In this document: one piece after another, positions 1 through 34,728 of the stretch | Layout of the letters: the number at the start of each line of letters is the position of its first letter | Position numbering within the stretch: the stretch's first letter is position 1 | UHGV virus genome: UHGV-0126338 | Reading direction: 5' to 3' (one strand) | Origin: a virus | Length of the DNA stretch: 34,728 bases | Made by a program: the position numbers and the translations under genes | The notes under the pieces: model-generated | What the model was told of the DNA's origin: nothing | The model's input: the letters and a program-made list of their open reading frames with translations, nothing else | Database searches by the model: none

Positions 1-49
1 TTAGCAAGGTTGTGTACATTTGTACACAATTGCAGAGAGAGGAAATGAC

Positions 50-586
50 ATGCGTCGCGCTAACGATCCGCAACGGCGAGAAAAAATTATCCAGGCCACG
101 CTGGAGGCGGTGAAACTTTACGGAATACATGCTGTTACGCACCGCAAAATTGCTACCCTTGCCGGGGTACCGTTGGGATCGATGACCTACTATTTTTCAG
201 GAATTGATGAGTTGTTACTGGAGGCGTTCAGCAGTTTTACTGAGATCATGTCCCGGCAATATCAGGCATTTTTTAGCGATGTTAGTGATGCTCCGGGCGC
301 ATGCCAGGCTATCACCGATATGATCTACAGCTCACAGGTTGCAACGCCGGATAACATGGAGCTGATGTACCAGCTCTACGCGCTGGCTAGCCGAAAACCG
401 CTATTAAAAACGGTAATGCAAAACTGGATGCAGCGCAGTCAGCAAACGCTCGAACAATGGTTTGAACCCGGAACCGCCCGCGCGCTTGATGCGTTTATTG
501 AGGGGATGACGCTGCATTTTGTCACCGACCGTAAGCCGCTATCGCGCGAGGAGATTTTGAGGATGGTTGAGAGGGTTGCAGGGTAG
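50..586 (+). CDS. rcdA: Host TetR-family transcriptional regulator (resembles RcdA/YbjK); real start taken at internal ATG 50 (MRRANDPQ...)
   Basis: ORF 20..586; N-terminal helix-turn-helix region ([17 protein letters not shown]) typical of TetR family; sequence recalled as E. coli YbjK/RcdA; GC-normal host-like composition; lies outside the prophage. Confidence 0.55.
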
Positions 587-603
587 TAGATAAGTTTTAG
601 ATA

Positions 604-631
604 ACAAAAAACCCATTTATGTAAACGGGTT
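604..631 (-). terminator. Putative rho-independent terminator downstream of int (minus strand)
   Basis: Imperfect 10-bp inverted repeat AACCCATTTA-tg-TAAACGGGTT (610..631); on the minus strand the hairpin is followed by TTTTTTGTT (A-run 604..609 on plus strand). Confidence 0.35.
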
Positions 632-690
632 AATGAAAACAACAAGTTAGATTAAAAACAATAAGTTAGGTTGGTGGTCAGTGGTGGTTA

Positions 691-1743
691 TTACGGGGTA
701 ATGCCAACCGCTGCCGCCACTTTGTCGCCACTTGGCAGCGTTGCCAGAGGATTGAAACGGAGCGCCGTTTCCAGATGATCCGGTGCCAGATGTGCGTAAC
801 GCATAGTCATTTTTATATCGTGGTGTCCGAGAATTTTTTGTAAGGCCAGAATGTTTCCACCCGACATCATGAAGTGCGCCGCAAACGTATGGCGCAGAAC
901 GTGTGTGAGTTGACCGCGAGGGAGCACGATAGACGTTTTTTCCATCACGGATAAAAATTGAAAATAGCAGTCTGTGAAGAAATTGAACCCATCAAGCGCC
1001 ATGATCTCTTCGTAAAGCTCTTTACTGATAGGGATACTTCTGTTTTTCTTCCCCTTCGTTCTTACAAAGGTAATTCGGTATTTGGTCACCTGTGAACGAG
1101 TAAGATTTACGGCTTCTCGCCAGCGCGCGCCTGTGCTTAAGCATATCTTAACTACCAGTGCTAGAATTGGGTCCTGACGTTTGCAATCAGCCAGTAATTC
1201 AACAATCTGCTCATGGGTAAGCCATGCCATCTCTTTTTCTGCGATGGTGAATTTTCGCATGTTCTCCAGTGGGTTCGGATACGACCATTCGCCCAGACGG
1301 GATAGTTCGCTAAAAACACTACTTAGATAGCTTTGCTCCAGGTTAATGGTGACCGGGCTTGCTCCTTTCTTCCATTTCTCGCTGAAGTAGATCTCGCCTG
1401 TCAGGCGTTTATCTCGATAGTGGGCAAACATTTTAGAGGTGAGATCGGTTGCAAGAGGATTGCCCAGAGCGCCAACCATCAGCAGCAATTTGTCATAGAC
1501 ATGCTGCCCAGCAGTCAGAGATTTACCATGTAGTTTGAACCATAGCTCAACCACGTCTTTCAGGGTTCGACGATCCACTGATTCGCCCAGCCATGGCTTT
1601 GATTCGGTTTCTTCCATAGTGTGACGCTCAAAAGCCAGAGCTTCGCCTTTGGTGGCGAATTGTTTACGCACACGACGCCCACTTCGTCCGGCGGGGTAAC
1701 ATTCGCAAAGCCATTTCCCTGTGGTGAGTTTTCGTACTGCCAT
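691..1743 (-). CDS. int: Phage integrase, tyrosine recombinase (P2 Int-like)
   Basis: ORF 691..1899 trimmed to ATG 1743 (MAVRKLTTGKW...); C-terminal catalytic region with R...HxxR...Y context (LTHVLRHTFAAHFMMSGGNILALQKILGHHDIKMTMRYAHL) matches the P2 integrase family from memory. Confidence 0.9.
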   Translation of the reverse strand: MAVRKLTTGKWLCECYPAGRSGRRVRKQFATKGEALAFERHTMEETESKPWLGESVDRRTLKDVVELWFKLHGKSLTAGQHVYDKLLLMVGALGNPLATDLTSKMFAHYRDKRLTGEIYFSEKWKKGASPVTINLEQSYLSSVFSELSRLGEWSYPNPLENMRKFTIAEKEMAWLTHEQIVELLADCKRQDPILALVVKICLSTGARWREAVNLTRSQVTKYRITFVRTKGKKNRSIPISKELYEEIMALDGFNFFTDCYFQFLSVMEKTSIVLPRGQLTHVLRHTFAAHFMMSGGNILALQKILGHHDIKMTMRYAHLAPDHLETALRFNPLATLPSGDKVAAAVGITP

Positions 1744-1931
1744 AAAAAATGCCCTCCAGTAGAGAGCATTTTTACTGTATGTATAACCAGTGTCAATGTA
1801 TGAAATCCTACGACCATACATCTCACTGAAGCCATAATGAAGTTGGCTATTCTTTTTGCTATGTGAGCATGTAACTTTTGCGGTTAACCTGCGGCTCATT
1901 TTTATTTTAGACGCAGATATAAAAGCAAAAG

Positions 1932-2123
1932 TTATCGTGAGTTTTTAGTACAGATTTTTTTGGATTTACTAATAGTTCCATCATTGCAAACGAATTTGCC
2001 ATCTGAGGTACAGTGAGAAACACCTCCCTTTTTCCCTGAGCAGGGATAATTTCTAGCATAGGTAGTTAGTGGGTTTAATAACAAAGAACATGACAAAACC
2101 ACAAAAAATACCTTACCAAGCAT
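1932..2123 (-). CDS. Small secreted Cys-containing protein (63 aa), hypothetical moron
   Basis: Strong RBS GGGAGG 6 nt upstream of ATG on minus strand; predicted Sec signal peptide [23 protein letters not shown]; ~40-aa mature part with 4 Cys; AT-rich relative to flanking genes; sits between cI and int. Confidence 0.5.
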
Positions 2124-2138
2124 AGTTTCCTCCCGGTA

Positions 2139-2714
2139 CTATTTAACATACTTGACTGTTAAACTTATAATTTTACCAATTATTTCAATGTGTTCTATCT
2201 TACATTCGAAGGCTCTGTTTCCACCCTCGACGAAGATTCTTCCACCGGGTAAACGAGTAATGTCACGGATCGTTACTTCGCCATCAATACTTATTACCCA
2301 TTTACCATCACGTATATCATCAAATTCTTTATCACAAATAAATTCAGAATTGTTATCTGTGATGACAAAAGGTTTTTTAAACGTAGAGGGTAGAAATCCC
2401 TTATCAAAAATATAAAAACCGTCTTCACGCAAGGCACCATCAGATAATACATATTTAGCAACTTCCATAGTATTTGTATTACCTGAAGTTTGCTTTGAAC
2501 CATGTCCGGTTGTGAGCCAATTAAGCGAGGTGCCCGTTTCAAGGGCGCACTGGATTACCCATTCTGCTGGGAATGAGTCACGCATGTAGCGTGTGGCGAG
2601 TGTACTTTTAGAGATTCCTAAATGATCGCACAACGCCTGTCGAGTTTTGAATCCATAAGCTTCTACCATGCGCTCTATAGCGCCTCGTCCGCCTTTCTCC
2701 AAATTCATGGTCAC
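2139..2714 (-). CDS. cI: Prophage CI-type repressor (186 CI-like, N-terminal HTH)
   Basis: 191-aa ORF divergent from apl/cII; N-terminal HTH (QALCDHLGISKSTLATRYMRDSFPAEW); size and position match the 186-type immunity repressor. Confidence 0.7.
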   Translation of the reverse strand: MTMNLEKGGRGAIERMVEAYGFKTRQALCDHLGISKSTLATRYMRDSFPAEWVIQCALETGTSLNWLTTGHGSKQTSGNTNTMEVAKYVLSDGALREDGFYIFDKGFLPSTFKKPFVITDNNSEFICDKEFDDIRDGKWVISIDGEVTIRDITRLPGGRIFVEGGNRAFECKIEHIEIIGKIISLTVKYVK

Positions 2715-2732
2715 TCCAAGTGAACTTTTATC

Positions 2733-2761
2733 TTGACGATTTCATTGTGCGATCGTATGTT
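2733..2761 (+). promoter_or_regulatory. Candidate rightward early promoter (pR-like) in the cI/apl switch region
   Basis: TTGACG (2733..2738) - 17 bp - TATGTT (2756..2761) upstream of apl; sigma70-like spacing read directly. Confidence 0.3.
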
Positions 2762-2833
2762 TATGGTGTTCACAAAATACAAACGATCCGTATTCGTCCT
2801 GATTAATCATCATTAAACGAGGAATGTTGCATC

Positions 2834-3055
2834 ATGAGACCTAACATTTCAATCACTCTTACCACGCCTCATGTGACTATTGAGCGCTATAGCGAGCTGA
2901 CAGGGCTGTCCATCGATACCATCAATGACATGTTGGCTGACGGACGCCTTATCCGTCACCGTTTGCGCAAAGATAAAAAACGCGAAAAAGTGATGATCAA
3001 CATAGCAGCCATGACCGTTGATGCGCTTTCAGAATGCAATCTAAACCTTAATTAG
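2834..3055 (+). CDS. Apl/Cox-like excisionase/early regulator
   Basis: 73-aa ORF immediately divergent from the repressor gene, the position of cox (P2) / apl (186); small basic protein. Confidence 0.5.
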
Positions 3056-3087
3056 TTCGATTCTGAAATACATCAGAGGCATTGACC

Positions 3088-3597
3088 ATGTTTGATTACC
3101 AAGTTTCCAAACATCCACATTTTGATGAAGCCTGTCGTGCATTTGCACTGCGCCACAATCTGGTGCAACTGGCAGAACGTGCAGGCATGAATGTGCAGAT
3201 TCTGCGGAACAAGCTGAACCCAGCTCAGCCTCATCTATTAACCGCACCAGAAATCTGGCTGCTTACCGATCTGACTGAAGATTCAACGCTGGTAGATGGT
3301 TTTCTGGCACAGATTCATTGTCTGCCATGTGTACCGATTAATGAGGTGGCAAAAGAGAAACTGCCACATTACGTCATGAGTGCAACCGCAGAGATCGGGC
3401 GTGTTGCTGCAGGTGCGGTATCTGGCGATGTAAAAACCAGTGCAGGTCGTCGTGATGCTATCAGCAGCATTAACTCTGTAACACGACTGATGGCGTTGGC
3501 TGCTGTTTCATTGCAGGCCCGTTTACAGGCTAACCCTGCGATGGCGAGTGCAGTTGATACCGTGACCGGCCTCGGTGCTTCATTCGGTTTGCTGTGA
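3088..3597 (+). CDS. cII: Phage CII-type regulatory protein (CP76 family)
   Basis: ORF 3082..3597 trimmed to ATG 3088 with RBS AGAGG 8 nt upstream; ~169 aa; position after apl as in 186. Confidence 0.65.
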
Positions 3598-3604
3598 GGT
3601 GCTT

Positions 3605-3901
3605 ATGCTGACGAAAGAACCATCATTTGCATCGCTGCTGGTAAAGCAAAGCCCGGCAATGCACTACGGTCACGGCTGGATCATGGGTGAGGATGGAAAA
3701 CGCTGGCATCCATGTCATTCACAAGATGAATTGCTGTCTGAATTGACCACGAGGAAACGGAGAAAGTCAAAATGTATGCAGCGGAAAGTGAAGTGGTTTA
3801 TCAGTTTTGTTACAGAGGGGAGAGTTATTCAGTACCTGAAGATGATTTGCTCTGTTGTTATCCGTCGTTGTCGGGCGATGGCAGTTACTTTTTCACGCTA
3901 A
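3605..3901 (+). CDS. Hypothetical early protein (possibly Fil-like); the 3' part may be non-coding
   Basis: ATG 3605 with RBS GAGGTG 6 nt upstream; overlaps ORF 3772..3996 in another frame for ~130 nt; C-terminal third looks like low-complexity out-of-frame sequence. Confidence 0.3.
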   Translation: MLTKEPSFASLLVKQSPAMHYGHGWIMGEDGKRWHPCHSQDELLSELTTRKRRKSKCMQRKVKWFISFVTEGRVIQYLKMICSVVIRRCRAMAVTFSR

Positions 3902-3996
3902 AGGATGGGACGTTTTTACGGGGAGAGCAGGTTAAAGAGACGGTACGAAAAAATGTATCTCCCCTTGAGCGTTACCGTAAGAACAAAGAACGATAG
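3772..3996 (+). CDS. Hypothetical early protein
   Basis: 74-aa ORF with GGAG ~10 nt upstream; balanced amino-acid composition; overlaps the previous ORF. Confidence 0.3.
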   Translation: MYAAESEVVYQFCYRGESYSVPEDDLLCCYPSLSGDGSYFFTLKDGTFLRGEQVKETVRKNVSPLERYRKNKER

Positions 3997-4018
3997 GTGC
4001 GTTTGGGGGATATGAAGT

Positions 4019-4360
4019 ATGGCAATTAATGGCGCTGCGGCGACTGTTCCATTAAGCCCCGGAGAACGCCTGAATGGACTTAATCACATTGCGGAATTAA
4101 GGGCGAAAGTATTTGGCCTGAATATTGAGTCAGAGCTTGAGCGGTTTATTAAAGATATGCGTGATCCACGGGATATCAATAACGAACAAAATAAACGGGC
4201 ACTGGCTGCCATATTCTTTATGGCAAAAATTCCAGCTGAACGTCATAGCATCAGCATTAATGAGCTGACCACTGACGAAAAGCGGGAGTTGATTAAAGCA
4301 ATGAATCATTTTCGTGCAGTGGTGAGCTTATTTCCCAGACGGCTAACCATGCCGAATTAA
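4019..4360 (+). CDS. Hypothetical early protein
   Basis: 113-aa ORF, RBS GGGGGA 8 nt upstream of ATG 4019. Confidence 0.45.
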   Translation: MAINGAAATVPLSPGERLNGLNHIAELRAKVFGLNIESELERFIKDMRDPRDINNEQNKRALAAIFFMAKIPAERHSISINELTTDEKRELIKAMNHFRAVVSLFPRRLTMPN

Positions 4361-4427
4361 CCAACCAATGAAATTAATGGCGTAAACCCGCCGGGTATCC
4401 CTTTATCTAAATTCAGGAGAATTGATT

Positions 4428-4661
4428 ATGCGTAATATTGAAACCCTCTCGACCAAAACCGGACCGGATGACGCAGGGCTTAATATTTTACTGACAGAGG
4501 CTCGTCTGGAAGAACGCCGGGCAAGGGCTGAAGCAATGGCAGCTCGCCTTGATAGCCTGGCGTGTCATATTACATCCCGCCAGCTAACCCACGTCGAAGC
4601 GGCAGAACTGCTTCGTGTGACTGCTGAAGCAATCCAGAACGAAGCGCAGGAGATCCACTAA
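4428..4661 (+). CDS. Hypothetical early protein
   Basis: ORF 4422..4661 trimmed to ATG 4428 (RBS AGGAG 9 nt upstream); stop overlaps next start (TAATG). Confidence 0.45.
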   Translation: MRNIETLSTKTGPDDAGLNILLTEARLEERRARAEAMAARLDSLACHITSRQLTHVEAAELLRVTAEAIQNEAQEIH

Positions 4662-4888
4662 TGGCTGATGCAATGGATCTCGTACAGCAGCGCGTTGAAG
4701 AAGAACGCCAACGCCATATCCGTGCTGCCCGTGCCAAAACGCCGGGCGTGTCCCGCGTGCTTTGCATTGAGTGTGAAGCGCCAATTCCGCCAGCACGCCG
4801 CCGTGCCATTCCGGGTGTGCAGCTTTGCATTACCTGTCAGGAAATCGCAGAGCTGAAAGGCAAACATTACAACGGAGGTGCTGTATGA
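4661..4888 (+). CDS. TraR/DksA-family C4 zinc-finger protein
   Basis: 75 aa with CxxC...CxxC (CIECEAPI...CITCQ); common in P2-like early regions. Confidence 0.65.
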   Translation: MADAMDLVQQRVEEERQRHIRAARAKTPGVSRVLCIECEAPIPPARRRAIPGVQLCITCQEIAELKGKHYNGGAV

Positions 4889-5742
4889 GCACCATCCTGA
4901 AATGGGCGGGAAATAAAACTGCCATAATGTCCGAACTGAAAAAACATCTTCCTGCTGGCCCGCGACTGGTTGAACCTTTCGCGGGTTCCTGTGCTGTGAT
5001 GATGGAGACGGATTATCCCAGCTATCTGGTTGCGGATATTAATCCTGATTTAATCAACCTCTATAAAAAGGTTGCCGCTGATTGTGAATCGTTTATATCT
5101 CGCGCCAGAGTTTTATTTGAGATCGCAAACAGGGAGGTGGCTTATTACAACATAAGGCAGGAGTTTAATTACTCAACTGAAATTACTGATTTCATGAAAG
5201 CGGTATATTTCCTGTATCTCAATCGTCACGGTTACCGTGGTTTATGTCGCTATAACAAGAGCGGGCATTTCAACATTCCCTACGGTAATTATAAAAATCC
5301 GTATTTCCCTGAAAAAGAAATTCGCGCATTTGCAGAAAAGGCCCAGCGAGCAACGTTTATCTGCGCCAGCTTTGATGAAACGCTGGCGATGTTGAAGGCG
5401 GGGGATGTGGTGTATTGCGATCCGCCGTATGACGGTACGTTTTCCGGCTATCACACTGACGGCTTCACTGAAGATGACCAGTATCACCTGGCATCTGTTC
5501 TTGAACATCGGTCATCAGAAGGACATCCGGTCATTGTTTCTAACAGTGACACATCCCTGATCCGTTCGCTGTATCGCAATTTTACTCACCACTACATCAA
5601 GGCAAAACGCAGCATCGGTGTGGCAGCTGGCGAGGGTAAATCAGCAACAGAAATCATTGCTGTTTCCGGGCCGCGCTGCTGGGTGGGATTTGATTATTCG
5701 CGTGGCGTGGATAGTTCTGCCGTGTACGGAGTACGTGCATGA
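4885..5742 (+). CDS. dam: DNA adenine methyltransferase (Dam-like, orphan)
   Basis: ORF 4825..5742 trimmed to ATG 4885 (RBS GGAGG; ATGA overlap with upstream stop); N-terminal ILKWAGNK motif and DPPY motif ([11 protein letters not shown]) read directly. Confidence 0.85.
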
Positions 5743-8153
5743 GTCATGCCGATATGAACAACTGCTGCGGCTTTAACGAAGCTGCCGCATCGTTCTCATG
5801 GAACAGCCCGAAAAAGGCCATTAACCCTTATCTGGACCCGGTGGAAGTTGCGCCGGTTTCTACGCTTTCAAACCTGATCACTCTGTACGCTGCCGATAAC
5901 GAGCAGGAACAGCTGCGCCGTGAGGCGCTGAGTGATCAGGTCTGGGAGCGTTATTTCTTTAATGAATCCCGTGATCCTGTCCAGCGCGAAATGGAACAGG
6001 ATAAGCTCATTAGTCGGGCAAAGCTGGCGCATGAGCAGCAGCGTTTTAATCCGGATATGGTCATTCTGGCGGACGTCAACGCCCAGCCTTCCCATATCAG
6101 CAAGCCGCTGATGCAACGTATTGAATACTTCAGCAGCCTGGGCAGGCCAAAGGCTTATTCCCGCTATTTACGTGAGACGATTAAGCCATGTCTGGAACGA
6201 CTGGAGCATGTACGCGACAGTCAGCTATCTGCATCTTTTCGCTTTATGGCAAGCCATGAAGGGCTGGACGGCCTGCTGATCCTGCCTGAAATGAGTCAGG
6301 ATCAGGTGAAACGCCTGTCCACCCTGGTAGCTGCGCATATGAGTATGTGCCTTGATGCCGCTTGTGGCGATTTGTATGCCACCGATGACGTTAAGCCAGA
6401 AGAAATCCGCAATACATGGGAAAGGGTGGCAGCGGAAACCCTGCGTCTGGATGTCATCCCGCCTGCGTTTGAGCAACTCCGTCGGAAAAGAAACCGCCGT
6501 AAACCCGTGCTCTATGAACTCATTCCGGGTTCGCTGGCGCGTATGTTGTGCGCCGACTGGTGGTATCGGAAATTATGGAAGATGCGTTGCGAATGGCGGG
6601 AAGAGCAGTTGCGTGCAGTCTGCCTTGTCAGCAAAAAAGCATCTCCTTATGTCAGCTATGAAGCCGTGATGCATAAACGTGAGCAGCGCCGTAAGTCGCT
6701 GGAGTTTTTCCGTTCTCATGAACTGGTGAACGAAGACGGCGACACGCTGGACATGGAGGATGTGGTAAACGCCAGCAGCAGCAACCCAGCGCATCGCCGC
6801 AATGAGATGATGGCCTGTGTTAAAGGTCTGGAGCTTATCGCGGAAATGCGCGGTGACTGCGCCGTTTTCTACACCATCACCTGTCCGTCACGTTTCCATT
6901 CCACGCTAAATAACGGCAGGCCCAACCCAACCTGGACAAATGCGACGGTAAGACAAAGCAGTGATTATCTGGTCGGCATGTTTGCTGCATTTCGTAAGGC
7001 GATGCACAAAGCCGGATTGCGGTGGTATGGCGTGCGGGTGGCTGAGCCGCATCATGACGGTACAGTTCACTGGCACCTGTTGTGTTTTATGCGCAAAAAA
7101 GACCGCCGCACCATCACTGCATTACTGCGTAAGTTTGCCATCCGTGAAGACCGCGAGGAGCTGGGCAATAACACTGGGCCGCGCTTTAAGTCTGAGTTGA
7201 TTAACCCGCGCAAAGGTACGCCAACAAGCTACATCGCGAAATACATCAGTAAGAACATTGACGGGCGTGGTCTGGCTGGCGAGATCAGCAAGGAAACGGG
7301 GAAATCCCTGCGTGATAATGCTGAATACGTTAATGCCTGGGCGTCTCTGCATCGTGTTCAGCAATTCCGCTTCTTTGGCATTCCGGGGCGTCAGGCTTAC
7401 CGTGAACTGCGATTGCTGGCTGGTCAGGCGGCAAGGCAACAGGGGGACAAAAAAGCAGGTGCGCCGGTACTGGATAACCCGCGCCTTGATGCCATTCTGG
7501 CTGCTGCTGATGCTGGTTGTTTTGCCACCTACATCATGAAGCAGGGTGGCGTACTGGTTCCCCGCAAATATCACCTCATCAGAACTGCTTATGAAATCAA
7601 CGAAGAGCCGACCGCCTATGGCGATCACGGCATTCGTATTTATGGCATCTGGTCACCTATTGCAGAGGGCAAGATCTGCACTCATGCCGTGAAGTGGAAA
7701 ATGGTTCGTAAGGCCGTTGACGTTCAGGAGGCGGCAGCCGACCAGGGCGCTTGCGCCCCTTGGACTCGTGGCAATAACTGTCCCCTTGCTGAAAATTTGA
7801 ACCAACAAGGGAAAGACAAATCAGCTGATGGGGATACCAGAACGGACATTACCCGCATGGATGACAAGGAGTTGCACGAATACCTGCACAGTATGAGCAA
7901 AAAAGAGCGCCGGGAACTGGCTGCAAGGTTACGCCTGGTGAAACCGAAACGGCGTAAAGACTACAAACAGCGAATTACAGACCATCAGCGACAGCAGCTC
8001 GTCTATGAACTGAAGTCCAGAGGATTTGATGGCAGCGAGAAAGAGGTCGATTTACTCCTTCGCGGCGGCAGTATTCCGTCAGGAGCAGGCCTGCGTATCT
8101 TCTATCGGAACCAGCGTTTGCAGGAAGATGATAAGTGGCGGAACCTGTATTAA
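5739..8153 (+). CDS. A: Replication initiation endonuclease (P2 gpA-like rolling-circle replicase)
   Basis: 804-aa ORF; motifs [11 protein letters not shown] and [12 protein letters not shown] match P2 A family from memory; start overlaps dam stop (ATGA). Confidence 0.9.
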
Positions 8154-8245
8154 TTACGCGGGTTAACAATTCGTGCTCTTAATAATACCAGGCATTTCAG
8201 GCTGATGAACGTAAAAAAACGTTTTACATCAGTAAGATTATTATA

Positions 8246-8265
8246 TACTGTAAATATAAACAGTG
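8246..8265 (+). promoter_or_regulatory. LexA (SOS) box
   Basis: TACTGTAAATATAAACAGTG = CTGT-N8-ACAG consensus (8248..8263 core) in an AT-rich promoter region ~45 bp upstream of ORF 8306; a second degenerate half-site follows (..TTATATATACAGTA). Confidence 0.7.
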
Positions 8266-8305
8266 GTTATATATACAGTATTACTTTGGTGTCATAGGAG
8301 GAAAG

Positions 8306-8494
8306 ATGCAGGACTATTTTTTGGAGTCTTTGAAGCTCCAGCGCATTGATTTTTTTCTTAAGCTTGTAGCGGCTAGTGAGTGTAGTGATGAAGAGAAGGG
8401 GCTGGCTCTGCAGTGGGTTTCTGAATTGACTGATGAACTCATGGCAAAAATCAGAACCCACGAATACAACCGCTCAATGGATGTCATCAGCTGA
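8306..8494 (+). CDS. Small hypothetical protein, SOS-regulated (possible antirepressor analogue)
   Basis: 62-aa ORF with RBS AGGAGG upstream, directly downstream of the LexA box and upstream of the DinI-like gene. Confidence 0.4.
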   Translation: MQDYFLESLKLQRIDFFLKLVAASECSDEEKGLALQWVSELTDELMAKIRTHEYNRSMDVIS

Positions 8495-8504
8495 GGTGAC
8501 CTTT

Positions 8505-8738
8505 ATGCGTATTGAAATAATGATCGATAAAGAGCAGAAGATTAGCCAGTCTACCCTGGACGCCCTTGAATCCGAGCTTTACCGCAATCTGCGCCCCCTG
8601 TATCCCAAAATGGTAATTCGCATCCGCAAAGGTAGCTCTAACGGTGTGGAACTGACCGGACTGCAACTGGACGAAGAAAGAAAACAAGTGATGAAGATTA
8701 TGCAGAAGGTGTGGGAAGACGACAGCTGGCTGCATTAA
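8505..8738 (+). CDS. DinI-family protein
   Basis: ORF 8433..8738 trimmed to ATG 8505 (RBS GAGGTG); 77 aa MRIEIMIDKEQ...WEDDSWLH resembles DinI (MRIEVTI...WESADDWF). Confidence 0.75.
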   Translation: MRIEIMIDKEQKISQSTLDALESELYRNLRPLYPKMVIRIRKGSSNGVELTGLQLDEERKQVMKIMQKVWEDDSWLH

Positions 8739-8897
8739 GAAAAGTTGCTGGCGTCTGAACTTGGTTCTGGCGTCAGCAAGGTTGAACAACGAGTACAGTG
8801 AGGCGTTAGGTGTGGCGTTTATTTGATGAGTGAACGCCCGTTCTGCGACAGGTTCGGAGATTAAGGTTGAAACTACGGGCAAAATACCATCTTTTTC

Positions 8898-9323
8898 CTA
8901 CTTAATTGAGTCCAGTAACAAGTTACAGTTACTCTCATTGTAGAGAGAACGAGCAATTAGTGTTACCTGCTTTCCATTCATTCCCGGCTTATCCCATAAC
9001 ACAGCTTCTTGCGACGCCACAAATTCAGCATAATCAATTATGCGTTGTTCGTGATCTGGTTCCTCATAGCCAAAGTATGAGAGCGCATCGTTGTAAGCGT
9101 GGTAAGCTGCTTTCTGTAATATCTTGATATCGGCTGTAGGTACTTGCTCCGTGTAGCTAGGATCTAATTGTGTGCTACTGCCATAGAATGCACATGAAAG
9201 GTAAGATATTGATTTCTATTGAGCTTTAGTTCCTTTCTCATAGTTTTTAGCTGTTACCGCCTGAACTGGGACGCTAACAAAGCTTGCAACCAGAATTAAA
9301 ATTAATACGTAAAAGCTTTTCAT
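8898..9323 (-). pseudogene. Amber-interrupted gene for a secreted protein (~141 codons, in-frame TAG at codon 36)
   Basis: Minus-strand ATG at 9323 with GAGG RBS; signal-peptide-like N-terminus MKSFYVLILILVASFVSVPVQA; in-frame TAG at 9218..9216; frame stays open to TAG at 8900..8898; translated by hand, absent from the ORF track. Confidence 0.45.
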
Positions 9324-9595
9324 TTTGACCTCAGCCGAAACGTTAGAGAGACTATCGAAATTTGTAAAACCCGTGGCGATTCAGTTTGAGATCCTCCCCC
9401 TTACATGATTTTTAATCAAATATATGCTTTTGTAAGCATACCTGTTAACCGAATTATTTATTTTTAGAGATCTTCCGACATACTGATTATGCCCGCTGAG
9501 GAGTTCACCTTGCGTAAGGTCCGATTCGCTTTACTCGTCTGTGCATGTCTATGCTGCATGAGATTGCATGATCGTTTGAGGATCGTTTTTGCTAA

Positions 9596-9623
9596 GGCCC
9601 GCCAGAACTGGCGGGCTTTTGCG
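9596..9623 (+). terminator. Putative rho-independent terminator
   Basis: GC-rich hairpin CCCGCCAG-aa-CTGGCGGG followed by CTTTTG. Confidence 0.35.
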
Positions 9624-9665
9624 TAGATCATGCACCTGCATGAAAACCACTACATAAAGCGGGCA

Positions 9666-9684
9666 GGCGTGGCGGGGATACGAG
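9666..9684. other. Putative cos site (19-nt cohesive-end region, P2/186 type)
   Basis: GGCGTGGCGGGGATACGAG shares the first 13 nt with the 186-type cohesive end as I recall it (GGCGTGGCGGGGA...); located between the replication region and portal gene Q, where cos lies in P2-like genomes. Confidence 0.4.
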
Positions 9685-9770
9685 CGCGCGCAACTCGAGA
9701 TAGTGTGATACTTATCTGAGAAATCTTAACAAGGTTCAATACAATACCCTTTCAAAAAAAGGGGAGTGTG

Positions 9771-10922
9771 ATGTTTGTAAAAAATAACTTTAATACAAAT
9801 AATTTCGATGCGGAATTAGTTGAAGCGATTGGTAATAGGCTGGAAAACAACCAATTTTCGGATGCAATACTTGCAGGAACCAAATATCTAACAACTTTGC
9901 TGCGTGAAAAAGGGCAATGTGAAGGGGATGGGGCTCAGCTTGTTGGTACTGTTTTGGGTGGACAATCACCTAGAATCCAAATTAATAGTCTTCAATCTGT
10001 ATCAGAGCAGGACGAACAGCGCGGATTTGAAGCACTATTAAGAGGCTACTATCAGTGTATAAGAAATCCAAGGACACATGACAATTTCCCTGATACAGAA
10101 GATTCCTGCATGAGAATATTGATCATGTTGGATACTTTTATTAAGTATTTAAAAAGAGATGTTGCTGAGTTCGATTACACAGCAATTCTTGAAAGAATTT
10201 ATGAGGTTCACTTTGTAAATAATTCTGATTATGCAGAAGCTTTAATATCACAAATTCCAGAAAAAAAACTACTAGATTTTTTCCAAAGTTTAATTTCTCG
10301 CTTTAATGAAAGGCCAACCAAGGAAATTGATTCTATATTCAAAGCAATAAACCAACGCTTTTCAGGAGAGGAAGAAAAAGCCGCAATGCGGTTGCTAGGT
10401 GATGAGTTACGTAAGGCTAGCAATAATGTTGAGTTTGCTAATGTATTTAGAATAATTAAGCCGAGCGCATGGAGAAATCTTCCTGATGATGTTTTAATTA
10501 GAATGGAAAATATAATCATCGAAGAGTGCAAAAAAGGATATTTGGATTTCTATTCTGATGCGACCAAAGGAGCTATAGGAACATGGGGTAATACATTTGG
10601 TAGCAAATTTAAAAGAAGAGGTGATCTTGGTGATGCTTTAATTGGATTGTTATATGATAGTTGGTATACGCAAAATTATGTTGCGAAATATTACGTTTTT
10701 TCAATCCCTTCTATCATTACTGATGATGTGAAAGTTAAGGAGTTAGCTGATGCTTTAGCTTATGCCACCATTGTAAATGGTGCTAAGCTTTTACGAACAA
10801 AATTGATTGATGCATGTAAAAATTATCCTGATAAGTTGAAAGAGCATCTTAGGGATGCTGTTCAGCAACGGATGGATAGTGATAAAAAATATGCGGAAGA
10901 ATTATTAGGTCAAATAAGCTGA
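9771..10922 (+). CDS. Cargo protein with N-terminal HEPN-like domain (R-x4-H motif; resembles TIGR02391-type family) and uncharacterised C-terminal domain; candidate anti-phage/abortive-infection effector
   Basis: ORF 9768(GTG)/9771(ATG)..10922; RBS GGGGAG; motif IRNPRTH (R99-x4-H104, nt 10062..10079); strongly AT-rich versus the flanking phage genes; sits between cos and portal gene Q, convergent with Q. Confidence 0.6.
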   Translation: MFVKNNFNTNNFDAELVEAIGNRLENNQFSDAILAGTKYLTTLLREKGQCEGDGAQLVGTVLGGQSPRIQINSLQSVSEQDEQRGFEALLRGYYQCIRNPRTHDNFPDTEDSCMRILIMLDTFIKYLKRDVAEFDYTAILERIYEVHFVNNSDYAEALISQIPEKKLLDFFQSLISRFNERPTKEIDSIFKAINQRFSGEEEKAAMRLLGDELRKASNNVEFANVFRIIKPSAWRNLPDDVLIRMENIIIEECKKGYLDFYSDATKGAIGTWGNTFGSKFKRRGDLGDALIGLLYDSWYTQNYVAKYYVFSIPSIITDDVKVKELADALAYATIVNGAKLLRTKLIDACKNYPDKLKEHLRDAVQQRMDSDKKYAEELLGQIS

Positions 10923-10931
10923 TTATTATTT

Positions 10932-10961
10932 GCACCTAATCTCACTTTCGATGTTAGGTGC
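10932..10961. terminator. Hairpin between convergent genes (possible bidirectional terminator)
   Basis: GCACCTAA (10932..10939) ... TTAGGTGC (10954..10961), 8-bp stem, in the 51-bp gap between the cargo gene and Q stops. Confidence 0.3.
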
Positions 10962-10973
10962 ATTTCTATATGC

Positions 10974-12011
10974 CTAATCTAATTCATATGAGGTAAATTT
11001 AACCAGTTCTTCATTAAGTCCAATCCATGAGTTAATTTCAGATATTCTGTGTTGTAGCGGAATTAACTCATTCCTGACAAAAACCTTACTAGCCTTTTCA
11101 ACATCCCCAAACCCGCCAACATTACTAGGCATAATCCCCATCATCTGCGGCGGTACACGGTGCGCTGCCATCATGTCATCCCGGCTCACGTTCTTGATGT
11201 TCAGAAACTCATCTTTTGCCGCCACCTCTGACAGCGGGATGATCTGAATCCCGTCTTTCTTTCCGTTGGGTGAGTACATAAACAAGTTGCGGAAGTTGCC
11301 CGGCCCTTTGGCGCTTTTCATCGCATTGCGGAGGTTGTTCACATCCTCCTGGTTCTGCGCGGCATCGGTCATGTACATGATGAAGCCTGCATGACTACCG
11401 TTAATGTAATATTTGCGGCGGAACAGCGTGGCGGACTCGTTGAGCAAAGCGGATGGGATGGCAGAAAGATAGCCGGGCAGGCCGTAGATCTCCTGATTAA
11501 TATCTGGTTCCATCAGATGAAAAATGCTGCCTTTCGTGAACTGATACGGCTGGGTTGTCATACCGTATTGCACAAACCAGTAGGTATCCAGGTCTAACCC
11601 GCGTCGGGTATATTTTGCCAGGGCAGGCTCAAGGGCGATAACTTCACCGAAGCGGTTCGTGCGTTTCTCCAGGTAGGCGTTACCAAATACCAGGTAGTCC
11701 TGCACAAAACGTGAAAAAGCCTGCTGGCTGAGCAGCGGGTGAGGGATATAGGTACTGGTCAGAATGTTGCACTTTACTGCAATCGGGGAACTGTGATGCA
11801 CGGCAGCGCGGAAGGTGCGCGCCAGTCCGTCAAAGCTGACGGGCGGCTCATACCAACGGTCCATCTGTACGCATTCCACATAGTCCAGTAATTCTCGGCG
11901 GTCCAGAACAGGAACGGGATCGCCGAAGCTGAATGCTTCGGCTGTAGTTTGACTTTTAAGCTGGATCTGATTCGTCGCCGCAGCGCGGTTCTTCTTACTC
12001 TTTCCCATCAA
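10974..12011 (-). CDS. Q: Portal protein (P2 gpQ-like)
   Basis: 345 aa, overlaps terminase P stop; size and order match P2 Q. Confidence 0.9.
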   Translation of the reverse strand: MMGKSKKNRAAATNQIQLKSQTTAEAFSFGDPVPVLDRRELLDYVECVQMDRWYEPPVSFDGLARTFRAAVHHSSPIAVKCNILTSTYIPHPLLSQQAFSRFVQDYLVFGNAYLEKRTNRFGEVIALEPALAKYTRRGLDLDTYWFVQYGMTTQPYQFTKGSIFHLMEPDINQEIYGLPGYLSAIPSALLNESATLFRRKYYINGSHAGFIMYMTDAAQNQEDVNNLRNAMKSAKGPGNFRNLFMYSPNGKKDGIQIIPLSEVAAKDEFLNIKNVSRDDMMAAHRVPPQMMGIMPSNVGGFGDVEKASKVFVRNELIPLQHRISEINSWIGLNEELVKFTSYELD

Positions 12012-13774
12012 AAAATCTCCACAATATTGCTGGTATTGGCGGATTCACCCTGCAGCGGTTCGTTAAACAGTGCGTGCATCGTTGCCCAGGCCAGATCGGC
12101 GTGGCTGGCTTCTTCGCTGCGGCTGGCTTCATAGGTCGGGCGGTTGCCACTGGCGGTGGTGGCGCGACGGATTGCCATGAATGACTGCGCAATGTCGGTG
12201 TGCCCGGCGTCAAACTCCAGACGGCGGTGGCTGATAATGTCGTAGGCCTTGAGTACCAGGGCGTTTTTAACGTTGGGGTTGTAGACAAACTCCCGGACGG
12301 CAGGAAAGAACGCTTTCACGTTCTCATAAACCCCGTGACCAACGCCGGTTGAGTCGATGCCGATATAGGTCACGTTGTACTGTTCGGTCAGTTTTTTGAT
12401 GGCGTCAGCCTGGGCGCGAAAGTCCATCCCGCGCCACTGGTGACGCTCAAGAATGCGGAACTTGCCGCCCGGCACGGCTGGCGGTGCCACCACCACGCAT
12501 CCGGCACTGTCGCCGTTCTGCGTACCTTTCGCCGGGTCATAACCGATCCACACTTCGCGCCAGCCAAATGGGCGCAGTGCCAGTGCATGAAAGTCGGTCC
12601 AGACTTCCCAGCTGTCCACCATGCACGCCTGCAGCTCGCTGAGTGGGAACACAGACGCGAGATCGTCCACAAACTCGCACATCAGCAGGTTCTGGTATTC
12701 GTCCGGGCTGTACTCCATGCGTAACTGATCGAGGTCGAACAGGTTACATCCGCCGCGCACTGCATCTTCCACGGTGACAATCTGGCGGTATTGCCCGTCT
12801 GCGCACAGCAGGCCGGGGGCCAGATTGCTGTGGGACAGGTCGATGTCCACCTTATCTGCTTTGTTGCGCCCACGGTTGAACAGCGCACCGGACCAGAACG
12901 GATAAGCACTGTGTGTCAGGCTGGATGGCGTGGAAAAATAGGTTTGTCGCCATTTCTTGTGAATAGCCATACCGGAAGCCACTTTGCGCAGCTCCTGGAA
13001 TTTCGGTATCCAGAAATATTCATCCAGATACAGGTTGCCGTGATAACTCTGGGCCGTGCGGGCATTGGTGCCGAGGAAGTAAAGCGTGGCCCCGTTAGGA
13101 AGCACCATCGGATCGCCTTTCAACTCCACCTCCACTTCTTTGGCGAAGTCGATGATGTACTGCTTAAAGACGTGGGCCTGTGCCTTGCTGGCGGAAAGGA
13201 AAATCTGGTTACGTCCGGTCAGCAGGGCGTCAATCAGGGCTTCACGGGCAAAGTAAAAGGTCGCGCCGATCTGGCGTGACTTCAGCAGGTTGCGGATGCG
13301 GTTGGTTTTTCCGGCTTCCCACCAGTGGCGCTGGTAGTTGAACATGGAGGAATGGAAGATTTCTTCCAGCTTCTCAATCTGCTCATCGGTGAAAACATTC
13401 TTTTCCGGCTGACGGCGTGGGCCTTTGTTGCGGTTGGCGACGTTAGGGTTTAAGTCGGATTCGTTGCCGCCATTGTTAAACTTGCCGATCCGCGCGTGGC
13501 GCTCAGACTGGCGCGCCAGCAGGTCAATCTCTTTGAAATCTTTCCCTTCTTTGTGCTCCTTCATGATGAGCTGGCAGTAGCGTGCGGCGGTGGTGAGCTG
13601 CATCTGATCCAGCGGCCCATAGTCACCCCACTTGTCGCGTTTTTTCCAGCTGTGAACGGTTGCAACTTTCTCGCCCAGCATTTCAGCAATGCGGGCTACG
13701 CGGTATCCCTGAAAGTACAGCAGCATGGCCTGCCGACGGGGATCGAGATCTGCGGGTGTCAGTGTGGTGTTCAT
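12008..13774 (-). CDS. P: Terminase large (ATPase) subunit (P2 gpP-like)
   Basis: 588 aa, divergent from O, upstream of Q in the same orientation. Confidence 0.9.
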   Translation of the reverse strand: MNTTLTPADLDPRRQAMLLYFQGYRVARIAEMLGEKVATVHSWKKRDKWGDYGPLDQMQLTTAARYCQLIMKEHKEGKDFKEIDLLARQSERHARIGKFNNGGNESDLNPNVANRNKGPRRQPEKNVFTDEQIEKLEEIFHSSMFNYQRHWWEAGKTNRIRNLLKSRQIGATFYFAREALIDALLTGRNQIFLSASKAQAHVFKQYIIDFAKEVEVELKGDPMVLPNGATLYFLGTNARTAQSYHGNLYLDEYFWIPKFQELRKVASGMAIHKKWRQTYFSTPSSLTHSAYPFWSGALFNRGRNKADKVDIDLSHSNLAPGLLCADGQYRQIVTVEDAVRGGCNLFDLDQLRMEYSPDEYQNLLMCEFVDDLASVFPLSELQACMVDSWEVWTDFHALALRPFGWREVWIGYDPAKGTQNGDSAGCVVVAPPAVPGGKFRILERHQWRGMDFRAQADAIKKLTEQYNVTYIGIDSTGVGHGVYENVKAFFPAVREFVYNPNVKNALVLKAYDIISHRRLEFDAGHTDIAQSFMAIRRATTASGNRPTYEASRSEEASHADLAWATMHALFNEPLQGESANTSNIVEIF

Positions 13775-13820
13775 GGCACAAACCTACAGCCTTGAATGAA
13801 GGCTTTCCCCGCCTGCGGTT

Positions 13821-13838
13821 TGTGTGGTTGTCGGTACA
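13821..13838. promoter_or_regulatory. TGT-N12-ACA dyad (Ogr/B-type late activator site) in the divergent P/O promoter region
   Basis: TGT GTGGTTGTCGGT ACA; the only such dyad in the 142-bp P-O intergenic region; centre ~87 bp upstream of the O start codon. Confidence 0.4.
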
Positions 13839-13916
13839 AATACCGCGCATTGTTTCACTGCCCCCATCACCGCAACCATAAGGCTCCAGTAAGTTTTTTC
13901 TAACGGAGCACGGCTC

Positions 13917-14750
13917 ATGACAGTGAAAGCAAAGCGTTTTCGCATCGGGGTGGAAGGTGCCACCACCGACGGACGCGAAATCCAGCGTGAATGGCTGGAA
14001 CAGATGGCAGCCAGCTACAACCCGGCGGTGTATACCGCGCTGATTAACCTTGAGCACATCAAGTCTTATCTGCCGGACAGCACCTTTAACCGCTACGGCA
14101 AGGTGACGGCGCTGTTTGCTGAAGAAATCACGGAAGGTCCGCTGGCAGGCAAGATGGCGCTGTATGCCGACGTTGAGCCAACGGAGTCCCTGGTGGAACT
14201 GGTGAAAAAAGGCCAGAAATTATTCACCTCTATGGAAGTCAGCCCGAAGTTCGCTGATACGGGCAAAGCCTACCTGGTCGGCCTGGCTGCCACTGATGAC
14301 CCTGCCAGTCTGGGTACGGAAATGCTGACATTCAGCGCCAGTGCAGCCCATAACCCGCTGGCAAACCGCAAGCAGAATCCTGCCAATCTCTTTACCGCTG
14401 CAGAGGAAACGGTGATCGAACTGGAAGAAATCCAGGACGACAAACCGTCCCTGTTTGCCTGCGTCACGGCGCTGTTTACCAAAAAAGAGCAGTCCGATGA
14501 CGCCCGGTTCTCTGATGTGCATAAGGCCGTGGAGCTGGTCGCCACTGAGCAGCAGAACCTGAGCGCACGCACCGAAAAATCCCTGTCTGAGCAGGAAGAA
14601 CGTCTGTCTGAGCTGGAGACTGCCCTGCAGGCACAGCTGACCGCCTTTAACGAACTGGTGGACAAGCTGAGTCATGAAGACAGCCGCCAGGACTACCGCC
14701 AGCGTGCAACAGGCGGTAACGCCCCCGCTGACACTCTGACCAATTGCTGA
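13917..14750 (+). CDS. O: Capsid scaffolding protein (P2 gpO-like)
   Basis: 277 aa, first gene of the rightward head operon. Confidence 0.85.
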   Translation: MTVKAKRFRIGVEGATTDGREIQREWLEQMAASYNPAVYTALINLEHIKSYLPDSTFNRYGKVTALFAEEITEGPLAGKMALYADVEPTESLVELVKKGQKLFTSMEVSPKFADTGKAYLVGLAATDDPASLGTEMLTFSASAAHNPLANRKQNPANLFTAAEETVIELEEIQDDKPSLFACVTALFTKKEQSDDARFSDVHKAVELVATEQQNLSARTEKSLSEQEERLSELETALQAQLTAFNELVDKLSHEDSRQDYRQRATGGNAPADTLTNC

Positions 14751-14766
14751 TGGAGCACAAAACCCG

Positions 14767-15825
14767 ATGAAGAAGAATACCCGCTTTGCTTTTAACGCTT
14801 ACCTGCAGCAGCTGGCGCGTCTGAACGGTGTGGCAGTTGAAGAACTGTCCAGCAAATTCACTGTGGAGCCGTCTGTGCAGCAGACGCTGGAAGACCAGAT
14901 CCAGCAGTCCGCTGCTTTCCTGACGCTGATTAACGTCACGCCAGTGACTGAGCAGTCCGGTCAGCTGCTGGGGCTGGGTGTTGGCAGCACCATTGCCGGA
15001 ACCACTGACACCACCGCGAAAGAGCGTGAACCTGTCGATCCGACGCTGATGGTCGATGTGGAATATAAATGCGAGCAGACCAACTTTGACACGGTGCTGA
15101 CCTACGCGAAGCTGGACCTGTGGGCGAAGTTTCAGGATTTCCAGGTGCGTATCCGTGACGCCATCGTGAAACGTCAGGCACTGGACCGCATCATGATCGG
15201 CTTTAACGGCGTGAAGCGTGTGAAAACCTCCAACCGTAGTGAAAACCCGCTGCTGCAGGATGTGAACAAAGGTTGGCTGCAGAAAATCCGTGAGGATGCA
15301 CCGGATCACGTCATGGGCAGCACCACCACGGGCGGTGAAACCACACCGGGCGCGGTGAAAGTCGGGAAAGGGGGCGAATATGCCAACCTGGACGCCGTGG
15401 TGATGGATGCCGTCAATGAGCTTATCGATGTGGTCTACCAGGACGATGACGATCTGGTGGTGATTTGCGGTCGTGAACTGCTGTCTGACAAGTATTTCCC
15501 GCTAGTCAACAAAGAGCAGGAAAACAGTGAAAAACTGGCTGCCGATATGATCATCAGCCAGAAACGCATGGGGGGCCTGCAGGCCGTGCGTGCGCCGTTC
15601 TTCCCGCCGAATGCACTGCTGATTACCCGTCTGGATAACCTGTCCATCTACTGGCAGGAAGACACCCGCCGCCGTTCAGTTATCGACAACCCGAAACGTG
15701 ACCGGATTGAAAACTTTGAATCCGTTAATGAAGCCTATGTGGTTGAGGACTACCGCTGCGCCGCACTGGTGGAAAACATCCAGATTGGCGATTTCAGCGC
15801 CACTGCAGCAGAAGCCGGAGCGTAA
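14767..15825 (+). CDS. N: Major capsid protein (P2 gpN-like)
   Basis: 352 aa following the scaffold gene. Confidence 0.9.
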   Translation: MKKNTRFAFNAYLQQLARLNGVAVEELSSKFTVEPSVQQTLEDQIQQSAAFLTLINVTPVTEQSGQLLGLGVGSTIAGTTDTTAKEREPVDPTLMVDVEYKCEQTNFDTVLTYAKLDLWAKFQDFQVRIRDAIVKRQALDRIMIGFNGVKRVKTSNRSENPLLQDVNKGWLQKIREDAPDHVMGSTTTGGETTPGAVKVGKGGEYANLDAVVMDAVNELIDVVYQDDDDLVVICGRELLSDKYFPLVNKEQENSEKLAADMIISQKRMGGLQAVRAPFFPPNALLITRLDNLSIYWQEDTRRRSVIDNPKRDRIENFESVNEAYVVEDYRCAALVENIQIGDFSATAAEAGA

Positions 15826-15828
15826 CCC

Positions 15829-16479
15829 ATGAGCCTGAGTCCCGCACGGCAGCATCGCCTGCGCGTTCAGGCTGAACAGGCCGCCCGCGAGGGCGGCAGT
15901 GTTCGCCACGCGTCGGGCTATGACCTGATGCTGCTGCAACTGGCGGAAGACCGCCGCCGTCTCAAGGGCGTTCAGTCCACGGTCAAAAAAGCGGAAATCA
16001 AGGTGGAGCTGCTGCCGAAGTACGCCGCCTGGGCAGAGGGTGTCCTGGCTGCCGGAGGCGCTCAACAGGATGACGTGCTGATGTACGTGATGCTGTGGCG
16101 CATTGATGCCGGAGATTATGCCGGGGCGCTGGAGATCGGGCGTCATGCCCTGCGTCATGGCTGGGTGATGCCGCTGGGTAACCGCAACGTGCAGACCGTG
16201 CTGGCAGAGGAAATGGCAGACGCCGCACAGAGCGCAATGCTTGCCGCCACCGGCTTTGATGTCGATCTGTTGCTGCAGACGCTGGAGCTGACAGACGGTC
16301 TGGATATGCCGGACCAGTCACGGGCGCGTCTGCATAAAGCGATTGGCGCGGTCCTGAGTGAAGGCAATCCGGCGTCTGCCCTTAATCATCTCAACCATGC
16401 GTTACAGCTCGATCCCCGCTGTGGCGTGAAAAAAGACAAACAGCAGCTGGAGCGCAGACTGCGCAATGACAGCCGCTGA
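15829..16479 (+). CDS. M: Terminase endonuclease/small subunit (P2 gpM-like)
   Basis: 216 aa after N. Confidence 0.8.
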   Translation: MSLSPARQHRLRVQAEQAAREGGSVRHASGYDLMLLQLAEDRRRLKGVQSTVKKAEIKVELLPKYAAWAEGVLAAGGAQQDDVLMYVMLWRIDAGDYAGALEIGRHALRHGWVMPLGNRNVQTVLAEEMADAAQSAMLAATGFDVDLLLQTLELTDGLDMPDQSRARLHKAIGAVLSEGNPASALNHLNHALQLDPRCGVKKDKQQLERRLRNDSR

Positions 16480-16574
16480 CAGAACGTGCCCCCGCGCACG
16501 GGCGGCACGGGGTGGCGAAAGGCACTGCCACATCAAAACCCCGTCCACCGCCCTTTATTTCAGGAGAAAGCAGC

Positions 16575-17039
16575 ATGAAGTTTGTTGCGCCAGAACAGGC
16601 ACCGGAACAGGCGGAAATCATCAGAAATACGCCGTTCTGGCCTGATGTGGACCTGTCGGAGTTTCGCAGTGTCATGCGCACTGACGGCACGGTGACGCAG
16701 CCGCGTTTAAAGCAGGTTGCGCTGTCGGCAATTTCGGAGGTCAACGCAGAGCTGTATGAGTTTCGCAGACGTCAGCAGATGCTGGGGTATGTGTCGCTGG
16801 CTGAGGTTCCGGCGGAACAGCTGGACGGCAAAAGTGAGCGCATTCAGCACTATTTCAACGCGGTTTACTGCTGGGCACGCGCCATGCTCAACGAACGATA
16901 CCAGGACTATGACGCCACGGCATCCGGTGTGAAGCGAGGCGAGGAACTGGCGGAAGCCAGCGGTGATTTGTGGCGTGACGCCCGCTGGGCCATCAGCCGG
17001 GTGCAGGATGCGCCGCACTGCACAGTGGAGCTTATCTGA
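16575..17039 (+). CDS. L: Head completion/stabilisation protein (P2 gpL-like)
   Basis: ORF 16512..17039 trimmed to ATG 16575 (RBS CAGGAGAAAG). Confidence 0.8.
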   Translation: MKFVAPEQAPEQAEIIRNTPFWPDVDLSEFRSVMRTDGTVTQPRLKQVALSAISEVNAELYEFRRRQQMLGYVSLAEVPAEQLDGKSERIQHYFNAVYCWARAMLNERYQDYDATASGVKRGEELAEASGDLWRDARWAISRVQDAPHCTVELI

Positions 17040-17242
17040 TGAAAGTGTGTGCGCATCAGTATGACACGGTGGACGCGCTTTGCTGGCGTCATTACGGGCG
17101 CACGCAGGGTGTCACGGAGCAGGTACTGAAGGCAAATCCGGGGCTTGCCGAATATGGCCCCTTTTTACCTCACGGGCTGCAGGTGGAGCTGCCGGACATT
17201 CCGACCACCACCACCGTGCAGACCGTCCAGCTATGGGACTGA
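17039..17242 (+). CDS. X: Tail protein X (P2 gpX-like)
   Basis: 67 aa, same size and position as P2 X. Confidence 0.8.
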   Translation: MKVCAHQYDTVDALCWRHYGRTQGVTEQVLKANPGLAEYGPFLPHGLQVELPDIPTTTTVQTVQLWD

Positions 17243-17245
17243 ATT

Positions 17246-17461
17246 ATGACGCTTGAGCGAATCAGCGCCTTTATCACGTACTGCATCGCCGTTGTGCTGG
17301 CCTGGCTGGGCGATTTGTCCATCAAGGATGCCTCAACGCTGGGCGGCCTGATGATTGGTGTGCTGATGCTGGCTATCAACTGGTACTACAAACACAAAGC
17401 CTACCAGCTTCTGCGCGACGGGCAGATCTCGCGGGAGGACTATGAATCCATCAATCGTTAA
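17246..17461 (+). CDS. Holin (small membrane protein, possibly pinholin)
   Basis: 71 aa with hydrophobic segments, immediately upstream of the endolysin. Confidence 0.7.
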   Translation: MTLERISAFITYCIAVVLAWLGDLSIKDASTLGGLMIGVLMLAINWYYKHKAYQLLRDGQISREDYESINR

Positions 17462-17954
17462 ACGCTGCCTTGTCGGGGCCGTGCTGGCTATTGCTGCCAC
17501 GCTGCCGGGGTTTCAGCAGCTTCACACCTCCGTGGAGGGGCTGAAACTGATTGCCGATTACGAAGGCTGTCGTCTGCAGCCGTATCAGTGCAGCGCGGGC
17601 GTCTGGACCGACGGCATTGGTAACACGTCAGGCGTCATTCCCGGCAAAACCATTACGGAACGACAGGCAGCAGAAGGACTGATTTCCAACGTGCTGCGTG
17701 TGGAGCGGGCGCTGGAAAGGTGTGTGAAACAACAGCCGCCGCAGAAGGTATATGACGCTGCGGTGTCGTTTGCCTTCAACGTGGGAACGGGCAATGCCTG
17801 CAGTTCCACGCTGGTGAAATTACTCAATCAGCGGCGCTGGGCGGATGCGTGCCGACAGTTGCCGCGCTGGGTTTATGTGAAAGGTGTGTTTAATCAGGGG
17901 CTGGATAACCGCCGTGCGCGGGAGATGGCCTGGTGTTTACAGGGAGCAAACTGA
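17442..17954 (+). CDS. Endolysin, T4-lysozyme-like (GH24) with N-terminal SAR-like hydrophobic segment
   Basis: E-x8-C-x5-T catalytic pattern in DYEGCRLQPYQCSAGVWTDGIGNT; N-terminal CLVGAVLAIAATLPGF. Confidence 0.85.
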   Translation: MNPSIVKRCLVGAVLAIAATLPGFQQLHTSVEGLKLIADYEGCRLQPYQCSAGVWTDGIGNTSGVIPGKTITERQAAEGLISNVLRVERALERCVKQQPPQKVYDAAVSFAFNVGTGNACSSTLVKLLNQRRWADACRQLPRWVYVKGVFNQGLDNRRAREMAWCLQGAN

Positions 17955-17955
17955 A

Positions 17956-18333
17956 ATGAAAAAGAAATTAATCAGCGGGCTGTTTCTGATGTTATGGATG
18001 GCGCTGTTAATCGCAGCAATGGTGTATCCGCAGGGGATTTTTCCGGTACTGGCAGCGTCCGGTGTTTGGGTAGCCTGTTTACTGACATGGGCGGTAATTC
18101 CGGTAGCACTGGCTGCGTTAATTAAGAATGGCCCGCTCTGGCAGGAGTTGAGGGCATCTTTGCTGAAGACCATTACCCGAAAAGAAAACGTATTTATCAG
18201 CTGGGTGATGCGATTGCTGATTGTCGTAAGTCTCGCCTGGACGGGGTGGGCTATTACCCTGGTCTTTTATCTACTGACCGTTATTGCCTTCTGGATCACC
18301 CGTAATCAGATGGCGCAACAGGTAGCAGCATGA
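17956..18333 (+). CDS. Lysis accessory membrane protein (LysA-like)
   Basis: ORF 17884..18333 trimmed to ATG 17956; multiple predicted TM helices. Confidence 0.55.
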   Translation: MKKKLISGLFLMLWMALLIAAMVYPQGIFPVLAASGVWVACLLTWAVIPVALAALIKNGPLWQELRASLLKTITRKENVFISWVMRLLIVVSLAWTGWAITLVFYLLTVIAFWITRNQMAQQVAA

Positions 18334-18758
18334 ACCGGTTGCTGCTGGTTATGCTGGCGTTATTACTGGCGGCGCTGGGCTGGCAGACGTGGCGGCTGGC
18401 TGATGCCAGCCAGACCATCAGCACGCAGGCAGACGAGCTGCAGAGCAAAAGCCAGGCACTGGCAAAGAGCAACAGCCAGCTTATCAGGCTGTCCATTCTG
18501 ACTGAAACCAATAACCGGGAGCAGGCGCGGCTCTATGCCGACGCAGAACAGACTAGCGCACTGCTGAGACAACGACAACGCCGGATTGAGGAACTGAAAC
18601 GTGAGAACGAGGATTTACGCCGCTGGGCTGATACTCCTTTGCCTGCTGACATTATCCGGCTGCGGGAACGCCCCACACTCACCGGAGGTGCAGCTTACCG
18701 TCAGTGGTTGTCCGCGAGTGACGCCGTGTCGGCTGGATCAGGCAGCGCCGCGCACTAA
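18330..18758 (+). CDS. lysB: Spanin inner-membrane subunit (LysB / Rz-like)
   Basis: N-terminal TM helix then coiled-coil-like charged region; contains embedded lysC in +1 frame. Confidence 0.7.
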   Translation: MNRLLLVMLALLLAALGWQTWRLADASQTISTQADELQSKSQALAKSNSQLIRLSILTETNNREQARLYADAEQTSALLRQRQRRIEELKRENEDLRRWADTPLPADIIRLRERPTLTGGAAYRQWLSASDAVSAGSGSAAH

Positions 18759-18891
18759 CGGTGATTTGAACGCATTGCTGGATGAAACGGAGGCCGCCTG
18801 GGCGGTCTGTGCAGACAAAGTGGACATGATTATTGCGTGTCAGGAGCGAAACAGTGAACAAACCACAATCCCTGCGCCACGCCCTCAATAA
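18601..18891 (+). CDS. lysC: Spanin outer-membrane lipoprotein subunit (LysC / Rz1-like), partly embedded in lysB
   Basis: Lipobox LTLSGC after a signal peptide; Pro-rich; overlapping reading frame with lysB. Confidence 0.65.
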   Translation: MRTRIYAAGLILLCLLTLSGCGNAPHSPEVQLTVSGCPRVTPCRLDQAAPRTNGDLNALLDETEAAWAVCADKVDMIIACQERNSEQTTIPAPRPQ

Positions 18892-19285
18892 AGCAGTGCC
18901 TTATGTCCGAAATAACCCGGACAAACTGCATCTGTTTGTGGATAACGGTTCGCTGGTTGCCACCGGAGTCAGCTCCATGTCATGGGAGTATCGTTACACC
19001 CTGAACGTGGTGATTGAGGATTTCAGCGGCGACCAGAATCTGCTGATGGCCCCGGTTTTGCTGTGGCTGCGGGATAACCAGCCCGATGCAATCAATAACC
19101 CGGTGTTACGGGAAAAGTTATTCACCTTTGAGGTGGATATTTTGCGCAACGATGTCTGTGATATCAGCCTTAACCTGCAACTGACGGAACGTGTGCTGGT
19201 CAGCACTGACGGGACTGTGTCCAGCGTTGAAGCTGTAGCGGAACCCGATGAACCTGAAGAAGTGTGGACGGTGAAACGTGGTTGA
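18854..19285 (+). CDS. R: Tail completion protein R (P2 gpR-like)
   Basis: ORF 18833..19285; GTG 18854 preferred because RBS AGGAG lies 7 nt upstream. Confidence 0.8.
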   Translation: MNKPQSLRHALNKAVPYVRNNPDKLHLFVDNGSLVATGVSSMSWEYRYTLNVVIEDFSGDQNLLMAPVLLWLRDNQPDAINNPVLREKLFTFEVDILRNDVCDISLNLQLTERVLVSTDGTVSSVEAVAEPDEPEEVWTVKRG

Positions 19286-19721
19286 ACTGCAGAAGGTGGA
19301 CGACTGGCTGAGTGCTTTGCTGGCGAATCTGGAACCAGCCGCAAGAAGCCGCATGATGCGCCAGCTGGCGCAGGAACTTCGGCGGACACAGCAGCAGAAT
19401 ATCAGGATGCAGCGCAACCCTGACGGCAGCAGCTATGAACCGCGACGGGTAACAGCACGCAGTAAAAAAGGCCGTATCAAACGTCAGATGTTTGCAAAGC
19501 TGCGCACCACAAAATACCTGAAAACTGCCGCCAGTGCCGATTCTGCCAGCGTGCAGTTTGAAGGCAAGGTACAGCGCATTGCCCGTGTTCATCACTACGG
19601 CCTGCGTGATCGCGTCAGTCGAAATGGACCAGAAGTGCGATATGCTGAGCGGCAGTTACTTGGCATAGATTCTAAAATAACCGCCGTTATTCGTAATAAG
19701 CTATTTGAGTTTATTAAATAA
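19278..19721 (+). CDS. S: Tail completion protein S (P2 gpS-like)
   Basis: 147 aa, GTG start overlapping R stop. Confidence 0.8.
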   Translation: MVELQKVDDWLSALLANLEPAARSRMMRQLAQELRRTQQQNIRMQRNPDGSSYEPRRVTARSKKGRIKRQMFAKLRTTKYLKTAASADSASVQFEGKVQRIARVHHYGLRDRVSRNGPEVRYAERQLLGIDSKITAVIRNKLFEFIK

Positions 19722-19727
19722 AAACTC

Positions 19728-21524
19728 TCAGGATTGTGATAAATTTATTAAACATTGACAAAAATATTTAATGTCGTCACATATTTCATCTTTATTCATG
19801 TATTCCAGAACTTCATCTCGAGTAATTGAGAAATTATGTTTTAGTGAATTTTCGCCACTAATGAAAATTTCTTTTCCATGTGCGTCTTTTAAGGCTGCAG
19901 CTATATCTGTAGATGTTATCGAATCAGGGATAGCTAACGCATGCCTATCTCTAAAGAAGTTACGTATATCTTCTTCAGATGTCTCTGCAGCTCTTGCGAT
20001 GGCTGATATATCTAGAAAGTAATTTTCAATGTGTCTGCGACGCCATTTCATGGCTAAAAAATCACTATCGCCGTGATTAGTTGATTTATCTTTAAGATCT
20101 GCTCCTACAGAATGGTCGCTATCATCATCACGATCGCGCATGCTAATGGCTTTTAAGTCAGGAATTTCATTTTTTAATTGTTTGTATAATTGAAACCTTT
20201 CTGAAGATTTTCCAGTCCAAAGCCATGTGACAATATTTTTTGGCCATGTTAGTTCTAACTTTTTAAATATTTTTTTTAGGAATCTTTCATCGCTAACACC
20301 TTCAACAATCAACAATCTTTTGTCTTCGGTAAGTTTATGGATTTTGGGGCTAAAGATCGTGCCAATTCCACTTAATAGACCTATTTTTTCATTATCAGAT
20401 CCAAGGTATTTCCCTCTAGAATTTGATAGTGCCAAAATTTTCTGTGGTTCATAAGCCCTGATTAACTCAGTAGAGTGTGTTGCCAATAGGACCTGCTTTC
20501 CTTTTTTAATTGTTATCTCTTCTAAACGTTCAGTTAGATTTTTCTGTAATTGTGTATGTAGGTGAGCATCTGGTTCATCTAGTAGAATGACATTAAATTC
20601 TTCTGATAAGGCCAATGTATATACACTTAACCATTGAAGAAAACCGCTTCCTTCAACCATAATATCTCTAGCATTGAAGTTTTTGTGTTTTTTAAATTGA
20701 TAACCATTGACAACGCCAGCGACACATTCAATTTTTAAGTAACTATGATATTGTTCATTAAATGGAGTTACTTCAAGTTTTAAAGAAAAAAGGTCAAAGA
20801 GTGTTTTTTGTAATATTTCCCAAGGGTCTGTTTCCCTTAATAAATTAAGGTCTTTATTGGCGATTTTGTTTCGCCCTTCTTTTAACCTCCGGCGTTTGTT
20901 TTGATTCTCTAGGTGAATATCGTAAATAGAATTTCTGATTACTCCACCAGAAAGCCCCTGACCGATTAGTCGATTCCTCATTGCTGGGCTAAGACGGCTT
21001 TCTCGGTCTGTAATACCTGCAAATGGAGGGAGATAAGCTATCTGGGGTATATTCTCATTATTTGGAGAACCATCGTCATTCTGTATTTCTTGTAAAGCAA
21101 GGTTGCTAGATGTATTTTTTATAAATAATCTATCATTTGCTAATGATAAACCGATCTCTAAAAACTTCTCATTTTTTAAACTATCATCCCAAAAAAGCTT
21201 TATCTTTAGAGTATAACCATCATCTTCTGTTTGTTTTTGAGATTTTAAATTGGTCCATAAGTGGCTTAAAGACGGTATAAACATCGGCGTGAAATCGACA
21301 ATGCCTAGTCCGACACCTTGATTTGTCGCATTTTCAGTCCAACTCACTCTTCCTTTTTCAATTTCTAAAAGAGTCTTACAGAATTGCCACGTTGCCATTG
21401 CTTGCAGTAACGATGATTTACCGGAATTGTTCCCGCCGACCAGGAGGCTTAATTCGTCATTTAATTGTATTGTTGAGTTTTTATATTTTTTGAATTTCTT
21501 AAGCTCTACTTTTTTTATGTACAT
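19728..21524 (-). CDS. OLD-family ATP-dependent nuclease (N-terminal ABC-type ATPase + C-terminal Toprim), P2 Old-like
   Basis: Walker A GGNNSGKS (aa 30-37), signature-like LSGG (~aa 191), Walker B ILLDEPDAHLH (~aa 313-323), H-loop ATHS, Toprim motifs LLIVEGVSDE (~aa 405-412) and RDRDDD (~aa 463-468, nt ~20121..20138); 598 aa; AT-rich; antisense to the tail operon. Confidence 0.8.
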   Translation of the reverse strand: MYIKKVELKKFKKYKNSTIQLNDELSLLVGGNNSGKSSLLQAMATWQFCKTLLEIEKGRVSWTENATNQGVGLGIVDFTPMFIPSLSHLWTNLKSQKQTEDDGYTLKIKLFWDDSLKNEKFLEIGLSLANDRLFIKNTSSNLALQEIQNDDGSPNNENIPQIAYLPPFAGITDRESRLSPAMRNRLIGQGLSGGVIRNSIYDIHLENQNKRRRLKEGRNKIANKDLNLLRETDPWEILQKTLFDLFSLKLEVTPFNEQYHSYLKIECVAGVVNGYQFKKHKNFNARDIMVEGSGFLQWLSVYTLALSEEFNVILLDEPDAHLHTQLQKNLTERLEEITIKKGKQVLLATHSTELIRAYEPQKILALSNSRGKYLGSDNEKIGLLSGIGTIFSPKIHKLTEDKRLLIVEGVSDERFLKKIFKKLELTWPKNIVTWLWTGKSSERFQLYKQLKNEIPDLKAISMRDRDDDSDHSVGADLKDKSTNHGDSDFLAMKWRRRHIENYFLDISAIARAAETSEEDIRNFFRDRHALAIPDSITSTDIAAALKDAHGKEIFISGENSLKHNFSITRDEVLEYMNKDEICDDIKYFCQCLINLSQS

Positions 21525-21614
21525 AGTGGAGATACCTAACCTTTATTAAACCAAATCGCCTCATCATGAGAACTGGGACAGTTTACTATCTACTGAATTG
21601 TTTCTAAAGAGAAT

Positions 21615-21632
21615 TGTATCAAGTTCCAGACA
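21615..21632. promoter_or_regulatory. TGT-N12-ACA dyad (late activator site) upstream of V
   Basis: TGT ATCAAGTTCCAG ACA, centre ~57 bp upstream of the V start codon. Confidence 0.4.
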
Positions 21633-21680
21633 ATTACAATCCATTTTGGACACGCCCAATATGTGGCAATTTTTTAAGCT

Positions 21681-22259
21681 ATGAACGCACAATTAACCGA
21701 AATCATGCGCCTTATCACCAACCTGATCCGCACTGGGGTAGTCACCGAAGTGGACCGGGAGAACTGGCTTTGCCGGGTGAAAACGGGCGACCTTGAAACC
21801 AACTGGATCAGCTGGCTGACGCTGCGTGCCGGGAATGCCCGCACATGGTGGCGACCATCGGAAGGTGAACAGGTGGTGCTGCTGAGTCTGGGCGGAAATC
21901 TTGAAACCGCCTTTGCGCTGCCCGCCATCTATTCGAATCAGTTCGCACCACCGTCGACGTCGGCGGACGCCTGCGTGACAGAACATCCTGACGGTGGCTG
22001 GTTTGAATACGAACCCGCCACCGGGCGCTGGTATGTCAGAGGCATCAAATCAATGGTCATTGAGGCCGCTGACAACATCACCTTGAAAACCAGTGAGTTT
22101 GTGCTGGAGGCTGACCGCACGCGTATTAACAGCGAAGTGGCGATCAATGGTGGCGTTACCCAGGGCGGCGGTGCGATGAGTTCTAACGGGATCGTGGTTG
22201 ATGCGCATCAGCATACTGGCGTCCTGAAAGGCGGTGATACTACCGGAGGCCCGGTTTGA
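21681..22259 (+). CDS. V: Baseplate spike/assembly protein V (P2 gpV-like)
   Basis: 192 aa; N-terminus aligns by eye with P2 V. Confidence 0.85.
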   Translation: MNAQLTEIMRLITNLIRTGVVTEVDRENWLCRVKTGDLETNWISWLTLRAGNARTWWRPSEGEQVVLLSLGGNLETAFALPAIYSNQFAPPSTSADACVTEHPDGGWFEYEPATGRWYVRGIKSMVIEAADNITLKTSEFVLEADRTRINSEVAINGGVTQGGGAMSSNGIVVDAHQHTGVLKGGDTTGGPV

Positions 22260-22615
22260 CGCTTTATATCGGTATGAATAATACCAGCGGTAAAGCCATT
22301 ACTGATATTGACCATCTGCGCCAGTCGGTGCGGGACATTCTGCTGACGCCGCAGGGTAGCCGCATTGCCCGTCGGGAATATGGTTCTCTGCTGTCGGCAC
22401 TGATAGATCAGCCACAAAATCCGGCGTTACGCCTGCAGGTCATGTCGGCTGTGTATGTGGCACTGAGTCGCTGGGAGCCACGGCTGACGCTGGATTCCAT
22501 CACTATTAACAGCAATTTTGACGGTTCAATGGTGGTGGAGCTGACCGGGCGGCGGAATAACGGTGTGCCTGTGTCCCTTTCCGTATCAACAGGAGCAGAG
22601 AATGGCAGTGATTGA
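22256..22615 (+). CDS. W: Baseplate protein W (P2 gpW / gp25-like)
   Basis: 119 aa, overlapping start with V stop. Confidence 0.85.
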   Translation: MTLYIGMNNTSGKAITDIDHLRQSVRDILLTPQGSRIARREYGSLLSALIDQPQNPALRLQVMSAVYVALSRWEPRLTLDSITINSNFDGSMVVELTGRRNNGVPVSLSVSTGAENGSD

Positions 22616-23510
22616 CCTTTCGCAGTTGCCTGCACCGCAGATTGTGGATGTGCCGGACTTTGAGACGCTGCTTGCCGAACGCAAGGCAGAATTTGTGGCG
22701 CTTCATCCGAAAGATGAGCAGGAAGCAGTGATCCGCACGCTGGAACTGGAATCTGAACCAGTCACCAAATTGTTGCAGGAGAACGCTTACCGTGAGTTGC
22801 TTCTGCGCCAGCGCATTAACGAAGCCGCGCAGGCGGTGATGGTGGCTTACGCGATGGGCGGCGATCTTGACCAGCTCGCTGCCAACTACAACGTGAAACG
22901 CCTGACGGTGACGCCTGCTGATAATGACGCTGTGCCGCCCGTTGCGGCTGTGATGGAAAGCGATGAAGCGTTACGCCTGCGTGTGCCTGCAGCCTTTGAA
23001 GGGCTTTCGGTTGCGGGGCCAACTGCCGCTTATGAATTTCATGCCCGAAGCGCCGACGGTCGGGTGGCGGATGCCAGTGCAACCAGCCCGGCACCTGCAG
23101 AGGTGGTGCTGACTGTCCTTAGCCGCGAAGGCGACGGAACTGCAGAAAAAGACTTGCTGGATGTGGTGGAGAACGCCCTGAACAGTGAGAACGTCCGCCC
23201 GGTGGCTGACCGTCTGACGGTTCGCAGCGCAGAAATCATCCCGTACCGAGTGGAAGCCACCATTTTTCTTTATCCGGGACCGGAAGCAGAGCCGGTAATG
23301 GCAGCGGCAAAAGCCAGCCTGCAGAAGTACATCGCCAGTCAGACGCGTCTTGGTCGGGATATTCGCCGTAGCGCCATCTTTGCCGCCCTGCATGTTGAGG
23401 GTGTGCAGCGTGTGGAGCTGGCTTCCCCTCTGGCGGATGTGGTCCTGAACAAAACACAGGCGGCATCATGTACGCAGTGGAGCGTAACCAACGGAGGAAC
23501 GGATGAATAG
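22602..23510 (+). CDS. J: Baseplate protein J (P2 gpJ-like)
   Basis: ORF 22563..23510 trimmed to ATG 22602 (RBS AGGAG). Confidence 0.85.
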   Translation: MAVIDLSQLPAPQIVDVPDFETLLAERKAEFVALHPKDEQEAVIRTLELESEPVTKLLQENAYRELLLRQRINEAAQAVMVAYAMGGDLDQLAANYNVKRLTVTPADNDAVPPVAAVMESDEALRLRVPAAFEGLSVAGPTAAYEFHARSADGRVADASATSPAPAEVVLTVLSREGDGTAEKDLLDVVENALNSENVRPVADRLTVRSAEIIPYRVEATIFLYPGPEAEPVMAAAKASLQKYIASQTRLGRDIRRSAIFAALHVEGVQRVELASPLADVVLNKTQAASCTQWSVTNGGTDE

Positions 23511-24108
23511 TCTGCTGCCACCGGGTTCAACGCCACTGGAGCGCCGACTGGCGCAAGCGTGCAGCGGGATTTCTGATTTGCAGGTGCCGCTGCGTGACCT
23601 GTGGGATCCGGCGACCTGTCCGGTCAGTTTCCTGCCTTATCTCGCCTGGGCGTTCTCTGTGGATCGCTGGGACGAGGGCTGGACAGAAAGCGTCAAGCGC
23701 CAGGTGGTGAAGGATGCTTTTTATATTCATCAGCATAAAGGAACCACCAGTGCCGTGCGGCGGGTGGTGGAGCCGTTCGGCTTCCTGATACGAATTATTG
23801 AGTGGTGGCAGACTGGAGAAACACCGGGCACGTTTCGCCTGGACATCGGCGTGCAGGACCAGGGCATCACTGAAGATACCTATCTGGAACTTGAGCGGCT
23901 GATAAGCGATGCCAAACCATGTAGCCGTCACATGATCGGCATGTCCATCAATCTGCAAACTAGTGGCCCGCACTGGGTAGGGGCCGCCAGCTATCTTGGT
24001 GAAGAAATCACGATCTATCCGTATATCAACGAAACAATTATTTCTGGCGGCACCGCGCATGAAGGCGGGGCGGTCCATGTTATTGACACAATGAGAGTGA
24101 ATCCATGA
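23503..24108 (+). CDS. I: Baseplate/tail protein I (P2 gpI-like)
   Basis: 201 aa between J and the tail fibre gene. Confidence 0.8.
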   Translation: MNSLLPPGSTPLERRLAQACSGISDLQVPLRDLWDPATCPVSFLPYLAWAFSVDRWDEGWTESVKRQVVKDAFYIHQHKGTTSAVRRVVEPFGFLIRIIEWWQTGETPGTFRLDIGVQDQGITEDTYLELERLISDAKPCSRHMIGMSINLQTSGPHWVGAASYLGEEITIYPYINETIISGGTAHEGGAVHVIDTMRVNP

Positions 24109-25652
24109 GCACAAAATTTTATACCTTGCTGACGGATATTGGCGCGGCGAAACTTGCCAGCGCCGCCGCGCTCGGTGTGCCGTTAAAAATTACCCATATG
24201 GCGGTAGGCGATGGCGGCGGAACATTACCAACGCCGGACGCAAAGCAGACTGCACTGGTAAATGAGAAACGCCGGGCTGCGCTGAATATGCTCTATATCG
24301 ACCCGCAAAACAGCAGCCAGATTATTGCTGAACAGGTGATCCCTGAAAACGAAGGCGGTTGGTGGATACGTGAAGTGGGCCTGTTTGATGAATCCGGGGC
24401 ATTGATTGCCGTGGGCAACTGCCCGGAAAGCTATAAGCCGCAACTGGCTGAAGGCAGCGGGCGCACCCAGACCGTGCGCATGGTGCTGATTACCAGCAGC
24501 ACGGACAATATCACCCTGAAAATCGACCCTGCCGTCGTGCTGGCAACCCGCAAGTATGTGGATGATAAGGTACTGGAGCTGAAGGTGTACGTGGATGATC
24601 AGATGGCAAAACATCTTGCAGCACCGGACCCGCATTCACAGTATGCACCCAAAGAAAGCCCTATGTTTACCGGGACACCCAAAGCGCCAACGCCAGCGGC
24701 GGGGAATAACACCACGCAGGTTGCGACCACCGCGTTTGTTCAGGTGGCACTGACGGCTCTTATTAATGGTGCGCCAGCCACGCTGGACACGCTGAAAGAA
24801 ATTGCCGCAGCCATAAACAATGACCCGAAATTCAGTACCACCATTAACAATGCGCTGGCACTGAAAGCGCCGCTGTTAAGTCCGGCACTCACCGGAACGC
24901 CAACAGCCCCCACTGCCGCACAGTCGGTTAACAATACACAGATTGCCACCACGGCTTTTGTGAAATCGGCAATTGCGGCAATGGTGGGGTCTGCACCTGC
25001 TGCACTGGATACACTGAACGAACTGGCTGCGGCGCTGGGGAATGACCCGAACTTTGCCACGACAATGCTTAATGCGCTGGCAGGTAAACAACCGCTGGAC
25101 AATACGCTGACTAATTTGAGTGGAAAGGATGTAGCTGGTCTTCTCGCATACCTTGGTTTGGGAGAAGGCTCAGCGTTACCCGTTGGTGTGCCTGTTCCGT
25201 GGCCTTCAGCCACACCACCAACAGGCTGGCTGAAATGCAACGGTGCACCTTTTTCTGCCGAAGAGTACCCAAAACTGGCAAAGGCTTACCCAAAGTTAAA
25301 ATTACCGGATTTGCGCGGTGAGTTTATTCGCGGGTGGGATGATGGGCGAGGTGTTGATTCCGCGAGACTGCTGCTTTCAAGTCAGGCAGCATCTATCCTT
25401 GAACATAACCATGAAATGCATGGATGGACAGGGAACCCACTCATGGCTAGAGATGTTGGTGAATTAGGTACATCATCCGTATTTGCGGTGCAGTTGAGCA
25501 TTGGCGATGGCGGGTTATTGTATTCGTGGAAGGATGGGAGTGGAACAACAAATGACAGTAAACGAATGGATAGAACAAATCATGTCAGTTCCGGCGCCGG
25601 TGATGGTAGCCCGCGAAACATTGCATTTAACTACATTGTGAGGGCTGCATAA
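24105..25652 (+). CDS. H: Tail fibre protein H (constant N-terminal part; C-terminal ~162 aa lies inside the invertible segment)
   Basis: 515 aa with Ala/Thr-rich repeated fibre segments; recombination site at 25141..25166 inside the gene. Confidence 0.85.
   Translation: MSTKFYTLLTDIGAAKLASAAALGVPLKITHMAVGDGGGTLPTPDAKQTALVNEKRRAALNMLYIDPQNSSQIIAEQVIPENEGGWWIREVGLFDESGALIAVGNCPESYKPQLAEGSGRTQTVRMVLITSSTDNITLKIDPAVVLATRKYVDDKVLELKVYVDDQMAKHLAAPDPHSQYAPKESPMFTGTPKAPTPAAGNNTTQVATTAFVQVALTALINGAPATLDTLKEIAAAINNDPKFSTTINNALALKAPLLSPALTGTPTAPTAAQSVNNTQIATTAFVKSAIAAMVGSAPAALDTLNELAAALGNDPNFATTMLNALAGKQPLDNTLTNLSGKDVAGLLAYLGLGEGSALPVGVPVPWPSATPPTGWLKCNGAPFSAEEYPKLAKAYPKLKLPDLRGEFIRGWDDGRGVDSARLLLSSQAASILEHNHEMHGWTGNPLMARDVGELGTSSVFAVQLSIGDGGLLYSWKDGSGTTNDSKRMDRTNHVSSGAGDGSPRNIAFNYIVRAA
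25141..25166. repeat. Left inversion crossover site (gix/hix/pix-like)
   Basis: TTCTCGCATACCTTGGTTTGGGAGAA; its 14-bp end TTGGTTTGGGAGAA is an exact inverted copy of the end of the site at 27052..27077. Confidence 0.6.
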
Positions 25653-26255
25653 ATGGAACAGGCTATTTTGGGAAAAGACGGTTACGCTTTAAATGATGGG
25701 GAAATCATCGTACATAACTATGATGGCGAAACGCGGGAATATATTTCTACATCAACTGAATATCTCGCTGTCGGAGTCGGTATCCCGGCATGTTCCTGTC
25801 TGGATGCACCAGGTACACATAAAGCTGGTTATGCAATCTGTCGCTCTGTAGATTTAAATTCATGGGAATATGTGCCAGACCATCGCGGTGAAACGGTCTA
25901 TAGCACCAAAACAGGAGAATCAAAAGAAATCACCGCTCCGGGTGATTACCCTGAAAATACAACCACTATCGCCCCATTAACGCCATACGATAAATGGGAT
26001 GGTGAGAAATGGGTGACCGATACTGAGGCACAGCATAGCGCCGCAGTAGACGCGGCAGAAGCACAGCGCCAGTCACTGATTGATGCTGCAATGGCTTCCA
26101 TTAGTCTGATTCAACTGAAATTGCAGGCCGGACGTAAACTGACGCAGGCAGAAACAACCAGACTTAACGCTGTGCTGGATTACATTGACGCGGTGACGGC
26201 AACAGATACCAGCACCGCGCCGGATGTCATCTGGCCTGAACTGCCGGAGGCGTAG
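25653..26255 (+). CDS. G: Tail fibre assembly chaperone (P2 gpG-like), active orientation
   Basis: 200 aa immediately after H; C-terminus ...APDVIWPELPEA. Confidence 0.8.
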   Translation: MEQAILGKDGYALNDGEIIVHNYDGETREYISTSTEYLAVGVGIPACSCLDAPGTHKAGYAICRSVDLNSWEYVPDHRGETVYSTKTGESKEITAPGDYPENTTTIAPLTPYDKWDGEKWVTDTEAQHSAAVDAAEAQRQSLIDAAMASISLIQLKLQAGRKLTQAETTRLNAVLDYIDAVTATDTSTAPDVIWPELPEA

Positions 26256-26670
26256 GCCATTCAATATCTGGCGCACTGGAGGTATCAACCAGCTCCAGTG
26301 CATCCAGATAATCCAGCCACAAATTATATTGCGCCAGTTCCTCACCTTTCAGACGACCAATAGCGGCTTTACCGGGCCATTGCTTACTGTTCATGTATTC
26401 GTTGGCCTGGTTAATTAGTAGCTGTCTTTCTGATTCAGTAATTTCAATAAGCTCTTCATGCGTGGGTGGAGGAATATCTGCCCACGCAGGCAGCCCATCA
26501 TCTCCGGCAATACGGATTTTTCCTTGTGGCGGTTCAGCCATAAACTCACTGATAATATTTTGATTTACTTCCTTAGCGTCTGATAAATCCCATCCCTCTG
26601 ATTTATATTTATCAATCATATCCACAGGGAAAAAAGCATTATGCCTTGCGCTATAAACATATTCGTTCAT
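26227..26670 (-). CDS. Alternative tail fibre assembly chaperone (silent orientation within the invertible segment)
   Basis: Minus-strand ORF 26227..26679 trimmed to ATG 26670; C-terminus ...APDIEWPTPPAVQAR parallels G; tail-to-tail overlap with G. Confidence 0.7.
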   Translation of the reverse strand: MNEYVYSARHNAFFPVDMIDKYKSEGWDLSDAKEVNQNIISEFMAEPPQGKIRIAGDDGLPAWADIPPPTHEELIEITESERQLLINQANEYMNSKQWPGKAAIGRLKGEELAQYNLWLDYLDALELVDTSSAPDIEWPTPPAVQAR

Positions 26671-26690
26671 ATAAATCACCCTGAATAAAA

Positions 26691-27077
26691 TTACTCACCA
26701 ACAGCCCACCAACTGTAATTCATCGATACCGTGTCGCTGGTTGATGACGTTCTGTAAGCAGAATTAAAGCCGGTTAACGTTGGGCCTTCTGCAGTCATCA
26801 CGAACCCTCGCCCAGCGCCTAAAGGCGCACCGCCATCACCAGAATGAGTAAGCATGGCGCAGTCCGCTTTTTTGGGGAAAGGGATGCTGAATGTAATTCT
26901 CATTGTTTGCGTCGATAATGTCGGCGTAACCGCACCACGACCATATTGCAGGATTTTCCCGTTGGGTAATTTCATCCATCCATCACCACTGGCAAAAGAG
27001 GCCATGTCCGGTATCTGATTTTCCCCTGTCCCCACATCCCGTTTTGCCGCTTCTCCCAAACCAACGTTTATGAAAAT
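26691..27077 (-). other. Promoterless alternative tail-fibre C-terminal cassette (alternative H variable part), in frame through the right crossover site
   Basis: Minus-strand frame encodes ...VGLGEAAKRDVG... across the site, matching ...YLGLGEGSALPVG... at the left site in H; ends at stop 26691. Confidence 0.6.
27052..27077. repeat. Right inversion crossover site
   Basis: TTCTCCCAAACCAACGTTTATGAAAA; inverted relative to 25141..25166; resembles hix/gix-type sites. Confidence 0.6.
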
Positions 27078-27131
27078 GCAGAGATAACGGCTAACAGGCA
27101 TCATCTCCGGTTTTTATTCAGGGGGATGATC

Positions 27132-27698
27132 ATGCTTATTGGCTATGTACGCGTGTCAACAAATGACCAGAACACCGATTTGCAACGCAATGCACTGAAC
27201 TGTGCGGGATGTGAGCGGATTTTTGAGGATAAAATCAGTGGCACCAAGTCCGACAGACCGGGGCTGAAAAAGCTGCTCAGGACACTATCGGCAGGAGACA
27301 CTCTGGTTGTCTGGAAGCTGGACAGGTTGGGGCGCAGTATGCGGCATCTTGTTACGCTGATAGAAGAGTTGCGTCAGCGTGGCGTGAATTTCCGAAGCCT
27401 GACTGACAGTATTGATACCAGTACCCCAATGGGCCGTTTCTTTTTTCATGTCATGGGTGCCCTGGCTGAAATGGAACGCGAACTGATAGTTGAACGTACC
27501 AGGGCAGGGCTGGCTGCAGCTCGTGCCAAAGGCAGAGTAGGTGGACGCCGTCCTAAGTTGACCACCGAACAGTGGGCACAGATTGGGCGTTTACTCGAGG
27601 CCGGAGAATCAATACAGCGTATTGCACTGATTTTTGATGTAGGCGTTTCTACCATTTATAGAAAATTTCCGGCAAATAAGATCAATGAATCCCCCTGA
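27132..27698 (+). CDS. Serine DNA invertase (Gin/Hin/Pin/Cin family)
   Basis: MLIGYVRVSTNDQ... catalytic serine motif and C-terminal HTH; near-identical N-terminus to Mu Gin from memory; ORF 27126..27698 with ATG 27132 preferred. Confidence 0.9.
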   Translation: MLIGYVRVSTNDQNTDLQRNALNCAGCERIFEDKISGTKSDRPGLKKLLRTLSAGDTLVVWKLDRLGRSMRHLVTLIEELRQRGVNFRSLTDSIDTSTPMGRFFFHVMGALAEMERELIVERTRAGLAAARAKGRVGGRRPKLTTEQWAQIGRLLEAGESIQRIALIFDVGVSTIYRKFPANKINESP

Positions 27699-27746
27699 AT
27701 CAGCATTATGTTGATTATCCCTGCAAGCAGACAAATACCGTTATTT

Positions 27747-27764
27747 TGTGTGAATAACGACACA
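27747..27764. promoter_or_regulatory. TGT-N12-ACA dyad (late activator site) upstream of FI
   Basis: TGT GTGAATAACGAC ACA, centre ~85 bp upstream of the FI start codon. Confidence 0.45.
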
Positions 27765-27840
27765 ACTGCGCTTAGCTGTTTGTCAGGCACAATCACTTCA
27801 ACATAGGGCGAAGCCTAATCCAATCAGGAGGTTCGCCACT

Positions 27841-29013
27841 ATGGCTCAGGATTACCACCACGGGGTGCGCGTTGTTGAAGTCAACGAAGGCACCCGATCT
27901 ATTACCACGGTGAGCACCGCCATCGTGGGTATGGTCTGCACGGGCGATGATGCCGATGCAAAAATGTTTCCTCTTAATAAACCCGTGCTGATCACTGATG
28001 TGCTGACTGCCAGCGGTAAAGCGGGTGAGTCAGGTACTCTGGCCCGTTCGCTGGATGCCATCGCTGACCAGGCAAAACCCGTGACCATTGTTGTGCGTGT
28101 GCCGCAGGGTGAAACGGAAGACGAAACCACGACCAATATCATCGGCGCAGTGACTGCTGAAGGTAAAAAAACAGGTATGAAAGCCCTGTTATCTGCCCAG
28201 TCACAGCTCGGCGTTAAACCGCGCATTCTCGGCGTGCCAGGCCACGACACCAAGGCGGTAGCTACTGAGTTGCTGAGCGTGGCGCAAAGCCTGCGTGGAT
28301 TTGCTTACCTGTCAGCGTATGGCTGCAAGACAGTGCAGGAGGCGATCACTTACCGCGAAAACTTCAGCCAGCGCGAAGGGATGCTGATCTGGCCTGACTT
28401 TACTGGCTGGGACACGGTGCTGAATGCCGAAGCAACGGCATATGCCACCGCCCGTGCGCTTGGTCTGCGCGCCAAAATTGACGAGCAGACCGGATGGCAC
28501 AAAAGCCTGTCCAACGTGGGCGTGAACGGTGTCACCGGAATTTCTGCAGATGTGTTCTGGGATCTGCAGGACCCGGCAACCGATGCAGGTCTGCTGAACC
28601 AGAACGACGTCACCACGCTTGTGCGTAAAGACGGTTTCCGCTTCTGGGGTTCCCGCTGCCTGAGTGATGACCCGCTCTTTGCCTTCGAAAACTACACCCG
28701 CACGGCGCAGGTGCTGATGGACACGATGGCAGAAGCACACATGTGGGCGGTGGATAAACCGCTTAACCCGTCGCTGGCCCGCGACATTATCGAAGGTATC
28801 CGCGCCAAAATGCGCAGCCTGGTCAGTCAGGGCTATCTCATTGGTGGTGATTGCTGGCTGGATGAGTCGGTGAACGACAAAGACACGCTGAAAGCCGGAA
28901 AACTCACCATCGACTACGACTACACGCCAGTGCCGCCACTTGAAAACCTGATGCTGCGTCAGCGCATCACCGATCAGTACCTGGTGAATTTCGCCAGCCA
29001 GGTCAGCGCGTAA
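27841..29013 (+). CDS. FI: Tail sheath protein (P2 gpFI-like)
   Basis: 390 aa, RBS AGGAGG, followed by tube gene. Confidence 0.9.
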
Positions 29014-29022
29014 GGGGACAAC

Positions 29023-29538
29023 ATGGCTTTACCACGCAAATTAAAACACCTGAACCTGTTTAACGACGGGAACAACTGGCAGGGGATCGTTGAGTCGCTG
29101 ACGCTGCCGAAATTTACCCGCAAATATGAGAAGTATCGCGGCGGCGGAATGCCGGGTGCGGTGGATGTGGATCTGGGGCTTGATGACAGTGCGCTGGACA
29201 CAGAATTTTCCATTGGTGGTACTGAATTGCTGCTGTTTAAACAGATGGGTAAAGCCACGGTGGATGGCATCCAGCTGCGCTTTACCGGCTCTATTCAGCG
29301 TGACGATACCGGGGAAGTGCAGGCCGTGGAGCTTGTCGTGCGTGGACGTCACAAAGAAGTGGATTCCGGCGAGTGGAAGACGGGCGAAAGCAACACCACC
29401 AAAGTGACCAGTACCAACAGCTACGCGAAGCTGACCATCAATGGTGAGGTGCTCTATGAAGTGGACCTTATCAACATGGTGGAAATTGTGGACGGTGTGG
29501 ACCTGATGGAAGCGCACCGCAACGCCCTCGGCCTCTGA
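29023..29538 (+). CDS. FII: Tail tube protein (P2 gpFII-like)
   Basis: 171 aa after sheath gene. Confidence 0.9.
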   Translation: MALPRKLKHLNLFNDGNNWQGIVESLTLPKFTRKYEKYRGGGMPGAVDVDLGLDDSALDTEFSIGGTELLLFKQMGKATVDGIQLRFTGSIQRDDTGEVQAVELVVRGRHKEVDSGEWKTGESNTTKVTSTNSYAKLTINGEVLYEVDLINMVEIVDGVDLMEAHRNALGL

Positions 29539-29592
29539 TATATCTGAACGGCGCGGGATACCGCGCCAGAACCCAATTGACAGGACAGCAAA

Positions 29593-29895
29593 ATGAGCGA
29601 TAAGCAGACTGAAAAGACCATTCAACTGGATACCCCCATCAAGCGCGGTAAAACAGAAATCACCGAAATTGTGCTGCGTAAACCGCAGTCCGGTGCGCTG
29701 CGCGGTACACGCCTGCAGGCCATTATGGATATGGATGTGAACGCGATGATGACCGTGATCCCCCGCATCTCCAGTCCGGCACTGACTGCACAGGAAATTG
29801 CAGAGATGGACCCGGCAGATCTCACTGCCATGTCGGTTGAGGTTGTCACTTTTTTGTTGAAGAAGTCGGTGCTTGCCGGTTTACCGACAGCCTGA
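29593..29895 (+). CDS. E: Tail assembly chaperone E (P2 gpE-like)
   Basis: 100 aa upstream of tape-measure gene; contains slippery heptamer TTTTTTG at 29850..29856. Confidence 0.8.
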   Translation: MSDKQTEKTIQLDTPIKRGKTEITEIVLRKPQSGALRGTRLQAIMDMDVNAMMTVIPRISSPALTAQEIAEMDPADLTAMSVEVVTFLLKKSVLAGLPTA

Positions 29896-30029
29896 CGGTT
29901 GACGATCTGGTGGCAGATATCGCCACCATTTTTCACTGGCCGCCATCCGTTACTGACGTTATGCCGCTGACCGAAGTGCTGGAATGGCGGTATAAAGCGA
30001 TTCAGAGAAGCGGGGCCAACGATGAGTGA
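29593..30029 (+). CDS. E+E' -1 programmed frameshift product (frame 0 29593..29855, -1 frame to stop at 30027..30029)
   Basis: T6G slippery site 29850..29856 near the end of E; the -1 frame is open for 58 codons (VEEVGACRFTDSLTVDDLVADIATIFHWPP...RSGANDE) and ends overlapping the T start codon. Confidence 0.6.
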
Positions 30030-33000
30030 TAACAACCTGCGTCTGCGGGTCATTCTTAATGCGGTTGACAAGCTCACCCGCCCATTTCGATCTGCGCAGG
30101 CCAGTTCAAGAGAACTGGCTGCTGCTGTCAAAAAATCCCGCGATGCAATAAAGCAGCTTGATCAGGCCGGGAGCAGTCTGGACAGCTTCCGAAAGCTGCA
30201 GGCAGAAAATCAGAAATTAGGCGACAGGCTGAACTATGCCCGCCAGCGTGCAAATTTGCTCAGTCAGGAACTGGGAGCGATGGGGCCGCCTTCGCAACGT
30301 CAGGTTGTTGCTCTGGGCCGTCAACGGCTGGCTGTTCAGCGCCTGGAAGAACGCCAGAAAAAGCTGCAGCAGCAGACGGCGCTTGTGCGTGCTGAACTGT
30401 ACCGGGCGGGAATTTCTGCGAAAGACGATGCGGGAGCAACTGCCCGTTTAGCCCGTGAAACATCACGTTATAACCAGGAACTTTCGAAACAGGAGGCGCG
30501 GCTGAAGCGACTGGGGGAAGCTCAGCGCAGGATGAATGCAGCGCGTGCCAGTTATGCCCGTTCGCTGGAGGTGCGTGATCGTATTGCAGGTGCCGGAGCC
30601 ACCACCACGGCTGCAGGGCTGGCAATGGGTGCGCCAGTGATGGCGGCAGTAAAAAGCTATACCAGCATGGAAGATGCCATGAAAGGTGTGGCAAAGCAGG
30701 TCAATGGTCTGCGTGACGATAATGGCAACCGCACTGCACGTTTTTATGAAATGCAGGATGCCATCAAGGCTGCCAGCGAACAGTTGCCGATGGAAAACGG
30801 TGCGGTGGACTTCGCTGCACTGGTTGAAGGTGGTGCGCGCATGAACGTCGCAAACCCTGACGACAGCTGGGAAGATCAGAAACGTGACCTGCTGGCCTTC
30901 GCCAGTACGGCAGCAAAGGCGGCAACAGCCTTTGAGCTGCCAGCGGATGAACTGTCAGAAAGTCTGGGGAAAATCGCCCAGCTCTACAAAATCCCCACCC
31001 GCAATATTGAACAGCTCGGTGATGCGCTGAACTATCTGGATGATAACGCCATGTCGAAAGGGGCAGACATCATTGATGTGATGCAACGTCTGGGCGGTGT
31101 GGCTGACCGTCTGGATTATCGTAAAGCGGCGGCGCTGGGTTCCACCTTCCTGACACTGGGCGCTGCGCCAGAGGTTGCAGCCAGTGCAGCAAACGCGATG
31201 GTGCGTGAATTGTCCATTGCCACCATGCAAAGCAAGAGTTTCTTTGAAGGGATGAATCTGCTGAAACTCAATCCTGAAGTGATTGAAAAGCAGATGACGA
31301 AGGATGCGATGGGAACCATCCAGCGCGTGCTGGAGAAGGTAAACGCGCTGCCGCAGGACAAGCGCCTGTCTGCCATGACTATGTTGTTTGGTAAAGAGTT
31401 TGGCGATGACGCGGCGAAACTGGCAAACAACCTGCCGGAACTGCAGCGTCAGTTAAAACTGACAGCGGGCAATGATGCGCTCGGCTCCATGCAGAAAGAA
31501 TCCGACATTAACAAGGATTCACTTTCTGCGCAGTGGTTGCTGGTCAAAACCGGAGCGCAGAACACCTTCAGCAGCCTGGGCGAAACGCTGCGCCAGCCGC
31601 TGATGGATATTCTGTACACGGTGAAAAGCGTCACGGGGGCGTTGCGTCGCTGGGTGGAAGCTAACCCGGAACTGACAGGCACACTGATGAAAGCATCGGC
31701 TGTTGTGGCTGCGGTTACCGTCGGCCTCGGCACCTTAGCGGTGGCGCTGGCTGCAGTGCTGGGGCCGCTGGCAGTGATCCGTCTGGGATTCTCTGTGTTG
31801 GGTATCAAAACGTTATCTTCCGTTACGGCAGCAGTAACTCGAACCAGCAGCGCGTTGTCCTGGCTGGCTGGCGCACCACTGGCACTGCTGCGACGCGGGC
31901 TTGCTTCATCGGGCAACGCCGCAGGTTTACTTACTGCGCCGTTGTCGTCTTTGCGCCGCACGGCATCACTGACGGGAAATGTCCTGAAAACTGTAGCAGG
32001 TGCGCCGGTTGCACTTTTGCGGTCTGGATTATCCGGTTTACGTGCTGTTGCTGTGATGTTTATGAATCCTCTGGCGGTACTGCGCGGTGGACTGGCCGCC
32101 GCAGGCACGGTGCTGCGAGTACTGGCATCTGGTCCACTGGCGATGCTGCGCGTTGCCCTGTATGCCATATCTGGTCTGTTAGGTGCTCTGCTCAGTCCGA
32201 TAGGTCTTGTGGTTACTGCACTGGCGGGCGTGGCGCTGGTTGTCTGGAAATACTGGCAACCCATCACCGCATTTCTCGGTGGCGTGGTGGAAGGATTCAA
32301 AGCGGCGGCAGGTCCCATCAGTGCAGCGTTCGAACCGCTTAAGCCCGTGTTCCAGTGGATTGGCGACAAAGTGCAGGCGCTGTGGGGCTGGTTTACTGAT
32401 CTGCTGACGCCCGTTAAGTCGACCTCTGCCGAACTGCAGAGCGCAGCGGCAATGGGGCGGCGATTCGGGGAGGCACTGGCGGAAGGGCTGAATATGGTCA
32501 TGCATCCGCTGGACTCCCTGAAATCCGGCGTTTCCTGGTTGCTGGAGAAGCTCGGCATTGTCAGTAAAGAGGCCGCAAAGGCAAAACTGCCGGAAAGCGT
32601 GACGCGTCAGCAACCTGCGACGGTGAATGCAGACGGTAAAGTGATGATGCCATCGGGTGGTTTTCCATCATGGGGATATGGCTTTGCGGGGATGTATGAC
32701 AGCGGCGGGTATATCCCGCGCGGGCAGTTTGGCATCGTCGGTGAAAACGGGCCGGAAATTGTTAACGGCCCGGCAAATGTGACCAGCCGGAGAAATACAG
32801 CTGCACTGGCTGCCGTTGTTGCCGGAATGATGGGCGTTGCTGCCGCGCCAGCAGAGCTTCCACCGTTGCACCCTTTGGCACTTCCCGCGAAAGGTGGAGA
32901 AGCAATTGTGAGTCGCGCAGCCACTGTGCCGCTCGTTCAACGGATTGAGGCACCGACGCAGATCATCATTCAGACGCAGCCAGGACAAAGTGCGCAGGAT

Positions 33001-33099
33001 ATTGCGCGGGAGGTGGCACGCCAGCTTGATGAACGTGAACGCAGGCTGAAGGCAAAAGCTAGGAGTAACTACAGCGATCAGGGGGGATACGACGCATGA
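30022..33099 (+). CDS. T: Tail tape measure protein (P2 gpT-like)
   Basis: 1025 aa, coiled-coil-rich N-terminus, internal degenerate Ala/Leu-rich repeats, largest tail gene. Confidence 0.9.
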   Translation: MSDNNLRLRVILNAVDKLTRPFRSAQASSRELAAAVKKSRDAIKQLDQAGSSLDSFRKLQAENQKLGDRLNYARQRANLLSQELGAMGPPSQRQVVALGRQRLAVQRLEERQKKLQQQTALVRAELYRAGISAKDDAGATARLARETSRYNQELSKQEARLKRLGEAQRRMNAARASYARSLEVRDRIAGAGATTTAAGLAMGAPVMAAVKSYTSMEDAMKGVAKQVNGLRDDNGNRTARFYEMQDAIKAASEQLPMENGAVDFAALVEGGARMNVANPDDSWEDQKRDLLAFASTAAKAATAFELPADELSESLGKIAQLYKIPTRNIEQLGDALNYLDDNAMSKGADIIDVMQRLGGVADRLDYRKAAALGSTFLTLGAAPEVAASAANAMVRELSIATMQSKSFFEGMNLLKLNPEVIEKQMTKDAMGTIQRVLEKVNALPQDKRLSAMTMLFGKEFGDDAAKLANNLPELQRQLKLTAGNDALGSMQKESDINKDSLSAQWLLVKTGAQNTFSSLGETLRQPLMDILYTVKSVTGALRRWVEANPELTGTLMKASAVVAAVTVGLGTLAVALAAVLGPLAVIRLGFSVLGIKTLSSVTAAVTRTSSALSWLAGAPLALLRRGLASSGNAAGLLTAPLSSLRRTASLTGNVLKTVAGAPVALLRSGLSGLRAVAVMFMNPLAVLRGGLAAAGTVLRVLASGPLAMLRVALYAISGLLGALLSPIGLVVTALAGVALVVWKYWQPITAFLGGVVEGFKAAAGPISAAFEPLKPVFQWIGDKVQALWGWFTDLLTPVKSTSAELQSAAAMGRRFGEALAEGLNMVMHPLDSLKSGVSWLLEKLGIVSKEAAKAKLPESVTRQQPATVNADGKVMMPSGGFPSWGYGFAGMYDSGGYIPRGQFGIVGENGPEIVNGPANVTSRRNTAALAAVVAGMMGVAAAPAELPPLHPLALPAKGGEAIVSRAATVPLVQRIEAPTQIIIQTQPGQSAQDIAREVARQLDERERRLKAKARSNYSDQGGYDA

Positions 33100-33581
33100 T
33101 GATGGTGCTGGGATTGTACGTGTTTATGCTGCGCACCGTTCCGTATCAGGAACTGCAGTATCAACGCAGCTGGCGACATGCGGCAAACAGTCGGGTAAAC
33201 CGACGTCCGTCTACGCAGTTTCTGGGACCGGAAAACGACATGCTGACGCTTTCCGGTGTTCTTATGCCGGAAATAACAGGCGGCAGGCTGTCGTTGCTGG
33301 CACTGGAGCAGATGGCAGAACAGGGGAAAGCATGGCCCCTGATTGAAGGCAGCGGCACGATTTACGGCATGTATGTGATTGAGGGACTGAATCAGACTAA
33401 AACGGAGTTTTTCCGCGATGGTATGCCGCGCCGGATTGAGTTCACCCTGTCGCTCAAACGGGTGGATGAATCCCTGTCCGATATGTTCGGTGATCTCAGT
33501 GCGCAGCTGAATAATTTGCAGGATACGACAACGTCTGCCTTAAGCGATATCAGTAAAACGGTGGGAGGGCTGCTGTCGTGA
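33096..33581 (+). CDS. U: Tail protein U (P2 gpU-like)
   Basis: 161 aa overlapping T stop. Confidence 0.85.
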   Translation: MMMVLGLYVFMLRTVPYQELQYQRSWRHAANSRVNRRPSTQFLGPENDMLTLSGVLMPEITGGRLSLLALEQMAEQGKAWPLIEGSGTIYGMYVIEGLNQTKTEFFRDGMPRRIEFTLSLKRVDESLSDMFGDLSAQLNNLQDTTTSALSDISKTVGGLLS

Positions 33582-34678
33582 ATTTCAGCTCTGAACTGCT
33601 TAACAAAGGCAACAAAACTCCGGCATTCAGCATCAGTATTGAGGGTAAGGATATCACCACTGTGCTGGATAACCGCCTGATGAGTCTGACGCTGACGGAC
33701 AATCGGGGCTTTGAAGCGGACCAGCTTGATCTGGAGCTGGACGACGCCGACGGAAAAATCGTGCTGCCGCGCCGTGGTGCGGTCATTACGCTGGCGTTGG
33801 GCTGGAAGGGGCAGTCGCTTTTCCCGAAAGGAGCATTCACGGTGGACGAGATTGAACACACTGGCGCACCGGACCGCCTGACTATCCGGGCGCGAAGTGC
33901 TGATTTTCGTGAAACCCTGAATATCCGCCGTGAAAAATCGTGGCACAAGACCACCGTTGGGGAAGTGGTGAAGGAAATAGCTGTGCGGCACAAACTGAAG
34001 ATGGCATTGGGTGAAGACCTGTCGGATAAACCTGTGGAGCATATAGACCAGACCAATGAGAGTGACGGCAGTTTTCTGATGCGGCTGGCGCGCCAGTACG
34101 GTGCTATTGCGTCGGTGAAAAATGGCAATCTGTTATTCATCCGGCAGGGACAGGGTAAAAGCGCCAGCGGTAAACCACTACCGGTTATCACTATCACACG
34201 TAAGGACGGCGACAGTCACCGCTTTACCCTGGCAGATCGCGGAGCCTACACGGGCGTAATTGCCAGCTGGTTGCATACCCGCGAACCCGCGAAGAAAGAA
34301 AGCACCACGGTGAAGCGTAAGCGCAGGACTAAGAAGCAGAAGAAAGAGCCGGAAGCGAAGCAGGGCGATTACCTGGTGGGTACAGATGAAAACGTGCTGG
34401 TACTTAATCGCACCTATGCCAACCGGAGCAACGCCGAACGGGCGGCGAAAATGCAGTGGGAACGCCTGCAACGTGGCGTTGCGTCATTCTCGCTACAACT
34501 GGCAGAAGGTCGGGCGGATCTCTACACGGAAATGCCAGTGAAAGTCAGAGGCTTTAAACAGCCGATAGATGATGCGGAATGGACTATTACCACCCTGACG
34601 CATACTGTCAATCCGGATAACGGTTTTACGACCAGTCTGGAGCTTGAAGTGAAGATTAATGATTTCGAAATGGAATGA
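33578..34678 (+). CDS. D: Tail protein D (P2 gpD-like)
   Basis: 366 aa, last tail gene in window. Confidence 0.85.
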   Translation: MNFSSELLNKGNKTPAFSISIEGKDITTVLDNRLMSLTLTDNRGFEADQLDLELDDADGKIVLPRRGAVITLALGWKGQSLFPKGAFTVDEIEHTGAPDRLTIRARSADFRETLNIRREKSWHKTTVGEVVKEIAVRHKLKMALGEDLSDKPVEHIDQTNESDGSFLMRLARQYGAIASVKNGNLLFIRQGQGKSASGKPLPVITITRKDGDSHRFTLADRGAYTGVIASWLHTREPAKKESTTVKRKRRTKKQKKEPEAKQGDYLVGTDENVLVLNRTYANRSNAERAAKMQWERLQRGVASFSLQLAEGRADLYTEMPVKVRGFKQPIDDAEWTITTLTHTVNPDNGFTTSLELEVKINDFEME

Positions 34679-34728
34679 TTCTTCGTAATAGAGAACTTTT
34701 AAGTTTTCAAAATGGAATAATGCGGTAT

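What the first reader, a model, noticed from the sequence alone, without database searches (positions are those of the whole stretch)
1932..2123. Small secreted Cys-containing peptide gene inserted between repressor and integrase
A 63-aa ORF with a very strong RBS, a predicted signal peptide and a ~40-aa mature peptide with four cysteines sits inside the lysogenic cI-int transcription unit. It would therefore be expressed in the lysogen. It is AT-rich relative to int and has no counterpart in canonical P2 or 186 as far as I recall. Candidate lysogenic-conversion factor (toxin, bacteriocin-like or envelope-modulating peptide).
Basis: partly seen in the sequence, partly recalled or inferred. Interest (0 to 1): 0.5.

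Follow-up and report, generated by a model that had tools for sequence, protein, structure and literature searches.

The report
Prophage copy of periplasmic mini-protein YdcA
A real, strongly conserved 63-codon gene sitting just behind the repressor of a 186-like E. coli prophage encodes an exported, disulfide-knotted 40-residue protein of the uncharacterised YdcA family; it is a swappable cargo gene made in lysogens, probably acting in the cell envelope, but its function is still untested.

Summary
Window 1932-2123 (-) is a 63-aa ORF with a GGGAGG Shine-Dalgarno, a Sec-type signal peptide and a 40-aa, +7-charged mature part with four cysteines. It starts 15 nt after the stop of a 186-type cI.

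It is a real gene: synonymous sites are saturated while the core barely changes. It is already catalogued as NCBIfam NF007463, PHROG 6000 and RefSeq "YdcA family protein". It is a paralogue of chromosomal E. coli ydcA, whose function is unknown.

Phage 186 has nothing at this position. Sibling prophages at the same rcdA site carry PD-Lambda-1 or a KAP NTPase there. Haemophilus phage HP2 carries an unannotated homologue there.

The gene is in 628 of 5426 complete E. coli genomes, including BL21(DE3), in 493 IMG/VR contigs, and on plasmids. The domain also forms the N-terminus of secreted nucleases of three unrelated folds, and each lobe of Legionella Dis2, a Dot/Icm T4SS outer-membrane-cap subunit.

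Best reading: a lysogen-expressed periplasmic cargo protein, plausibly hindering entry of foreign DNA. The function is inferred, not shown. A toxin or bacteriocin role is disfavoured. Moderate interest.

The parts
1932..2123 (-). ydcA-like coding sequence (63 codons plus a TAA stop at 1934-1932)
   Evidence: ORF list. NCBIfam NF007463 scores 115.8 bits against a curated cut-off of 93. PHROG 6000, E 1.9e-34. RefSeq names it WP_000900883.1 'YdcA family protein'. Purifying selection.
2055..2123 (-). Predicted Sec signal peptide (residues 1-23, cleavage after T-Y-A)
   Evidence: Read from the sequence. The alignment shows variable hydrophobic N-termini that end in a small-x-small motif just before the conserved domain. 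K-12 YdcA is described as having a signal sequence and being predicted periplasmic. SignalP was not run. A lipobox-like VLSC at residues 9-12 is not excluded.
1935..2054 (-). Mature 40-residue domain ([40 protein letters not shown]), four conserved Cys
   Evidence: Invariant or near-invariant residues include [11 protein letters not shown] ... F, C, D, G, S, S, K, C. AF2 model with pLDDT 81.5, a beta-hairpin. The top fold hit is Dis2.
2129..2134 (-). Shine-Dalgarno GGGAGG, inside the 15-nt gap between the cI stop (2141-2139) and the ATG
   Evidence: Direct reading of the minus strand.
2139..2714 (-). 186-type cI repressor, the upstream gene of the same (lysogenic) transcription unit
   Evidence: Pfam Phage_CI_repr 2.8e-33 and Phage_CI_C 3.3e-28. 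The 186 annotation of pL/pE driving cI-int serves as the model.
1827..2138 (-). Cargo cassette: the ydcA-like gene plus its 3' untranslated hairpin. Absent from 186 and replaced by other genes in sibling prophages.
   Evidence: Alignment of the regions upstream of int. Homology to prophages carrying a KAP NTPase or PD-Lambda-1 starts at window 1826. Slot variants.
1872..1934 (-). Long stem-loop directly after the stop codon, with no U-run. Possibly a 3' stabiliser.
   Evidence: RNAfold of 1740-1940 (-): MFE -62.4 kcal/mol, z = -6.3 against shuffles. Conserved in BL21(DE3).
1744..1826 (-). Conserved int leader. It holds a promoter-like TTGACA-17-AAAAAT (1796-1768) and a hairpin (about 1745-1773) that contains the int Shine-Dalgarno and is followed by U6 and the int ATG (1743).
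   Evidence: Promoter scan. RNA fold. The leader is conserved whatever the cargo, and phage 813R9 has a different stem sequence that still pairs.
691..1743 (-). P2/186-type tyrosine integrase; prophage end next to host rcdA (50-586)
   Evidence: Pfam Int_N and Phage_integrase. RefSeq annotation of an identical locus.

Best explanation
WHAT IT IS (well supported)
- It is a prophage-borne paralogue of E. coli ydcA.
- The protein is exported by Sec and its leader is removed, most likely after Ala23.
- The 40-residue remainder folds in the periplasm into a small, strongly basic beta-hairpin domain. By homology with Dis2 it is held by two disulfides.
- The gene lies 15 nt behind cI with its own strong ribosome-binding site. 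It should therefore be made continuously from the lysogenic promoter.
- It is a roughly 310-bp cargo cassette in the cI-int slot. That slot is empty in phage 186 and holds anti-phage genes in sibling prophages.

HOW IT MOST LIKELY WORKS (inferred, not shown)
- In the periplasm of the lysogen it binds an anionic or envelope target. The target could be DNA in transit, or the outer-membrane-proximal part of machines that carry DNA.
- In doing so it hinders entry of foreign DNA: superinfecting phage, conjugative DNA or transforming DNA. This protects the resident element.
- The closest functional analogy is Glo, the periplasmic protein encoded between cI and int of Vibrio phage K139.
For: IDENTITY
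- Family models match above their cut-offs.
- The signal peptide and four-Cys core are conserved across Gamma-, Beta- and Alphaproteobacteria.
- dN/dS is about 0.18, with synonymous sites saturated.

EXPRESSION LOGIC
- A 15-nt gap to cI and a strong Shine-Dalgarno.
- No promoter-like or terminator-like site between cI and the ORF.
- In 186, pL and pE drive the cI operon.

CARGO SLOT
- 186: cI and int overlap.
- Phage 813R9, same rcdA site: PD-Lambda-1, PADLOC E 3e-120.
- Other E. coli prophages at the rcdA site: a KAP NTPase matching PADLOC PDC-S20, E 1e-171, either alone or stacked after the ydcA-like gene.
- A cI-int defence hotspot is already described for K139-like phages (PMC9122126), and a minor int-primase hotspot in P2-like phages (PMC13586616).

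SAME SLOT RECURS IN DISTANT PHAGES
- Haemophilus HP2 has an unannotated 60-aa homologue whose ATG overlaps the cI stop.
- In Yersinia prophages cI is only 38% and int 46% identical to those of the window, yet the core of this gene is 25/27 identical.
- Related Pasteurellaceae prophages have it too.
- About 20 of 80 species-level loci lie in P2-like prophages.

MOBILE-ELEMENT BIAS
- 493 IMG/VR contigs.
- Moraxella and Acinetobacter phages.
- 58 plasmid records, including a 3.9-kb MOBQ plasmid with only five genes.

LINK TO DNA OR ENVELOPE MACHINES
- Among 60 long family members, the only enzyme partners are secreted nucleases of three unrelated folds: Endonuclease_NS in 4, SNase in 1 and PLD/Nuc in 1.
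- The mature peptide carries a net charge of +7.
[quoted passage not shown] The evidence is a profile E of 3e-5, the top Foldseek hit with TMq 0.62 and 36-39% identity, the shared Pfam family PF27300, and an hhalign E of 2.4e-4. Dis2 sits next to the outer membrane and has five disulfides (PMC8486379).
- In HP2 the next gene in the slot encodes a secreted OB-fold (tRNA_anti-like) protein.
- K139 glo encodes a periplasmic protein and is called the family's immunity gene (PMC4870250). That Glo mediates exclusion rests on my recollection of Nesper et al. 1999, which is not held in the library.
Against: - No experiment links any YdcA-family protein to phage, conjugation or transformation.
- PADLOC has no model that matches it.
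- It has no detectable sequence similarity to K139 Glo: no Vibrio phage hit.
- E. coli also keeps a chromosomal ydcA outside any prophage, next to cybB. Its only reported phenotypes concern 3-hydroxypropionate sensitivity and stationary-phase or acid regulation.
- Basic charge is not universal in the family: core net charge ranges from -1 to +6.
- Dis2 makes protein-protein contacts (DotK, DotC, DotD) rather than DNA contacts, and it is dispensable.
- Nuclease fusions could reflect tethering to the envelope rather than DNA binding.
- Phage DNA normally crosses the periplasm inside a conduit, so simple DNA sequestration may not block it.
- Transcription, export and disulfide formation were not tested.
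Confidence: 0.35

Rival explanations
1. Envelope-homeostasis or stress-tolerance factor. The prophage copy does in the periplasm whatever chromosomal YdcA does, for example helping survival under acid, organic-acid or stationary-phase stress. It raises lysogen fitness by dosage or by lysogeny-linked expression, and has no role against incoming DNA.
For: - The core is 22/27 identical to K-12 YdcA.
- Deleting ydcA made E. coli W sensitive to 300 mM 3-hydroxypropionate, and ydcA is reported as YdcI-controlled and acid-induced (PMC7642389).
- There is an RpoS-holoenzyme SELEX site in the rydC/ydcA intergenic region.
- ydcA is up-regulated on entry into the persister-forming phase.
- Many family members are chromosomal with unrelated neighbours.
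Against: - This does not explain the repeated capture by phages, always in the lysogeny module, or the presence on tiny plasmids.
- It does not explain the nuclease fusions.
- E. coli already has ydcA, so a second copy adds little unless it has diverged in target.
- The 3-HP phenotype was fully suppressed by yieP deletion and is mechanistically unexplained.
Confidence: 0.25
2. Generic outer-membrane-proximal tether or adaptor domain. The mini-domain binds a conserved envelope component such as an OM lipoprotein, peptidoglycan or the inner leaflet of the OM. As a stand-alone protein it decorates or competes for that site. In fusions it merely anchors enzymes, and in Legionella it glues Dis2 to DotK, DotC and DotD.
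For: - Dis2 sits next to the outer membrane and contacts lipoproteins and the OmpA-like DotK.
- The architecture 'signal peptide - domain - low-complexity linker - enzyme' is typical of anchoring modules.
- Tandem repeats and long Lys/Ala-rich tails occur in Providencia.
Against: - If it were a general anchor, one would expect fusions to proteases, glycosidases or lipases. Only nucleases were found among the enzyme partners, although only 60 proteins were examined.
- This gives no reason for the prophage association unless occupying the site blocks something. In that case it merges with the main explanation.
Confidence: 0.15
3. Secreted toxin, bacteriocin or antimicrobial peptide that harms competitors.
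For: - Small (4.3 kDa), cationic (+7) and Cys-rich, superficially defensin-like.
- Encoded by a mobile element.
Against: - No immunity gene, ABC or T1SS exporter, or lysis gene is adjacent: the neighbours are cI and int.
- A Sec leader alone leaves the protein in the periplasm of a diderm.
- A near-identical core is a chromosomal gene in Escherichia.
- The domain is used as an internal module of larger proteins and as a structural T4SS subunit.
- The only weak hits to protease-inhibitor or LDL-receptor Cys-rich folds had E of 0.08 or worse.
Confidence: 0.05
4. Chance ORF or decaying remnant with no function.
For: The ORF is short and lies in an AT-rich stretch where ORFs arise easily.
Against: - Curated family models match above their cut-offs.
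- The ORF is full length in 80 of the 80 best IMG/VR loci, and 628 E. coli genomes hold a match covering at least 80% of it.
- pN 0.16 against pS 0.88.
- There are 441 representative clusters at 50% identity.
Confidence: 0.01

Closest known systems
E. coli K-12 YdcA (b1419; NCBIfam PRK10040 group, Pfam PF27300)
   Same: Same family and architecture: a signal peptide followed by one four-Cys domain. The core is 22/27 identical. It is predicted periplasmic.
   Different: YdcA is chromosomal, next to cybB and rydC, and not in a prophage. The prophage copy matches a different NCBIfam sub-model (NF007463 rather than NF007462), has an unrelated signal peptide, and is more basic. The function of YdcA itself is unknown.
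Legionella pneumophila Dis2 (Lpg0823), subunit of the outer-membrane cap of the Dot/Icm type IVB secretion system (PDB 7MUC/7MUD)
   Same: Each Dis2 lobe is the same small disulfide-stabilised domain. It is the top and only meaningful PDB match by sequence profile (E 3e-5) and by fold (TMq 0.62, 36-39% identity). A Dis2-like protein carries the same Pfam family. Both are exported to the periplasm.
   Different: Dis2 has two lobes, five disulfides and no basic SKSKK motif. It is a stoichiometric part of a T4SS. The window protein has one domain and no T4SS nearby. The Dis2 literature treats it as Legionellales-specific with no homologues.
Glo of Vibrio cholerae phage K139, a periplasmic protein encoded between cI and int
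   Same: Same slot in a P2-related phage, the same orientation as cI, and a periplasmic product. The K139-type cI-int interval is a described defence hotspot.
   Different: There is no detectable sequence similarity: no Vibrio phage hit. Glo is much larger. That Glo takes part in exclusion is my recollection of Nesper et al. 1999 (J Bacteriol 181:2902), which I could not read here.
Other occupants of the same cI-int slot in E. coli rcdA-site prophages: PD-Lambda-1 and the KAP NTPase (PADLOC PDC-S20)
   Same: Same insertion point, the same flanking cI and int leader, and the same orientation. In strain PSJ-29 the ydcA-like gene and the KAP NTPase are stacked.
   Different: Those are large cytoplasmic NTPase-type defence proteins. 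This one is a 63-aa exported protein with no PADLOC match.
Small envelope-located exclusion proteins of mobile elements, such as IncP TrbK, ColE1 MbeD and T4 Sp/Imm (recalled from general knowledge, not tested here)
   Same: Small, exported, constitutively made by the resident element, and acting at the envelope.
   Different: No sequence or structural relationship was examined or found. Several of these are lipoproteins or membrane proteins. This is an analogy only.

Membership tests
YdcA family (NCBIfam NF007463 / PRK10040; PHROG 6000; Pfam PF27300) | Score above the curated family cut-off | tested here: met
   NF007463 scores 115.8 bits against a cut-off of 93, E 5e-34. PHROG 6000, E 1.9e-34. 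PF27300 is precomputed on nearly all homologues. The local Pfam copy lacks that model.
YdcA family (NCBIfam NF007463 / PRK10040; PHROG 6000; Pfam PF27300) | Four conserved Cys (C-x9-C-x6/7-C-x11-C) within the motif PCSGKKGG[VI]xHC...F[VI]CxDG[ST]xSxSKKxC | tested here: met
   Alignments A1 and A4. Invariant or near-invariant positions: P27, C28, S29, G30, K31, K32, G33, G34, V35, H37, C38, F44, C46, D48, G49, S52, S54, K55, C58.
YdcA family (NCBIfam NF007463 / PRK10040; PHROG 6000; Pfam PF27300) | N-terminal Sec signal peptide, with the cleavage site just before the conserved domain | tested here: met
   A hydrophobic 10-mer (mean Kyte-Doolittle 2.7) and small residues at -3/-1, placed 2-3 aa before the conserved Pro, in 80 of 82 members including the window. 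This is a heuristic only; SignalP was not available.
YdcA family (NCBIfam NF007463 / PRK10040; PHROG 6000; Pfam PF27300) | Periplasmic location and disulfide bonding of the mature protein | not testable with these tools
   Inferred from the leader and from the five disulfides seen in the homologous Dis2 structure.
Dis2 (Lpg0823)-type T4BSS outer-membrane-cap subunit | Shared fold and sequence of the lobe domain | tested here: met
   Foldseek top hit 7muc_AN (probability 0.98 and 0.82, TMq 0.62, 36-39% identity). hmmsearch E 1e-4 and 3e-5. hhalign E 2.4e-4. PF27300 on the Dis2-like protein P0229.
Dis2 (Lpg0823)-type T4BSS outer-membrane-cap subunit | Two tandem lobes pinned by five disulfides | tested here: not met
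   The window protein has a single domain with four Cys. Two-domain relatives exist elsewhere, such as P0081 and P0083.
Dis2 (Lpg0823)-type T4BSS outer-membrane-cap subunit | Encoded with, or assembled into, a Dot/Icm-type secretion system | tested here: not met
   The neighbours are cI and int of a P2/186-like prophage next to host rcdA. No T4SS families were seen among the neighbours of 58 other loci.
Prophage superinfection-exclusion gene in the cI-int slot (K139 Glo type) | Located between cI and int, co-oriented with cI, with an exported product | tested here: met
   The same arrangement occurs in HP2, Yersinia and Pasteurellaceae prophages.
Prophage superinfection-exclusion gene in the cI-int slot (K139 Glo type) | Sequence homology to Glo | tested here: not met
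   tblastn against 50,697 phage records gave no Vibrio phage hit at E <= 0.01.
Prophage superinfection-exclusion gene in the cI-int slot (K139 Glo type) | Reduces infection by incoming phage when expressed | not testable with these tools
   Needs plating assays.
Known anti-phage defence systems (PADLOC-DB v2) | Match to any defence-protein model | tested here: not met
   0 families at E <= 0.1. The alternative occupants of the slot do match.
Bacteriocin or secreted peptide toxin | Linked immunity, export or processing genes | tested here: not met
   The gene is flanked directly by cI (15 nt away) and by the int leader. No conserved partner gene was found across 58 other loci.
Bacterial lipoprotein | Lipobox [LVI][ASTVI][GAS]C after a sufficiently long hydrophobic region | tested here: inconclusive
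   V-L-S-C occurs at residues 9-12, but Leu at -2 is atypical and only about 7 hydrophobic residues precede it. This Cys is absent from most family members. No lipoprotein predictor was available.

The most novel reading that the evidence does not exclude
The YdcA domain may be a previously unrecognised, widespread module that mobile elements use to guard the periplasm against incoming DNA. It is a roughly 35-residue, two-disulfide, mostly basic periplasmic domain. As a stand-alone 40-mer made from the lysogenic operon, or from small plasmids, it would act as a minimal single-gene exclusion or anti-transformation factor. Fused to nucleases, it would target them to DNA in transit. Duplicated, it became Dis2 of the Dot/Icm secretion system.
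Probability: 0.2. Interest if true: 0.7.

Novelty: new member of a known kind. Interest (0 to 1): 0.42.

Why it matters
- The gene is made by default in about one in nine sequenced E. coli strains, including the workhorse BL21(DE3). Yet nobody knows what any YdcA-family protein does.
- Placing it in a swappable lysogeny-operon slot that otherwise holds anti-phage genes gives the whole family a concrete, cheap-to-test hypothesis: plating, conjugation and transformation assays with a 192-bp gene.
- Tying it to secreted nucleases and to Dis2 strengthens that hypothesis. Dis2 is a T4SS subunit until now described as having no homologues.
- If the hypothesis is wrong, the result is still useful.

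Tried and rejected
- The local Pfam-A copy gave no hit for the ORF, only a chance GULLO2 match at E 0.075. The family model PF27300 is newer than that copy.
- PADLOC gave no hit.
- The NCBIfam lpg1681 family matched at E 0.11. I judged this to be chance and did not pursue it.
- PDB sequence hits to potato type-II protease inhibitors and to LDL-receptor class A repeats (E 0.08-3) were treated as Cys-pattern noise.
- Megablast of the region against phage records found only the 5' end of int in Klebsiella phages, so there is no sequenced phage twin.
- I scanned the neighbours of 58 non-P2 loci for a conserved partner gene such as a nuclease, T4SS or competence gene. None was found. The commonest neighbour was cybB, the Escherichia ydcA locus.
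- The UniRef name 'conjugal transfer protein' for this cluster, the plasmid gene called ydcA on pS88 and the B. subtilis ydcA are naming coincidences or unverified labels, not evidence.
- The literature on E. coli ydcA gave only indirect phenotypes.
- The key K139 paper (PMC93736) is not held.
- Rfam found nothing in 500-3200.
- The terminator scan did not list the hairpin before int. The likely reason is that its A/U extension absorbs the U-run, so I rely on RNAfold and the alignment.
- I first used 1746 as the int start. The RefSeq annotation puts it at 1743.
Full report
**1.
- The minus strand of 1932-2123 holds a 63-codon ORF.
- GGGAGG lies 5 nt before its ATG. Only 15 nt separate that ATG from the TAG stop of the upstream gene.
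- The upstream gene is a 186-type cI repressor (Pfam Phage_CI_repr and Phage_CI_C). The downstream gene is a P2/186-type integrase.
- The host gene at the left end is rcdA. The window is therefore an E. coli 186-like prophage at the rcdA site.
- The N-terminus has the layout of a Sec signal peptide (MLGK, then a hydrophobic core, then T-Y-A). That leaves a 40-residue mature part with four cysteines, net charge +7 and pI 9.7.
- The ORF is AT-rich: 35.4% GC against 48.5% for int. So are the 3' spacer and the C-terminal half of cI.
- In phage 186 the cI stop overlaps the int start. No Escherichia phage record contains a homologue.

**2. It is a real gene of a catalogued family**
- NCBIfam NF007463 (PRK10040.1-2) matches above its curated cut-off. 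PHROG 6000 matches at E 2e-34.
- RefSeq names the identical protein 'YdcA family protein'. Homologues carry Pfam PF27300.
- An alignment of diverse members shows unrelated signal peptides followed by an almost invariant core, [12 protein letters not shown]...[15 protein letters not shown].
- Over 27 core codons in 79 distinct sequences, mean pN is 0.16 and pS is 0.88. dN/dS is about 0.18 where synonymous sites are not saturated. Against a sibling prophage the values are 0.016 and 0.52.
- A profile search of 1.84 billion representative proteins finds 441 clusters.
- The K-12 chromosomal paralogue YdcA is 57 aa, lies next to cybB and rydC, and shares 22 of 27 core residues. It is described as a predicted periplasmic protein of unknown function.
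- Only indirect phenotypes are reported for it: 3-hydroxypropionate sensitivity of a deletion in E. coli W, acid and YdcI control, an RpoS promoter site, and induction towards stationary phase.

**3. Anatomy: a cargo cassette in the lysogenic operon**
- No promoter-like or terminator-like site lies between cI and the ORF. By the 186 model, pL and pE transcribe cI and what follows it.
- I aligned the regions upstream of int from five prophages. An 83-nt int leader (1744-1826) is conserved whatever lies upstream. The cassette is therefore 1827-2138.

| Prophage or phage | Content of the cI-int slot |
|---|---|
| Phage 186 | empty; cI and int overlap |
| Window and BL21(DE3) | ydcA-like gene |
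| Strain PSJ-29 | ydcA-like gene, then a KAP NTPase |
| Strain Z1323CEC0007 | KAP NTPase alone (PADLOC PDC-S20, E 1e-171) |
| Phage vB_EcoM-813R9 | PD-Lambda-1 (E 3e-120) |
| Klebsiella phage 4LV2017 | 349-aa protein with no family match |

- A cI-int defence hotspot has been noted for K139-like Vibrio phages (PMC9122126). A minor integrase-primase hotspot has been noted for P2-like phages (PMC13586616).

**4. The same gene recurs in the same place in distant phages**
- Haemophilus phage HP2 has an unannotated 60-codon homologue whose ATG overlaps the cI stop. It is followed by orf1(S) and int. Phage S2 also gave a tblastn hit; HP1 was not among the hits.
- Yersinia alsatica, Y. aldovae and Y. 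nurmii prophages have cI, then the ydcA-like gene, then int. Their cI is only 38% and their int 46% identical to those of the window.
- Pasteurellaceae prophages match the HP2 pattern.
- About ten Beta- and Gammaproteobacterial loci (Comamonas, Janthinobacterium, Iodobacter, Aquabacterium, Oceanisphaera) have the gene between homologues of P2 gpA and the tail genes.
- In Thorsellia an S24-type cI-like repressor lies directly upstream.
- In all, about 20 of 80 species-level loci are in P2-like prophages.
- Other mobile carriers are Moraxella and Acinetobacter phages, 493 IMG/VR contigs and 58 plasmids. One of these is a 3.9-kb MOBQ plasmid with five genes.
- 628 of 5426 complete E. coli genomes carry the prophage gene.

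**5. What the domain is related to**
- Among the 60 longest of the 150 best representatives, the recognisable partners are as follows:
  - Endonuclease_NS (4 proteins), SNase (1) and PLD/Nuc (1). These are three unrelated secreted nuclease folds, always C-terminal to 'signal peptide - YdcA domain - linker'.
  - The PBCV basic adaptor domain (2), VasL (1) and DUF4124 (1).
  - Tandem duplications of the domain itself.
- AlphaFold models are moderately confident: pLDDT 77 for the full length and 81.5 for the mature part. They show a small beta-hairpin.
- In both fold searches the top PDB hit, and the only one that stands out, is chain AN of 7MUC/7MUD. That chain is Dis2 (Lpg0823) of the Legionella Dot/Icm T4SS.
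- Sequence profiles hit the same chain at E 1e-4 and 3e-5, and nothing else significantly.
- A Dis2-like protein carries PF27300. hhalign gives E 2.4e-4.
- Dis2 is described as two similar lobes pinned by five disulfides, next to the outer membrane, with no structural relatives and Legionellales-specific. It contacts DotK, DotC and DotD and is dispensable (PMC8486379 and PMC12716638).
- The window protein is thus a single-lobe relative. It fails the tests for being a Dis2 orthologue: it has one domain and no T4SS nearby.

**6. Mechanism**
- Shown: the gene, the family, purifying selection, the position in the cassette, the distribution on mobile elements, the domain fusions and the relation to Dis2.
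- Inferred: co-transcription with cI, export, the cleavage site and the disulfides.
- Hypothesised: the protein acts in the periplasm of the lysogen on an anionic or envelope target, either DNA in transit or the outer-membrane-proximal parts of DNA-translocating machines. That would reduce entry of foreign DNA.
- The hypothesis rests on five points:
  - the company it keeps in the slot;
  - its repeated capture by phages and small plasmids;
  - the nuclease-only enzyme fusions;
  - its charge;
  - the analogy with K139 Glo, a periplasmic protein in the same slot. Its role in exclusion is recalled from Nesper et al. 1999, which I could not read.
- I give this about 0.35.
- The main rivals are a stress or envelope-homeostasis role like that of chromosomal YdcA (0.25) and a generic outer-membrane-proximal tether (0.15).
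- The toxin or bacteriocin idea is unlikely (0.05). There is no partner gene, the protein has a Sec-only leader, and the core is shared with a chromosomal gene found in Escherichia.

**7. Verdict**
- The gene is not an orphan. It is an already annotated member of a known family of unknown function, in a known kind of prophage cargo slot.
- What is new here is the context:
  - recurrence in the lysogeny module across Peduoviridae;
  - unannotated copies in HP2 and in Acinetobacter phage Ab11510-phi;
  - the nuclease fusions;
  - the link to Dis2, which the Dis2 papers do not mention, although a Dis2-like protein is assigned the same Pfam family (PF27300).
- Interest is moderate. The gene is easy to test because it is present in BL21(DE3).

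Noticed in passing
L002:2920-3102 (+), which is NC_003315.1 complement 2486-2668: Haemophilus phage HP2 has an unannotated 60-codon YdcA-family ORF ([60 protein letters not shown]). Its ATG overlaps the cI stop. The next gene, orf1(S), encodes a signal-peptide-bearing OB-fold protein (Pfam tRNA_anti-like, E 2.8e-13). Phage S2 shows the same tblastn hit; HP1 was not among the hits.
   Followed up: partly
L004:3417-3602 (+), Acinetobacter phage Ab11510-phi MT361972.1: An unannotated 61-codon YdcA-family ORF lies between two annotated hypothetical genes. Several Moraxella Mcat phage records also lack an annotation at the matching place.
   Followed up: partly
window 1744-1826 (-): The 83-nt int leader is conserved whatever cargo lies upstream. 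A hairpin (about 1745-1773) contains the int Shine-Dalgarno and is followed by U6 and the int ATG. Phage 813R9 has a different stem sequence that still pairs. It looks like an attenuator or translational control of int. A promoter-like TTGACA-17-AAAAAT (1796-1768) lies in the same leader.
   Followed up: partly
window 1872-1934 (-): A long stem-loop lies directly after the ydcA-like stop codon, with no U-run. The whole 1740-1940 stretch folds far better than shuffles (z = -6.3). It is conserved in BL21(DE3).
   Followed up: partly
L007:3591-5267; L089:1642-2973; L090:3925-5256: Sibling E. coli prophages at the rcdA site carry PD-Lambda-1, or a KAP-family NTPase (PADLOC PDC-S20, PifA-like), in the cI-int slot. 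In strain PSJ-29 the NTPase is stacked after a ydcA-like gene.
   Followed up: yes
window 8433-8738 (+) and 9768-10922 (+): Between the replication gene (5739-8153) and the next large ORF (10974-12011, minus strand), where the classical P2 cargo hotspot would be expected, there is a DinI-like gene. There is also a 384-aa protein with a Hypoth_Ymh/HEPN domain that resembles PD-Lambda-3_B (E 2.4e-14). This may be a second cargo or defence gene of this prophage.
   Followed up: partly
L173:2501-2692 (NZ_CP053602.1 875000-875191): BL21(DE3) carries the same int, ydcA-like and cI arrangement in its defective P2-like prophage (cII and the replication gene are truncated). The ORF region is 94% identical at the nucleotide level to the window's.
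   Followed up: partly
L091:728-904 (Acinetobacter pittii plasmid pApiMCR53a, 3916 bp): A five-gene MOBQ mobilisable plasmid devotes one gene to a YdcA-family protein, next to a small TraD-like gene. 29 Acinetobacter and 17 Rhizobium plasmid records also carry family members.
   Followed up: partly
P0112, P0148, P0176, P0199, P0197, L069:4569-5321; L030, L042, L067, L071; L037, L039, L043 and others: Family architectures beyond the stand-alone form: N-terminal fusion to SNase, Endonuclease_NS and PLD-type nucleases; two or three tandem copies; long Lys/Ala-rich repeat tails in Providencia; and a C-terminal CxC...TGPRGGxYC extension (PBCV basic adaptor-like) in Betaproteobacteria.
   Followed up: partly
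L009 (JAEWTL010000113.1, labelled 'Bacillota bacterium' MAG): A 3-kb contig of a MAG labelled Bacillota encodes proteins 95-100% identical to the window's rcdA, int, ydcA-like gene, cI, apl and cII. This is almost certainly a mis-binned or contaminating contig.
   Followed up: no
L063:4956-5129 (Shigella flexneri CP182557.1): The chromosomal ydcA copy has an altered signal peptide and core (…LIFLLCRCRHKPCSGSKRGISHC…). This suggests decay of the gene in this Shigella lineage.
   Followed up: no
window 2088-2099 (-), residues 9-12 of the ORF: A lipobox-like V-L-S-C lies inside the signal peptide of the E. coli prophage subgroup only. If it were used, the product would be a lipoprotein with a longer mature part. 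This could not be resolved without a predictor or an experiment.
   Followed up: no

Follow-up and report, generated by a model that had tools for sequence, protein, structure and literature searches.

A known relative of the locus considered here is the SOS operon of phage 186. Its LexA-controlled protein Tum binds the cognate repressor CI, prevents it from binding its operators and is DinI-like in its second half (Lemire et al., 2011, PMC3121763; for the binding to CI, Shearwin et al., 1998, as cited therein). In the GenBank annotation of 186, the operon consists of promoter p95 (-35 TTCACA; -10 TACTGT, overlapping the LexA site), the LexA site and tum, after gene A, and two nested tum products are given, Tum itself (146 aa; 'inhibits CI DNA binding') and a 77-aa form, initiated at an internal GTG, that 'modulates SOS induction'. 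Taken with the DinI match, these nested products make 186 Tum an N-terminal module joined to a DinI module. The tum region is split in two in Fels-2 and PSP3, and the upstream PSP3 gene has been credited with antirepressor activity (PMC3121763, on the basis of a personal communication cited second-hand). The GenBank note on PSP3 tumA reads 'similar to 5' end 186 tum; UV induction of prophage', and the Fels-2 gene after STM2728 is annotated as similar to PSP3 TumB. The title of the primary Fels-2 paper, by Bunny and colleagues (2002), gives Fels-2 as the reason why a lexA null is lethal. Finally, a review ascribes the induction of SopEΦ in the inflamed gut to the antirepressor Tum, the expression of which is enhanced by SOS (PMC9827884).

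Here we describe a module found in a 34,728-nucleotide stretch of viral DNA (UHGV virus genome UHGV-0126338; 'the window' throughout means this whole stretch), a P2-like prophage (Peduoviridae) whose CI/Apl/CII immunity region is of the 186 type. Left to right, the repressor gene is followed by an Apl-sized ORF, a CP76-type CII, a Dam methylase and gpA, and the window's CI matches the structure of 186 CI (2FJR; E 3e-30); the immunity region is therefore 186-type, not P2-type. A preliminary description had called the module 186-type and SOS-responsive, with a LexA box upstream of a 62-aa ORF and a DinI-family gene; the CI match, the CP76-type CII, gpA and a position equal to that of the 186 SOS operon all agree with this, and the box and both genes are present as listed below. 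We consider it very probable that the module serves a P2-like prophage of the 186/Fels-2 type as its SOS-induction operon, in the split, tumA-tumB form. The features are the following:

691-1899, minus strand: integrase
2139-2714, minus strand: 186-type CI immunity repressor, 191 aa, presumed target of TumA, with Phage_CI_repr (PF07022) and Phage_CI_C (PF16452) domains
5739-8153: gpA replication endonuclease; the module follows its stop codon
8223-8228, plus strand: putative -35 hexamer TTTACA of the SOS promoter (p95 equivalent), by analogy with the 186 GenBank annotation
8246-8251: putative -10 hexamer TACTGT, inside SOS box 1 and 17 nt downstream of the putative -35
8246-8265, unstranded: SOS (LexA) box 1, TACTGTAAATATAAACAGTG, core CTGT-N8-ACAG at 8248-8263
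8261-8280, unstranded: SOS box 2, CAGTGGTTATATATACAGTA, core GTGG-N8-ACAG at 8263-8278
8296-8302, plus strand: AGGAGGA, a strong Shine-Dalgarno sequence for tumA, seen by direct reading
8306-8494, plus strand: tumA (ORF62), 62 aa, predicted two-helix protein, homologue of the N-terminal half of Tum
8493-8499, plus strand: GAGGTGA, Shine-Dalgarno-like, for tumB; it overlaps TGA, the stop codon of tumA (8492-8494)
8505-8738, plus strand: tumB, 77-aa DinI-family protein (PF06183)
8745-8779, plus strand: stable stem-loop immediately 3' of tumB (MFE -21 kcal/mol, z = -2.45), lacking a U-tract

The promoter region between gpA and box 1 is AT-rich. The putative -10 hexamer is identical to that of 186 p95. 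A generic sigma-70 and terminator scan called neither a promoter nor a terminator for the operon, and the promoter hexamers are weak; the putative -10 went uncalled because TACTGT matches only three of the six TATAAT positions. The stem-loop is possibly a partial terminator or a 3' stabiliser. Searches of Rfam gave no match in 8100-9800, and the DNA block common to related phages stops at ~8793; the Hypoth_Ymh gene downstream of tumB is cargo.

The CTGT-N8-ACAG motif that had been read as a LexA operator does occur, once, in the window. By itself this motif is weak evidence: 0.45 occurrences are expected per window by chance, and 35 of 100 shuffles held at least one. The full 20-mer departs from the LexA consensus (TACTGTATATATATACAGTA) at only 3 positions, and it is the sole site within 3 mismatches in the window, with none in 100 shuffles. 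More telling than these chance statistics is conservation between loci. A CTGT-N8-ACAG box lies 37-64 nt upstream of a homologous small ORF (41 nt in the window) at nine of the ten peduovirus loci compared (the window, 186, PSP3, Fels-2, SopEΦ, the Yersinia phages YenM_201.16 and YenM_324, Cronobacter phage ESSI-2 and Escherichia phage ESSI2_ev015). At the tenth, that of Erwinia phage ENT90, TACTGTATATCTGTACAGTA stands just upstream of the real start codon; the annotated start is wrong, and its reading frame runs through the LexA box. Counting ENT90, the box is present at 10/10 diverged loci, and the intergenic flanks around it are unalignable from one locus to another.

A box conserved across ten diverged loci and unique in the window fits poorly with lambda-like induction, in which RecA would stimulate self-cleavage of CI and the LexA box would be incidental; we regard this as extremely unlikely. 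What speaks for it is that the C-terminal domain of CI weakly resembles Peptidase_S24 (E 0.007, 16.5 bits), with a score that falls under the Pfam threshold of 23.3 bits. Reading by eye found no Ala-Gly site and no GxSM motif in the window's CI, which appears to carry no sign of autocleavage chemistry. To our knowledge, the 186 CI that it matches is not cleaved. With the S24 score subthreshold, the CI 186-type and the LexA box conserved, lambda-type autocleavage was rejected.

The LexA operator is double because a second, overlapping core, GTGG-N8-ACAG, has one base (G8263) in common with box 1; the full operator, 8246-8280, covers the putative -10 region. A 55-nt operator query found matches in 987 plasmids, many of them small and mobilizable, and the three matches inspected lie ~43 nt upstream of the genes for colicin E1 (cea) and pesticin (pst) and of a Klebsiella tRNase bacteriocin gene. 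The 35-nt operator of these colicin-type promoters (cea, pst, klebicin) can be aligned with that of the window in register and gap-free, and CTGTA..ATA.AA.CAGTGGTT.TAT.TACAGTATT is invariant among the window, Fels-2, SopEΦ, ColE1, pPst and the Klebsiella bacteriocin plasmid. Outside the operator, however, the sequences are unrelated, and the colicin-type boxes drive a bacteriocin whereas those of the window would drive a prophage antirepressor. Colicin double boxes are bound by two LexA dimers, cooperatively (PMC2994835), and the double operator of Fels-2-type tumA promoters may have a common ancestry with colicin promoters.

We found that the double-box pattern has at least 120 matches in IMG/VR viral contigs, 95 of them followed by a TumA-family ORF, as against 37 matches for a control pattern with one extra spacer base, none of which had TumA downstream and none of which was AT-rich. 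An operator-unbiased sample, 80 viral contigs chosen by identical TumA protein alone (19 distinct tumA DNA sequences), gave a similar count for each box: box 1 was intact in 75, and the box 2 core in ~75 by reading of the operators, or in 72 under a stricter scripted pattern that also required the ACAG of box 1. Operator variation in these 80 contigs is concentrated at the centre of the box 2 spacer. Fels-2 and SopEΦ have the double SOS operator sequence of the window, and a single LexA box is found in 186, PSP3, ESSI-2, ev015 and the Yersinia phages. The preliminary description had missed both the second SOS box and the published accounts of the split arrangement.

The product of tumA is 98.4% identical to Fels-2 STM2728 and 88.7% identical to SopEΦ orf10, and is found with 100% identity in dozens of Klebsiella, Escherichia and Salmonella peduoviruses. 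Judged by its divergence from SopEΦ (pS 0.56, pN 0.07, pN/pS 0.13), ORF62 is a real gene under purifying selection. Its relationship to 186 Tum escapes pairwise comparison: BLASTP gave no alignment of ORF62 with 186 Tum or with PSP3 TumA, and with shallow alignments (sequences ≥80% identical) the hhalign probability against Tum was only 22.6%. Searching 1.84 billion cluster representatives exhaustively with HMMER gave 66 relatives at E ≤0.001, nearly all stand-alone and 55-75 aa long, and the family motif is M-x-D-L-F-x-E-x-h-x-h-Q-R-I-x-L-h-x-R-L-V-A-x-x-x-C-x-x-x-D/E-K-x-L-A-L-x-W-h-x-E-L. We built a profile from 56 of the 66 relatives (50%-cluster representatives) plus SopEΦ, ESSI-2 and ev015, leaving out 186-type sequences, and it matched residues 5-48 of full-length 186 Tum (31.4 bits; E 7e-12 in a single comparison), the ENT90 protein (E 7e-10) and two Yersinia proteins (E 1e-16 and 7e-14), with a marginal match to PSP3 TumA (E 0.005). 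Aligned with hhalign, the ORF62 family and the 186 Tum N-terminal family matched at 96.1% probability (E 3e-9; columns 3-44 to 3-44, in register), and the Yersinia phage proteins bridge the two subfamilies. Homology of ORF62 to Tum thus rests on profiles and intermediates, and on this footing the antirepressor would reside in a small divergent protein, as had been suggested for this locus before and as the activity of the upstream PSP3 gene also indicates (PMC3121763). Among close relatives of the N-terminal half of 186 Tum, too, many are stand-alone proteins of 63-78 aa, named 'Tum protein' by their sources.

We weighed whether the Tum likeness might be uninformative, with ORF62 having a function other than antirepression (e.g. 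as a tumB regulator or an unrelated small protein). ORF62 matches no Pfam or NCBIfam family, the PHROG to which it belongs (phrog_698; E 4e-38) is labelled 'unknown function', and identity to the N-terminal half of 186 Tum is ~20%. AlphaFold2 predicts a helical hairpin (helices 2-23 and 28-61; pLDDT 88.6), for which a PDB sequence search and Foldseek with the model found only generic helical hairpins (E >1), with neither a solved structure nor an informative fold match. Another function is nevertheless very unlikely, as the alignment, in register, takes in all of the conserved core of either subfamily; position, LexA control and CI type are all as in 186; and experimental papers take the near-identical genes of Fels-2 and SopEΦ to be tum.

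The second gene, tumB, passes the Pfam DinI family (PF06183; E 5e-23, 81.5 bits against a cut-off of 24.2), belongs to phrog_189, and matches the structure of E. coli DinI (1GHH; E 4e-6). Its score against the NCBIfam DinI equivalog NF007893 is under the cut-off (41.3 bits vs. 111), and TumB is, on these profile scores, a DinI-like paralogue, not chromosomal DinI. With 40% identity over 75 aa to 186 Tum residues 71-145 (E 2e-23), it corresponds to the C-terminal half of that protein and to the truncated 77-aa Tum that 186 makes by internal initiation. Purifying selection is seen on both genes (pN/pS 0.12 for tumB and 0.13 for tumA; pS ~0.5).

The brevity of the first gene relative to 186 Tum (62 vs. 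146 aa) had been remarked on before, and is what the split form seen in PSP3 and Fels-2 would lead one to expect: with two ORFs and no fused 146-aa Tum, the window's module is a split variant, not the 186 form. The gap between tumA and tumB is 10 nt, which suggests translational coupling, and the same gap with tumB next was found in 78 of the 80 related viral contigs, a sample selected by TumA. Two routes to a fused Tum were considered and rejected. Stop-codon readthrough cannot join tumA and tumB, because tumB is in the +1 frame; and for programmed frameshifting, reading by eye turned up neither an X XXY YYZ slippery site in the overlap (8433-8494) nor a prfB-like context. In ESSI-2, ev015, ENT90 and YenM_324 the LexA box and a TumA-like ORF occur with no dinI gene, and the small protein is therefore the constant element; the DinI module is, from this comparison of loci, accessory, being fused, separate or absent.

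By analogy with experiments on 186, PSP3, Fels-2 and SopEΦ, from which LexA binding, antirepressor activity and the role of TumB are inferred, the module would work as follows. In an undamaged cell, host LexA would sit on the double operator (8246-8280) over the -10 and keep the operon off. DNA damage would generate RecA*, LexA would cleave itself, and the operon would be transcribed; TumA would then bind the 186-type CI and take it off its operators, and with CI gone from pR the early lytic promoter would fire and the prophage excise and replicate. TumB would act on RecA filaments, modulating the SOS signal, and not on CI.

No CI in a collection of 50,697 phage records is more than 57% identical to that of the window, and recognition of the latter by TumA is therefore assumed. 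Phages with a TumA ≥89% identical to that of the window have CIs that are 36-59% identical to one another overall (one pair, 87%), and the window's CI is 39-54% identical overall, and 25-42% in the C-terminal domain, to the CIs of phages with the same or nearly the same TumA. Such divergence is what one would expect if the operon were SOS-regulated but not the induction trigger here, with TumA failing to recognise the diverged CI and the module modulating the host SOS response or acting on co-resident prophages; Salmonella antirepressors that act in trans on other prophages are indeed documented (PMC3121763). We nevertheless judge this unlikely. The N-terminal domain of the window's CI is 69-77% identical to those of other Fels-2-type TumA phages and 41% identical to that of 186, consistent with a retained target; tumA is paired with CI in hundreds of viral contigs and 1126 E. 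coli genomes; and the strong purifying selection seen on tumA points to a phage function that is being maintained.

Domain by domain, the N-terminal helix-turn-helix domains of CI are 58-98% identical among seven Fels-2-type-TumA phages and 38-44% identical to that of 186 CI, and the C-terminal domains are 25-55% identical among the same seven phages (one pair, 75%) and 26-33% identical to that of 186 CI. TumA type therefore tracks the CI N-terminal domain, in a comparison of eight sequences in which linkage, and the general tendency of N-terminal domains to be better conserved, are confounders. This tracking hints at an antirepressor that contacts the CI N-terminal domain to block DNA binding.

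Returning to the module as the induction operon of this prophage, we put forward tentatively, as a possibility that we would not favour outright, a joint reading in which Fels-2-type tumA promoters carry a colicin-type double LexA operator and one TumA allele serves many CI immunity types by way of their N-terminal DNA-binding domain. The double operator and the service of one TumA to many CIs may both be new to the literature. If the double-operator part were true, induction would be late, high-threshold and confined to a subpopulation; if one near-invariant TumA served many CIs, a single damaged cell could co-induce heteroimmune P2-like prophages.

Positions 8150-8800 are 100% identical to the chromosome of E. 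coli EC931. Among 5426 complete E. coli genomes, 1126 carry the 651-bp module, as do at least 593 IMG/VR contigs. PGAP labels tumA in E. coli 'hypothetical protein' and tumB 'DinI-like family protein', and some sources name the tumA product 'levan regulatory protein'; PADLOC gave no match for TumA or TumB. As tumA has no Pfam or NCBIfam model and is a 'hypothetical protein' in more than 1000 E. coli genomes, the induction switch of this very common type of prophage is invisible in routine annotation. Recognising tumA would predict which prophages are SOS-inducible through LexA, not through repressor cleavage, e.g. by DNA-damaging antibiotics. The value of these observations is mainly practical, for annotation; the double operator and the correlation with the CI N-terminal domain are testable refinements and not a new principle.

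Set against the known systems, the module agrees with the 186 operon in its position after gene A, in the LexA box over the -10 and in a 186-type CI as target, and Tum residues ~3-48 and 71-145 correspond to the window's TumA and TumB, respectively. In 186, however, these form one fused 146-aa polypeptide, whereas in the window a TGA stop and 10 nt lie between the two ORFs, and tumB is read in the +1 frame; where 186 has one LexA box, the window has two that overlap; and 186 orf97 has no homologue in the window. Fels-2 (STM2728/STM2726.1) and SopEΦ (orf10/orf11) likewise carry the module after gene A with a DinI-like second gene, at a gap of 10 nt in Fels-2, as in the window, and 11 nt in SopEΦ, but their partner CIs are only 39-43% identical overall to the window's CI, and other ORFs lie downstream of tumB in place of the Hypoth_Ymh gene. 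PSP3 also has a split tumA (60 aa) and tumB (77 aa) behind a LexA box; it differs in a very divergent TumA, a gap of 3 nt and a single LexA box. Further afield, the Gifsy-type GfoA/GftA operons are LexA-repressed and pair a DinI homologue with a small antirepressor directed against an uncleavable repressor (PMC3121763), as proposed here, but in the reversed order (dinI first) and in lambdoid phages. The tumA-tumB arrangement is thus already known from Fels-2, PSP3 and SopEΦ, with a sequence essentially that of Fels-2, and because it has been described before and occurs in about one-fifth of complete E. coli genomes, the module is an ordinary member of this group.

TumA, the 62-aa product of tumA (8306-8494, plus strand) and a homologue of the N-terminal antirepressor half of 186 Tum, is likely the induction switch of its prophage, and ~21% of complete E. 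coli genomes carry that prophage. Neither Pfam nor NCBIfam has a model for the TumA family. Its database label is nonetheless ‘hypothetical protein’, and some records use ‘levan regulatory protein’.

The reading frame of tumB, the DinI-family second gene of the LexA-controlled tum operon, is also open for 72 nt 5' of its ATG, giving a 101-aa ORF (8433-8738, plus strand) that lies in the +1 frame and reaches back into the 3' end of tumA. We saw no slippery site in this overlap, and the extension was treated as coincidental. In Erwinia phage ENT90 (HQ110084.1, locus L009), the Tum-like gene is annotated at 1159-1398, and the LexA box TACTGTATATCTGTACAGTA lies downstream of the annotated start, so that the annotated frame runs through the box. 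In reality the gene probably begins at the ATG at locus position 1201.

Directly 3' of tumB is a stable stem-loop without a U-tract, and ~15 nt past it the DNA block common to related phages ends and a variable region begins. The ~1 kb from the tum operon to the Hypoth_Ymh gene (8794-9767) holds no long ORF.

Features from the end of the tum operon to the Hypoth_Ymh gene
8745-8779, plus strand: stem-loop (-21 kcal/mol, z = -2.45)
9216-9323, minus strand: 35-aa ORF with a signal-peptide-like N-terminus
9448-9419, minus strand: promoter-like site
9768-10922, plus strand: Hypoth_Ymh protein, 384 aa (PF09509, E 3e-23)

Lying as it does in the variable stretch flanked by tumB and portal gene Q, the Hypoth_Ymh gene is probably anti-phage defence cargo; PADLOC matched its product to PD-Lambda-3_B at E 2e-14 and to Aga_HEPN at E 2e-9.

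Genes outside this region
1932-2123, minus strand: 63-aa ORF between int and cI
2139-2714, minus strand: CI, the 186-type immunity repressor
19728-21524, minus strand: 598-aa ATPase with AAA_15/AAA_21 family matches and a DUF3226 segment
within 26227-27698, minus strand: tail-fibre assembly gene (Caudo_TAP)
within 26227-27698, minus strand: gp53-like tail-fibre C-terminal gene
27126-27698, plus strand: 190-aa ORF adjoining the minus-strand tail-fibre genes

Since CI is at most 57% identical to every CI among a phage collection of 50,697 records, its sequence marks it as an immunity type absent from deposited phages. The N-terminus of the neighbouring 63-aa ORF is hydrophobic, and the protein contains several cysteines. 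No Pfam family covers it; possibly this is a cargo gene for a small secreted protein or lipoprotein.

The ATPase gene sits inside the late-gene block on the opposite strand, and its DUF3226 segment scores under the Pfam cut-off; this gene, too, resembles defence-type cargo, here of the OLD/AbiEii-like ATPase family. Finally, the arrangement of the tail-fibre genes and the plus-strand ORF at 26227-27698 recalls an invertible tail-fibre segment.

Follow-up and report, generated by a model that had tools for sequence, protein, structure and literature searches.

A probable cos site of the Fels-2/SEN8 type between two variable cargo slots in a P2-family prophage of Escherichia coli

Cos sites and cargo loci of P2-like phages

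The annotated cos of phage P2 is the 19-mer GGCGAGGCGGGGAAAGCAC (record bases 1–19), and that of phage 186 is GGCGTGGCGGGGAAAGCAT (NC_001317, 1–19). A conserved cos core of approximately 55 bp is attributed to P2-family phages by Ziermann and Calendar (1990), as cited in PMC5694545. A putative cos has also been published for Salmonella phage SEN8, a Fels-2-like phage that was recovered as particles and sequenced (PMC5427200). The records of SEN8 and of phage Cartapus start at or near this 19-mer by annotation or homology, with cos labeled as "putative," and PhageTerm support is confined to a P2-type 19-mer, that of phage HQ103.

The cos-proximal locus between gpA and gpQ of P2-like phages is a hotspot for anti-phage systems, wherein cohesive ends have been speculated to drive the exchange of genes (Rousset et al. 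2022, PMC9122126). The protein WP_000497736 (Hypoth_Ymh) appears in Table S5A of the same study among P2-encoded loci, for example that of NC_004431. A 2026 survey again placed most P2 defences between gpA and gpQ. Earlier, the interval from cosL to the gpQ homologue had been proposed as a place where foreign genes are acquired (Dodd and Egan 1996 and Nakayama et al. 1999, as cited in PMC5694545), and the title of Dodd and Egan (1996) points to retrons Ec67 and Ec86 in the cos-to-Q "moron" slot.

A predicted cohesive end at 9666–9684

The window analyzed here is the whole stretch of 34,728 nucleotides deposited as UHGV virus genome UHGV-0126338, and a chromosomal prophage of E. coli EC931 (NZ_CP049118) is almost, but not fully, identical to it. 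Pfam matches identify an integrase gene on the minus strand (691–1899), followed by genes for the gpA replication protein (5739–8153) and a DinI-family protein (8505–8738). Farther along are a portal protein gene (gpQ homologue, 10974–12011, minus strand; Phage_portal), a terminase large subunit gene (gpP homologue, 12008–13774, minus strand; Terminase_5, Terminase_6N, and Terminase_6C), and a terminase small subunit gene (gpM homologue, 15829–16479, plus strand; Phage_term_smal). The gene order gpA, DinI, cos, portal (minus strand), and terminase (minus strand) is the same as in P2, 186, Fels-2, and SEN8, and it places cos between the replication and accessory region and the leftward portal-terminase operon.

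By direct reading of the plus strand, the window carries GGCGTGGCGGGGATACGAG at 9666–9684, which has the form GGCG(A/T)GGCGGGGA... that is typical of P2/186-type cohesive ends. A first-pass annotation had proposed this 19-mer as a putative cos based on a resemblance of its first 13 nucleotides to the 186 cohesive end, and had suggested alignment to the P2 and 186 cos regions as a check. These 13 nucleotides indeed prove identical (13/13) to the annotated cos of 186. We rebuilt the circular junctions of P2 and 186 from the ends of their records and aligned them with the window and four relatives. The window site matches those of P2, 186, Fels-2, SEN8, 813R9, 500465-1, and MLG42 column for column, and its 19-mer lands exactly on the cos columns of P2 and 186. 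Together with the published putative cos of SEN8, which is the same 19-mer, this in-register alignment upholds the proposed assignment.

Identity within the 19-mer is 15/19 to 186 and 14/19 to P2, and the predicted overhang ends in TACGAG in the window versus AAGCAC/AAGCAT in the two reference phages. Over a 55-bp stretch in register, identity is 44/55 to 186 and 41/55 to P2; in the 100 bp just outside the island on each side, it is 22–25% to 186 and 26–27% to P2. Note that the limits used for this core on the plus strand (9636–9690, which take in the 19-mer, the 30 nucleotides to its left, and the CGCGCG to its right) are our own best reconstruction. The likeness to P2 and 186 extends to the place of the site relative to the portal-terminase operon, to TGCAT repeats on the same arm, and to a CGCGCG/GCGCGC stretch that directly follows the 19-mer in all three. 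In contrast, the small terminase subunit of the window is merely ~49% identical to theirs.

The resemblance of the 19-mer to the 186 end might be a chance similarity between GC-rich sequences, with the true cos or a pac site located elsewhere. When up to two mismatches are allowed, a scan of the window finds the 13-mer common with 186 three times, twice at further unrelated sites, versus 0.94 occurrences expected by chance. However, the exact 13-mer occurs only once in the entire window, the 55-bp core and the surrounding 151-bp island align without a shift to annotated cos junctions and occupy the syntenic place, and the terminase belongs to the P2 cos type, such that chance similarity is effectively refuted. 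Because near-matches to the 13-mer occur at about the level expected by chance, the case for cos is carried by the aligned context and not by the 13-mer alone.

The correspondence with SEN8 is closer. Its cos 19-mer, ggcgtggcggggatacgag, is identical to that of the window, and its record opens with the 19-mer and closes at the homologue of window position 9665. The same cos type is present in the Fels-2 group (Felsduovirus; also 813R9, RE2010, and SopEPhi), wherein phage 500465-1 has a 1-nucleotide deletion in the 19-mer. The 125-bp left arm of SEN8 and the Fels-2 group is 90–97% identical to that of the window, all of these phages carry cargo in the interval from cos to the portal gene, and it is the cargo alone that differs from the window.

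The packaging proteins give a similar picture. The large terminase subunit, which is the enzyme expected to cut at cos, is 99.5% identical to that of SEN8 and 63% identical to those of both P2 and 186. For the small subunit, the expected recogniser of cos, the corresponding values are 94% (SEN8), 50% (P2), and 49% (186), and the portal protein is 88.6% identical to its SEN8 homologue and 62% identical to P2 gpQ. Since the divergent TACGAG end of the overhang is paired with a divergent small subunit, enzyme and cut site seem to form a cognate pair.

Given these findings, positions 9541–9691 are very probably the cos site of a P2-family (Peduoviridae) prophage of the Fels-2/SEN8 type, apparently intact and integrated into an E. 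coli chromosome. By analogy with P2 and 186, the terminase formed by the gpM and gpP homologues would recognize this island during lytic growth, probably through the TGCATG(A) repeats of the 125-bp arm, and would then nick the DNA with a stagger of 19 nucleotides. The predicted nicks are at 9665/9666 (top strand) and 9684/9685 (bottom strand), yielding 5′ overhangs; these positions are taken over from the annotation note of the 186 record, and the overhang length of 19 nucleotides is likewise assumed from the reference phages. The packaged linear genome would begin at 9666 with GGCGTGGCGGGGATACGAG as a 5′ single strand, and its right end would consist of the DinI gene, a disrupted 141-amino acid gene, and the 125-bp arm. 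The cos reading thus sets both termini of the packaged DNA (left, 9666; right, 9684 including the overhang), and its value is mainly one of annotation.

A conserved site of this kind could instead be a relic that is never cut, residing in a cryptic or defective element. In E. coli, prophages of the P2 type often cannot be induced, one of the cargo genes neighboring the site carries a nonsense codon, and EC931, which is the closest complete genome, has a frameshifted gpA. Against this, gpA in the window is intact and 98% identical, without gaps, to the full-length gpA of RM10466, and the integrase, the portal protein, and the two subunits of the terminase retain their full length and complete domains. 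Moreover, many independent copies of the island have an identical 19-mer and are 89–97% identical to the window over the remainder of the island. We therefore regard a relic as unlikely and retain the reading of a cos site in an apparently intact prophage. Separately, we note that EC931 differs from the window by a 1-base deletion in gpA at approximately position 7782, and that RefSeq flags the EC931 gene as frameshifted; the window therefore derives from another strain or assembly that is closely related to EC931.

The conserved island, its repeats, and its hairpin

The island on the plus strand (9541–9691) consists of the 19-mer with 125 bp toward the right end of the genome and 7 bp toward the left end, as delimited by conservation in IMG/VR and by the edges of BLAST matches. 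An exact-match scan of IMG/VR identified at least 120 loci, and the 112 with enough flanking sequence, together with the window, gave 113 distinct sequences for comparison. Among the matches listed, most alignment columns are 80–100% conserved from −125 to +25 relative to the 19-mer, and conservation falls to ~35% beyond these limits. The same edges are evident in BLAST comparisons with phage records (query 142–295) and in complete E. coli genomes. A match, mostly to the island alone, is present in 1,279 of 5,426 complete E. coli genomes, and the whole stretch from 8740 to 11000 is present in a single one of those. Unrelated, variable cargo flanks the island on both sides. Among the matches listed whose contigs are available in full, none has the 19-mer match at a contig end, and scans of the whole window for Rfam families and tRNAs returned no matches.

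The plus strand carries three direct TGCATG(A) repeats at the outer edge of the arm (9541–9571), namely GTGCATG at 9541–9547 and TGCATGA at 9555–9561 and 9565–9571. Their conservation and clustering point to them as candidate binding sites for the terminase small subunit. An inverted pair, TCATGCA-cc-TGCATGA (9628–9643), is located beside the core, and its central dinucleotide is either CC or GG among relatives. The full TGCATGA sequence occurs at 9555, 9565, and 9637, with an inverted copy at 9628, placing four of the nine such sites of the 34.7-kb window within 89 bp (9555–9643), a clustering judged by hand estimate. Over the window as a whole, the motif shows no overall enrichment (9 occurrences versus 8.8 expected). 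The island also holds two Dam (GATC) sites, formed by two copies of GATCGTTT spaced 11 bp apart at 9570–9588. In one sub-lineage this segment is swapped for the palindrome GATCC-AAAAA-GGATC, and both GATC sites are kept.

Between the two groups of repeats is a GC-rich hairpin followed by a short T-run (9597–9620, plus strand), which the first-pass annotation had reported ahead of the 19-mer and interpreted as an adjacent terminator. The structure is present as described, and is a perfect 9-bp palindrome wherein GCCCGCCAG (9597–9605) and CTGGCGGGC (9608–9616) are separated by AA and followed by TTTT (9617–9620). The RNA fold has a predicted energy of −24.6 kcal/mol (z = −5.1), and none of 200 dinucleotide shuffles is as stable. 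Among relatives, the stem and the T-run are conserved and the loop is variable (GAAC, GTTC, GGAA). The T-run is only 4 nucleotides long and is followed by GCGT, and a consensus terminator scan did not flag the hairpin, which we attribute to the ability of the stem to extend into the T-run.

We hypothesize that the hairpin serves as an intrinsic terminator of rightward transcription from the DinI gene or the left-hand cargo genes, a role that is plausible from its fold and conservation. In phage 813R9, where no cargo is present to the left of cos, the hairpin is the first terminator-like structure downstream of dinI, and no other terminator-like site was found on the plus strand between dinI and cos. 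Such a terminator would stop rightward transcription of the SOS-controlled DinI operon, or of the left-hand cargo genes, before cos and would prevent it from running antisense into the late portal-terminase operon. In the window, which contains an SOS module of the DinI/Tum type, the nearest gene upstream of the hairpin is on the opposite strand.

Alternatively, the hairpin could act at the DNA level as a cos element, such as a palindromic binding or bending site for terminase or a host factor. It is contained within the conserved block, and at the same position 186 has a weaker palindrome, CGCCAG-ag-CTGGCG, that lacks a T-run, with the terminator t95b of that phage located farther upstream of the island rather than inside it as in the window. 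Loop flips between GAAC and GTTC are typical of a symmetric DNA site. Furthermore, a search for RNA-level constraint via the asymmetry of G·U and A·C substitutions in 65 hairpin variants, among the matches listed, gave no strand bias and few double changes, with G·U and A·C about equally frequent (451 Watson-Crick cells, 19 G·U, 15 A·C, and 35 other). However, P2 has no palindrome at this position and its cos is functional, and therefore the hairpin is not a general requirement for cos. The TTTT tract is itself conserved among the matches listed (TTTTGC in 32 and TTTTTC in 9 of the 65 variants), and its place as the first terminator-like structure after dinI in relatives that lack left-hand cargo likewise argues for termination. 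On balance, the DNA-element reading is somewhat unlikely and the terminator role is the more likely of the two. The terminator proposed in the first-pass annotation thus stands as a real and conserved structure, and its function is best described as putative.

Two copies of the site in IMG/VR occur in unusual settings. One contig, IMGVR_UViG_2700989567_000009, has the exact 19-mer followed by CGCGCGC on its minus strand (1475–1493) beside a poorly conserved left arm. This element is not P2-like. Its products include a DnaC/IstB-like ATPase, a ParB-HTH protein, YdaT, and DUF977, and it has no portal, DinI, or gpA homologue. A DndB-family (defence-like) gene is located directly on the "left-end" side of its cos. 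Such non-P2 elements may be unrecognised satellites or hitchers that use a Fels-2-type terminase and cos. The other, metagenome contig IMGVR_UViG_3300011853_000021, carries two full cos islands in inverted orientation approximately 3.2 kb apart (3447–3465, minus strand, and 6704–6722, plus strand) that are 87–88% identical to that of the window. Two related phages may have been joined here during assembly, or the rearrangement may be real.

Cargo slots on the two sides of cos

The gene immediately to the right of the island (9771–10922, plus strand) encodes a 383-amino acid protein of the Hypoth_Ymh/TIGR02391 family (HEPN type; WP_000497736), as assigned by Pfam and RefSeq. The protein matches Pfam PF09509 (E = 2.9e-23) and TIGR02391 and has an R-x4-H motif (R98–H103). 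PADLOC matches to the HEPN domains of PD-Lambda-3_B and Aga_HEPN predict a defence role from domains only. Under the convention used for P2 and 186, the 19-mer opens the left end, and the genome is read from there toward the portal gene. With cos at 9666–9684, this convention makes the Hypoth_Ymh gene the first from the left end: its start at 9771 is 105 nucleotides to the right of the predicted cut and ahead of the portal gene. The earlier suggestion that the gene at 9771 is first at one end of the packaged genome is therefore correct given cos. In P2 and 186, by comparison, the portal stop is ~170–180 bp past the end of the 19-mer with no gene between them, whereas the window holds a 1.15-kb cargo gene at this place.

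The exact 383-amino acid protein is widespread in assemblies. It is encoded 105 nucleotides to the right of the 19-mer in all seven other contexts examined, with left slots that differ (empty, 66 plus 260 amino acids, 225 amino acids, DUF8087, and DUF6694). No homologue of the cargo gene was found in the IMG/VR loci among the 120 matches listed. Other genes occupy the position to the right of cos in related phages, namely a 565-amino acid hypothetical protein in Fels-2, a TIR protein in 500465-1, a hypothetical protein and an HNH endonuclease in SEN8, and a DUF4145 protein in Cartapus; 813R9 has the same Hypoth_Ymh gene as the window.

The spacing on both sides of cos is likewise variable. Among the IMG/VR matches listed, cos and the portal (Q) stop are 154 to 3,532 bp apart, with only 9 of 86 as short as in P2 and 186, and 206 to 3,212 bp separate the DinI stop from cos. 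The corresponding distances in the window are 1,290 bp and 928 bp. RM10466 and AH19D088 share the left slot and island of the window at 99.5–99.8% identity up to approximately 9691–9693, past which RM10466 has a different right-slot gene. Because the same cargo occurs with varied left slots and the same left slot occurs with another right-hand gene, the left and right slots assort independently of each other. Between these two variable slots, DinI to cos and cos to portal, the island is the sole conserved sequence.

The left slot of the window holds a gene for a 141-amino acid, signal-peptide-like protein (8898–9323, minus strand; WP_000834899 in EC931 and RM10466) with an in-frame TAG at codon 36. 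The base at 9218 is A in place of G, converting CAG to TAG, and either the gene is a pseudogene in the window or the TAG is a sequencing error.

This organization corresponds to the hotspot known from P2-like phages. The window has a gpA–gpQ locus beside cos whose gene content varies among related prophages and is often defence-related, a layout that differs in nothing material from the one described. The arrangement is already known from the literature, and ours is the correct reading of a known layout, wherein the Hypoth_Ymh/HEPN gene forms the right half of the cos-proximal defence hotspot. A small refinement is that the hotspot comprises two independently assorting slots parted by the 151-bp island, whereas the published analyses consulted treat gpA–gpQ as one locus. 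Independent slots fit the published speculation that cohesive ends promote the exchange of cassettes.

A further-reaching proposal joins these elements. The island would be a pivot for independent slot exchange, with breakpoints inside it or at its edges; the hairpin would serve both in termination and in terminase recognition in the Fels-2 lineage; and placement at the end of the genome would give the HEPN cargo an advantage in timing. If so, this end-proximal cargo would enter a new host ahead of (or after) the rest of the phage DNA. We consider the combination quite improbable and offer it as speculation.

Two additional features concern transcription around the cargo gene. A terminator-like site, CCCTTTTTTTGAAAGGG with a T-rich tail, is present on the minus strand at 9747–9763, shortly before the cargo gene begins. 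The cargo and portal stops are separated by a gap of 51 bp (10923–10973) that holds only a hairpin formed by GCACCTAA and TTAGGTGC, with no T-run on the portal strand, and no tQ/tW terminator of the P2/186 type is evident past the portal gene in the window. Late portal-terminase transcripts may run antisense through the cargo gene and end short of cos.

Follow-up and report, generated by a model that had tools for sequence, protein, structure and literature searches.

We find that a single AT-rich gene of a P2/186-like prophage, lodged between the cohesive-end site (cos) and the portal gene Q, encodes a 383-residue protein in which an N-terminal Ymh-family HEPN domain is joined to a C-terminal domain predicted to form a solenoid, and that this second domain is, as judged by sequence comparison, an autonomous module fused alternatively to Ymh-HEPN domains, to kinases and to a CHAT protease. 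The gene (hereafter the Ymh gene) lies in UHGV virus genome UHGV-0126338, of which the whole analysed stretch of 34,728 nucleotides is referred to as the window. It is best explained as foreign cargo of the prophage, encoding a conflict system complete in one protein; the product is, we infer, probably an autoinhibited, phage-triggered HEPN RNase that acts by abortive infection or growth arrest.

The open reading frames of the window, together with their homologies, identify its contents as a P2/186-like prophage (Table 1). The joined ends of phage 186 align with window positions 9600–9691 at 78% identity (base 1 of 186 corresponding to position 9666), which places the Ymh gene truly between cos and Q, at the left end of the packaged genome, where it is the first gene; in phage 186 the distance from cos to the portal gene is only ~175 nt. 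A search for the P2-type cos (GGCGAGGCGGGGAAAGCAC) gave no match within three mismatches, and the site is of the 186 type. Of the 45 P2-like phage records that match within positions 9600–11000, 43 do so over the ~95-nt cos stretch alone; because these 43 share only that stretch, the Ymh gene is cargo, and most P2-like phages are without it. Its place between A and Q corresponds to the cos-proximal gpA–gpQ hotspot of P2, a reservoir of defence systems of which many are validated (Rousset et al, 2022, PMC9122126) and a position at which several new systems have been found independently (Vassallo et al, 2022, PMC9519451). The gene has a GC content of 34.9%, while Q has 50.3%, P 56.6% and A 53.0%. 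The initial annotation of this locus—a 383-residue frame in the cos–Q slot, far more AT-rich than its flanks, read in opposition to Q from its own ribosome-binding site, and sited where P2-like phages are known to keep defence cargo—is borne out in all of these respects. Between the DinI-like gene and cos there is one other cargo only, which is nonsense-mutated in the window and missing from phage vB_EcoM-813R9. The same prophage holds a second AT-rich gene of defence type, resembling fused AriAB/PARIS or OLD-GajA.

Table 1. Positions in the window of the prophage landmarks, of the Ymh gene with its signals, and of the domains and motifs of its product.
Feature	Position	Strand	Basis or remark
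TetR-family gene, host	20–586
Integrase	691–1899
CI-type repressor	2139–2714
Replication endonuclease A	5739–8153
DinI-like gene	end at 8738
cos cohesive-end equivalent, 19 nt, GGCGTGGCGGGGATACGAG	9666–9684	.	alignment to phage 186 end junction
Candidate sigma-70 promoter, CTGAGA / 18-nt spacer / TACAAT	9716–9745	+	consensus scan, 9/12 matches
Ribosome-binding site AGGGGAG	9757–9763	+	7 nt before ATG; read from sequence
Ymh gene, 383 aa plus stop	9771–10922	+	ATG start; product identical to WP_000497736, 'TIGR02391 family protein'
Ymh-type HEPN domain, residues 11–125	9801–10145	+	Pfam PF09509
Rx4H catalytic-type motif RNPRTH, R98–H103	10062–10079	+	numbering from ATG
HEAT/ARM-like solenoid (predicted), residues 131–383 (253 aa)	10161–10919	+	predicted structure
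Motif GTWGNTFG, G270–G277, after predicted beta-hairpin	10578–10601	+	conservation in homologues
Motif WYTQNY, W298–Y303	10662–10679	+	conservation in homologues
Terminator-like hairpin between Ymh gene and Q	10931–10962	.	RNA fold dG −15.7 kcal/mol, z −5.1 versus shuffles
Portal gene Q	10974–12011	−
Terminase gene P	12008–13774	−	late genes then follow

The Ymh gene is organised as a single-gene unit, flanked in the window by cos and Q only. It converges with Q across an intergenic gap of 51 nt, and the hairpin found there occupies the place equivalent to that of terminator tW in phage 186. From cos to the ATG, the window, EC931 and phage vB_EcoM-813R9 are alike but for a single position; an in-frame GTG is present at 9768, upstream of the ATG. 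The promoter candidate in the same stretch is weak evidence, as such sites are no more numerous than in shuffled sequence, and expression in the lysogen is for this reason an assumption.

Of 5426 complete E. coli genomes, 51 encode the protein WP_000497736 (the portal gene adjoining in all of them); it is found in identical form in phage vB_EcoM-813R9 and Klebsiella phage Kp4865-2, and is present on at least 1000 Enterobacteriaceae contigs, annotated as 'TIGR02391 family protein'. Full-length homologues are sparse and widespread (Aeromonas, Vibrio, Marinomonas, Sulfurovum, Desulfovibrio, Pseudomonadales, Acidobacteriota, Bacillota, Latescibacterota and Planctomycetota). The Aeromonas homologue lies in the early region of a lambdoid prophage and that of Sulfurovum adjoins genes for an AAA_15/SMC ATPase, UmuC and SRAP; another sits among GIY-YIG, ImmA/IrrE and BilD genes, one from a Bacillota metagenome-assembled genome has Shedu SduA on one side and a large serine recombinase on the other, and others adjoin either a 1025-residue SMC/AAA_21 ATPase or a Mutator transposase. 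A kinase-fused relative in Pseudomonas (see below) stands beside umuC and a gene of DUF4145, itself a HEPN family. When the flanking ORFs of four distinct contexts were compared by all-against-all BLASTP, no shared neighbour gene was found, and across these contexts there is thus no conserved partner or antitoxin. The idea of an integron cassette, considered for locus L009 with its same-direction array of unrelated small genes, was dropped, there being no attC-like repeat family.

These neighbourhoods bear on a different assignment of target, under which the protein would be a conflict toxin directed at P4-like satellites or competing P2-like phages, a device for addiction to (or stabilisation of) the prophage, or an agent of stress-activated growth arrest. 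The position of the gene directly beside cos, the only region common to P2-like phages and P4 satellites (PMC9122126), would suit such a role, as would the ability of hotspot systems to act on related P2-like phages (PMC9122126) and the occurrence of HEPN toxins in toxin–antitoxin systems (PMC3710099); however, an antitoxin-like neighbour appears in no context examined, and distant homologues extend beyond P2/P4 biology (Campylobacterota, Acidobacteriota, Bacillota, Planctomycetota). We consider this assignment unlikely, although it overlaps mechanistically with the phage-triggered RNase that we favour and differs from it only in the target or trigger of the same machinery.

The assignment of the N-terminal domain to the Ymh family of HEPN domains is near certain. 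The Pfam family PF09509 (Hypoth_Ymh) matches residues 11–125 with an E-value of 2.9e-23 (82.5 bits, cutoff 25), and TIGR02391 of NCBIfam scores 44.8 bits against a cutoff of 39.45. Among 32 full-length homologues of 34–92% identity, R98, N99, R101 and H103 are invariant. An AlphaFold2 model, for which the alignment of these 32 homologues served as input, has a mean pLDDT of 91 and a pTM of 0.67; comparison of the model with solved HEPN domains shows a matching N-terminal fold, with the helical bundle characteristic of HEPN. In sequence searches of the PDB, the family profile yielded chance matches only, as did the HEPN domain by itself (against PDB chains at E≤10, in a copy not confirmed to include HepS). 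The initial annotation had taken IRNPRTH for a HEPN RNase signature of the TIGR02391 type and had proposed profile searches and structure prediction as checks; the curated cutoffs of both families are exceeded and the model has the HEPN fold, so that the identification is upheld, as is the nucleotide position of the motif. The residue numbers alone need amendment, R98 and H103 (counted from the ATG) replacing R99 and H104.

Ymh (PF09509) has been classed as a HEPN family with a conserved Rx4–6H motif (Anantharaman et al, 2013, PMC3710099), its members standing alone or joined to paraMORC, AbiJ-NTD1/2 or AbiTii, and frequently found in restriction–modification neighbourhoods (PMC3710099). The N-terminal 125 residues of the present protein are, by cutoffs, Rx4H motif and fold, a bona fide member of that family, whereas fusion to a C-terminal HEAT-like solenoid is not among the architectures described there; it is likewise absent from the one further paper that we found naming both Ymh and HEPN.

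The C-terminal domain is predicted to fold as a HEAT/ARM-like solenoid, the relative placement of the two domains in the model being less certain than the domains themselves (as the pTM and pLDDT values suggest). The initial annotation could put no name to this region, and neither could we: residues 131–383 have no match in Pfam, NCBIfam, PADLOC, PHROGs or PDB sequences, Foldseek comparison with the PDB and BFVD gave nothing at E≤1e-3 (generic solenoids only), and literature searches on the family names found no prior description of the domain. Two motifs of the domain are conserved; among the 32 homologues G270 and G277 are invariant and T271 and W272 nearly so in the first, and W298, Q301 and N302 are invariant in the second. 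Over the best 149 of the 514 profile matches described below, conservation reaches 90% or more at F148, Y154, P163, W234, R244, E246, G256, G267 and Y303. The C-terminal domain has a mean pairwise identity of 52%, the HEPN domain one of 63%.

A profile of residues 131–383 alone was used in an exhaustive search of 1.84 billion cluster representatives, matching 514 of them at E≤1e-3, of which 398 reached E≤1e-10 and 83 reached E≤1e-30. The breakdown of architectures covers the best 149 of the 514 matches; in 98 of these the N-terminal partner is a Ymh HEPN domain, in 15 full-length proteins and two N-terminally cut fragments it is an atypical protein kinase of ~220 residues, and in one case each it is a canonical Ser/Thr kinase domain (P0049, with HRDLKPSN/DFG) and a CHAT protease domain (P0067, E 3.3e-31), with about 30 having no partner or a short N-terminal extension only. 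The atypical kinase fusions are proteins of ~445–550 residues that match Pfam Pkinase at E-values of 1e-16 to 1e-18, and the one member read (P0090) has an HGDLHxxN catalytic loop. The kinase-fused relatives inspected also retain the LGTW and WYTQNY motifs, which, together with N-D/N-A-R/K, are among those common to the different effector classes. We do not count proteins with the C-terminal domain only as a real fourth architecture: in at least one case the gene is split, an ORF for a 77-residue Ymh fragment lying directly upstream, and further examples sit on short contigs.

The presence of three chemically unrelated effectors on one domain argues for a sensing or regulatory role of that domain and against one in substrate selection, and the 'sensor-like' label of the initial annotation gains substance from its independent occurrence on kinases and a CHAT protease; these fusions suggest that the domain is probably a sensor or regulator in conflict systems. 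Its conservation is high, with invariant W/R/E/G/Q/N/Y positions common to the effector classes and unlike that of fast-evolving sensors of phage proteins, and this tempers our reading most: the ligand may be a conserved one (a small molecule, a nucleic acid or a host factor), or the domain may mainly scaffold oligomers or have an enzymatic role that has escaped recognition. A bolder proposal, which we offer tentatively and with some doubt, is that the solenoid is an unnamed, widespread immune sensor module (at least 514 clusters, many phyla), in which one mechanism of recognition and activation would serve at least three interchangeable effectors and the invariant W/R/E/Q/N/Y positions would bind a conserved infection signal, not a variable phage protein.

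The same observations weigh on the suggestion that the solenoid is a PUF-like RNA-targeting domain, and the protein a sequence-directed RNase regulating prophage or host transcripts (in lysogeny maintenance or host takeover, for example). PUF-like structures do occur among the sub-significant structural matches, but none reaches the Foldseek threshold given above and generic HEAT/ARM matches score as well or better; moreover, the domain is acidic (pI 5.6) and is fused elsewhere to kinases and a CHAT protease, effectors that do not act on RNA. The Ymh gene is AT-rich foreign cargo, rare among complete E. coli genomes and missing from most P2-like phages, and hence not a core phage regulator. 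We regard such RNA targeting as improbable. Even less credible is a non-catalytic HEPN domain acting as ligand-binder or scaffold within a regulatory adaptor or anti-defence decoy: some HEPN families are non-catalytic (PMC3710099), yet the Ymh family was scored as motif-conserved by Anantharaman et al (PMC3710099), the invariance of R-N-x-x-x-H (with its polar residue right after the arginine) over 34–92% identity makes loss of catalysis unlikely, and sister proteins have an enzymatic effector, kinase or CHAT protease, at the equivalent position.

The autoinhibited, phage-triggered RNase thus remains the reading that we prefer. The case for defence draws on the HEPN identity of the N-terminal domain, the modularity of the C-terminal one, the stand-alone gene, its hotspot location, the homologues near defence genes and mobile elements and the second defence-type gene of the prophage, and, by analogy, on the precedents of PD-lambda-3, HepS and Tha; on these grounds there is a good chance that the Ymh gene confers a defence phenotype. 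HEPN domains generally are metal-independent RNases whose active site, at the dimer interface, is built from two Rx4–6H motifs (PMC3710099; PMC13043305). In the mechanism that we envisage, expression in the lysogen would start from the gene's own promoter, and while the lysogen is at rest the C-terminal module would keep the HEPN RNase inactive. Binding of a phage-derived or infection-induced ligand by the solenoid would then cause the protein to reorganise or oligomerise and the HEPN site to assemble; here too the RNase would presumably be metal-independent, its active site forming only when dimerisation joins two Rx4H motifs. The activated enzyme would cut cellular and/or phage RNA (tRNA anticodon loops, rRNA and mRNA are all possible substrates), and the ensuing halt in translation would abort the infecting phage and protect both the lysogen population and the resident prophage.

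Comparison with known systems gives partial likenesses. Using PADLOC 2.0.0 we obtained no full-length model match, only matches to the Ymh domain of PD-Lambda-3_B and to an Argonaute-associated HEPN protein. The former is the best (E 2.4e-14), pairing positions 139–258 of the 270 in the profile, which correspond to the Ymh HEPN domain, with residues 9–125 of our protein. PD-lambda-3 (Vassallo et al, 2022) is an abortive-infection system (PMC13190303) of two genes in which Ymh forms the C-terminal half of B, whereas the present system is one gene with Ymh at the N-terminus, and the N-terminal half of B and our C-terminal domain are not in common. Membership of PD-lambda-3 was rejected, as the Ymh domain alone is shared, a PD-Lambda-3_A gene is absent and the flanks are cos and Q. 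The match to the Argonaute-associated HEPN protein (Aga_HEPN, short pAgo class II) spans only profile positions 254–348 of 382, and with no Argonaute gene at the locus this assignment was also set aside.

Another such system is HepS of the Gifsy-1 prophage, an inactive tetramer that is opened by the tail-tip protein J, senses J directly and cuts tRNA anticodon loops (Sargen et al, 2026, PMC13043305). Like our protein it is a prophage-encoded single HEPN protein without a partner gene, inactive at rest in the case of HepS, and its Rx4H motif (R100–H105) lies at almost the same position as R98–H103. HepS is, however, a single domain, and its study left out homologues of more than 250 residues or with extra domains (PMC13043305); at 383 residues, of which 253 form the C-terminal domain, our protein falls outside the solo HEPN class so delimited (<250 aa), and we do not place it there. 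Tha, from an S. aureus prophage, is a HEPN protein triggered by minor tail proteins in an Abi-like response (PMC11087260). It too is prophage-encoded and in two parts, a HEPN RNase and a non-HEPN region presumed to sense, but Tha has its HEPN domain at the opposite end (C-terminal, residues 184–296), and its N-terminal region is unrelated and poorly structured; the Tha RNase is non-specific, and the phage carries the cognate inhibitor Ith. In RNase L (ankyrin–pseudokinase–KEN), a helical-repeat ligand sensor controls a dimerisation-dependent HEPN RNase. Bacteria have HEPN–TPR families such as LA2681 and C6orf70 (PMC3710099, Table 1). These repeat-containing HEPN proteins follow the same logic as the architecture described here, but the type of repeat and the HEPN family differ and there is no detectable homology. 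A HEPN–TPR construct from the P4 hotspot appears only in Table S2B of Rousset et al (additional tested systems), not among the validated ones (PMC9122126).

The Ymh gene is not a categorically new system, nor is it wholly undescribed. In Rousset et al (2022), Table S5A gives WP_000497736 the name 'Hypoth_Ymh', with CFT073 as one example, and Table S5B has it as single-gene system #31, occurring 118 times among 18,150 loci (PMC9122126). It is absent from the cloned constructs of Table S2 of that study (PMC9122126); the 'Putative HEPN' of pFR103 (P2 locus, E. coli S88) differs from it in protein sequence and is a different protein, and the Ymh gene was therefore not among the systems assayed by Rousset et al. 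A literature search by accession returned no paper mentioning WP_000497736, searches on the accession and family names found no functional study, and the protein is not in the DefensePredictor supplements that were searched. The word 'undescribed' in the initial annotation accordingly stands as regards function and falls as regards the gene, which carries its TIGR02391 annotation on the many contigs mentioned above and is catalogued as system #31. What is new, as far as sequence comparison goes, is the sensor-like domain, common to other effectors.

Among the immune systems carried by prophages, single-protein HEPN systems (HepS, Tha, ApeA) are coming to form a major class, in which sensing is the interesting part; the Ymh gene is common in Enterobacteriaceae and occupies the most thoroughly studied defence hotspot of E. 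coli prophages. If it were validated, it would add both a defence system and a new sensor domain, and would allow one sensor to be compared across three effector chemistries; were it to have no defence phenotype, the lesson would be that possession of a HEPN domain and location in a defence hotspot do not together suffice for calling a defence gene. Should the reading of the solenoid as a sensor module prove true, this E. coli prophage gene would be a tractable entry to a new family of single-chain sensor–effector immune proteins.

The C-terminal domain of the Ymh protein (the HEAT/ARM-like solenoid that follows its N-terminal HEPN domain, the Ymh domain) recurs behind a kinase domain in a 448-residue relative from Pseudomonas azerbaijanoccidentalis (L020:5326-7531), whose gene lies tail-to-tail with that of a DUF4145 protein (DUF4145 being a HEPN family itself) and has umuC nearby; UmuC/UmuD genes also adjoin the HEPN-type homologues of Aeromonas and Sulfurovum. 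Further elaboration is seen at both ends of the protein: the metagenomic homologue P0040 (559 aa) places an additional, coiled-coil-like N-terminal region of ~187 residues, for which no Pfam match was found, ahead of the Ymh and C-terminal domains, and the homologues P0037 and P0163 carry additional C-terminal extensions. Another metagenomic homologue (L029:432-1607) is divided into two ORFs, a 77-aa Ymh fragment and a 311-aa C-terminal domain set 6 nt apart; either a frameshift or faulty assembly accounts for this split, which warns that matches consisting of the C-terminal domain alone are in part artefacts.

Accessory features of the prophage
Feature	Window position	Strand	Remarks
141-aa ORF	8898..9323	-	between DinI and cos; counterpart WP_000834899 in EC931
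GC-rich hairpin, then T run (GGCCCGCCAGAACTGGCGGGCTTTTGCG)	9596..9625		just upstream of cos
598-aa ATPase gene	19728..21524	-	AT-rich island (GC 34.5%) inside late-gene region

The 141-aa ORF has an N-terminus resembling a signal peptide, and neither Pfam nor PADLOC returned a match for it. In the window its codon 36 has become a TAG stop through a single G-to-A change at position 9218. Phage vB_EcoM-813R9, which also carries the Ymh gene, is without the entire 723-bp module between DinI and cos, and this module is therefore cargo separate from the Ymh gene. The hairpin, inside a stretch aligning to the phage 186 right end, probably terminates the early/accessory transcript that runs rightward.

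In the window, replication endonuclease gene A (5739..8153) is intact and encodes 804 aa. In E. coli EC931, whose prophage is nearly identical in other respects, the annotation marks this gene (L001:2141-4554) as frameshifted.

The product of the late-region gene is an AAA_15/AAA_21 ATPase with a C-terminal DUF3226 (Toprim-like) domain, and its top PADLOC matches are to fused AriAB (PARIS, 1e-25) and GajA (5e-23). The prophage that bears the Ymh gene thus has another cargo gene of defence type, located at the second P2 hotspot (the fun/Z position).

Follow-up and report, generated by a model that had tools for sequence, protein, structure and literature searches.

The three exact TGT-N12-ACA dyads located ahead of late operons in the 34,728-nucleotide stretch of viral DNA analyzed here (the window) are very probably Ogr/B-type activator boxes, together serving the four promoters from which a P2/186-type prophage transcribes its late genes. 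A previous sequence-only reading had placed these dyads at 13821..13838, 21615..21632 and 27747..27764, and all three were indeed present; they lie, as it had proposed, in intergenic DNA preceding late operons, namely in the P/O, OLD-like/V and invertase/FI gaps. The distances between dyad centre and start codon, given there as ~57-87 bp, were measured as 87.5 (O), 55.5 (P), 57.5 (V) and 85.5 bp (FI). The interpretation of the dyads as activator boxes is supported by the positions of the annotated P2 and 186 boxes, by conservation among related loci, by the offset of a -10-like hexamer and by the missing -35 element.

According to this model, an Ogr/B/Delta-family activator (a Cys4 zinc-finger protein of 72 residues), encoded just downstream of D, would bind each box, with the box centre ~55-57 bp ahead of the start site, and recruit the host sigma-70 RNA polymerase to promoters having a weak NANNNT -10 hexamer and no -35 element. 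The box between P and O would act both ways, as in P2 and 186, yielding pP leftward and pO rightward, and the V and FI boxes would drive pV and pF, such that three boxes could account for four late promoters. We infer from established P2/186 work that the activator binds the boxes and contacts the alpha subunit of RNA polymerase, that transcription occurs late and where exactly it starts.

The window is a P2/186-like prophage. It shares 96% identity with Escherichia phage 500465-1 and carries a 186-type immunity region (cI, apl, cII); the prophage proper starts at ~603 and is preceded by host flank. The identities of the flanking genes were assigned by Pfam search, and the start codon chosen for P is identical to the one in the annotation of phage 500465-1. 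The positions of genes, boxes and predicted -10 hexamers are compiled in Table 1.

Table 1. Genes, probable activator boxes and predicted -10 hexamers (window coordinates).
Feature	Position	Strand	Basis
P, terminase large subunit, heads leftward late operon	12008..13774	-	Pfam Terminase_6N/6C/Terminase_5
Predicted pP -10 hexamer TAGGTT, begins 43.5 bp from box centre	13781..13786	-	inference
Activator box for divergent pP (leftward, P-Q) and pO (rightward, O-N-M-L...S): TTGTGTGGTTGTCGGTACAA	13820..13839, centre 13829.5	.	exact match
Predicted pO -10 hexamer AACCAT, begins 44.5 bp from box centre	13874..13879	+	geometry as P2 pO
O, capsid scaffold/protease, heads pO operon	13917..14750	+	Pfam Phage_GPO, 2e-112
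S	19278..19721	+	Pfam
OLD-family ATPase	19728..21524	-	Pfam
Activator box of pV (V-W-J-I-H-G operon): TTGTATCAAGTTCCAGACAA	21614..21633, centre 21623.5	.	exact match
Predicted pV -10 CAATTT/AATTTT, 43.5/44.5 bp from box centre	21667..21673	+	NANNNT scan
V, baseplate spike, heads pV operon	21681..22259	+	Pfam Phage_base_V and GpV Apex motif
Invertase (serine invertase)	27126..27698	+	Pfam
Activator box of pF (FI-FII-E-T-U-D operon): TTGTGTGAATAACGACACAA	27746..27765, centre 27755.5	.	exact match
Predicted pF -10 hexamer CAACAT, begins 43.5 bp from box centre	27799..27804	+	offset in relatives
FI, tail sheath, heads pF operon	27841..29013	+	Pfam Phage_sheath_1/1C

The box between P and O occupies the place at which the P2 and 186 records annotate a single common box (3057-3087 and 3798-3817, respectively). 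An exact dyad was found at -96 from O in 71/71 related loci, and the arms of the box were invariant in 20 close variants, in which positions 13828 and 13830 within the N12 spacer vary. The hexamer assigned to pP has the same offset as the TAGCCT of P2 pP, for which the start site is mapped, and both this hexamer and the one assigned to pO are invariant in relatives. On this geometry, pP is predicted to start at ~13774(-), that is, on the A of the P ATG, which would generate a leaderless P-Q mRNA. The predicted pO start at ~13886(+) would leave a leader of ~31 nt in which a GGAG precedes the O start codon (ATG at 13917). We also looked for a pP box of its own on the right-hand side of the dyad; the best candidate (TTGT-N12-ATCA at 13850..13869) has two arm mismatches and no -10 hexamer at the right offset, and was rejected in favour of a shared box as described in P2 and 186.

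For V, an exact dyad starts 63-66 bp before the V ATG in 82/82 related loci. These represent 24 distinct upstream sequences and 11 unrelated contexts; with less than 70% spacer identity from one cluster to another, the related loci are not copies of one sequence. If the contexts are treated as independent, the chance of retaining the dyad over all 11 is ~1e-33. A NANNNT hexamer is present 42.5-44.5 bp from the box centre in 11/11 contexts (chance ~1.5e-6). In each of them, 54.5-57.5 bp separate the centre from the V ATG, and in 10/11 no Shine-Dalgarno-like sequence precedes V. The pV start is accordingly predicted at ~21680-21681(+), coinciding with the A of the V ATG, and V would be translated from a leaderless mRNA devoid of a Shine-Dalgarno sequence. 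In the P2 record, transcription of V is likewise annotated to begin at the first base of its coding sequence, and from this annotation we take the P2 V mRNA to be leaderless as well; a literature search found no mention of leaderless mRNA for P2 gene V.

Similar results were obtained for FI: in 42/42 related loci having this gene (24 distinct sequences falling into two unrelated spacer families), its ATG is preceded by an exact dyad at a distance of 91-94 bp. A (C/G)AACAT hexamer occurs at the identical offset in both of these otherwise unrelated families and is invariant in close variants. The predicted pF start, at ~27811(+), would provide a leader of ~30 nt containing AGGAGG. The FI box itself is situated 49 bp past the end of the serine invertase gene.

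Common to all four promoters of the window is a NANNNT hexamer beginning 43.5-44.5 bp from the dyad centre, and the mapped P2 promoters show the identical geometry, likewise with a weak -10 hexamer at 43.5-44.5 bp from the centre. The motif used for the -10 assignments is very weak. At pO and pF, better-looking hexamers (CATAAG and CATAGG, respectively) are found 3 bp downstream, whose use would shift the start sites by ~3 nt. Consensus scans found no sigma-70 promoter with a -35 element on the operon strand at any of the three sites, and in a relaxed scan the pairs of hexamers in which a predicted -10 takes part match at most 6 of 12 positions. Substitutions among close variants are confined to the N12 spacer and to the flanks, none being observed in the TTGT/ACAA arms or in the predicted -10 hexamers. 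Taken together, boxes kept at a fixed distance independently of the flanking sequence are, as judged from these sequence comparisons, an element under selection.

The window itself contains no activator gene and stops 50 bp beyond the D stop codon. An Ogr-family gene begins 41 bp past the window end in the KP12 record, whose sequence shows 100% identity to the last 429 bases of the window, and an Ogr_Delta gene directly follows D in phage 500465-1 as well. The Ogr_Delta gene of relatives matches PF04606 at 5e-22 and 9e-21 and has the pattern CX2C-X22-CX4C; the Ogr protein of a relative is 51% identical to P2 Ogr and 54% to 186 B. P4 Delta is described as an Ogr homologue activating the late genes of both P2 and P4 (PMC8628076).

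The V box lies next to the divergent OLD-like gene, a fused PARIS/AriAB-like gene. In relatives, the interval between S and V is a hotspot in which no fewer than 10 kinds of cargo cassette are found, most of them candidate defence genes oriented away from V; the OLD-like cargo region of the window (19600-21700) had no match in the phage collection. In one speculative model, which we regard as unlikely, every S-V cassette comes with an Ogr box and a -10 hexamer of its own at the exact distance from the V start, and the leftward promoter of the cargo appears to lie inside the pV spacer; polymerase brought to pV late by Ogr, or else Ogr occupying the 5' leader of the cargo, would switch the defence gene off (or on) at the onset of late development, and the P-Q (terminase/portal) mRNA of this lineage would be leaderless like that of V. 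If true, it would constitute a built-in regulatory tie between anti-phage cargo and the late switch.

Coupling of the V box to the OLD-like gene, an idea raised by the sequence-only reading, would have the box act bidirectionally and place the OLD-like (AriAB-like) defence gene itself under late Ogr-dependent control. Such a promoter would fit into the 99.5 bp between this symmetric dyad and the OLD-like ATG, and the P/O box is a precedent for one box serving two divergent promoters. However, the leftward hexamers 42.5-44.5 bp from the V box centre (CTGTCC, TGTCCC and GTCCCA) do not fit NANNNT, and on these grounds we reject a promoter of the P2 type reading leftward from the V box into the OLD-like gene. 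Moreover, relative to a separate leftward sigma-70 candidate with a -35 element (TTTAGA-17-TAAACT, start ~21573), the V box would be at ~-50.5 and thereby out of phase by half a turn of the helix. Among relatives, the distance between the box and the start codon of the cargo ranges from 9.5 to 99.5 bp and is mostly too short for a -55 arrangement. Control of the defence gene through a bidirectional V box thus appears quite improbable.

We also considered that the dyads might be sites of a host regulator, either CRP (TGTGA-N6-TCACA) or a PpsR/CrtJ-type protein, and not of the phage activator. The FI box does contain TGTGA-ATAACG-ACACA, which agrees with 9/10 CRP consensus positions, and the published PpsR/CrtJ motif is also TGT-N12-ACA. 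In contrast, CRP sites have the spacing TGT-N10-ACA, whereas the spacing conserved here is N12 (TTGT/ACAA across relatives), so that the boxes do not qualify as CRP sites; the near-CRP core is restricted to the FI box and appears fortuitous, the V and P/O boxes being devoid of TGTGA/TCACA cores. PpsR/CrtJ proteins belong to purple photosynthetic bacteria, while the hosts of the relatives are Klebsiella and Escherichia, and the sites coincide with annotated Ogr/B boxes of P2 and 186. A host regulator is in our view very unlikely.

It is hardly credible that the dyads are recombination or cassette-boundary signals, acting in S-V cargo exchange or with the nearby invertase and not in transcription. 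The V box does sit at the edge of the S-V hotspot, and the serine invertase gene stops those 49 bp before the FI box. Relatives free of any cassette nevertheless retain the V box, within a 77-bp S-V gap, each cassette carries one box and not one per end, and the identical element is found between P and O, where neither cassette nor invertase is present. The fixed distance from the dyad to both the start codon and the -10-like hexamer is, moreover, the property of a promoter.

As for the abundance of the motif, the chance rate of about one TGT-N12-ACA per 4 kb, as estimated in the sequence-only reading, is correct and corresponds to 8.77 matches expected per window. The full-window scan proposed there for enrichment yielded 7, and there is consequently no global enrichment. 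The claim that three dyads at late operons are meaningful was nonetheless borne out, since the signal is positional: the probability of a match in each of three promoter zones of ~70-140 bp is 2e-6 to 3e-5 jointly. The literal string is informative only once its position is considered. Of the other four matches, one starts at 11 in the host flank, one at 13763 across the start codon of P, and two lie within the coding sequences of FII (29057) and T (31052). The dyad at 13763..13780 was treated as a chance occurrence and not as a second activator site; position 13779, in its ACA arm, varies in close relatives, and the dyad is absent from P2. A longer form, TTGT-N12-ACAA, is common to all three late-promoter sites and occurs as 4 exact copies in the window against 0.71 expected, with four or more copies in 0/100 shuffles. 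The fourth copy, located outside the prophage, is a palindrome of the host resembling a TetR operator, and within the prophage proper this form is found at the three late-promoter sites only. The boxes are hence best written as TTGT-N12-ACAA, with a half-site of approximately TTGTRY. A search allowing one mismatch added a single intergenic candidate, at 27715..27734, which was rejected, being absent from the second FI-upstream family. That three copies fell in intergenic DNA by luck, as the sub-expectation count and the matches in coding DNA or host flank could be taken to suggest, is effectively refuted by the joint positional probability, by the 8-base form unreached in the shuffles and by a fixed-distance dyad in 11 unrelated V-upstream and 2 FI contexts, leaving this explanation next to no probability.

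Overall, these results allow four late promoters, with predicted start sites, to be annotated confidently in a prophage lineage that is common in Klebsiella and E. coli. The cleaner half-site, together with the fixed distance between box and -10 hexamer, could be of use for the annotation of late promoters across Peduoviridae. In addition, cargo exchange between S and V always preserves the promoter architecture, which is relevant to payload engineering at this site.

The assignment of TGT-N12-ACA to Ogr/B-type activators by the sequence-only reading holds as far as the consensus is concerned, this being the consensus of four Ogr-dependent P2 late promoters; in phage Smp131, one such site is read both ways for PP'/PO' (PMC3931495). 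The boxes annotated in P2 and 186 are, however, not exact, and the literal string is a loose consensus; given these deviations, an exact match is neither necessary nor sufficient. The window resembles P2 in its four corresponding operons, in one box common to the divergent pP/pO and in the lack of a -35 element. In P2, the mapped start sites lie 55.5 bp either side of the centre of this box, and the activator gene follows D, as it does in relatives of the window. P2 has partial boxes (TGT-N12-CCA at pP/pO and pF, N11 at pV), whereas those of the window are perfect TTGT-N12-ACAA. The P-O intergenic region measures 142 bp in the window as compared to 173 bp in P2, and owing to this shorter gap pP is predicted to start right at the ATG of P, while P2 has a 23-nt leader; the distance from box centre to the FI ATG is 85.5 bp versus 82.5 bp in P2. 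The likeness to 186 consists of B-protein boxes at the positions equivalent to P/O and FI (p12/pV and pJ), one being common to the divergent p12/pV. The 186 boxes read TGT-N12-CCA, and the 186 record annotates no box before the V homologue (orf32), upstream of which a half-site TTGTGTGA is centred ~56.5 bp from the ATG. The promoter sequences themselves do not align between the window and P2, and the comparison with P2 and 186 was based on annotated coordinates and distances; a direct MAFFT comparison of all three regions against both phages was discarded, the sequences being too diverged and the alignments misleading, a GACAAATA word upstream of the FI box of the window, for instance, being aligned to one downstream of that of P2.

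Beyond these two phages, P4 Delta-responsive promoters and Serratia NucC targets employ the same zinc-finger activator family on TGT-N12-ACA-type boxes near -55; the window harbors neither a P4-like element nor a NucC target. Class I CRP promoters offer a mechanistic analogy, with an upstream dyad, an activator touching the alpha subunit of RNA polymerase and a poor or absent -35 element (compare Ogr/rpoA genetics), and differ in protein family, half-site spacing (N10 equivalent versus N12) and position (-61.5 versus ~-55.5). The arrangement described here is textbook P2-type late control, nothing new in principle, and leaves the current understanding of P2-type late gene control unchanged.

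From its ORFs, Pfam matches and similarity to database records, we identified the window as a P2/186-like prophage of Peduoviridae, whose late region shares ~96% identity with Escherichia phage 500465-1, of the genus Wadgaonvirus, as well as with many Klebsiella prophages. The integration site adjoins a host TetR-family gene (20..586, Pfam TetR_N/TetR_C), matches to phage records start at ~603-617, and the window ends 50 bp past D. The tail-fibre region (24105..27698) has the layout of an invertible segment, with H and G on the plus strand and two alternative minus-strand ORFs (26227..26679 and 26691..27104); this segment sits at the P2 Z/fun position, and the FI box follows it directly. A 384-aa ORF (9768..10922, plus strand) at the P2 old/tin position, flanked by the replication region and Q, has weak PADLOC matches to PD-Lambda-3_B (2e-14) and to a HEPN model, and is a candidate for a second defence cargo.

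Genes, probable activator boxes and predicted -10 hexamers of the prophage (distances are from the box centre)
Feature	Position	Strand	Remark
int	691..1899	-	
186-type cI	2139..2714	-	then apl, cII
Replication gene A	5739..8153		
Q	10974..12011	-	
P	12008..13774	-	
pP -10 TAGGTT (predicted)	13786..13781	-	43.5 bp
P/O box	13821..13838		
pO -10 AACCAT (predicted)	13874-13879	+	44.5 bp
O	13917..14750	+	heads run of genes to S
S	19278..19721	+	
OLD-family ATPase-Toprim gene	19728..21524	-	
V box	21615..21632		
pV -10 CAATTT/AATTTT (predicted)	21667-21673	+	43.5/44.5 bp
V	21681..22259	+	then on through tail-fibre genes
Serine invertase	27126..27698	+	Resolvase + HTH_7; in invertible segment
FI box	27747..27764		
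pF -10 CAACAT (predicted)	27799-27804	+	43.5 bp
FI	27841..29013	+	heads run of genes to D
D	33578..34678	+	

The dyad observation is confirmed: exact TGT-N12-ACA elements are present at all three positions before the O, V and FI operons named by the sequence-only reading. Over the full window the motif is not enriched (7 matches versus 8.77 expected); what stands out is the placement of the matches. Of the seven, three sit in the three short intergenic zones preceding late operons, with a joint chance of 2e-6 to 3e-5 depending on zone size, and the motif is not, in a simple sense, equally dense in coding regions. One base wider on each side, TTGT-N12-ACAA fits all three late-promoter sites and has four exact matches in the window against 0.71 expected, a count reached in 0 of 100 shuffles; inside the prophage, its matches are the three late-promoter sites only.

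The fourth extended match (TTGTGTACATTTGTACACAA, 10..29) lies in host DNA, directly in front of the TetR-family gene. It is perfectly palindromic and is probably the operator of that repressor, unrelated to the phage. Another TGT-N12-ACA element (TGTGGTGTTCATGGCACA, 13763..13780) spans the P start codon, 58 bp from the P/O box; since position 13779 in its ACA arm varies among close relatives and the element is absent from P2, it is probably a chance match. The FI box is preceded, at 31 bp, by a one-mismatch box (TTATCCCTGCAAGCAGACAA, 27715..27734), which is probably not essential, because it was not found in the second FI-upstream family of relatives. The right end of this one-mismatch box (27731..27740) has the decamer ACAAATACCG in common with the sequence flanking the P/O box on its right (13836..13845). 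A short hairpin (AGCCTT-GAATG-AAGGCT, 13788..13804) lies in the stretch that separates the P/O box from the predicted pP -10, and shows point variation in relatives at 13789, 13790, 13797 and 13800.

A viral-contig scan with gpV yielded 80 related loci with V at least 97% identical, among which the surroundings of V are mosaic. The 24 distinct sequences upstream of V form 11 clusters whose spacers are unrelated; one cluster is cargo-free with an S-V gap of 77 bp, and the others have different cargo genes between S and V. In 82/82 loci, an exact TGT-N12-ACA starts 63-66 bp before the V ATG, with differing N12 and flanks; assuming independence of the 11 contexts, the chance of such retention is ~1e-33. 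Similarly, an exact dyad is found upstream of FI at -91 to -94 in 42/42 loci (24 distinct sequences, two unrelated spacer families), and the dyad upstream of O is kept at -96 in all 71 loci. Substitutions among close variants fall within N12 (13828 and 13830; 27750 and 27759-27761) and the flanks, and none was found in the TTGT/ACAA arms. When the 35 distinct sites were pooled, the T before TGT was invariant, the A after ACA was present in 32, and R-Y followed TTGT, a pattern pointing to a half-site of about TTGTRY.

Recombination signals, as an alternative function of the dyads, do not fit these data, as the box is kept in cassette-free phages, occurs once per cassette and holds a fixed distance to the -10 and the start codon. 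Host CRP sites would agree with the FI box, in which TGTGA-ATAACG-ACACA (27749..27764) matches 9 of 10 CRP consensus positions, but the N12 spacing rules CRP out, and this near-core, seen only in the FI box, is probably a side effect of its TGTG/CACA arms. PpsR/CrtJ share the motif string but belong to photosynthetic bacteria. Chance is ruled out by the comparative data.

The arrangement of the core promoters bears on the dyads as late activator boxes. In P2, the mapped promoters carry a weak NANNNT hexamer that begins 43.5-44.5 bp away from the centre of the box (pP TAGCCT, pO GAAACT, pV CAATCT, pF GAAAAT), and the same arrangement is present at all four window promoters, where the sequence-only reading had found no -10 elements. 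In the other FI family, whose spacer is unrelated, GAACAT stands at the offset of the pF hexamer, and NANNNT occurs at 42.5-44.5 bp in 11/11 unrelated V contexts (chance ~1.5e-6, background 0.11 per position). Consensus scans found no -35-containing sigma-70 promoter on the operon strand at any site. From the hexamer positions, transcription is predicted to start at ~13774(-), 13886(+), 21680-21681(+) and 27811(+). The P start codon (13774) lies exactly 55.5 bp from the P/O box centre, and the P and V (21681) start codons are both 55.5-57.5 bp away from a box centre, a -10-like hexamer occupying -12..-7. The window V is not preceded by a Shine-Dalgarno sequence, nothing of this kind was found in 10 of the 11 V contexts, and upstream of P there is only a weak AGG, inside the predicted -10. 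Taken together, these features predict a leaderless V mRNA, as the P2 record implies for P2, and suggest that the P-Q mRNA of the window's lineage would likewise be leaderless.

The cargo gene between S and V has its best PADLOC match to AriAB, the fused PARIS ATPase-Toprim (1e-25), followed by GajA and other OLD-family models, and its designation as OLD-like is thus fair; it has no match in the phage collection and is shared only with one IMG/VR locus (L015). Its proposed coupling to V through a common box, used in both directions in the manner of P/O, finds no support in the geometry: the leftward hexamers at 42.5-44.5 bp from the V box centre (CTGTCC, TGTCCC, GTCCCA) do not fit NANNNT. A separate leftward candidate promoter, one that has a -35 (TTTAGA-17-TAAACT), would initiate near 21573, placing the V box out of phase at ~-50.5. 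In relatives, the distance between the cargo start codon and the centre of the box ranges from 9.5 to 99.5 bp, in most of them leaving too little room for a -55 arrangement.

Cargo varies widely at the S-V junction, a hotspot with at least 10 different inserts, or none, in relatives. The main ORF of all inserts is divergent from V, and the whole interval as far as the V ATG differs from cassette to cassette, yet every cassette brings an exact Ogr box and a -10 of its own at the same distance. Weak leftward sigma-70 candidates between box and V ATG tend to occur in cargo-bearing contexts (window 21634..21685(-) and the equivalent spacers of loci L004, L008, L016, L025, L027, L078 and L080), and none was found in the pV spacer of the cargo-free context. 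In the window, the candidate is TTCATA-16-CATATT, its -35 being the reverse complement of the V start TATGAA. These candidates hint that cargo promoters may overlap pV, inside its spacer, but given their weak matches and the AT-richness of the DNA they are no more than suggestive.

No Ogr-like ORF was found in the window. A 75-aa ORF (4661..4888) corresponds in position and size to genes annotated as DksA-like zinc-finger in the P2 and 186 records, and lacks the CX2C-X22-CX4C spacing. Klebsiella phage KP12, which matches the final 429 bases of the window at 100% identity, has a gene annotated as OGR protein starting 41 bp beyond the window end. The product (72 residues, Pfam Ogr_Delta 5e-22) carries the CX2C-X22-CX4C motif and shares 51% identity with P2 Ogr and 54% with 186 B; the arrangement in phage 500465-1 is the same.

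The window dyads occupy positions homologous to the activator boxes annotated in P2 and 186. The P2 record lists sites at 3057-3087 ('pO, pP promoters', mapped starts 3016(-) and 3127(+), both at a distance of 55.5 bp from the centre of the box, 3071.5), 10239-10266 (pV, start at the first base of the V CDS) and 17555-17583 (pF, starts 17626-17628), and the 186 record lists B-protein sites at 3798-3817 (common to p12 and pV) and 14091-14110 (pJ). By this homology, three boxes would serve four promoters, the P/O box being shared. The annotated P2 and 186 boxes are never literal TGT-N12-ACA, reading TGT-N12-CCA or, at P2 pV, TTGT-N11-ACAA; the published consensus TGT-N12-ACA (PMC3931495) is thus loose, and the window boxes are unusually perfect as dyads. 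The window promoter sequences gave no alignment to their P2 or 186 counterparts.

Overall, these results support the late-activator-box reading, corrected for the missing global enrichment, the loose consensus, the absence of an ogr gene from the window and the unsupported coupling to the OLD-like gene. The architecture is a fresh instance of a well-known regulatory design, with some novelty in how strictly the distances from box to -10 and from box to ATG are kept among unrelated cassettes, in the possible interlocking of cargo promoters with pV and in the predicted leaderless P mRNA. In P2, by comparison, the P mRNA has a 23-nt leader and the P-O intergenic region measures 173 bp, versus 142 bp in the window's lineage.

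Follow-up and report, generated by a model that had tools for sequence, protein, structure and literature searches.

What kind of protein a P2-like prophage of E. coli carries between two of its tail genes, and what it might do there, is the question raised by a 598-aa open reading frame (ORF) with an ATG start at 19728..21524, minus strand, of the window, the 34,728-nt stretch of DNA analysed here. The neighbour on the 5' side is the gpS tail-completion gene, last of the late O operon (19278..19721, plus strand; Pfam Phage_tail_S, 9.6e-40, spanning residues 2-142), and the neighbour on the other side is the gpV baseplate spike gene, first of the late V operon (21681..22259, plus strand; Pfam Phage_base_V and Apex). 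The ORF is antisense and converges on S, with the S stop codon TAA at 19719-19721 and the ORF stop (TCA on the plus strand) at 19728-19730, leaving a gap of exactly 6 bp. GC content was 0.35 for the ORF and 0.34-0.40 over 19501-21500, while the flanks on both sides were at 0.54-0.60. The position, AT-richness, antisense orientation and 6-bp gap to S described in the original prediction were all borne out. The RefSeq entry for the protein, WP_061548811.1, is labelled 'AAA family ATPase', and a literature search on this accession found nothing useful.

ATPase-Toprim nucleases of the OLD superfamily are among the oldest known and least understood phage-exclusion enzymes. The ORF had been read as such an enzyme in a single polypeptide, an ABC ATPase joined to a Toprim nuclease, and the domain matches, the invariant motifs and the structure model all agreed with this. 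As for the ATPase, Pfam AAA_15 (2.7e-23, 83.6 bits) and AAA_21 (1.6e-16, 61.7 bits) both scored above the thresholds used for PARIS, 32 and 27 bits, respectively (Rousset 2022), and the full-length structure model had a pLDDT of 80.7. The ABC-ATPase head comprises residues 1-384 (20373..21524, minus strand) with a family-specific insert at residues 61-288. Motif conservation was assessed over 27 family members with 54-85% identity. Walker A, GGNNSGKS with K36 (residues 30-37; 21414..21437, minus strand), was invariant save for G31, which was kept in at least 90%; L314 to D319 were invariant in the Walker B/D-loop VILLDEPD (residues 312-319; 20568..20591, minus strand), and so was the H-loop ATHS (residues 348-351; 20472..20483, minus strand). 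These motifs of the originally proposed ATPase set hold, but the LSGG (residues 191-194) is probably not the ABC signature, lying in a poorly predicted loop some 120 residues upstream of Walker B. The true signature position is probably the block E-G-S-G-F-L-Q (residues 291-297) with S293-G294, which matches Rad50 LSGGE by alignment. EGSGFLQW (residues 291-298; 20631..20654, minus strand) had an entropy of 0.11, the lowest in the protein, and in the model it sits at the start of helix 295-306, ahead of the Walker B strand 312-316. The near-invariant loop of residues 161-200, IAYLPPFAGITDRESRLSPAMRNRLIGQGLSGGVIRN (20925..21044, minus strand), contains that LSGG; its block entropy was 0.38-0.56, residues 170-192 were modelled at a pLDDT below 50, and it may represent the Q-loop (Q189). 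Structure comparison showed the ATPase head to be closer to PtuA and AriA than to OLD or GajA.

The C-terminal nuclease region (residues 385-598; 19731..20372, minus strand) consists of a Toprim core (residues 403-505) and a variable helical subdomain (residues 506-598). Lack of a Toprim fold on structure prediction had been named as the finding that would speak against a nuclease; the predicted C-terminal model shows this fold at high confidence (pLDDT 92, pTM 0.88), and the nearest solved structures were Toprim nucleases, with AriB as the top match. The proposed VEG and DxD motifs were recovered as L-I-V-E408-G and R-D464-R-D466, invariant in the 27 members. In the glutamate motif E408-G-V-S-D412 (20289..20303, minus strand), E408, S411 and D412 were invariant, and the E-x3-D spacing of E408/D412 is that of AriB E26/D30 (PMC11464382). 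The DxD motif, R463-D464-R465-D466, lies at 20127..20138, minus strand, and by order and spacing D464 and D466 would be the counterparts of AriB D88 and E90. The invariant basic/acidic motif K493-W-R-R-R-H-I-E500 (20025..20048, minus strand; entropy 0.24) places E500 36 residues past D464, which would correspond to AriB E122, 34 residues past D88 (PMC11464382). Both the Toprim fold and the acidic residue set of the predicted nuclease domain are AriB-like. A PDB sequence search with the C-terminal profile returned only a spurious PPR-protein match, so there is no sequence bridge to AriB, OLD or GajA. Among the PADLOC models, only AriAB matched the C-terminal domain alone (1.9e-10) and no GajA model did so; Pfam DUF4435 gave no match to this domain at E <= 10, and Pfam OLD-like_TOPRIM scored 14.5 bits on the protein, below its cut-off of 23.2. 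Routine annotation gives only an ATPase because the current Toprim family models (DUF4435, OLD-like_TOPRIM, and PADLOC Old and GajA) miss the nuclease domain.

The protein shares the single-gene ATPase-Toprim architecture with the Class 1 enzymes P2 Old, Ts OLD (6P74) and Vc OLD, and like P2 Old it is AT-rich, antisense, non-essential cargo in a P2-like prophage. It could thus be a functional equivalent of P2 Old, that is, a Gam-triggered RecBCD guard with recB/recC lethality and lambda exclusion. Remote homology was indeed detected from Walker A to the Toprim glutamate, with 28% identity over 130 aa by BLASTP (8e-7) and 80% probability by hhalign, whose alignment ends short of the DxD motif, and Ts OLD was the only PDB sequence whose profile match extended into the Toprim region. 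However, the PADLOC Old model, which gives P2 Old 712 bits, was absent from the best 25 for the 598-aa protein, the C-terminal domain had no Old or OLD-like_TOPRIM match above threshold, and both domains were structurally nearer to AriA/AriB than to Ts OLD. Triggers also vary within Class 1, as Vc OLD is RecBCD-independent (PMC12392090). We consider such an equivalence unlikely, and the designation 'P2 Old-type' did not stand at the family level. Of the alignments that had been suggested, the one to P2 Old was remote, the one to GajA covered the ATPase part only, and AriA/AriB were nearest.

Among the PADLOC models, AriAB scored best on the whole protein (1.1e-25, 88 bits), as a partial match (332-535 of 694 positions). 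Merged PARIS (AriAB, OLD 'Class 4') likewise has a Toprim domain behind an AAA_15/AAA_21 ABC ATPase in a single polypeptide; AriA ranked high among the structural matches of the head just as AriB topped those of the nuclease, and P2/P4-type mobile elements carry merged PARIS and the present gene alike. In both order and spacing, the residues E408, D412, D464, D466 and E500 parallel AriB E26, D30, D88, E90 and E122 (PMC11464382). In contrast to PARIS, for which a DUF4435 score of at least 27 bits is used (PMC9122126), none of the 19 members searched matched Pfam DUF4435; OLD-like_TOPRIM matched eight of the 19, only at E >= 0.016, and a distant bridging relative, P0253, combined AAA_15 with a sub-threshold DUF4435 match of 24.5 bits. 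The protein is also about 100 aa shorter than the AriAB model, and the clade has its own conserved insert (residues 61-288) and variable C-terminal helical subdomain. To our knowledge, there are no mechanistic studies of merged AriAB proteins. In the account given in PMC10568477 (after Schiltz 2019 and Dot 2023), OLD Class 1 is defined as a single-gene ATPase-Toprim protein, and the present protein has its ABC ATPase at the N terminus and its Toprim at the C terminus of one polypeptide encoded by a single gene. The clade is therefore 'Class 1' by gene context, yet nearest to merged PARIS by profile and fold, and so falls between 'Class 1', the single-gene form, and 'Class 4', PARIS. Judged by sequence, the clade of about 598 aa is a distinct, conserved branch of the OLD superfamily; the ATPase-Toprim architecture is already known, and the branch itself is a new variant, PARIS-near and single-gene. 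This uncharacterised branch is most likely a suicide or exclusion enzyme, closer to PARIS than to classic P2 Old.

Gabija GajA, a Class 2 OLD protein, also combines an ABC ATPase with a Toprim domain, and many GajA HMMs matched the ATPase part (1e-15 to 1e-23). Unlike in Gabija, the GajB helicase is missing beside the ORF: a GajB-type (UvrD/PcrA/Rep-like) helicase was absent at the locus, where gpS and gpV adjoin, and in the homologue contexts, and genes for a helicase, a reverse transcriptase or a second nuclease were found neither beside the ORF nor beside any homologue examined. The original exclusion of a Gabija pair and of a two-gene PARIS locus was confirmed in that no partner gene exists at the locus or in the homologues examined, but the comparison with PARIS had left the fused AriAB, the closest relative by profile and fold, unconsidered. 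Matches of about 307-311 aa in a representative library were considered as split two-gene forms; they are more likely truncated gene calls, because their start coincides with the invariant internal M289. With regard to a retron partner, there was no RT gene at the locus and no Rfam match above noise in 19500-21800. Scans for Rfam families (module), tRNAs (whole window) and repeats found nothing, which speaks against a partner RNA, a tRNA for self-protection, a retron ncRNA and transposon ends.

On these comparisons, the protein, cargo of a P2-like prophage, is probably an anti-phage effector that works on its own, with a PtuA/AriA-like ATPase head and an AriB-like Toprim nuclease, and acts by abortive infection. 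The most likely course would be that its Toprim domain, gated by ATP, cleaves tRNA or DNA of the host. A weak leftward promoter of the gene's own would drive its expression in the lysogen, with the protein held inactive. The ATPase head would sense a competing phage, either by binding a phage protein directly or through a disturbed host process, and ATP binding or hydrolysis would rearrange the oligomer so that the tethered two-metal Toprim sites become active. The nuclease would then attack nucleic acid of the host, with the anticodon stems of certain tRNAs as the most likely target; translation would stop and the infection abort, which would protect the lysogen population and the prophage. 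In PARIS, AriA senses the trigger (Ocr, Ptr1/2), and AriB is released, dimerises and cuts tRNA-Lys. The activation step outlined above is speculative, because such a release from AriA is impossible in a fused protein.

The substrate, tRNA or DNA, is not readable from sequence. Ts OLD and GajA are DNA-cutting enzymes, and the Toprim two-metal site is common to OLD and GajA enzymes of this kind. A DNA-targeting nickase or exonuclease similar to them or to Vc OLD, one that would hit replicating phage DNA and not tRNA, would also suit a head of the SMC/Rad50/RecF type, usually engaging DNA, and the Vibrio Class 1 OLD (Vc OLD) nicks DNA and blocks phage replication (PMC12392090). On the other hand, cleavage of the tRNA anticodon stem has lately been shown for AriB, the nearest nuclease relative (PMC11464382, PMC12409363), and for P2 Old, where it is switched on by ATP hydrolysis (PMC12445682). 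Both act on tRNA in vivo (PMC11464382, PMC12445682), even if DNA is cut by P2 Old in vitro as well (PMC12445682), and the failure of every GajA model on the C-terminal domain likewise speaks against a DNA target. A DNA-cutting enzyme is thus a possible, though clearly the less probable, form of the effector.

The original prediction regarded the S-V junction as an unusual position and the gene as inserted there. The site is the classical orf30 accessory slot of P2. By its annotation, P2 carries the non-essential antisense orf30 at exactly the same S-V position, and phage R18C has yet another ORF in this slot (PMC6823313), so the position is not unusual. Like orf30, which follows S at the end of the O operon and precedes the pV activator site, the ORF lies antisense in the interval between the S stop and that site, is AT-rich, and is missing from close relatives. 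Unlike orf30, the present gene encodes an enzyme recognisably of defence type; P2 Orf30 was rejected as a homologue, as it has no sequence similarity to the protein, and Orf30 itself gave no family matches. Homology to the insert-free Escherichia phage 500465-1 ends about 65 nt inside the S 3' end and resumes at the V start codon, which delimits a swapped accessory module of about 2.0 kb (19657..21678, no strand assigned). The module includes the AT-rich S 3' end (the last ~21 codons of gpS, the boundary being taken from the alignment to the insert-free relative) together with the nuclease gene and the intergenic stretch that holds the pV promoter. The gene is an extra one relative to the relatives, as 'inserted' implied, but on the sequence comparison the event is an exchange of this module of about 2 kb and not a simple insertion; the gene would have reached the orf30 slot by homologous exchange. 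No direct or inverted repeats flanking the module were found. The 47 matching phage records from megablast had a query cover of only 39%, from the flanking genes alone, and among the phage matches listed S and V lay about 1.4 kb apart without the insert. A tblastn search of the 598-aa protein against 50,697 phage records gave no match.

An Ogr/Delta-type late activator site for pV, TGT-N12-ACA, was located at 21615..21632, plus strand, with its centre about 55 nt upstream of V. The geometry is that of the annotated P2 pV activator site, and TGT and ACA are kept in the Citrobacter allele. A candidate weak promoter of the nuclease gene, TTAGAA-16 nt-TAAACT, lies at 21580..21607, minus strand, within a block kept between two alleles that are 84% identical as protein; it is below the stringency of the consensus scan, and expression of the gene in the lysogen would start from this putative promoter. 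The consensus promoter and terminator scan found no site in either intergenic region, and two terminator-like sites, both inside the nuclease gene, did not exceed chance expectation. A minus-strand hairpin within the S tail (z = -2.0) was not convincing as a terminator, since it lacks a U-tract. With the gene tail-to-tail with the late O operon at 6 bp and no terminator between them, late transcription could run antisense and silence it. This leads to a tentative, rather doubtful joint reading, in which the protein would embody an independent, permanently tethered PARIS logic together with placement-based self-silencing in the lytic cycle. Because the nuclease cannot leave its ATPase scaffold, activation would need an intramolecular or oligomeric switch, for which the invariant, structurally undefined loop of residues 161-200 could be the candidate element. 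If the tethered reading is true, the choice of the tRNA or other target to be cut would fall to the C-terminal helical subdomain, which evolves fast; if the silencing is true, the weapon would be ready in the lysogen and switched off while the phage itself replicates. Characterising the clade would show how a fused sensor-nuclease stays silent and is then activated without subunit release, would test tRNA targeting as the ancestral activity of the radiation, and would make the S-V (orf30) slot a further P2 locus to mine for defence genes.

Homologues were found as a lone gene in at least ten independent contexts with unrelated neighbours. The S-V slot carriers were E. coli, Citrobacter and four IMG/VR contigs (phage backbones 50-99% identical), while other homologues sat in the Mixta CI-int slot, at the end of a P2-like prophage of Burkholderia, on a conjugative element of Pantoea, and in islands of Pseudomonas and Paraburkholderia. 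In every lineage, the GC content of the homologues was far below that of the host. Purifying selection was strong, with a pN of 0.10-0.13 against a saturated pS of about 0.8 or higher; pN and pS are given because saturation of synonymous sites makes a dN/dS ratio not computable. These results bear on a role outside defence, in which the gene would serve phage DNA processing or repair, act as a prophage-stabilising addiction toxin or be an inert passenger. Such a role would suit a gene with no known phenotype and no clear promoter, in a slot whose P2 gene, orf30, is also without known function or family matches. However, the gene is dispensable for the phage, because close relatives lack it and have S and V adjoining, and it is found on a conjugative element and chromosomal islands. 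Moreover, all its catalytic motifs are invariant under this selection, every characterised related family is a defence system, and the gene outlasts its prophage. We therefore hold a non-defence role to be very improbable, and an anti-phage effector is preferred. One homologue is kept in a decaying prophage, with a fragment of S and a TIR/SEFIR gene as its neighbours, and another, next to ybjL, is the sole survivor of its prophage. Survival of this kind, as what is left of a decayed prophage, clearly illustrates a host retaining a phage weapon.

The window corresponded to almost exactly one P2-like prophage, inserted in E. coli between rcdA and ybjL. Of 5,426 complete E. coli genomes, 5 contain identical DNA, each time in this same context. 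The prophage looks complete, with a gpA of 804 aa (5739-8153) and a tail fibre H of 515 aa (24105-25652). The ATPase-Toprim ORF is real and had been delimited correctly in the original prediction: it occupies 19728-21524 on the minus strand, encodes 598 aa, and 6 bp separate its stop codon from that of S. gpR and gpS lie upstream of it and gpV lies downstream, and its GC content is about 0.35 vs about 0.55 in the prophage backbone. RefSeq labels the protein (WP_061548811.1) only as 'AAA family ATPase'. In the prophage copy of E. coli EC931, gpA is frameshifted (6141-8554 of the EC931 locus) and the tail-fibre gene truncated (24506-24895 of that locus), both being intact in the window; the ATPase-Toprim gene is 100% identical between the two copies.

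A database search with the protein returned 1,554 relatives, and the best 120 of these were nearly all about 598 aa long and 54-100% identical across the full length, from Enterobacterales, Pseudomonas, Burkholderia, Paraburkholderia and other hosts. Pfam assigned AAA_15 and AAA_21 to the N-terminal two thirds and, to the C-terminal third, DUF3226 alone, below its cut-off of 27 (24.1 bits in the full-length scan, 26.3 bits for the domain alone). As judged in an alignment of 27 diverse family members, Walker A (K36), EGSGF, Walker B (LLDEPD) and H350 are invariant in the ATPase head, and the Toprim residues E408 and D412, R-D464-R-D466 and K-W-R-R-R-H-x-E500 in the nuclease part. The LSGG at aa 191-194, which had been taken for the ABC signature, lies about 120 residues ahead of Walker B, and the signature position is held by EGSGF. 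The LSGG stretch may instead be part of the Q-loop (Q189). It falls within aa 161-200 (window 20925-21044; IAYLPPFAGITDRESRLSPAMRNRLIGQGLSGGVIRN), which is near-invariant across the family, and AlphaFold could not place aa 170-192 (pLDDT below 50). Such strong constraint without a predicted structure suggests that aa 161-200 make a contact that arises only upon oligomerisation or ligand binding.

The full-length model reached a pLDDT of 80.7, and the C-terminal domain modelled alone reached 92.1 with a pTM of 0.88. Nuclease domain and ATPase head were scored separately against solved structures. The nuclease domain was closest to AriB, the Toprim nuclease of PARIS (9.2 over 163 aa, 17% identity), followed by archaeal PH0156 (8.3), Class 2 OLD (8.2), the Class 1 Ts OLD (6.9), GajA (6.6), the Retron Ec67 nuclease (6.1) and the Retron Eco8 OLD nuclease (5.9). 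These scores therefore support the Toprim fold on which the original prediction had made itself depend. The head scored 19.4 with PtuA, about 19 with retron PtuA-like ATPases, 19.0 with an SMC head and 18.1 with AriA, the PARIS ATPase (19% identity), then 13.6 with both Ts OLD and the Eco8 nuclease and 12.2 with GajA. In the models, both halves resemble the PARIS pair more than Old or GajA.

Profile comparisons placed the protein within the OLD superfamily, as had been proposed, and nearest to PARIS proteins rather than as 'P2 Old-type'. Compared with the Old protein of the P2 reference genome, it showed 28% identity over 130 residues, from Walker B to the Toprim glutamate, and hhalign gave a probability of 80% for an alignment that stops short of the DxD motif. 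P2 Old itself scored 712 bits over its full length on the PADLOC Old model, which was not among the best 25 models for our protein. With the whole protein as query, the top PADLOC model was AriAB, the merged single-gene form of PARIS (1.1e-25, a partial match of 88 bits on a 694-position model). AriAB was also the sole significant model for the nuclease domain alone (1.9e-10), which matched no GajA, two-gene AriB or Old model. None of the 19 members tested with Pfam carried DUF4435, the domain by which Rousset et al. defined PARIS (PMC9122126); 13 touched DUF3226, and 8 touched OLD-like_TOPRIM weakly. When 1.84 billion cluster representatives were searched exhaustively by HMMER with the nuclease-domain profile, only 233 clusters matched, nearly all of the fused form of about 590 aa. 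P0253, a protein from one of the most distant clusters, combines AAA_15 with a sub-threshold DUF4435 (24.5 bits) and is a bridge toward merged PARIS. We conclude that these ATPase-Toprim proteins form a compact clade of their own within the OLD superfamily, outside the P2 Old, GajA and Pfam-defined PARIS families. By the context-based definition the clade is Class 1 (PMC10568477), and by descent it is a neighbour of Class 4 merged PARIS. This uncharacterised clade is missed by current Toprim family models. Proteins of about 307-311 aa (P0121, P0139, P0144, P0147, P0149 and P0161) form a recurring class whose match to the nuclease-domain profile starts at about residue 95; the same length separates the invariant internal Met289 from the C-terminus, and these proteins may be truncated gene calls or genuine split forms.

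The S-V junction had been regarded as an unusual place for cargo. In P2, however, the non-essential orf30 occupies it, likewise in antisense orientation, with the O-operon terminator on one side and the activator site of the V promoter pV on the other (P2 annotation), and phage R18C carries another, different ORF there (PMC6823313). The main hotspot papers deal chiefly with the A-Q, Z/fun and int-proximal loci (PMC9122126; bioRxiv 10.1101/2024.10.15.618418), and defence-hotspot studies have largely overlooked the orf30 slot. P2 Orf30 itself (261 aa; 9439-10224 of the P2 locus) matched neither a Pfam nor a PADLOC model at E <= 0.001. Phage records matching the window, of which Escherichia phage 500465-1 and many Klebsiella prophages were nearest, covered the flanks only, and in the phage matches listed about 1.4 kb separates S from V and the insert is absent. 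In the alignment to 500465-1, similarity was lost at about 19657, some 65 nt ahead of the S stop, and regained at the V start codon. The difference therefore amounts to a roughly 2-kb module, in which an AT-rich substitute for the S C-terminus is followed by the nuclease gene and by a pV promoter region that also differs. The last 21 or so codons of gpS (19657-19721) are AT-rich and unlike those of insert-free relatives, yet gpS continues to fit its Pfam model over the full length, so the module supplies an S C-terminus of its own. A TGT-N12-ACA activator site of pV is present at 21615-21632, at a P2-like distance from V. No repeats were found flanking the module, which suggests that P2-like genomes acquired it by homologous exchange with one another and not by transposition. 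No terminator was found between S and the ATPase-Toprim gene, and the Citrobacter allele shows a 4-nt overlap of these two genes. A consensus promoter scan upstream of the gene gave no match; a weak candidate, TTAGAA-16-TAAACT (21607-21580, minus strand), lies there in a block conserved between two alleles.

The gene is mobile, and it stood alone, without a partner, in every context examined. It occupies the S-V slot in an intact Citrobacter P2-like prophage (84% identity) and in four IMG/VR viral contigs whose gpS and gpV range from 99% to about 50% identical to those of the window. Elsewhere it lies in the CI-integrase gap of P2/186-type prophages (Mixta; IMG/VR contig L027), at the end of a P2-like prophage (Burkholderia), beside TraC in a conjugative element (Pantoea) and in non-phage chromosomal islands (Pseudomonas, Paraburkholderia). 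Homologues also persist at the ybjL attachment site after prophage decay (locus L019, 5001-6836; loci L004-L006, 6001-7797). In Enterobacter the gene and an S-gene fragment remain there beside a TIR/SEFIR gene and an ars operon, the remaining prophage being lost, and in another enterobacterial contig the gene is the sole remnant between ybjL and arsC. The gene is under selection: the closest alleles differ by 0.10-0.13 at nonsynonymous sites, with synonymous sites saturated (0.8 or higher). The rate of evolution is about twice as high in the nuclease half as in the ATPase half, and variation peaks in the C-terminal helical subdomain (aa 506-598), where 5 of 93 positions are invariant.

By analogy with characterised relatives, the ATPase would act as an infection sensor or switch and the Toprim as effector. 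AriB cuts tRNA-Lys and a few further tRNAs in the anticodon stem (PMC11464382, PMC12409363), and P2 Old cuts tRNA-Thr there, with cleavage activated by ATP hydrolysis (PMC12445682). These targets favour a reading in which tRNA cleavage would cause translation arrest and abortive infection, to which, given a defence nuclease, we assign roughly even odds. Nicking or degradation of DNA is the main rival, and a Vibrio Class 1 OLD does nick DNA (PMC12392090). Activation would differ from that of PARIS, in which the nuclease is released and dimerises; that step is inapplicable because the nuclease is covalently tethered here, and a conformational or oligomeric switch might, speculatively, take its place.

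Elsewhere in the prophage, an AT-rich gene of 384 codons (9768-10922, plus strand; GC about 0.33-0.35) occupies the classical P2 A-Q (old/tin) hotspot; its product has an N-terminal Hypoth_Ymh domain (TIGR02391) and weak PADLOC matches to PD-Lambda-3_B and Aga_HEPN. The prophage thereby probably carries a second defence candidate, unrelated to the ATPase-Toprim gene. A Gin/Cin-type serine invertase (27126-27698; Pfam Resolvase and HTH_7) adjoins tail-fibre and fibre-assembly segments of opposite orientation, and the whole region (26227-27698) looks like an invertible host-range switch.

Follow-up and report, generated by a model that had tools for sequence, protein, structure and literature searches.

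The tail-fibre gene H of this P2-like E. coli prophage very probably carries a functional site-specific inversion switch of the Pin/Gin type (Din family). Within the window, i.e., the whole stretch of 34,728 nucleotides that was analysed, two crossover sites enclose an invertible segment in which two tail-fibre C-termini with a chaperone gene apiece lie tail to tail (Table 1). What is observed directly is the anatomy of the switch, its in-frame product, the occurrence of either orientation among near-identical prophages in nature, and an enhancer-like sequence signature. The late genes surrounding the segment are of the P2 type (Phage_base_V, GPW_gp25, Baseplate_J, Tail_P2_I and H, then sheath, tube and tape-measure) in the gene order of the Peduoviridae, and the closest phage matches are Peduovirus records. 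A previous sequence-only reading of this DNA had placed two fibre C-termini and their chaperones between the sites, the second pair on the opposite strand, and the layout of open reading frames and Pfam domains agrees with this.

Table 1. Features of the inversion locus, in positions of the window
Feature	Position	Strand	Basis or sequence
Invertible segment, 1,912 bp, central dinucleotide to central dinucleotide	25153..27064	.	Comparison with EC931 and pro483
Tail-fibre gene H as currently assembled, 515 aa	24105..25652	+	ORF; Pfam Phage_tail_fib 3.6e-65, Collar 5.1e-14
Tail-fibre assembly chaperone, expressed cassette, 200 aa, TfaE-like	25653..26255	+	Caudo_TAP 5e-33
Tail-fibre assembly chaperone, silent cassette, 147 aa from ATG at 26670	26227..26670	-	Caudo_TAP 2e-31
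Silent alternative fibre C-terminus	26691..27062	-	Pfam Gp53-like_C 1e-12
Crossover site L (pix/gix-like, 26 bp)	25141..25166	.	TTCTCGCATACC-TT-GGTTTGGGAGAA
Crossover site R (26 bp)	27051..27076	.	TTCTCCCAAACC AA CGTTTATGAAAA
Short leader (MMPVSRYLC...), ATG outside the segment	27077..27104	-	ORF 26691-27104
Serine DNA invertase, 188 aa, Pin/Gin/Cin/Hin subfamily	27132..27698	+	Resolvase 2.8e-53, HTH_7 6.3e-16
Candidate recombinational enhancer (sis), 5' end of invertase gene	27153..27216	.	Synonymous-site constraint

The H protein consists of a constant part (aa 1-350), a shared GLGE motif (aa 351-354) and a variable Collar-type C-terminus (aa 355-515). It had been claimed that both fibre frames encode GLGE over the crossover site and that inversion would give an in-frame alternative fibre. 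The translations bear out the former, as LAYLGLGE is followed by GSALP in the native arrangement and by AAKRD after the flip. The latter holds as well; when the segment is inverted in silico H remains in frame as an ORF of 473 aa, in which the silent C-terminus becomes aa 351-473, and exactly this protein is found in public data. Both H fusions are thus open (515 and 473 aa), there is one Caudo_TAP gene per cassette, and the 3' ends of the two chaperone genes overlap by 29 nt. The upper end of the silent-cassette chaperone ORF can be set at 26670 or 26679, and the 147-aa version is the one annotated in identical public loci. The two fibre tips belong to different domain families, Collar versus Gp53-like_C, which is consistent with different receptors.

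The two sites are inverted repeats of 26 bp each with 21 of 26 positions matching. That there are two such sites had been recognised before with correct coordinates for site L, whereas site R had been put at 27052-27077, one base off its actual position. Read as reverse complement, site R is TTTTCATAAACG-TT-GGTTTGGGAGAA, and the central TT is common to both sites when they are aligned as inverted repeats; the central dinucleotide occupies 25153-25154 in site L, within H codon L350, and 27063-27064 in site R. An inverted-repeat search paired 25141-25167 with 27050-27076, and this pair is the sole notable inverted repeat within 25100-27120. The exact 14-bp arm reported earlier was confirmed as TTGGTTTGGGAGAA, found at 25153-25166 (+) and 27051-27064 (-) only in the whole 34.7-kb window with up to two mismatches allowed, while shuffled sequence contained a mean of 0.23 matches and reached two in one of 100 shuffles. 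Both sites have the 12+2+12 architecture of gix and pix and align in register with Mu gix and the e14 sites, and in each of 30-odd related loci the partner sites have the same central dinucleotide. The inner 16 nt of the site L region (25153-25168) equal the e14 repeat TTGGTTTGGGAGAAGG, which was experimentally shown to invert (PMC12529663). Inversion of the e14 repeats by both PinE and PinQ has been demonstrated by qPCR and WGS (PMC12529663; PMC4272514).

In a comparison between genomes the segment occurs either way round, its breakpoints falling at the sites. In a prophage of E. coli EC931 the region 25153-27067 is inverted with an interior that is 99.9% identical and flanks that are 99.98% and 100% identical, and the difference from the window amounts to 2 SNPs over ~10 kb plus the inversion. 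The flipped junction in EC931 is 100% identical over 240 nt. Among 5,426 complete genomes, counted at a coverage of at least 80%, 542 contain the native junction and 134 the flipped junction. The exact 473-aa flipped H is present in 16 public contigs and the native 515-aa H in 5-8 public E. coli contigs. Furthermore, of 65 draft contigs 14 break off 63-92 nt upstream of the invertase ATG, with at least 11 of these breaks falling inside the site, as would be expected if both orientations were present in the sequenced cultures. The opposite orientations could also be ascribed to homologous recombination, cassette replacement or assembly artefacts, given that cassettes are swapped in P2-like tail-fibre regions, which are hotspots of recombination (bioRxiv 10.1101/2024.10.15.618418), and that the cassettes are mosaic, i.e., 85-89% identical to e14 stfE-tfaE, and diverged at 26533-27003 in ST131 strain 4224. 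We consider this to have next to no probability, as the EC931 breakpoints lie within 25150-25167 and 27050-27067, at either end precisely inside the 18-bp repeat common to the two, and the interior is simply reversed. A repeat of 18 bp is too short for efficient RecA recombination, and the same cores are invertase substrates by experiment (PMC12529663).

The serine invertase gene that had been noted next to the segment is intact, and its product is of the Pin/Gin type by identity and domains. The protein is full-length with a Resolvase domain at residues 3-135 and HTH_7 at residues 138-181. Its N-terminus, MLIGYVRVSTNDQ, contains the YxRVSTxxQ motif with Ser9 in the nucleophile position, and Ser9 aligns with the nucleophile position of Gin (S9A in structure 3UJ3, which was matched with E = 1.4e-91 over residues 1-184). 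The invertase is 84.8% identical to PinE of e14 and 73.4% identical to Gin of Mu, and with 308 bits for Gin versus 122 bits for gamma-delta resolvase it is closer to the invertases than to the resolvases. Alignment to Gin also revealed the Fis-contact residues K46, K47 and R50 (..RPGLKKLLR..) and Q150, R153 and L154 (..EQWAQIGRLL..). These correspond to Hin positions 47, 48, 51, 151, 154 and 155, with an offset of one residue between Hin and Gin numbering. In Hin the residues K47, K/R48, K/R51, Q151, R154 and L155 contact Fis or the enhancer, and they are conserved only in invertases that depend on Fis and the enhancer (PMC3798978).

A candidate for this enhancer is found within the invertase gene itself. 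In 65 relatives the synonymous-codon identity is 0.88-0.96 for codons 9-12 and 0.83-0.87 for codons 25-27 with a gene-wide value of 0.42, and none of codons 41 to 188 reaches 0.83. The two constrained blocks (27156-27167 and 27204-27215, gene nt 25-36 and 73-84; permutation P of 5e-5 and 0.004) are separated by 48 nt from centre to centre, and the centre of the first block lies ~98 bp from that of site R. In Hin, the two Fis sites have a centre-to-centre distance of 47 bp and are located ~100 bp from hixL (PMC3798978). The constrained blocks match this geometry, which makes them the sequence signature of a putative Fis enhancer. Candidate G...C 15-mer cores, no more than suggestive, could be placed at gene nt 22-36 and 71-85; they are spaced by 49 nt, not 47-48, and the distal centre is G-rich. 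Position 27206 in the distal block is A in 94% of the relatives and G in the window, with the pyrimidine-purine step retained. It could be argued from the change at this highly conserved position, and from a consensus scan that gave no convincing sigma-70 promoter for the invertase, that the switch is a fossil, i.e., that sites and gene persist in this prophage after inversion was lost and that strain differences stem from an older active state. This is very unlikely, however, as the invertase is full-length with all catalytic and Fis-contact residues kept, and EC931 is 100% identical to the window over 27050-31000, hence has the same invertase region and the same G at 27206, yet carries the opposite orientation with just 2 SNPs between them. 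The flip must therefore be very recent and have taken place with exactly these parts.

The chemistry of such an active switch and its dependence on Fis can be inferred from what is known of the family. Dimers of the 188-aa invertase would bind both 26-bp sites, host Fis would bind the two-site enhancer within the first ~90 bp of the invertase gene, and the three elements would form an invertasome on supercoiled DNA. Ser9 would then cleave the central TT/AA dinucleotide of each site, half of the tetramer would rotate by 180 degrees, and religation would leave the 1,912-bp segment reversed. With the H promoter, the start codon and the first 350 codons outside the segment, fibre would be made only from the joined cassette. 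The orientation in the window would thus yield the 515-aa fibre with Collar-type tip and the 200-aa chaperone, and the opposite orientation the 473-aa fibre with Gp53-like tip and the 147-aa chaperone. A population of lysogens would in this way give rise to virions with two receptor specificities, and by analogy with Mu and P1 the swap of fibre tips probably changes host range.

It is conceivable that invertases encoded elsewhere in the host genome (e14 PinE, Qin PinQ or those of other P2-like or Mu-like prophages) carry out most of the inversion in trans and that the adjacent gene is dispensable. Site R is identical to its counterpart in e14, as are the cores, and the e14 P segment is inverted more strongly by Qin PinQ than by PinE (PMC12529663). 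The exact invertase protein occurs on at least 1,000 contigs, and E. coli genomes often contain several loci of this kind, with junctions at up to 6 places in one genome. The cis invertase is nevertheless intact, and the distance from site centre to invertase ATG is conserved (68 bp here versus 67 in e14 and 67 in Mu). An enhancer inside the adjacent gene would moreover make the locus self-sufficient, and cross-activity would then add to the cis activity. Inversion chiefly in trans is for these reasons judged even less probable than a fossil switch, and inversion by the adjacent invertase is preferred.

Just outside site R a short leader reads through the site into whichever cassette is silent, which here creates a free-standing ORF of 137 aa. 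The in-frame ATG outside the segment is kept in each of the 15 relatives (Mu among them) that combine a spacer of 54-55 nt with an open cassette, and the e14 stfE leader is its positional analogue (PMC12529663). The e14 StfE2 protein was reported in 2025 to block adsorption of phage T2. It is tempting to speculate by analogy, although we think it unlikely, that the 'silent' cassette may be made as the leader MMPVSRYLCIFIN (ATG 27104, minus strand) plus a fibre tip unjoined to H, and that the switch could also toggle a receptor mask protecting the lysogen. The conserved motif TGGCAT(G/C)AT at the outside ATG could instead be the -10 element of an invertase promoter.

Invertible fibre switches of this type have been understood since the 1980s, and examples in P2-like prophages have been reported since at least 2014. 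The kind of switch is already known and inversion in P2-like prophages is published (PMC4272514; bioRxiv 10.1101/2024.10.15.618418); as a bet-hedging host-range switch the locus opens no new question. Its value is mainly for annotation, in that a fibre gene, an 'orphan' gp53-like ORF and a 'recombinase family protein' here form a single functional unit, and assemblies of such prophages will vary in orientation or break at the sites, which is biology and not error. PGAP names the parts generically, and the EC931 fibre is even split into a pseudogene and an orphan.

Classical P2 (NC_001895) has its baseplate, fibre and sheath genes in the same order (V W J I H G ... FI) and shares the N-terminal domain of H, the constant part of which has 72-75% DNA identity to P2 H, in patches. 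P2 differs by having a single 669-aa H and one G, followed by a terminator, the opposite-strand fun(Z) and FI, and NC_001895 lacks an invertase, a second cassette and pix-like sites, in agreement with the sequence-only reading that classical P2 is without such a system. The same reading regarded the locus as a mosaic host-range switch; the switch is supported, but the mosaic is not unusual, as many P2-like phages are annotated with this arrangement. Invertase-bearing relatives include Escherichia phages pro483, 500465-1 and Cartapus, the O157:H43 T22 phage, Klebsiella phage KP12 and the prophages of EPEC E2348/69. They have the same order (I, H, tfa, tfa', silent fibre end, DNA invertase, tail sheath) and 85-96% DNA identity in parts, pro483 carrying the homologous segment in flipped orientation, and differ only in cassette pairing, some having three or four sites, with more than two alternatives for the fibre end (PMC4272514). 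Inversion was seen by sequencing in the EPEC P2-like prophages (PMC4272514), and the Z/fun hotspot is described as frequently containing an invertase next to genes that are inverted (bioRxiv 10.1101/2024.10.15.618418).

The P segment of e14 in K-12 has a right-hand site identical to site R (26/26) and shares with site L the whole inner half-site and the central TT. Its stfE-tfaE genes have 85-89% DNA identity to the expressed cassette (88.6% for tfaE versus the chaperone gene), its convergent chaperone genes overlap by 29 nt, as here, and the segment is of similar size, reported as 1,797 bp versus 1,912 bp. The e14 stfP-tfaP genes, in contrast, have no DNA similarity to the second cassette (Gp53-like_C and the 147-aa chaperone), and e14 is a defective lambdoid remnant whereas H has a full-length P2-type N-terminus in an apparently complete P2-like prophage. 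The G segment of Mu (gix; S/U, S'/U') follows the same plan of a constant fibre N-terminus and two C-termini with two chaperones tail to tail, with the invertase directly downstream on the same strand and the same 12+2+12 site layout. Mu differs in its central dinucleotide (TC/GA versus TT/AA), in segment length (~3.06 kb versus ~1.9 kb), in chaperone genes that do not overlap, and in a virion context that is Mu-type where that of the present locus is P2-type.

The longest inverted repeat listed by the repeat finder (25141-25167 / 27050-27076) contains two 26-bp crossover sites, which in a 12+2+12 register read TTCTCGCATACC-TT-GGTTTGGGAGAA for site L (25141-25166) and, as reverse complement, TTTTCATAAACG-TT-GGTTTGGGAGAA for site R (27051-27076). 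The alignment of the two sites as inverted repeats, proposed in a sequence-only reading of this DNA, is borne out: 21 of 26 positions are identical, the central TT is common to both, and comparison of 25100-27120 with its own reverse complement revealed no further meaningful inverted repeat. That reading placed the first site correctly and the second one base too high; the remainder of its description of the locus, for which sequence, ORFs and repeats were read directly, is accurate. The 14-mer arm has only two copies in the window, both within the sites, even when two mismatches are allowed (mean of 0.23 matches in shuffled sequence).

Both orientations of the segment are found in nature. Left junctions of 240 nt were constructed for the native orientation, i.e., that of the window, and for the flipped one, and searched in 5,426 complete E. 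coli genomes. At least 80% of the native junction was covered in 542 genomes and of the flipped junction in 134, with strain EC931 matching the latter at 100%; since they vary with the cassettes of each prophage as well, the two counts cannot be read as frequencies of orientation. Inversion aside, the EC931 prophage differs from the window at two positions only (24353 and 25515), and the overlap of the alignments limits the breakpoints to an 18-bp shared repeat. It might be argued that orientation differences arise from homologous recombination or assembly artefacts, but this is contradicted by the exact breakpoints and is improbable. In pro483, too, the homologous segment runs the other way round with respect to H and the invertase gene, and among public contigs the exact native H was found on 5-8 and the exact in-silico-flipped H on 16. 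In the RefSeq record of EC931 (locus L003, 5073-6494) the flipped fibre gene is given as a truncated pseudogene and a separate 'gp53-like domain-containing protein', and in GenBank the 473-aa fibre protein of this genome is complete (QNQ95225.1); the split looks like an annotation artefact of the inversion or of a single SNP (window 24353).

Features of the window and its alignment with the EC931 prophage
Feature	Position	Strand	Length or identity	Domains and remarks
TetR-family gene	20-586	+
Integrase	691-1899	-		Int_N + Phage_integrase
Replication gene A	5739-8153
DinI-like gene	8433-8738
ORF in P2 old/tin hotspot	9768-10922	+	384 aa	Hypoth_Ymh (2.9e-23)
Portal gene Q	10974-12011	-
P2 S-like gene	19278-19721
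ATPase gene	19728-21524	-	598 aa	AAA_15 + weak DUF3226
Gene V	21681-22259
H, tail fibre	24105-25652	+	515 aa	P2-type Phage_tail_fib N-domain; Collar domain near C-terminus
Chaperone	25653-26255	+	200 aa	Caudo_TAP; begins immediately past H stop codon
Second chaperone	26227-26670	-	147 aa	Caudo_TAP; 29-nt overlap with first chaperone
Silent fibre end	26691-27062	-		Gp53-like_C
Invertase	27132-27698	+	188 aa	Resolvase + HTH_7
Tail sheath gene	from 27841	+		Phage_sheath_1
Gene D	33578-34678
Aligned with EC931	21000-25167	+	99.98%
Aligned with EC931	25153-27067	-	99.9%
Aligned with EC931	27050-31000	+	100%

Evidence comes also from draft assemblies. Among 65 related loci, examined with one genome per species, 14 are on draft contigs that stop 63-92 nt ahead of the invertase start, and at least 11 of these contigs, from many Enterobacterales species, terminate within the 26-bp site itself (L015, L020, L021, L034, L036, L040, L041, L050, L065, L068, and L072). 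So short a repeat breaks an assembly only if reads of both orientations are present, and contig ends of this kind are the mark of sequenced cultures with the segment in mixed orientation. One further contig (L009, 716 bp) holds the invertase gene only, at a coverage of 132 relative to 41 (about threefold) for L033, a long contig from that assembly, which suggests several collapsed copies.

The steps of the switch can be followed directly at the sequence level. Site L lies within H codons 346-354 (LLAYLGLGE) with its central TT in codon L350, and exchange in silico at the central dinucleotides gives an unbroken H of 473 aa in which LAYLGLGE is joined to AAKRDVG. The locus is best explained by the standard invertasome mechanism, which would yield fibres of two forms, each with its own tip and matching chaperone; from the family we infer the chemistry, the Fis dependence and the consequence for host range. 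Where the convergent chaperone genes overlap (26227-26255), a single stretch of DNA encodes the last ~9 residues of both proteins, one on each strand. Overlaps of 29 nt are likewise annotated for tfaP/tfaE of e14 (L006 3518-3546) and in pro483 (L001 5068-5096), whereas the Mu chaperone genes have none. A scan of 24000-28000 gave promoter and terminator matches no commoner than in shuffled sequence, with no convincing match for the invertase or past the chaperones. The invertase gene is flanked by a 12-nt perfect inverted repeat, ATTCAGGGGGAT / ATCCCCCTGAAT (27116-27127 / 27689-27700), the arms of which cover its ribosome-binding site and stop codon, and a third, related copy is located upstream of the silent chaperone (26675-26690). 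A role in sequestering the ribosome-binding site was considered and set aside: the repeat was seen only in the window lineage and ST131 strain 4224, and because it is absent from other relatives it is likely due to chance or lineage-specific.

Known invertases of the Din-type subfamily require a Fis-bound enhancer in cis. That of hin has two Fis sites 47 bp apart, centre to centre, and ~100 bp from hixL (PMC3798978), and the Mu enhancer is placed within the invertase gene by the title of Kahmann et al. (1985; cited in PMC3798978). Searching for G-N13-C pairs 47-49 nt apart gave the same gene positions (22 and 71, spacing 49) in the window, e14, and Mu, which as Fis cores are suggestive only; a degenerate Fis consensus did not fit the proximal core in the invertase gene. 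In place of motif matching a test of synonymous constraint was used, for which 79 related loci were gathered and 65 invertase genes differing by more than 5% were codon-aligned, the score being how often identical amino acids use identical codons. Synonymous-codon identity was 0.42 gene-wide, 0.88-0.96 at codons 9-12 (first run; P = 5e-5 by permutation) and 0.83-0.87 at codons 25-27 (second run; P = 0.004), and none of codons 41-188 reached 0.83, though some stretches there are 98% conserved in protein. The centres of the two constrained blocks (27161.5 and 27209.5) are 48 nt apart, the first lying at 98 bp from the site R centre. In the window both blocks match the family consensus at every base but 27206. 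This base, the third of codon 25 within the distal block, presumed to be the distal Fis site, is G here and A in 94% of 68 related genes. EC931 has the same G and yet has flipped since divergence, and G27206 thus does not abolish activity. The window invertase retains K46, K47, R50, Q150, R153, and L154 (window numbering), corresponding to residues that contact Fis or the enhancer and are conserved only in invertases (McLean et al., PMC3798978). Wild-type residues, H106 and M114, are also found at two positions of activating changes. That of M114 is the position of the activating change M114V in Gin. The H106 position is that of the activating change H107Y in Hin (PMC4817059). Together the two wild-type residues point to a regulated, Fis-dependent enzyme. 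A recent death of the switch is improbable.

A conserved motif, TGGCAT(G/C)AT, precedes the invertase ATG by about 35 nt (window 27077-27104, minus strand) and recurs at homologous positions in related loci L010-L078, Mu (L005), and e14 (L006). On the minus strand it contains an in-frame ATG-CC (Met-Pro), from which a leader of 9-10 codons runs across site R into the silent cassette; all 15 of the relatives that combine a 54-55-nt spacer with an open cassette have this start. As the start codon is outside site R, the unexpressed tip is a free-standing ORF. The motif could be the -10 element of the invertase promoter or the start of an ORF like StfE2, reported in 2025 (PMC12529663). In view of StfE2 the ORF might have a role in the lysogen; we consider this improbable, since nothing more than the invertase promoter may underlie the conservation of the motif.

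Elsewhere in the prophage, the ATPase gene stands alone on the opposite strand at the position of P2 orf30, between the S-like gene and V. Its best PADLOC matches are fused AriAB (1.1e-25), AriA, and GajA, making it a candidate OLD/PARIS-like defence gene of the single-gene kind. The EC931 prophage carries it too; ST131 strain 4224 lacks it at this position. The 384-aa ORF, located between replication gene A and portal gene Q, matches PD-Lambda-3_B (2.4e-14) and Aga_HEPN in PADLOC and is a probable defence cargo gene. The TetR-family gene followed by the integrase gene suggests that the window begins in host DNA at the attachment site and spans nearly the whole prophage through gene D.

The inversion system is already known and not surprising, and the overall reading of the locus as an invertible tail-fibre switch is correct. 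This gene order, annotation of a DNA invertase included, recurs in many deposited P2-like phages, and at least 1,000 public contigs encode exactly the window invertase. Inversion was demonstrated by sequencing in P2-like prophages of EPEC in 2014, a three-site variant included (PMC4272514), and the Z/fun hotspot of P2-like phages often carries a DNA invertase and inverted neighbouring genes (2024 survey; bioRxiv 10.1101/2024.10.15.618418). Comparisons with e14, Mu, and P2 were made on fetched sequences. Site R is identical (26/26) to the site at the right end of the e14 P segment (K-12), and the e14 site at the left end shares the inner half-site and central TT of site L, while the Mu gix sites have the same register but a central TC. 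The invertase is 84.8% identical to PinE of e14 and 73.4% to Gin of Mu, its alignment with the sequence of the Gin crystal structure runs from end to end (E = 1.4e-91), and its gene starts 68 bp away from the site R centre (67 in e14 and Mu). Sequencing and qPCR have shown (PMC12529663) that the e14 segment which PinE and PinQ invert ends at the repeats TTGGTTTGGGAGAAGG and CCTTCTCCCAAACCAA, the former exactly window 25153-25168, and whole-genome sequencing has likewise detected e14 inversion (PMC4272514). Given that e14 has identical sites, other resident Pin enzymes could plausibly contribute to inversion in trans; that they are its main drivers is unlikely. The expressed cassette has 85-89% DNA identity to stfE-tfaE of e14, whereas the second, silent one has no e14 counterpart. 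The constant part of H resembles H of P2, and classical P2 has H, G, a terminator, fun(Z), and then FI, i.e., no invertase, as the sequence-only reading had stated. Its proposal of a mosaic holds as well, and the locus is, as judged from these likenesses of cassette, site, and enzyme, a composite of a P2-type fibre shaft and an e14/Mu-type inversion module. Some relatives (loci L044, L052, and L056), from Pseudocitrobacter, Buttiauxella, and Enterobacter, have three or four direct and inverted sites upstream of the invertase, which implies shuffling of several segments, as in the three-site P2-like prophage of EPEC (PMC4272514) or the Min system of plasmid p15B.

What the first reader, a model, noticed from the sequence alone, without database searches (positions are those of the whole stretch)
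29850..30029. Programmed -1 frameshift site (T6G) generating E' upstream of the tape-measure gene
The heptamer TTTTTTG at 29850..29856 lies 13 codons before the E stop. The -1 frame from that point is open for 58 codons and ends at a TGA (30027..30029) overlapping the T start codon. This is the conserved P2 E/E' arrangement, analogous to lambda G/GT.
Basis: partly seen in the sequence, partly recalled or inferred. Interest (0 to 1): 0.45.

Follow-up and report, generated by a model that had tools for sequence, protein, structure and literature searches.

The report
P2-type tail chaperone frameshift site
This is the well-known ribosomal slip site of P2-like phages: a fraction of ribosomes slip back one base near the end of tail gene E and make a longer protein, E+E', needed to build the tail. 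It is real and strongly conserved, but ordinary.

Summary
TTTTTTG lies at 29850-29856 in the register T_TTT_TTG of a 100-codon ORF (29593-29895). The -1 frame then runs 57 sense codons to TGA 30027-30029, 8 nt into the tape-measure gene (ATG 30022). The upstream ORF is a Phage_TAC_7 / P2 gpE homologue and the -1 extension is a Phage_P2_GpE (E') domain. They sit between the tail tube gene and the tape-measure gene.

All 100 related loci examined keep E' in the -1 frame with an in-register X_XXY_YYZ heptamer at the same place. It is usually T_TTT_TTG. Other lineages carry C_CCT_TTC, G_GGA_AAG, T_TTT_TTC, A_AAT_TTT, T_TTT_TTT or T_TTT_TTA.

Across 62 unique relatives, wobble variability switches from frame 0 to frame -1 at the site. 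The synonymous positions inside the heptamer never vary.

The window matches a Peduoviridae prophage (99.8% to Escherichia phage 500465-1) found in about 18% of complete E. coli genomes. Public records annotate E' as a separate 39-aa gene, which is most likely wrong.

I found no convincing 3' stimulatory RNA structure. A Shine-Dalgarno-like GAGG lies 7 nt upstream but cannot be separated from protein constraint.

Verdict: confirmed, already known, low interest.

The parts
29593..29895 (+). Gene E (tail assembly chaperone, zero-frame product, 100 aa). An AGGA ribosome-binding site lies at 29582-29585.
   Evidence: ORF and translation. Pfam PF10109 Phage_TAC_7, E=1e-18. PHROG 103 'tail protein', E=4e-44. 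44% identical to P2 gpE by tblastn.
29850..29856 (+). Slippery heptamer T_TTT_TTG (Thr86 wobble, Phe87, Leu88), the site of the -1 shift.
   Evidence: Register read. Same heptamer at the same aligned position as the annotated P2 site. T29850 and T29853, both synonymous positions, are invariant in 62 of 62 unique relatives while the neighbouring wobble sites vary. Position 29856 is G or A only.
29856..30029 (+). E' reading frame (-1 relative to E): 57 sense codons plus TGA. The predicted fusion CDS is join(29593..29856, 29856..30029), giving a 145-aa E+E'.
   Evidence: Translation. Pfam PF06528 Phage_P2_GpE, E=4e-19. PHROG 1756 and 6416. 56% identical to P2 E' over all 57 residues, starting at the slip site. 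Wobble periodicity is in frame -1 from the E stop onward, including the 15 nt before the annotated GTG.
29857..29892 (+). Overlap zone read in both frames: the tail of E in frame 0 and the start of E' in frame -1.
   Evidence: Variability is suppressed at all three codon positions (entropy 0.15/0.13/0.27). 8 of 12 frame -1 wobble sites and 5 of 12 frame 0 wobble sites are invariant, against 14 of 44 and 10 of 85 outside the overlap.
29910..30029 (+). The 39-aa 'GpE family phage tail protein' CDS (GTG start) as annotated in public records of near-identical phages and prophages. Here it is read as the C-terminal part of E+E', not as an independent gene.
   Evidence: Annotations. No Shine-Dalgarno sequence in the 20 nt before the GTG. 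The residue at this position is Ala, Trp or Ile in distant homologues.
29839..29843 (+). Shine-Dalgarno-like GAGGT, with its GAGG core ending 7 nt 5' of the heptamer. Candidate upstream stimulator, not established.
   Evidence: In the anti-SD duplex scan only 0.5% of the other 9-nt windows in the 218 nt of E further upstream bind as strongly. The mean profile over 18 lineages has its minimum 11 nt before the heptamer. G29841 is invariant, and this is the only Glu codon of E fixed as GAG. It is not stronger than synonymous recodings of the same peptide.
29023..29538 (+). Tail tube gene (FII), the upstream neighbour.
   Evidence: Pfam PF04985 Phage_tube, E=9e-60.
30022..33099 (+). Tape-measure gene (T). 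Its first 8 nt overlap the end of E' (ATGAGTGA).
   Evidence: Pfam PF10145, E=2e-18. TIGR01760 tape_meas_TP901, E=1e-92. The overlap is read, and the same ATGAGTRA junction occurs in P2, PSP3, SEN8 and others.

Best explanation
This is a programmed -1 ribosomal frameshift of the P2 E/E+E' type, in a P2-like (Peduoviridae) prophage.

**Default outcome.** Most ribosomes translating gene E read through T_TTT_TTG and stop 13 codons later, giving the 100-aa E protein.

**Frameshift outcome.** A minority of ribosomes shift while tRNA-Phe sits on UUU (P site) and tRNA-Leu on UUG (A site). Both tRNAs slip one base 5' and re-pair with UUU UUU. Translation then continues in the -1 frame from GTT at 29856 for 57 more codons. 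The product is a 145-aa E+E' with the same N-terminus and a different C-terminal domain, the conserved ADIAxIFHWPP...WR...RSG motif. Its stop lies 8 nt inside the tape-measure gene.

**Function (inferred).** By analogy with lambda G/GT and from the genetics reported for P2, E and E+E' act as tail assembly chaperones in a fixed ratio. The shared E part binds the tape-measure protein. The E' domain recruits the tube protein. Neither is expected in the finished virion.

**What is shown here:** the sequence signal, homology of both frames, conservation of the arrangement, selection on the heptamer nucleotides, and the switch of coding frame at the site.

**What is inferred:** that the shift is ribosomal, its efficiency (about 10% in P2, from my memory of the abstract of Christie et al. 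2002, which I could not open; PMC5009743 says 2-3 fold above lambda), and the chaperone mechanism.
For: 1. **Register and ORF geometry** were read directly.
2. **Family hits.** Pfam PF10109 on E and PF06528 on the -1 frame, both far above their gathering scores. The flanks are tail tube and tape-measure genes.
3. **Spread in phages.** tblastn of the fusion found 425 phage records, and 388 cover at least 80% of it in two pieces. P2, L-413C, PSP3 and KL3 annotate it as a -1 frameshift product.
4. **Frame conservation.** E' is in the -1 frame in 20 of 20 GenBank loci and 80 of 80 IMG/VR loci.
5. **Heptamer conservation.** An in-register X_XXY_YYZ heptamer sits at the homologous position in all of them. 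Among the 80 IMG/VR loci, 73 have T_TTT_TTG and 7 have T_TTT_TTA. More distant lineages have C_CCT_TTC, G_GGA_AAG, T_TTT_TTC, A_AAT_TTT and T_TTT_TTT. These differ in sequence but all obey the tandem-slippage rule.
6. **Frame switch in variability.** Across 62 unique relatives at 77-99.8% identity, mean entropy at frame-0 positions 1/2/3 is 0.19/0.10/0.80 in the E body. After the E stop it is 0.02/0.69/0.15 before the annotated GTG, and 0.07/0.40/0.17 within the annotated 39-aa ORF. The variable position has moved to the frame -1 wobble.
7. **Frame switch in substitutions.** Against SEN8, substitutions at frame-0 codon positions 3/1/2 go from 30/7/4 in the E body to 5/2/11 in the extension, chi-square P=1.5e-4.
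8. **Selection on the heptamer.** The synonymous sites T29850 and T29853 never vary, while the nearby wobble sites 29838, 29844 and 29847 are highly variable.
9. **Literature.** In P2 the -1 shift at TTTTTTG gives a 91-aa E and a 142-aa E+E' (PMC3091744, citing Christie 2002 and Xu 2004). PMC5009743 describes the lambda G/GT model and the higher efficiency in P2-like phages.
Against: - No protein-level evidence exists for this particular phage.
- Public annotations of near-identical sequences call E' a separate 39-aa gene starting at GTG 29910.
- U_UUU_UUG is not among the efficient heptamers in E. coli reporter assays (PMC4066793).
- No clear stimulatory element was found. The 3' folds are not significant (z -1.7 to -2.0) and are not conserved. 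Rfam has no match.
- Sequence alone cannot fully separate ribosomal slippage from transcriptional slippage on the T6 run.
Confidence: 0.92

Rival explanations
1. E' is an independent small gene, translated from GTG 29910 as a 39-aa protein, as GenBank and RefSeq annotate it. No frameshift is involved.
For: GTG 29910-29912 is invariant in 62 close relatives. Annotation pipelines call this CDS 'GpE family phage tail protein' in about 1000 E. coli genomes and several phage records. The Pfam PF06528 model (37 positions) covers only the part downstream of the GTG.
Against: - No Shine-Dalgarno sequence lies in the 20 nt before the GTG.
- The -1 frame shows coding periodicity upstream of the GTG, and variability is suppressed back to the heptamer.
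- P2 E' aligns at 56% identity over all 57 residues, beginning at the slip site. PHROG 1756 also covers the part before the GTG.
- The equivalent residue is Ala (Ralstonia), Trp (Vibrio) or Ile (Acidovorax, Mannheimia) in distant homologues, so there is no conserved start there.
- This model does not explain the invariant in-register heptamer.
- Published work on P2, cited in PMC3091744, reports the fusion.
Confidence: 0.03
2. The same fusion protein is made, but by transcriptional slippage. RNA polymerase adds one extra U on the T6 run, so a subset of mRNAs carries E and E' in one frame.
For: A homopolymer run lies at the site. An mRNA with one extra U would give nearly the same product. Sequence analysis alone cannot exclude this for the T6 and T7 variants.
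Against: Homologous sites in other lineages are C_CCT_TTC, G_GGA_AAG and A_AAT_TTT. These have no long homopolymer run yet still satisfy the two-tRNA re-pairing rule, and the register relative to frame 0 is always kept. From established knowledge, efficient transcriptional slippage in bacteria generally needs runs of about 9 or more A or T; six is short.
Confidence: 0.04
3. The heptamer and the open -1 frame are a coincidence or a decayed remnant, and only E is made.
For: TTTTTTG alone is common in the window (22 copies). A 57-codon open off-frame stretch is not rare in itself.
Against: The -1 frame hits a curated Pfam family at E=4e-19. It is conserved with codon-periodic substitutions in 100 of 100 loci across several bacterial classes.
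Confidence: 0.01

Closest known systems
Bacteriophage P2 gpE / gpE+E' programmed -1 frameshift (Christie et al. 2002; GenBank AF063097 features E, E+E')
   Same: - Identical heptamer T_TTT_TTG at the same aligned position.
- The same GFL/TFL junction residues.
- The same 57-codon E' extension.
- The same ATGAGTRA overlap with gene T.
- The same FI-FII-E-E'-T-U-D order.
- Both frames are homologous: 44% identity in E, 56% in E'.
   Different: - E here is 100 aa against 91 aa in P2, because the zero-frame stop is 13 rather than 7 codons after the TTG.
- The fusion is 145 aa against 142 aa.
- The phage belongs to another genus (Wadgaonvirus-like) and carries a DNA invertase upstream of FI.
- The small hairpin just 3' of the P2 heptamer (CGCCGAACUCGGUG) is absent here.
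Lambda gpG / gpGT tail assembly chaperone frameshift (Levin 1993; Xu, Hendrix, Duda 2004, 2013, 2014)
   Same: - Two overlapping ORFs lie between the major tail or tube gene and the tape-measure gene.
[quoted passage not shown]
- The presumed role is chaperoning the tape-measure protein and recruiting tube subunits (PMC5009743).
- One relative (Mannheimia phage) even uses lambda's heptamer G_GGA_AAG.
   Different: - No sequence similarity. The only Pfam hits are PF10109 and PF06528, not the lambda G or T families.
- The tail is contractile.
- The heptamer is different.
- Reported efficiency in P2-like phages is 2-3 fold higher (PMC5009743).
E. coli dnaX -1 frameshift signal (A_AAA_AAG with an upstream SD-like sequence and a 3' hairpin)
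   Same: An X_XXY_YYZ heptamer in a bacterial mRNA, with a possible SD-like GAGG(U) upstream. The GAGG lies within the 6-17 nt range in which such elements have been shown to stimulate (PMC4066793).
   Different: - There is no supported 3' hairpin.
- The SD-like element is not separable from the Glu-Val codons.
- The frameshift product here is longer than the zero-frame product, not shorter.

Membership tests
P2-type E/E+E' tail chaperone frameshift (Peduoviridae) | The gene pair lies between the tail tube gene (FII) and the tape-measure gene (T). | tested here: met
   Pfam Phage_tube at 29023-29538. PhageMin_Tail and TIGR01760 at 30022-33099.
P2-type E/E+E' tail chaperone frameshift (Peduoviridae) | The upstream ORF is homologous to gpE (Pfam PF10109 Phage_TAC_7). 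| tested here: met
   E=1e-18, 67.5 bits against a cut-off of 25. 44% identity to P2 gpE.
P2-type E/E+E' tail chaperone frameshift (Peduoviridae) | An ORF in the -1 frame overlaps the 3' end of E and is homologous to E' (Pfam PF06528 Phage_P2_GpE). | tested here: met
   E=4e-19, 68.2 bits against a cut-off of 23. 56% identity to P2 E' from the slip site onward.
P2-type E/E+E' tail chaperone frameshift (Peduoviridae) | A slippery heptamer X_XXY_YYZ (T_TTT_TTG in P2), in zero-frame register, lies inside the window where both frames are open. | tested here: met
   T_TTT_TTG at 29850-29856. Both frames are open over 29841-29892.
P2-type E/E+E' tail chaperone frameshift (Peduoviridae) | The arrangement is conserved in relatives, with purifying selection in frame -1 after the site. 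| tested here: met
   100 of 100 loci. Phase switch of wobble variability.
P2-type E/E+E' tail chaperone frameshift (Peduoviridae) | The fusion protein is actually produced (about 10% in P2) and E' is essential for tail assembly. | not testable with these tools
   Needs a reporter assay, proteomics or genetics. For P2 itself I know this only from the literature (cited in PMC3091744 and PMC5009743).
Lambda G/GT family (sequence family) | Sequence homology to lambda gpG and the gpT domain. | tested here: not met
   The Pfam scan at E<=0.01 returned only PF10109 and PF06528. The resemblance is one of arrangement and role only.
dnaX-type stimulated -1 frameshift signal | A functional SD-like sequence upstream of the heptamer. 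| tested here: inconclusive
   GAGG at 29839-29842 is among the strongest anti-SD matches in the upstream part of E (only 0.5% of the other upstream windows bind as strongly), and an equivalent element recurs in most lineages. G29841 is invariant. Synonymous recoding of the same peptide gives equally strong sites (combined P=0.23).
dnaX-type stimulated -1 frameshift signal | A stable, conserved hairpin or pseudoknot 5-9 nt 3' of the heptamer. | tested here: not met
   The best local fold is -12.3 kcal/mol, z -1.7; the 84-nt fold has z -2.0. There are no compensatory changes in 62 relatives. No common structure appears across 18 lineages. Rfam gives no match.

The most novel reading that the evidence does not exclude
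P2-like phages may boost frameshifting on U_UUU_UUG with a conserved Shine-Dalgarno-like element, (G/A)AGGU(G), about 7 nt upstream of the heptamer.

U_UUU_UUG is not among the efficient heptamers in E. coli reporter assays. The element is embedded in the Glu/Lys-Val codons and would pair with the 16S rRNA 3' end as in dnaX. This could explain the reported efficiency of about 10% in the absence of any 3' RNA structure.

In the window the element is GAGGT at 29839-29843. I found no description of such an element for P2 in the papers I could read. I could not open Christie et al. 2002, so I cannot say it has never been noted.
Probability: 0.25. Interest if true: 0.3.

Novelty: already known. Interest (0 to 1): 0.1.

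Why it matters
Scientifically it adds little. The E/E+E' frameshift of P2 and its conservation in P2-like phages have been published since 2002-2004, and this window is a common E. coli/Klebsiella prophage.

The practical value is for annotation. Near-identical DNA occurs in 998 of 5426 complete E. coli genomes and in many phage records. In the records inspected (the ten best E. coli matches and most of the phage entries opened) it is annotated as two separate genes: 'phage tail assembly protein' plus a 39-aa 'GpE family phage tail protein'. The correct form is E plus a 145-aa frameshift product, join(29593..29856, 29856..30029).

A small open point is how a heptamer of modest intrinsic shiftiness in E. 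coli reaches the efficiency reported for P2 without a 3' structure. The upstream SD-like element is a testable candidate.

Tried and rejected
1. **3' stimulatory structure.**
   - Folds of 29857-29940 (z -2.0) and 29857-29896 (z -1.7) were not significant.
   - The candidate stem GUCGGU (29865-29870) / ACCGAC (29883-29888) has no compensatory changes in 62 relatives. 12 sequences break one pair and 4 break another.
   - No shared fold appears across 18 lineages.
   - Rejected as unsupported.
2. **Rfam scan of 29500-30200 at E<=1.** Nothing found.
3. **SD-like upstream stimulator.**
   - The positional signal is clear.
   - A synonymous-recoding control shows the peptide itself largely dictates it (Fisher combined P=0.23).
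   - Kept only as a lead.
4. **Other candidate sites in the window.**
   - The in-register heptamers with long -1 extensions at 6633 (+) and 14480-14486 (-) fall in spurious ORFs nested inside or antisense to real genes.
   - Rejected.
5. **Structure prediction of the fusion.** I did not pursue E or E' alone.
6. **PDB sequence search with the family profile.** No meaningful hit; best E=0.076.
7. **NCBIfam.** No model hit E, E' or the fusion.
9. **Christie et al. 2002 (PMC135442).** Not held in the library, so its content is cited second-hand or from memory.

Full report
**1. Observation**

The sequence is as described.
- TTTTTTG is at 29850-29856.
- The ORF containing it runs 29593-29895: ATG start, 100 aa, TGA stop, with AGGA 7 nt before the ATG.
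- Base 29850 is the wobble base of ACT (Thr86), followed by TTT (Phe87) and TTG (Leu88). The zero-frame register is therefore T_TTT_TTG, the X_XXY_YYZ form that lets P- and A-site tRNAs re-pair after a one-base backward slip.
- TTG is 13 codons before the stop.
- The -1 frame has a TGA at 29838-29840 and is open from 29841.
- From GTT at 29856 it runs 57 sense codons to TGA 30027-30029.
- The next gene starts at ATG 30022, so the junction reads ATGAGTGA. The E' frame overlaps the next ORF by 8 nt. The TGA does not itself overlap the ATG, which is a small correction to the finding.

**2. Is it more than chance?**

The heptamer alone is not significant. It occurs 22 times in the window on both strands, against 10.2 expected.

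I listed every in-register X_XX(A/T)_(A/T)(A/T)N heptamer in ORFs of at least 100 codons.
- Five of the 40 have a -1 frame that runs past the zero-frame stop.
- Besides the E site, only two carry an A6 or T6 run plus a long -1 extension. Both, at 6633 (+) and 14480-14486 (-), lie in spurious ORFs nested in or antisense to real genes.
- I did not check the remaining two, which are weaker heptamers in short minus-strand ORFs or extend only 14 nt.

The decisive evidence is that the -1 frame encodes a conserved protein domain and that the whole arrangement is conserved.

**3. What the two frames encode**

- E matches Pfam PF10109 (Phage_TAC_7, 'tail assembly chaperone proteins E, or 41 or 14'), E=1e-18.
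- The 57-residue -1 extension matches PF06528 (Phage_P2_GpE), E=4e-19.
- Both are far above their gathering scores. PHROGs agrees, with families 103, 1756 and 6416, all in the 'tail' category.
- The neighbours are tail sheath (27841-29013), tail tube (29023-29538), tape measure (30022-33099; TIGR01760 E=1e-92), gpU (33096-33581) and gpD (33578-34678). This is the P2 FI-FII-E-T-U-D operon order.

**4. Identity of the window**

- The tube-E-E'-T segment is 99.8% identical to Escherichia phage 500465-1 (NC_049342; Peduoviridae, Wadgaonvirus) and to Klebsiella phage KP12. It is about 93% identical to many Klebsiella prophage-derived records.
- The first 25 kb match other P2-like phages at 96-97%.
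- The 561-bp E/E' segment is found in 998 of 5426 complete E. coli genomes, with five perfect matches listed.
- In these records E' is annotated as a separate 39-aa CDS, 'GpE family phage tail protein', equivalent to window 29910-30029 with a GTG start. It is not annotated as a frameshift product.
- By contrast, P2 (AF063097), L-413C, PSP3 and Burkholderia phage KL3 annotate E+E' as a joined CDS with a -1 frameshift.

**5. Conservation of the arrangement**

tblastn with the predicted 145-aa fusion found 425 phage records. In 388 of them the match covers at least 80% of the fusion in two pieces, which indicates a frame change.

I fetched 17 loci of diverse phages for the comparison, plus 3 near-identical records and 80 IMG/VR loci.
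- In all 100, E' is in the -1 frame relative to E.
- In all 100, an in-register X_XXY_YYZ heptamer lies in the stretch where both frames are open, at the aligned position.
- Among the 80 IMG/VR loci, 73 have T_TTT_TTG and 7 have T_TTT_TTA.
- Distant lineages have C_CCT_TTC (Klebsiella ST16-OXA48phi5.4), G_GGA_AAG (Mannheimia; the record itself notes a slippery sequence), T_TTT_TTC (Vibrio MAR), A_AAT_TTT (Escherichia phage 503458) and T_TTT_TTT (Zymomonas).

These sequences differ but all obey the same re-pairing rule. That is what selection for tandem ribosomal slippage predicts. It argues against polymerase stuttering on a homopolymer as the general mechanism.

The fusion proteins align across the junction (…V-x-G/T-F-L | …). 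They share the E' motif DDL-x-ADIA-x-IFHWPP…EL-x-x-WR-x-x-A-x-x-RSG.

**6. Selection at nucleotide level**

I used 62 unique ungapped relatives at 77-99.8% identity to the window. Mean column entropy at frame-0 codon positions 1/2/3:

| Region | Pos 1 | Pos 2 | Pos 3 |
|---|---|---|---|
| E body | 0.19 | 0.10 | 0.80 |
| Dual-coded overlap, 29857-29892 | 0.15 | 0.13 | 0.27 |
| 15 nt between the E stop and the annotated GTG | 0.02 | 0.69 | 0.15 |
| Annotated 39-aa ORF (29911-30026) | 0.07 | 0.40 | 0.17 |

Frame-0 position 2 is frame -1 position 3. The wobble signal therefore jumps from frame 0 to frame -1 at the site, and it is already in frame -1 upstream of the annotated start codon.

Pairwise against SEN8, substitutions at frame-0 positions 3/1/2 are 30/7/4 in the E body and 5/2/11 in the extension (chi-square P=1.5e-4).

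Inside the heptamer, the two synonymous sites T29850 (ACN) and T29853 (TTY) are invariant. Position 29856 is only G or A. The wobble sites just upstream (29838, 29844, 29847) have entropies of 1.1-1.4. The heptamer is under selection as a nucleotide sequence.

**7. Mechanism**

*Shown:* the signal, both coding frames, and their conservation.

*Inferred from established knowledge of -1 frameshifting and from the published P2 work:*
- With tRNA-Phe on UUU in the P site and tRNA-Leu on UUG in the A site, both tRNAs slip one base 5' onto UUU UUU. Decoding resumes at GUU (29856).
- This yields …VVTFL-VEEVGACRF…GANDE, 145 aa.
- In P2 the same heptamer gives a 91-aa E and a 142-aa E+E' (PMC3091744, citing Christie 2002 and Xu 2004).
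- The review PMC5009743 states that efficiency in P2 and its relatives is 2-3 fold above lambda's. My recollection of the Christie 2002 abstract is about 10%, with E' essential. I could not open that paper.

*Function, by analogy with lambda G/GT (PMC5009743):*
- The shared N-terminal part coats the tape-measure protein.
- The frameshift-encoded domain binds the tube subunit and nucleates tube polymerisation.
- Both leave the structure, so neither is in the virion.
Lysate is the right material.

**8. Stimulatory elements**

*No supported 3' structure.*
- Folds downstream of the heptamer are unremarkable: -28.4 kcal/mol with z -2.0 for 84 nt, and -12.3 kcal/mol with z -1.7 for 40 nt.
- The candidate stem at 29865-29870 / 29883-29888 shows no compensatory change and is broken in 16 of 62 relatives.
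- There is no common fold across 18 lineages, and Rfam finds nothing.
- This matches published statements for P2 and the Burkholderia phages (PMC3091744).

*A possible upstream SD-like element.*
- An anti-Shine-Dalgarno duplex scan shows that the 9-nt window starting 10-13 nt 5' of the heptamer binds more strongly than every window in the 218 nt of E further upstream in about half of the lineages. These include P2, SEN8, ST11-VIM1phi8.4, PSP3, YenM_201.16, Ralstonia, phiCTX and SEN4, with Acidovorax at -14. In the window only 0.5% of the upstream windows bind as strongly. The 18-lineage mean profile has its minimum at -11.
- In the window the element is GAGGT at 29839-29843.
- G29841 is invariant in the 62 relatives. 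This is the only Glu codon of E fixed as GAG, while the others are mostly GAA.
- SD-like elements 6-17 nt upstream are known to stimulate -1 shifting, and U_UUU_UUG is not among the efficient heptamers in E. coli assays (PMC4066793).
- However, recoding the same eight codons synonymously with local codon usage gives equally strong anti-SD matches often enough (per-lineage P 0.04-0.98; Fisher combined P=0.23). The signal therefore cannot be separated from the Glu/Lys-Val-Val/Ile-Gly peptide. I keep it as a lead only.

**9. Rival explanations**

- **Independent initiation at GTG 29910**, the database annotation. Against it: no SD before the GTG, coding constraint upstream of it, P2 E' homology that begins at the slip site, non-start residues at that position in distant homologues (Ala, Trp, Ile), and the conserved heptamer.
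- **Transcriptional slippage.** It cannot be excluded for T6 by sequence alone. It is unlikely given the short run and the non-homopolymeric variants.
- **Chance.** Excluded by the comparative data.

**10. Comparison with the known, and verdict**

This is a member of the P2 E/E+E' family on every criterion that sequence can test. Only protein production and essentiality remain untested. It is functionally analogous to lambda G/GT but is not homologous to it by sequence. It does not meet the dnaX-type definition, because there is no 3' hairpin and the SD-like element is inconclusive.

It is already known biology in a very common prophage. Interest is low. The useful by-products are the correction of a widespread annotation habit and a testable idea about an upstream stimulator.

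Noticed in passing
window 29910-30029; L001 3888-4007; L002 2388-2507; E. coli genomes: In the near-identical public records inspected, including the ten best RefSeq PGAP matches among 998 E. coli genomes, E' is annotated as a stand-alone 39-aa 'GpE family phage tail protein' with a GTG start. The -1 frameshift product E+E' is not annotated. The comparative data indicate this is a recurrent mis-annotation.
   Followed up: yes
window 29839-29843 (GAGGT), 6-7 nt 5' of the heptamer: A Shine-Dalgarno-like sequence sits at a fixed distance upstream of the slip site, and an equivalent element recurs in most P2-like lineages examined. Only 0.5% of other upstream windows in the window's E gene bind the anti-SD as strongly. 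G29841 is invariant in 62 relatives. A synonymous-recoding control could not separate it from the encoded Glu-Val peptide.
   Followed up: partly
window 29550-29567 (FII-E intergenic region): A strong GC hairpin, GGCGCGG-GAUA-CCGCGCC (-17.4 kcal/mol, z -3.1), lies between the tube gene stop and the E start, with no U-tract after it. A 'rho-independent terminator' is annotated at the same intergenic position in Mannheimia phage 587AP1 (L015 556-577). It may lower or stabilise expression of E-T-U-D relative to sheath and tube.
   Followed up: partly
window 29908-29933 (inside E'): A terminator-like hairpin, UGGUGGC-AGAUAUC-GCCACCA followed by UUUUU, lies inside the E' coding sequence (z -2.5). 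The three wobble positions in the stem (29912, 29924, 29927) are invariant in 62 relatives, while the three in the loop vary. With 32% of wobble sites invariant in the background, that is about P=0.03. The U-tract is broken in 25 of 62, and the annotated GTG start lies in the 5' arm. No function is assigned.
   Followed up: partly
L012 852, L015 894, L016 834, L018 855, L019 852 (locus coordinates of the heptamers): Distant members of the family replace T_TTT_TTG with C_CCT_TTC, G_GGA_AAG (lambda's heptamer), T_TTT_TTC, A_AAT_TTT or T_TTT_TTT at the equivalent place. This is a natural series of alternative slippery sites for one homologous gene pair.
   Followed up: partly
window 27126-27698: A Hin/Gin-type serine DNA invertase gene (Resolvase plus HTH_7) lies just upstream of the sheath gene. 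In the closest phage record it is next to tail-fibre and fibre-assembly genes in both orientations. This suggests an invertible host-range segment.
   Followed up: no
whole window, both strands: TTTTTTG is over-represented in the window: 22 copies against 10.2 +/- 3.0 in dinucleotide-preserving shuffles, and none of 100 shuffles reached 22. Apart from the E site, and the two spurious-ORF cases at 6633 (A_AAA_AAG) and 14480-14486 (T_TTT_TTG), I did not examine these copies.
   Followed up: partly
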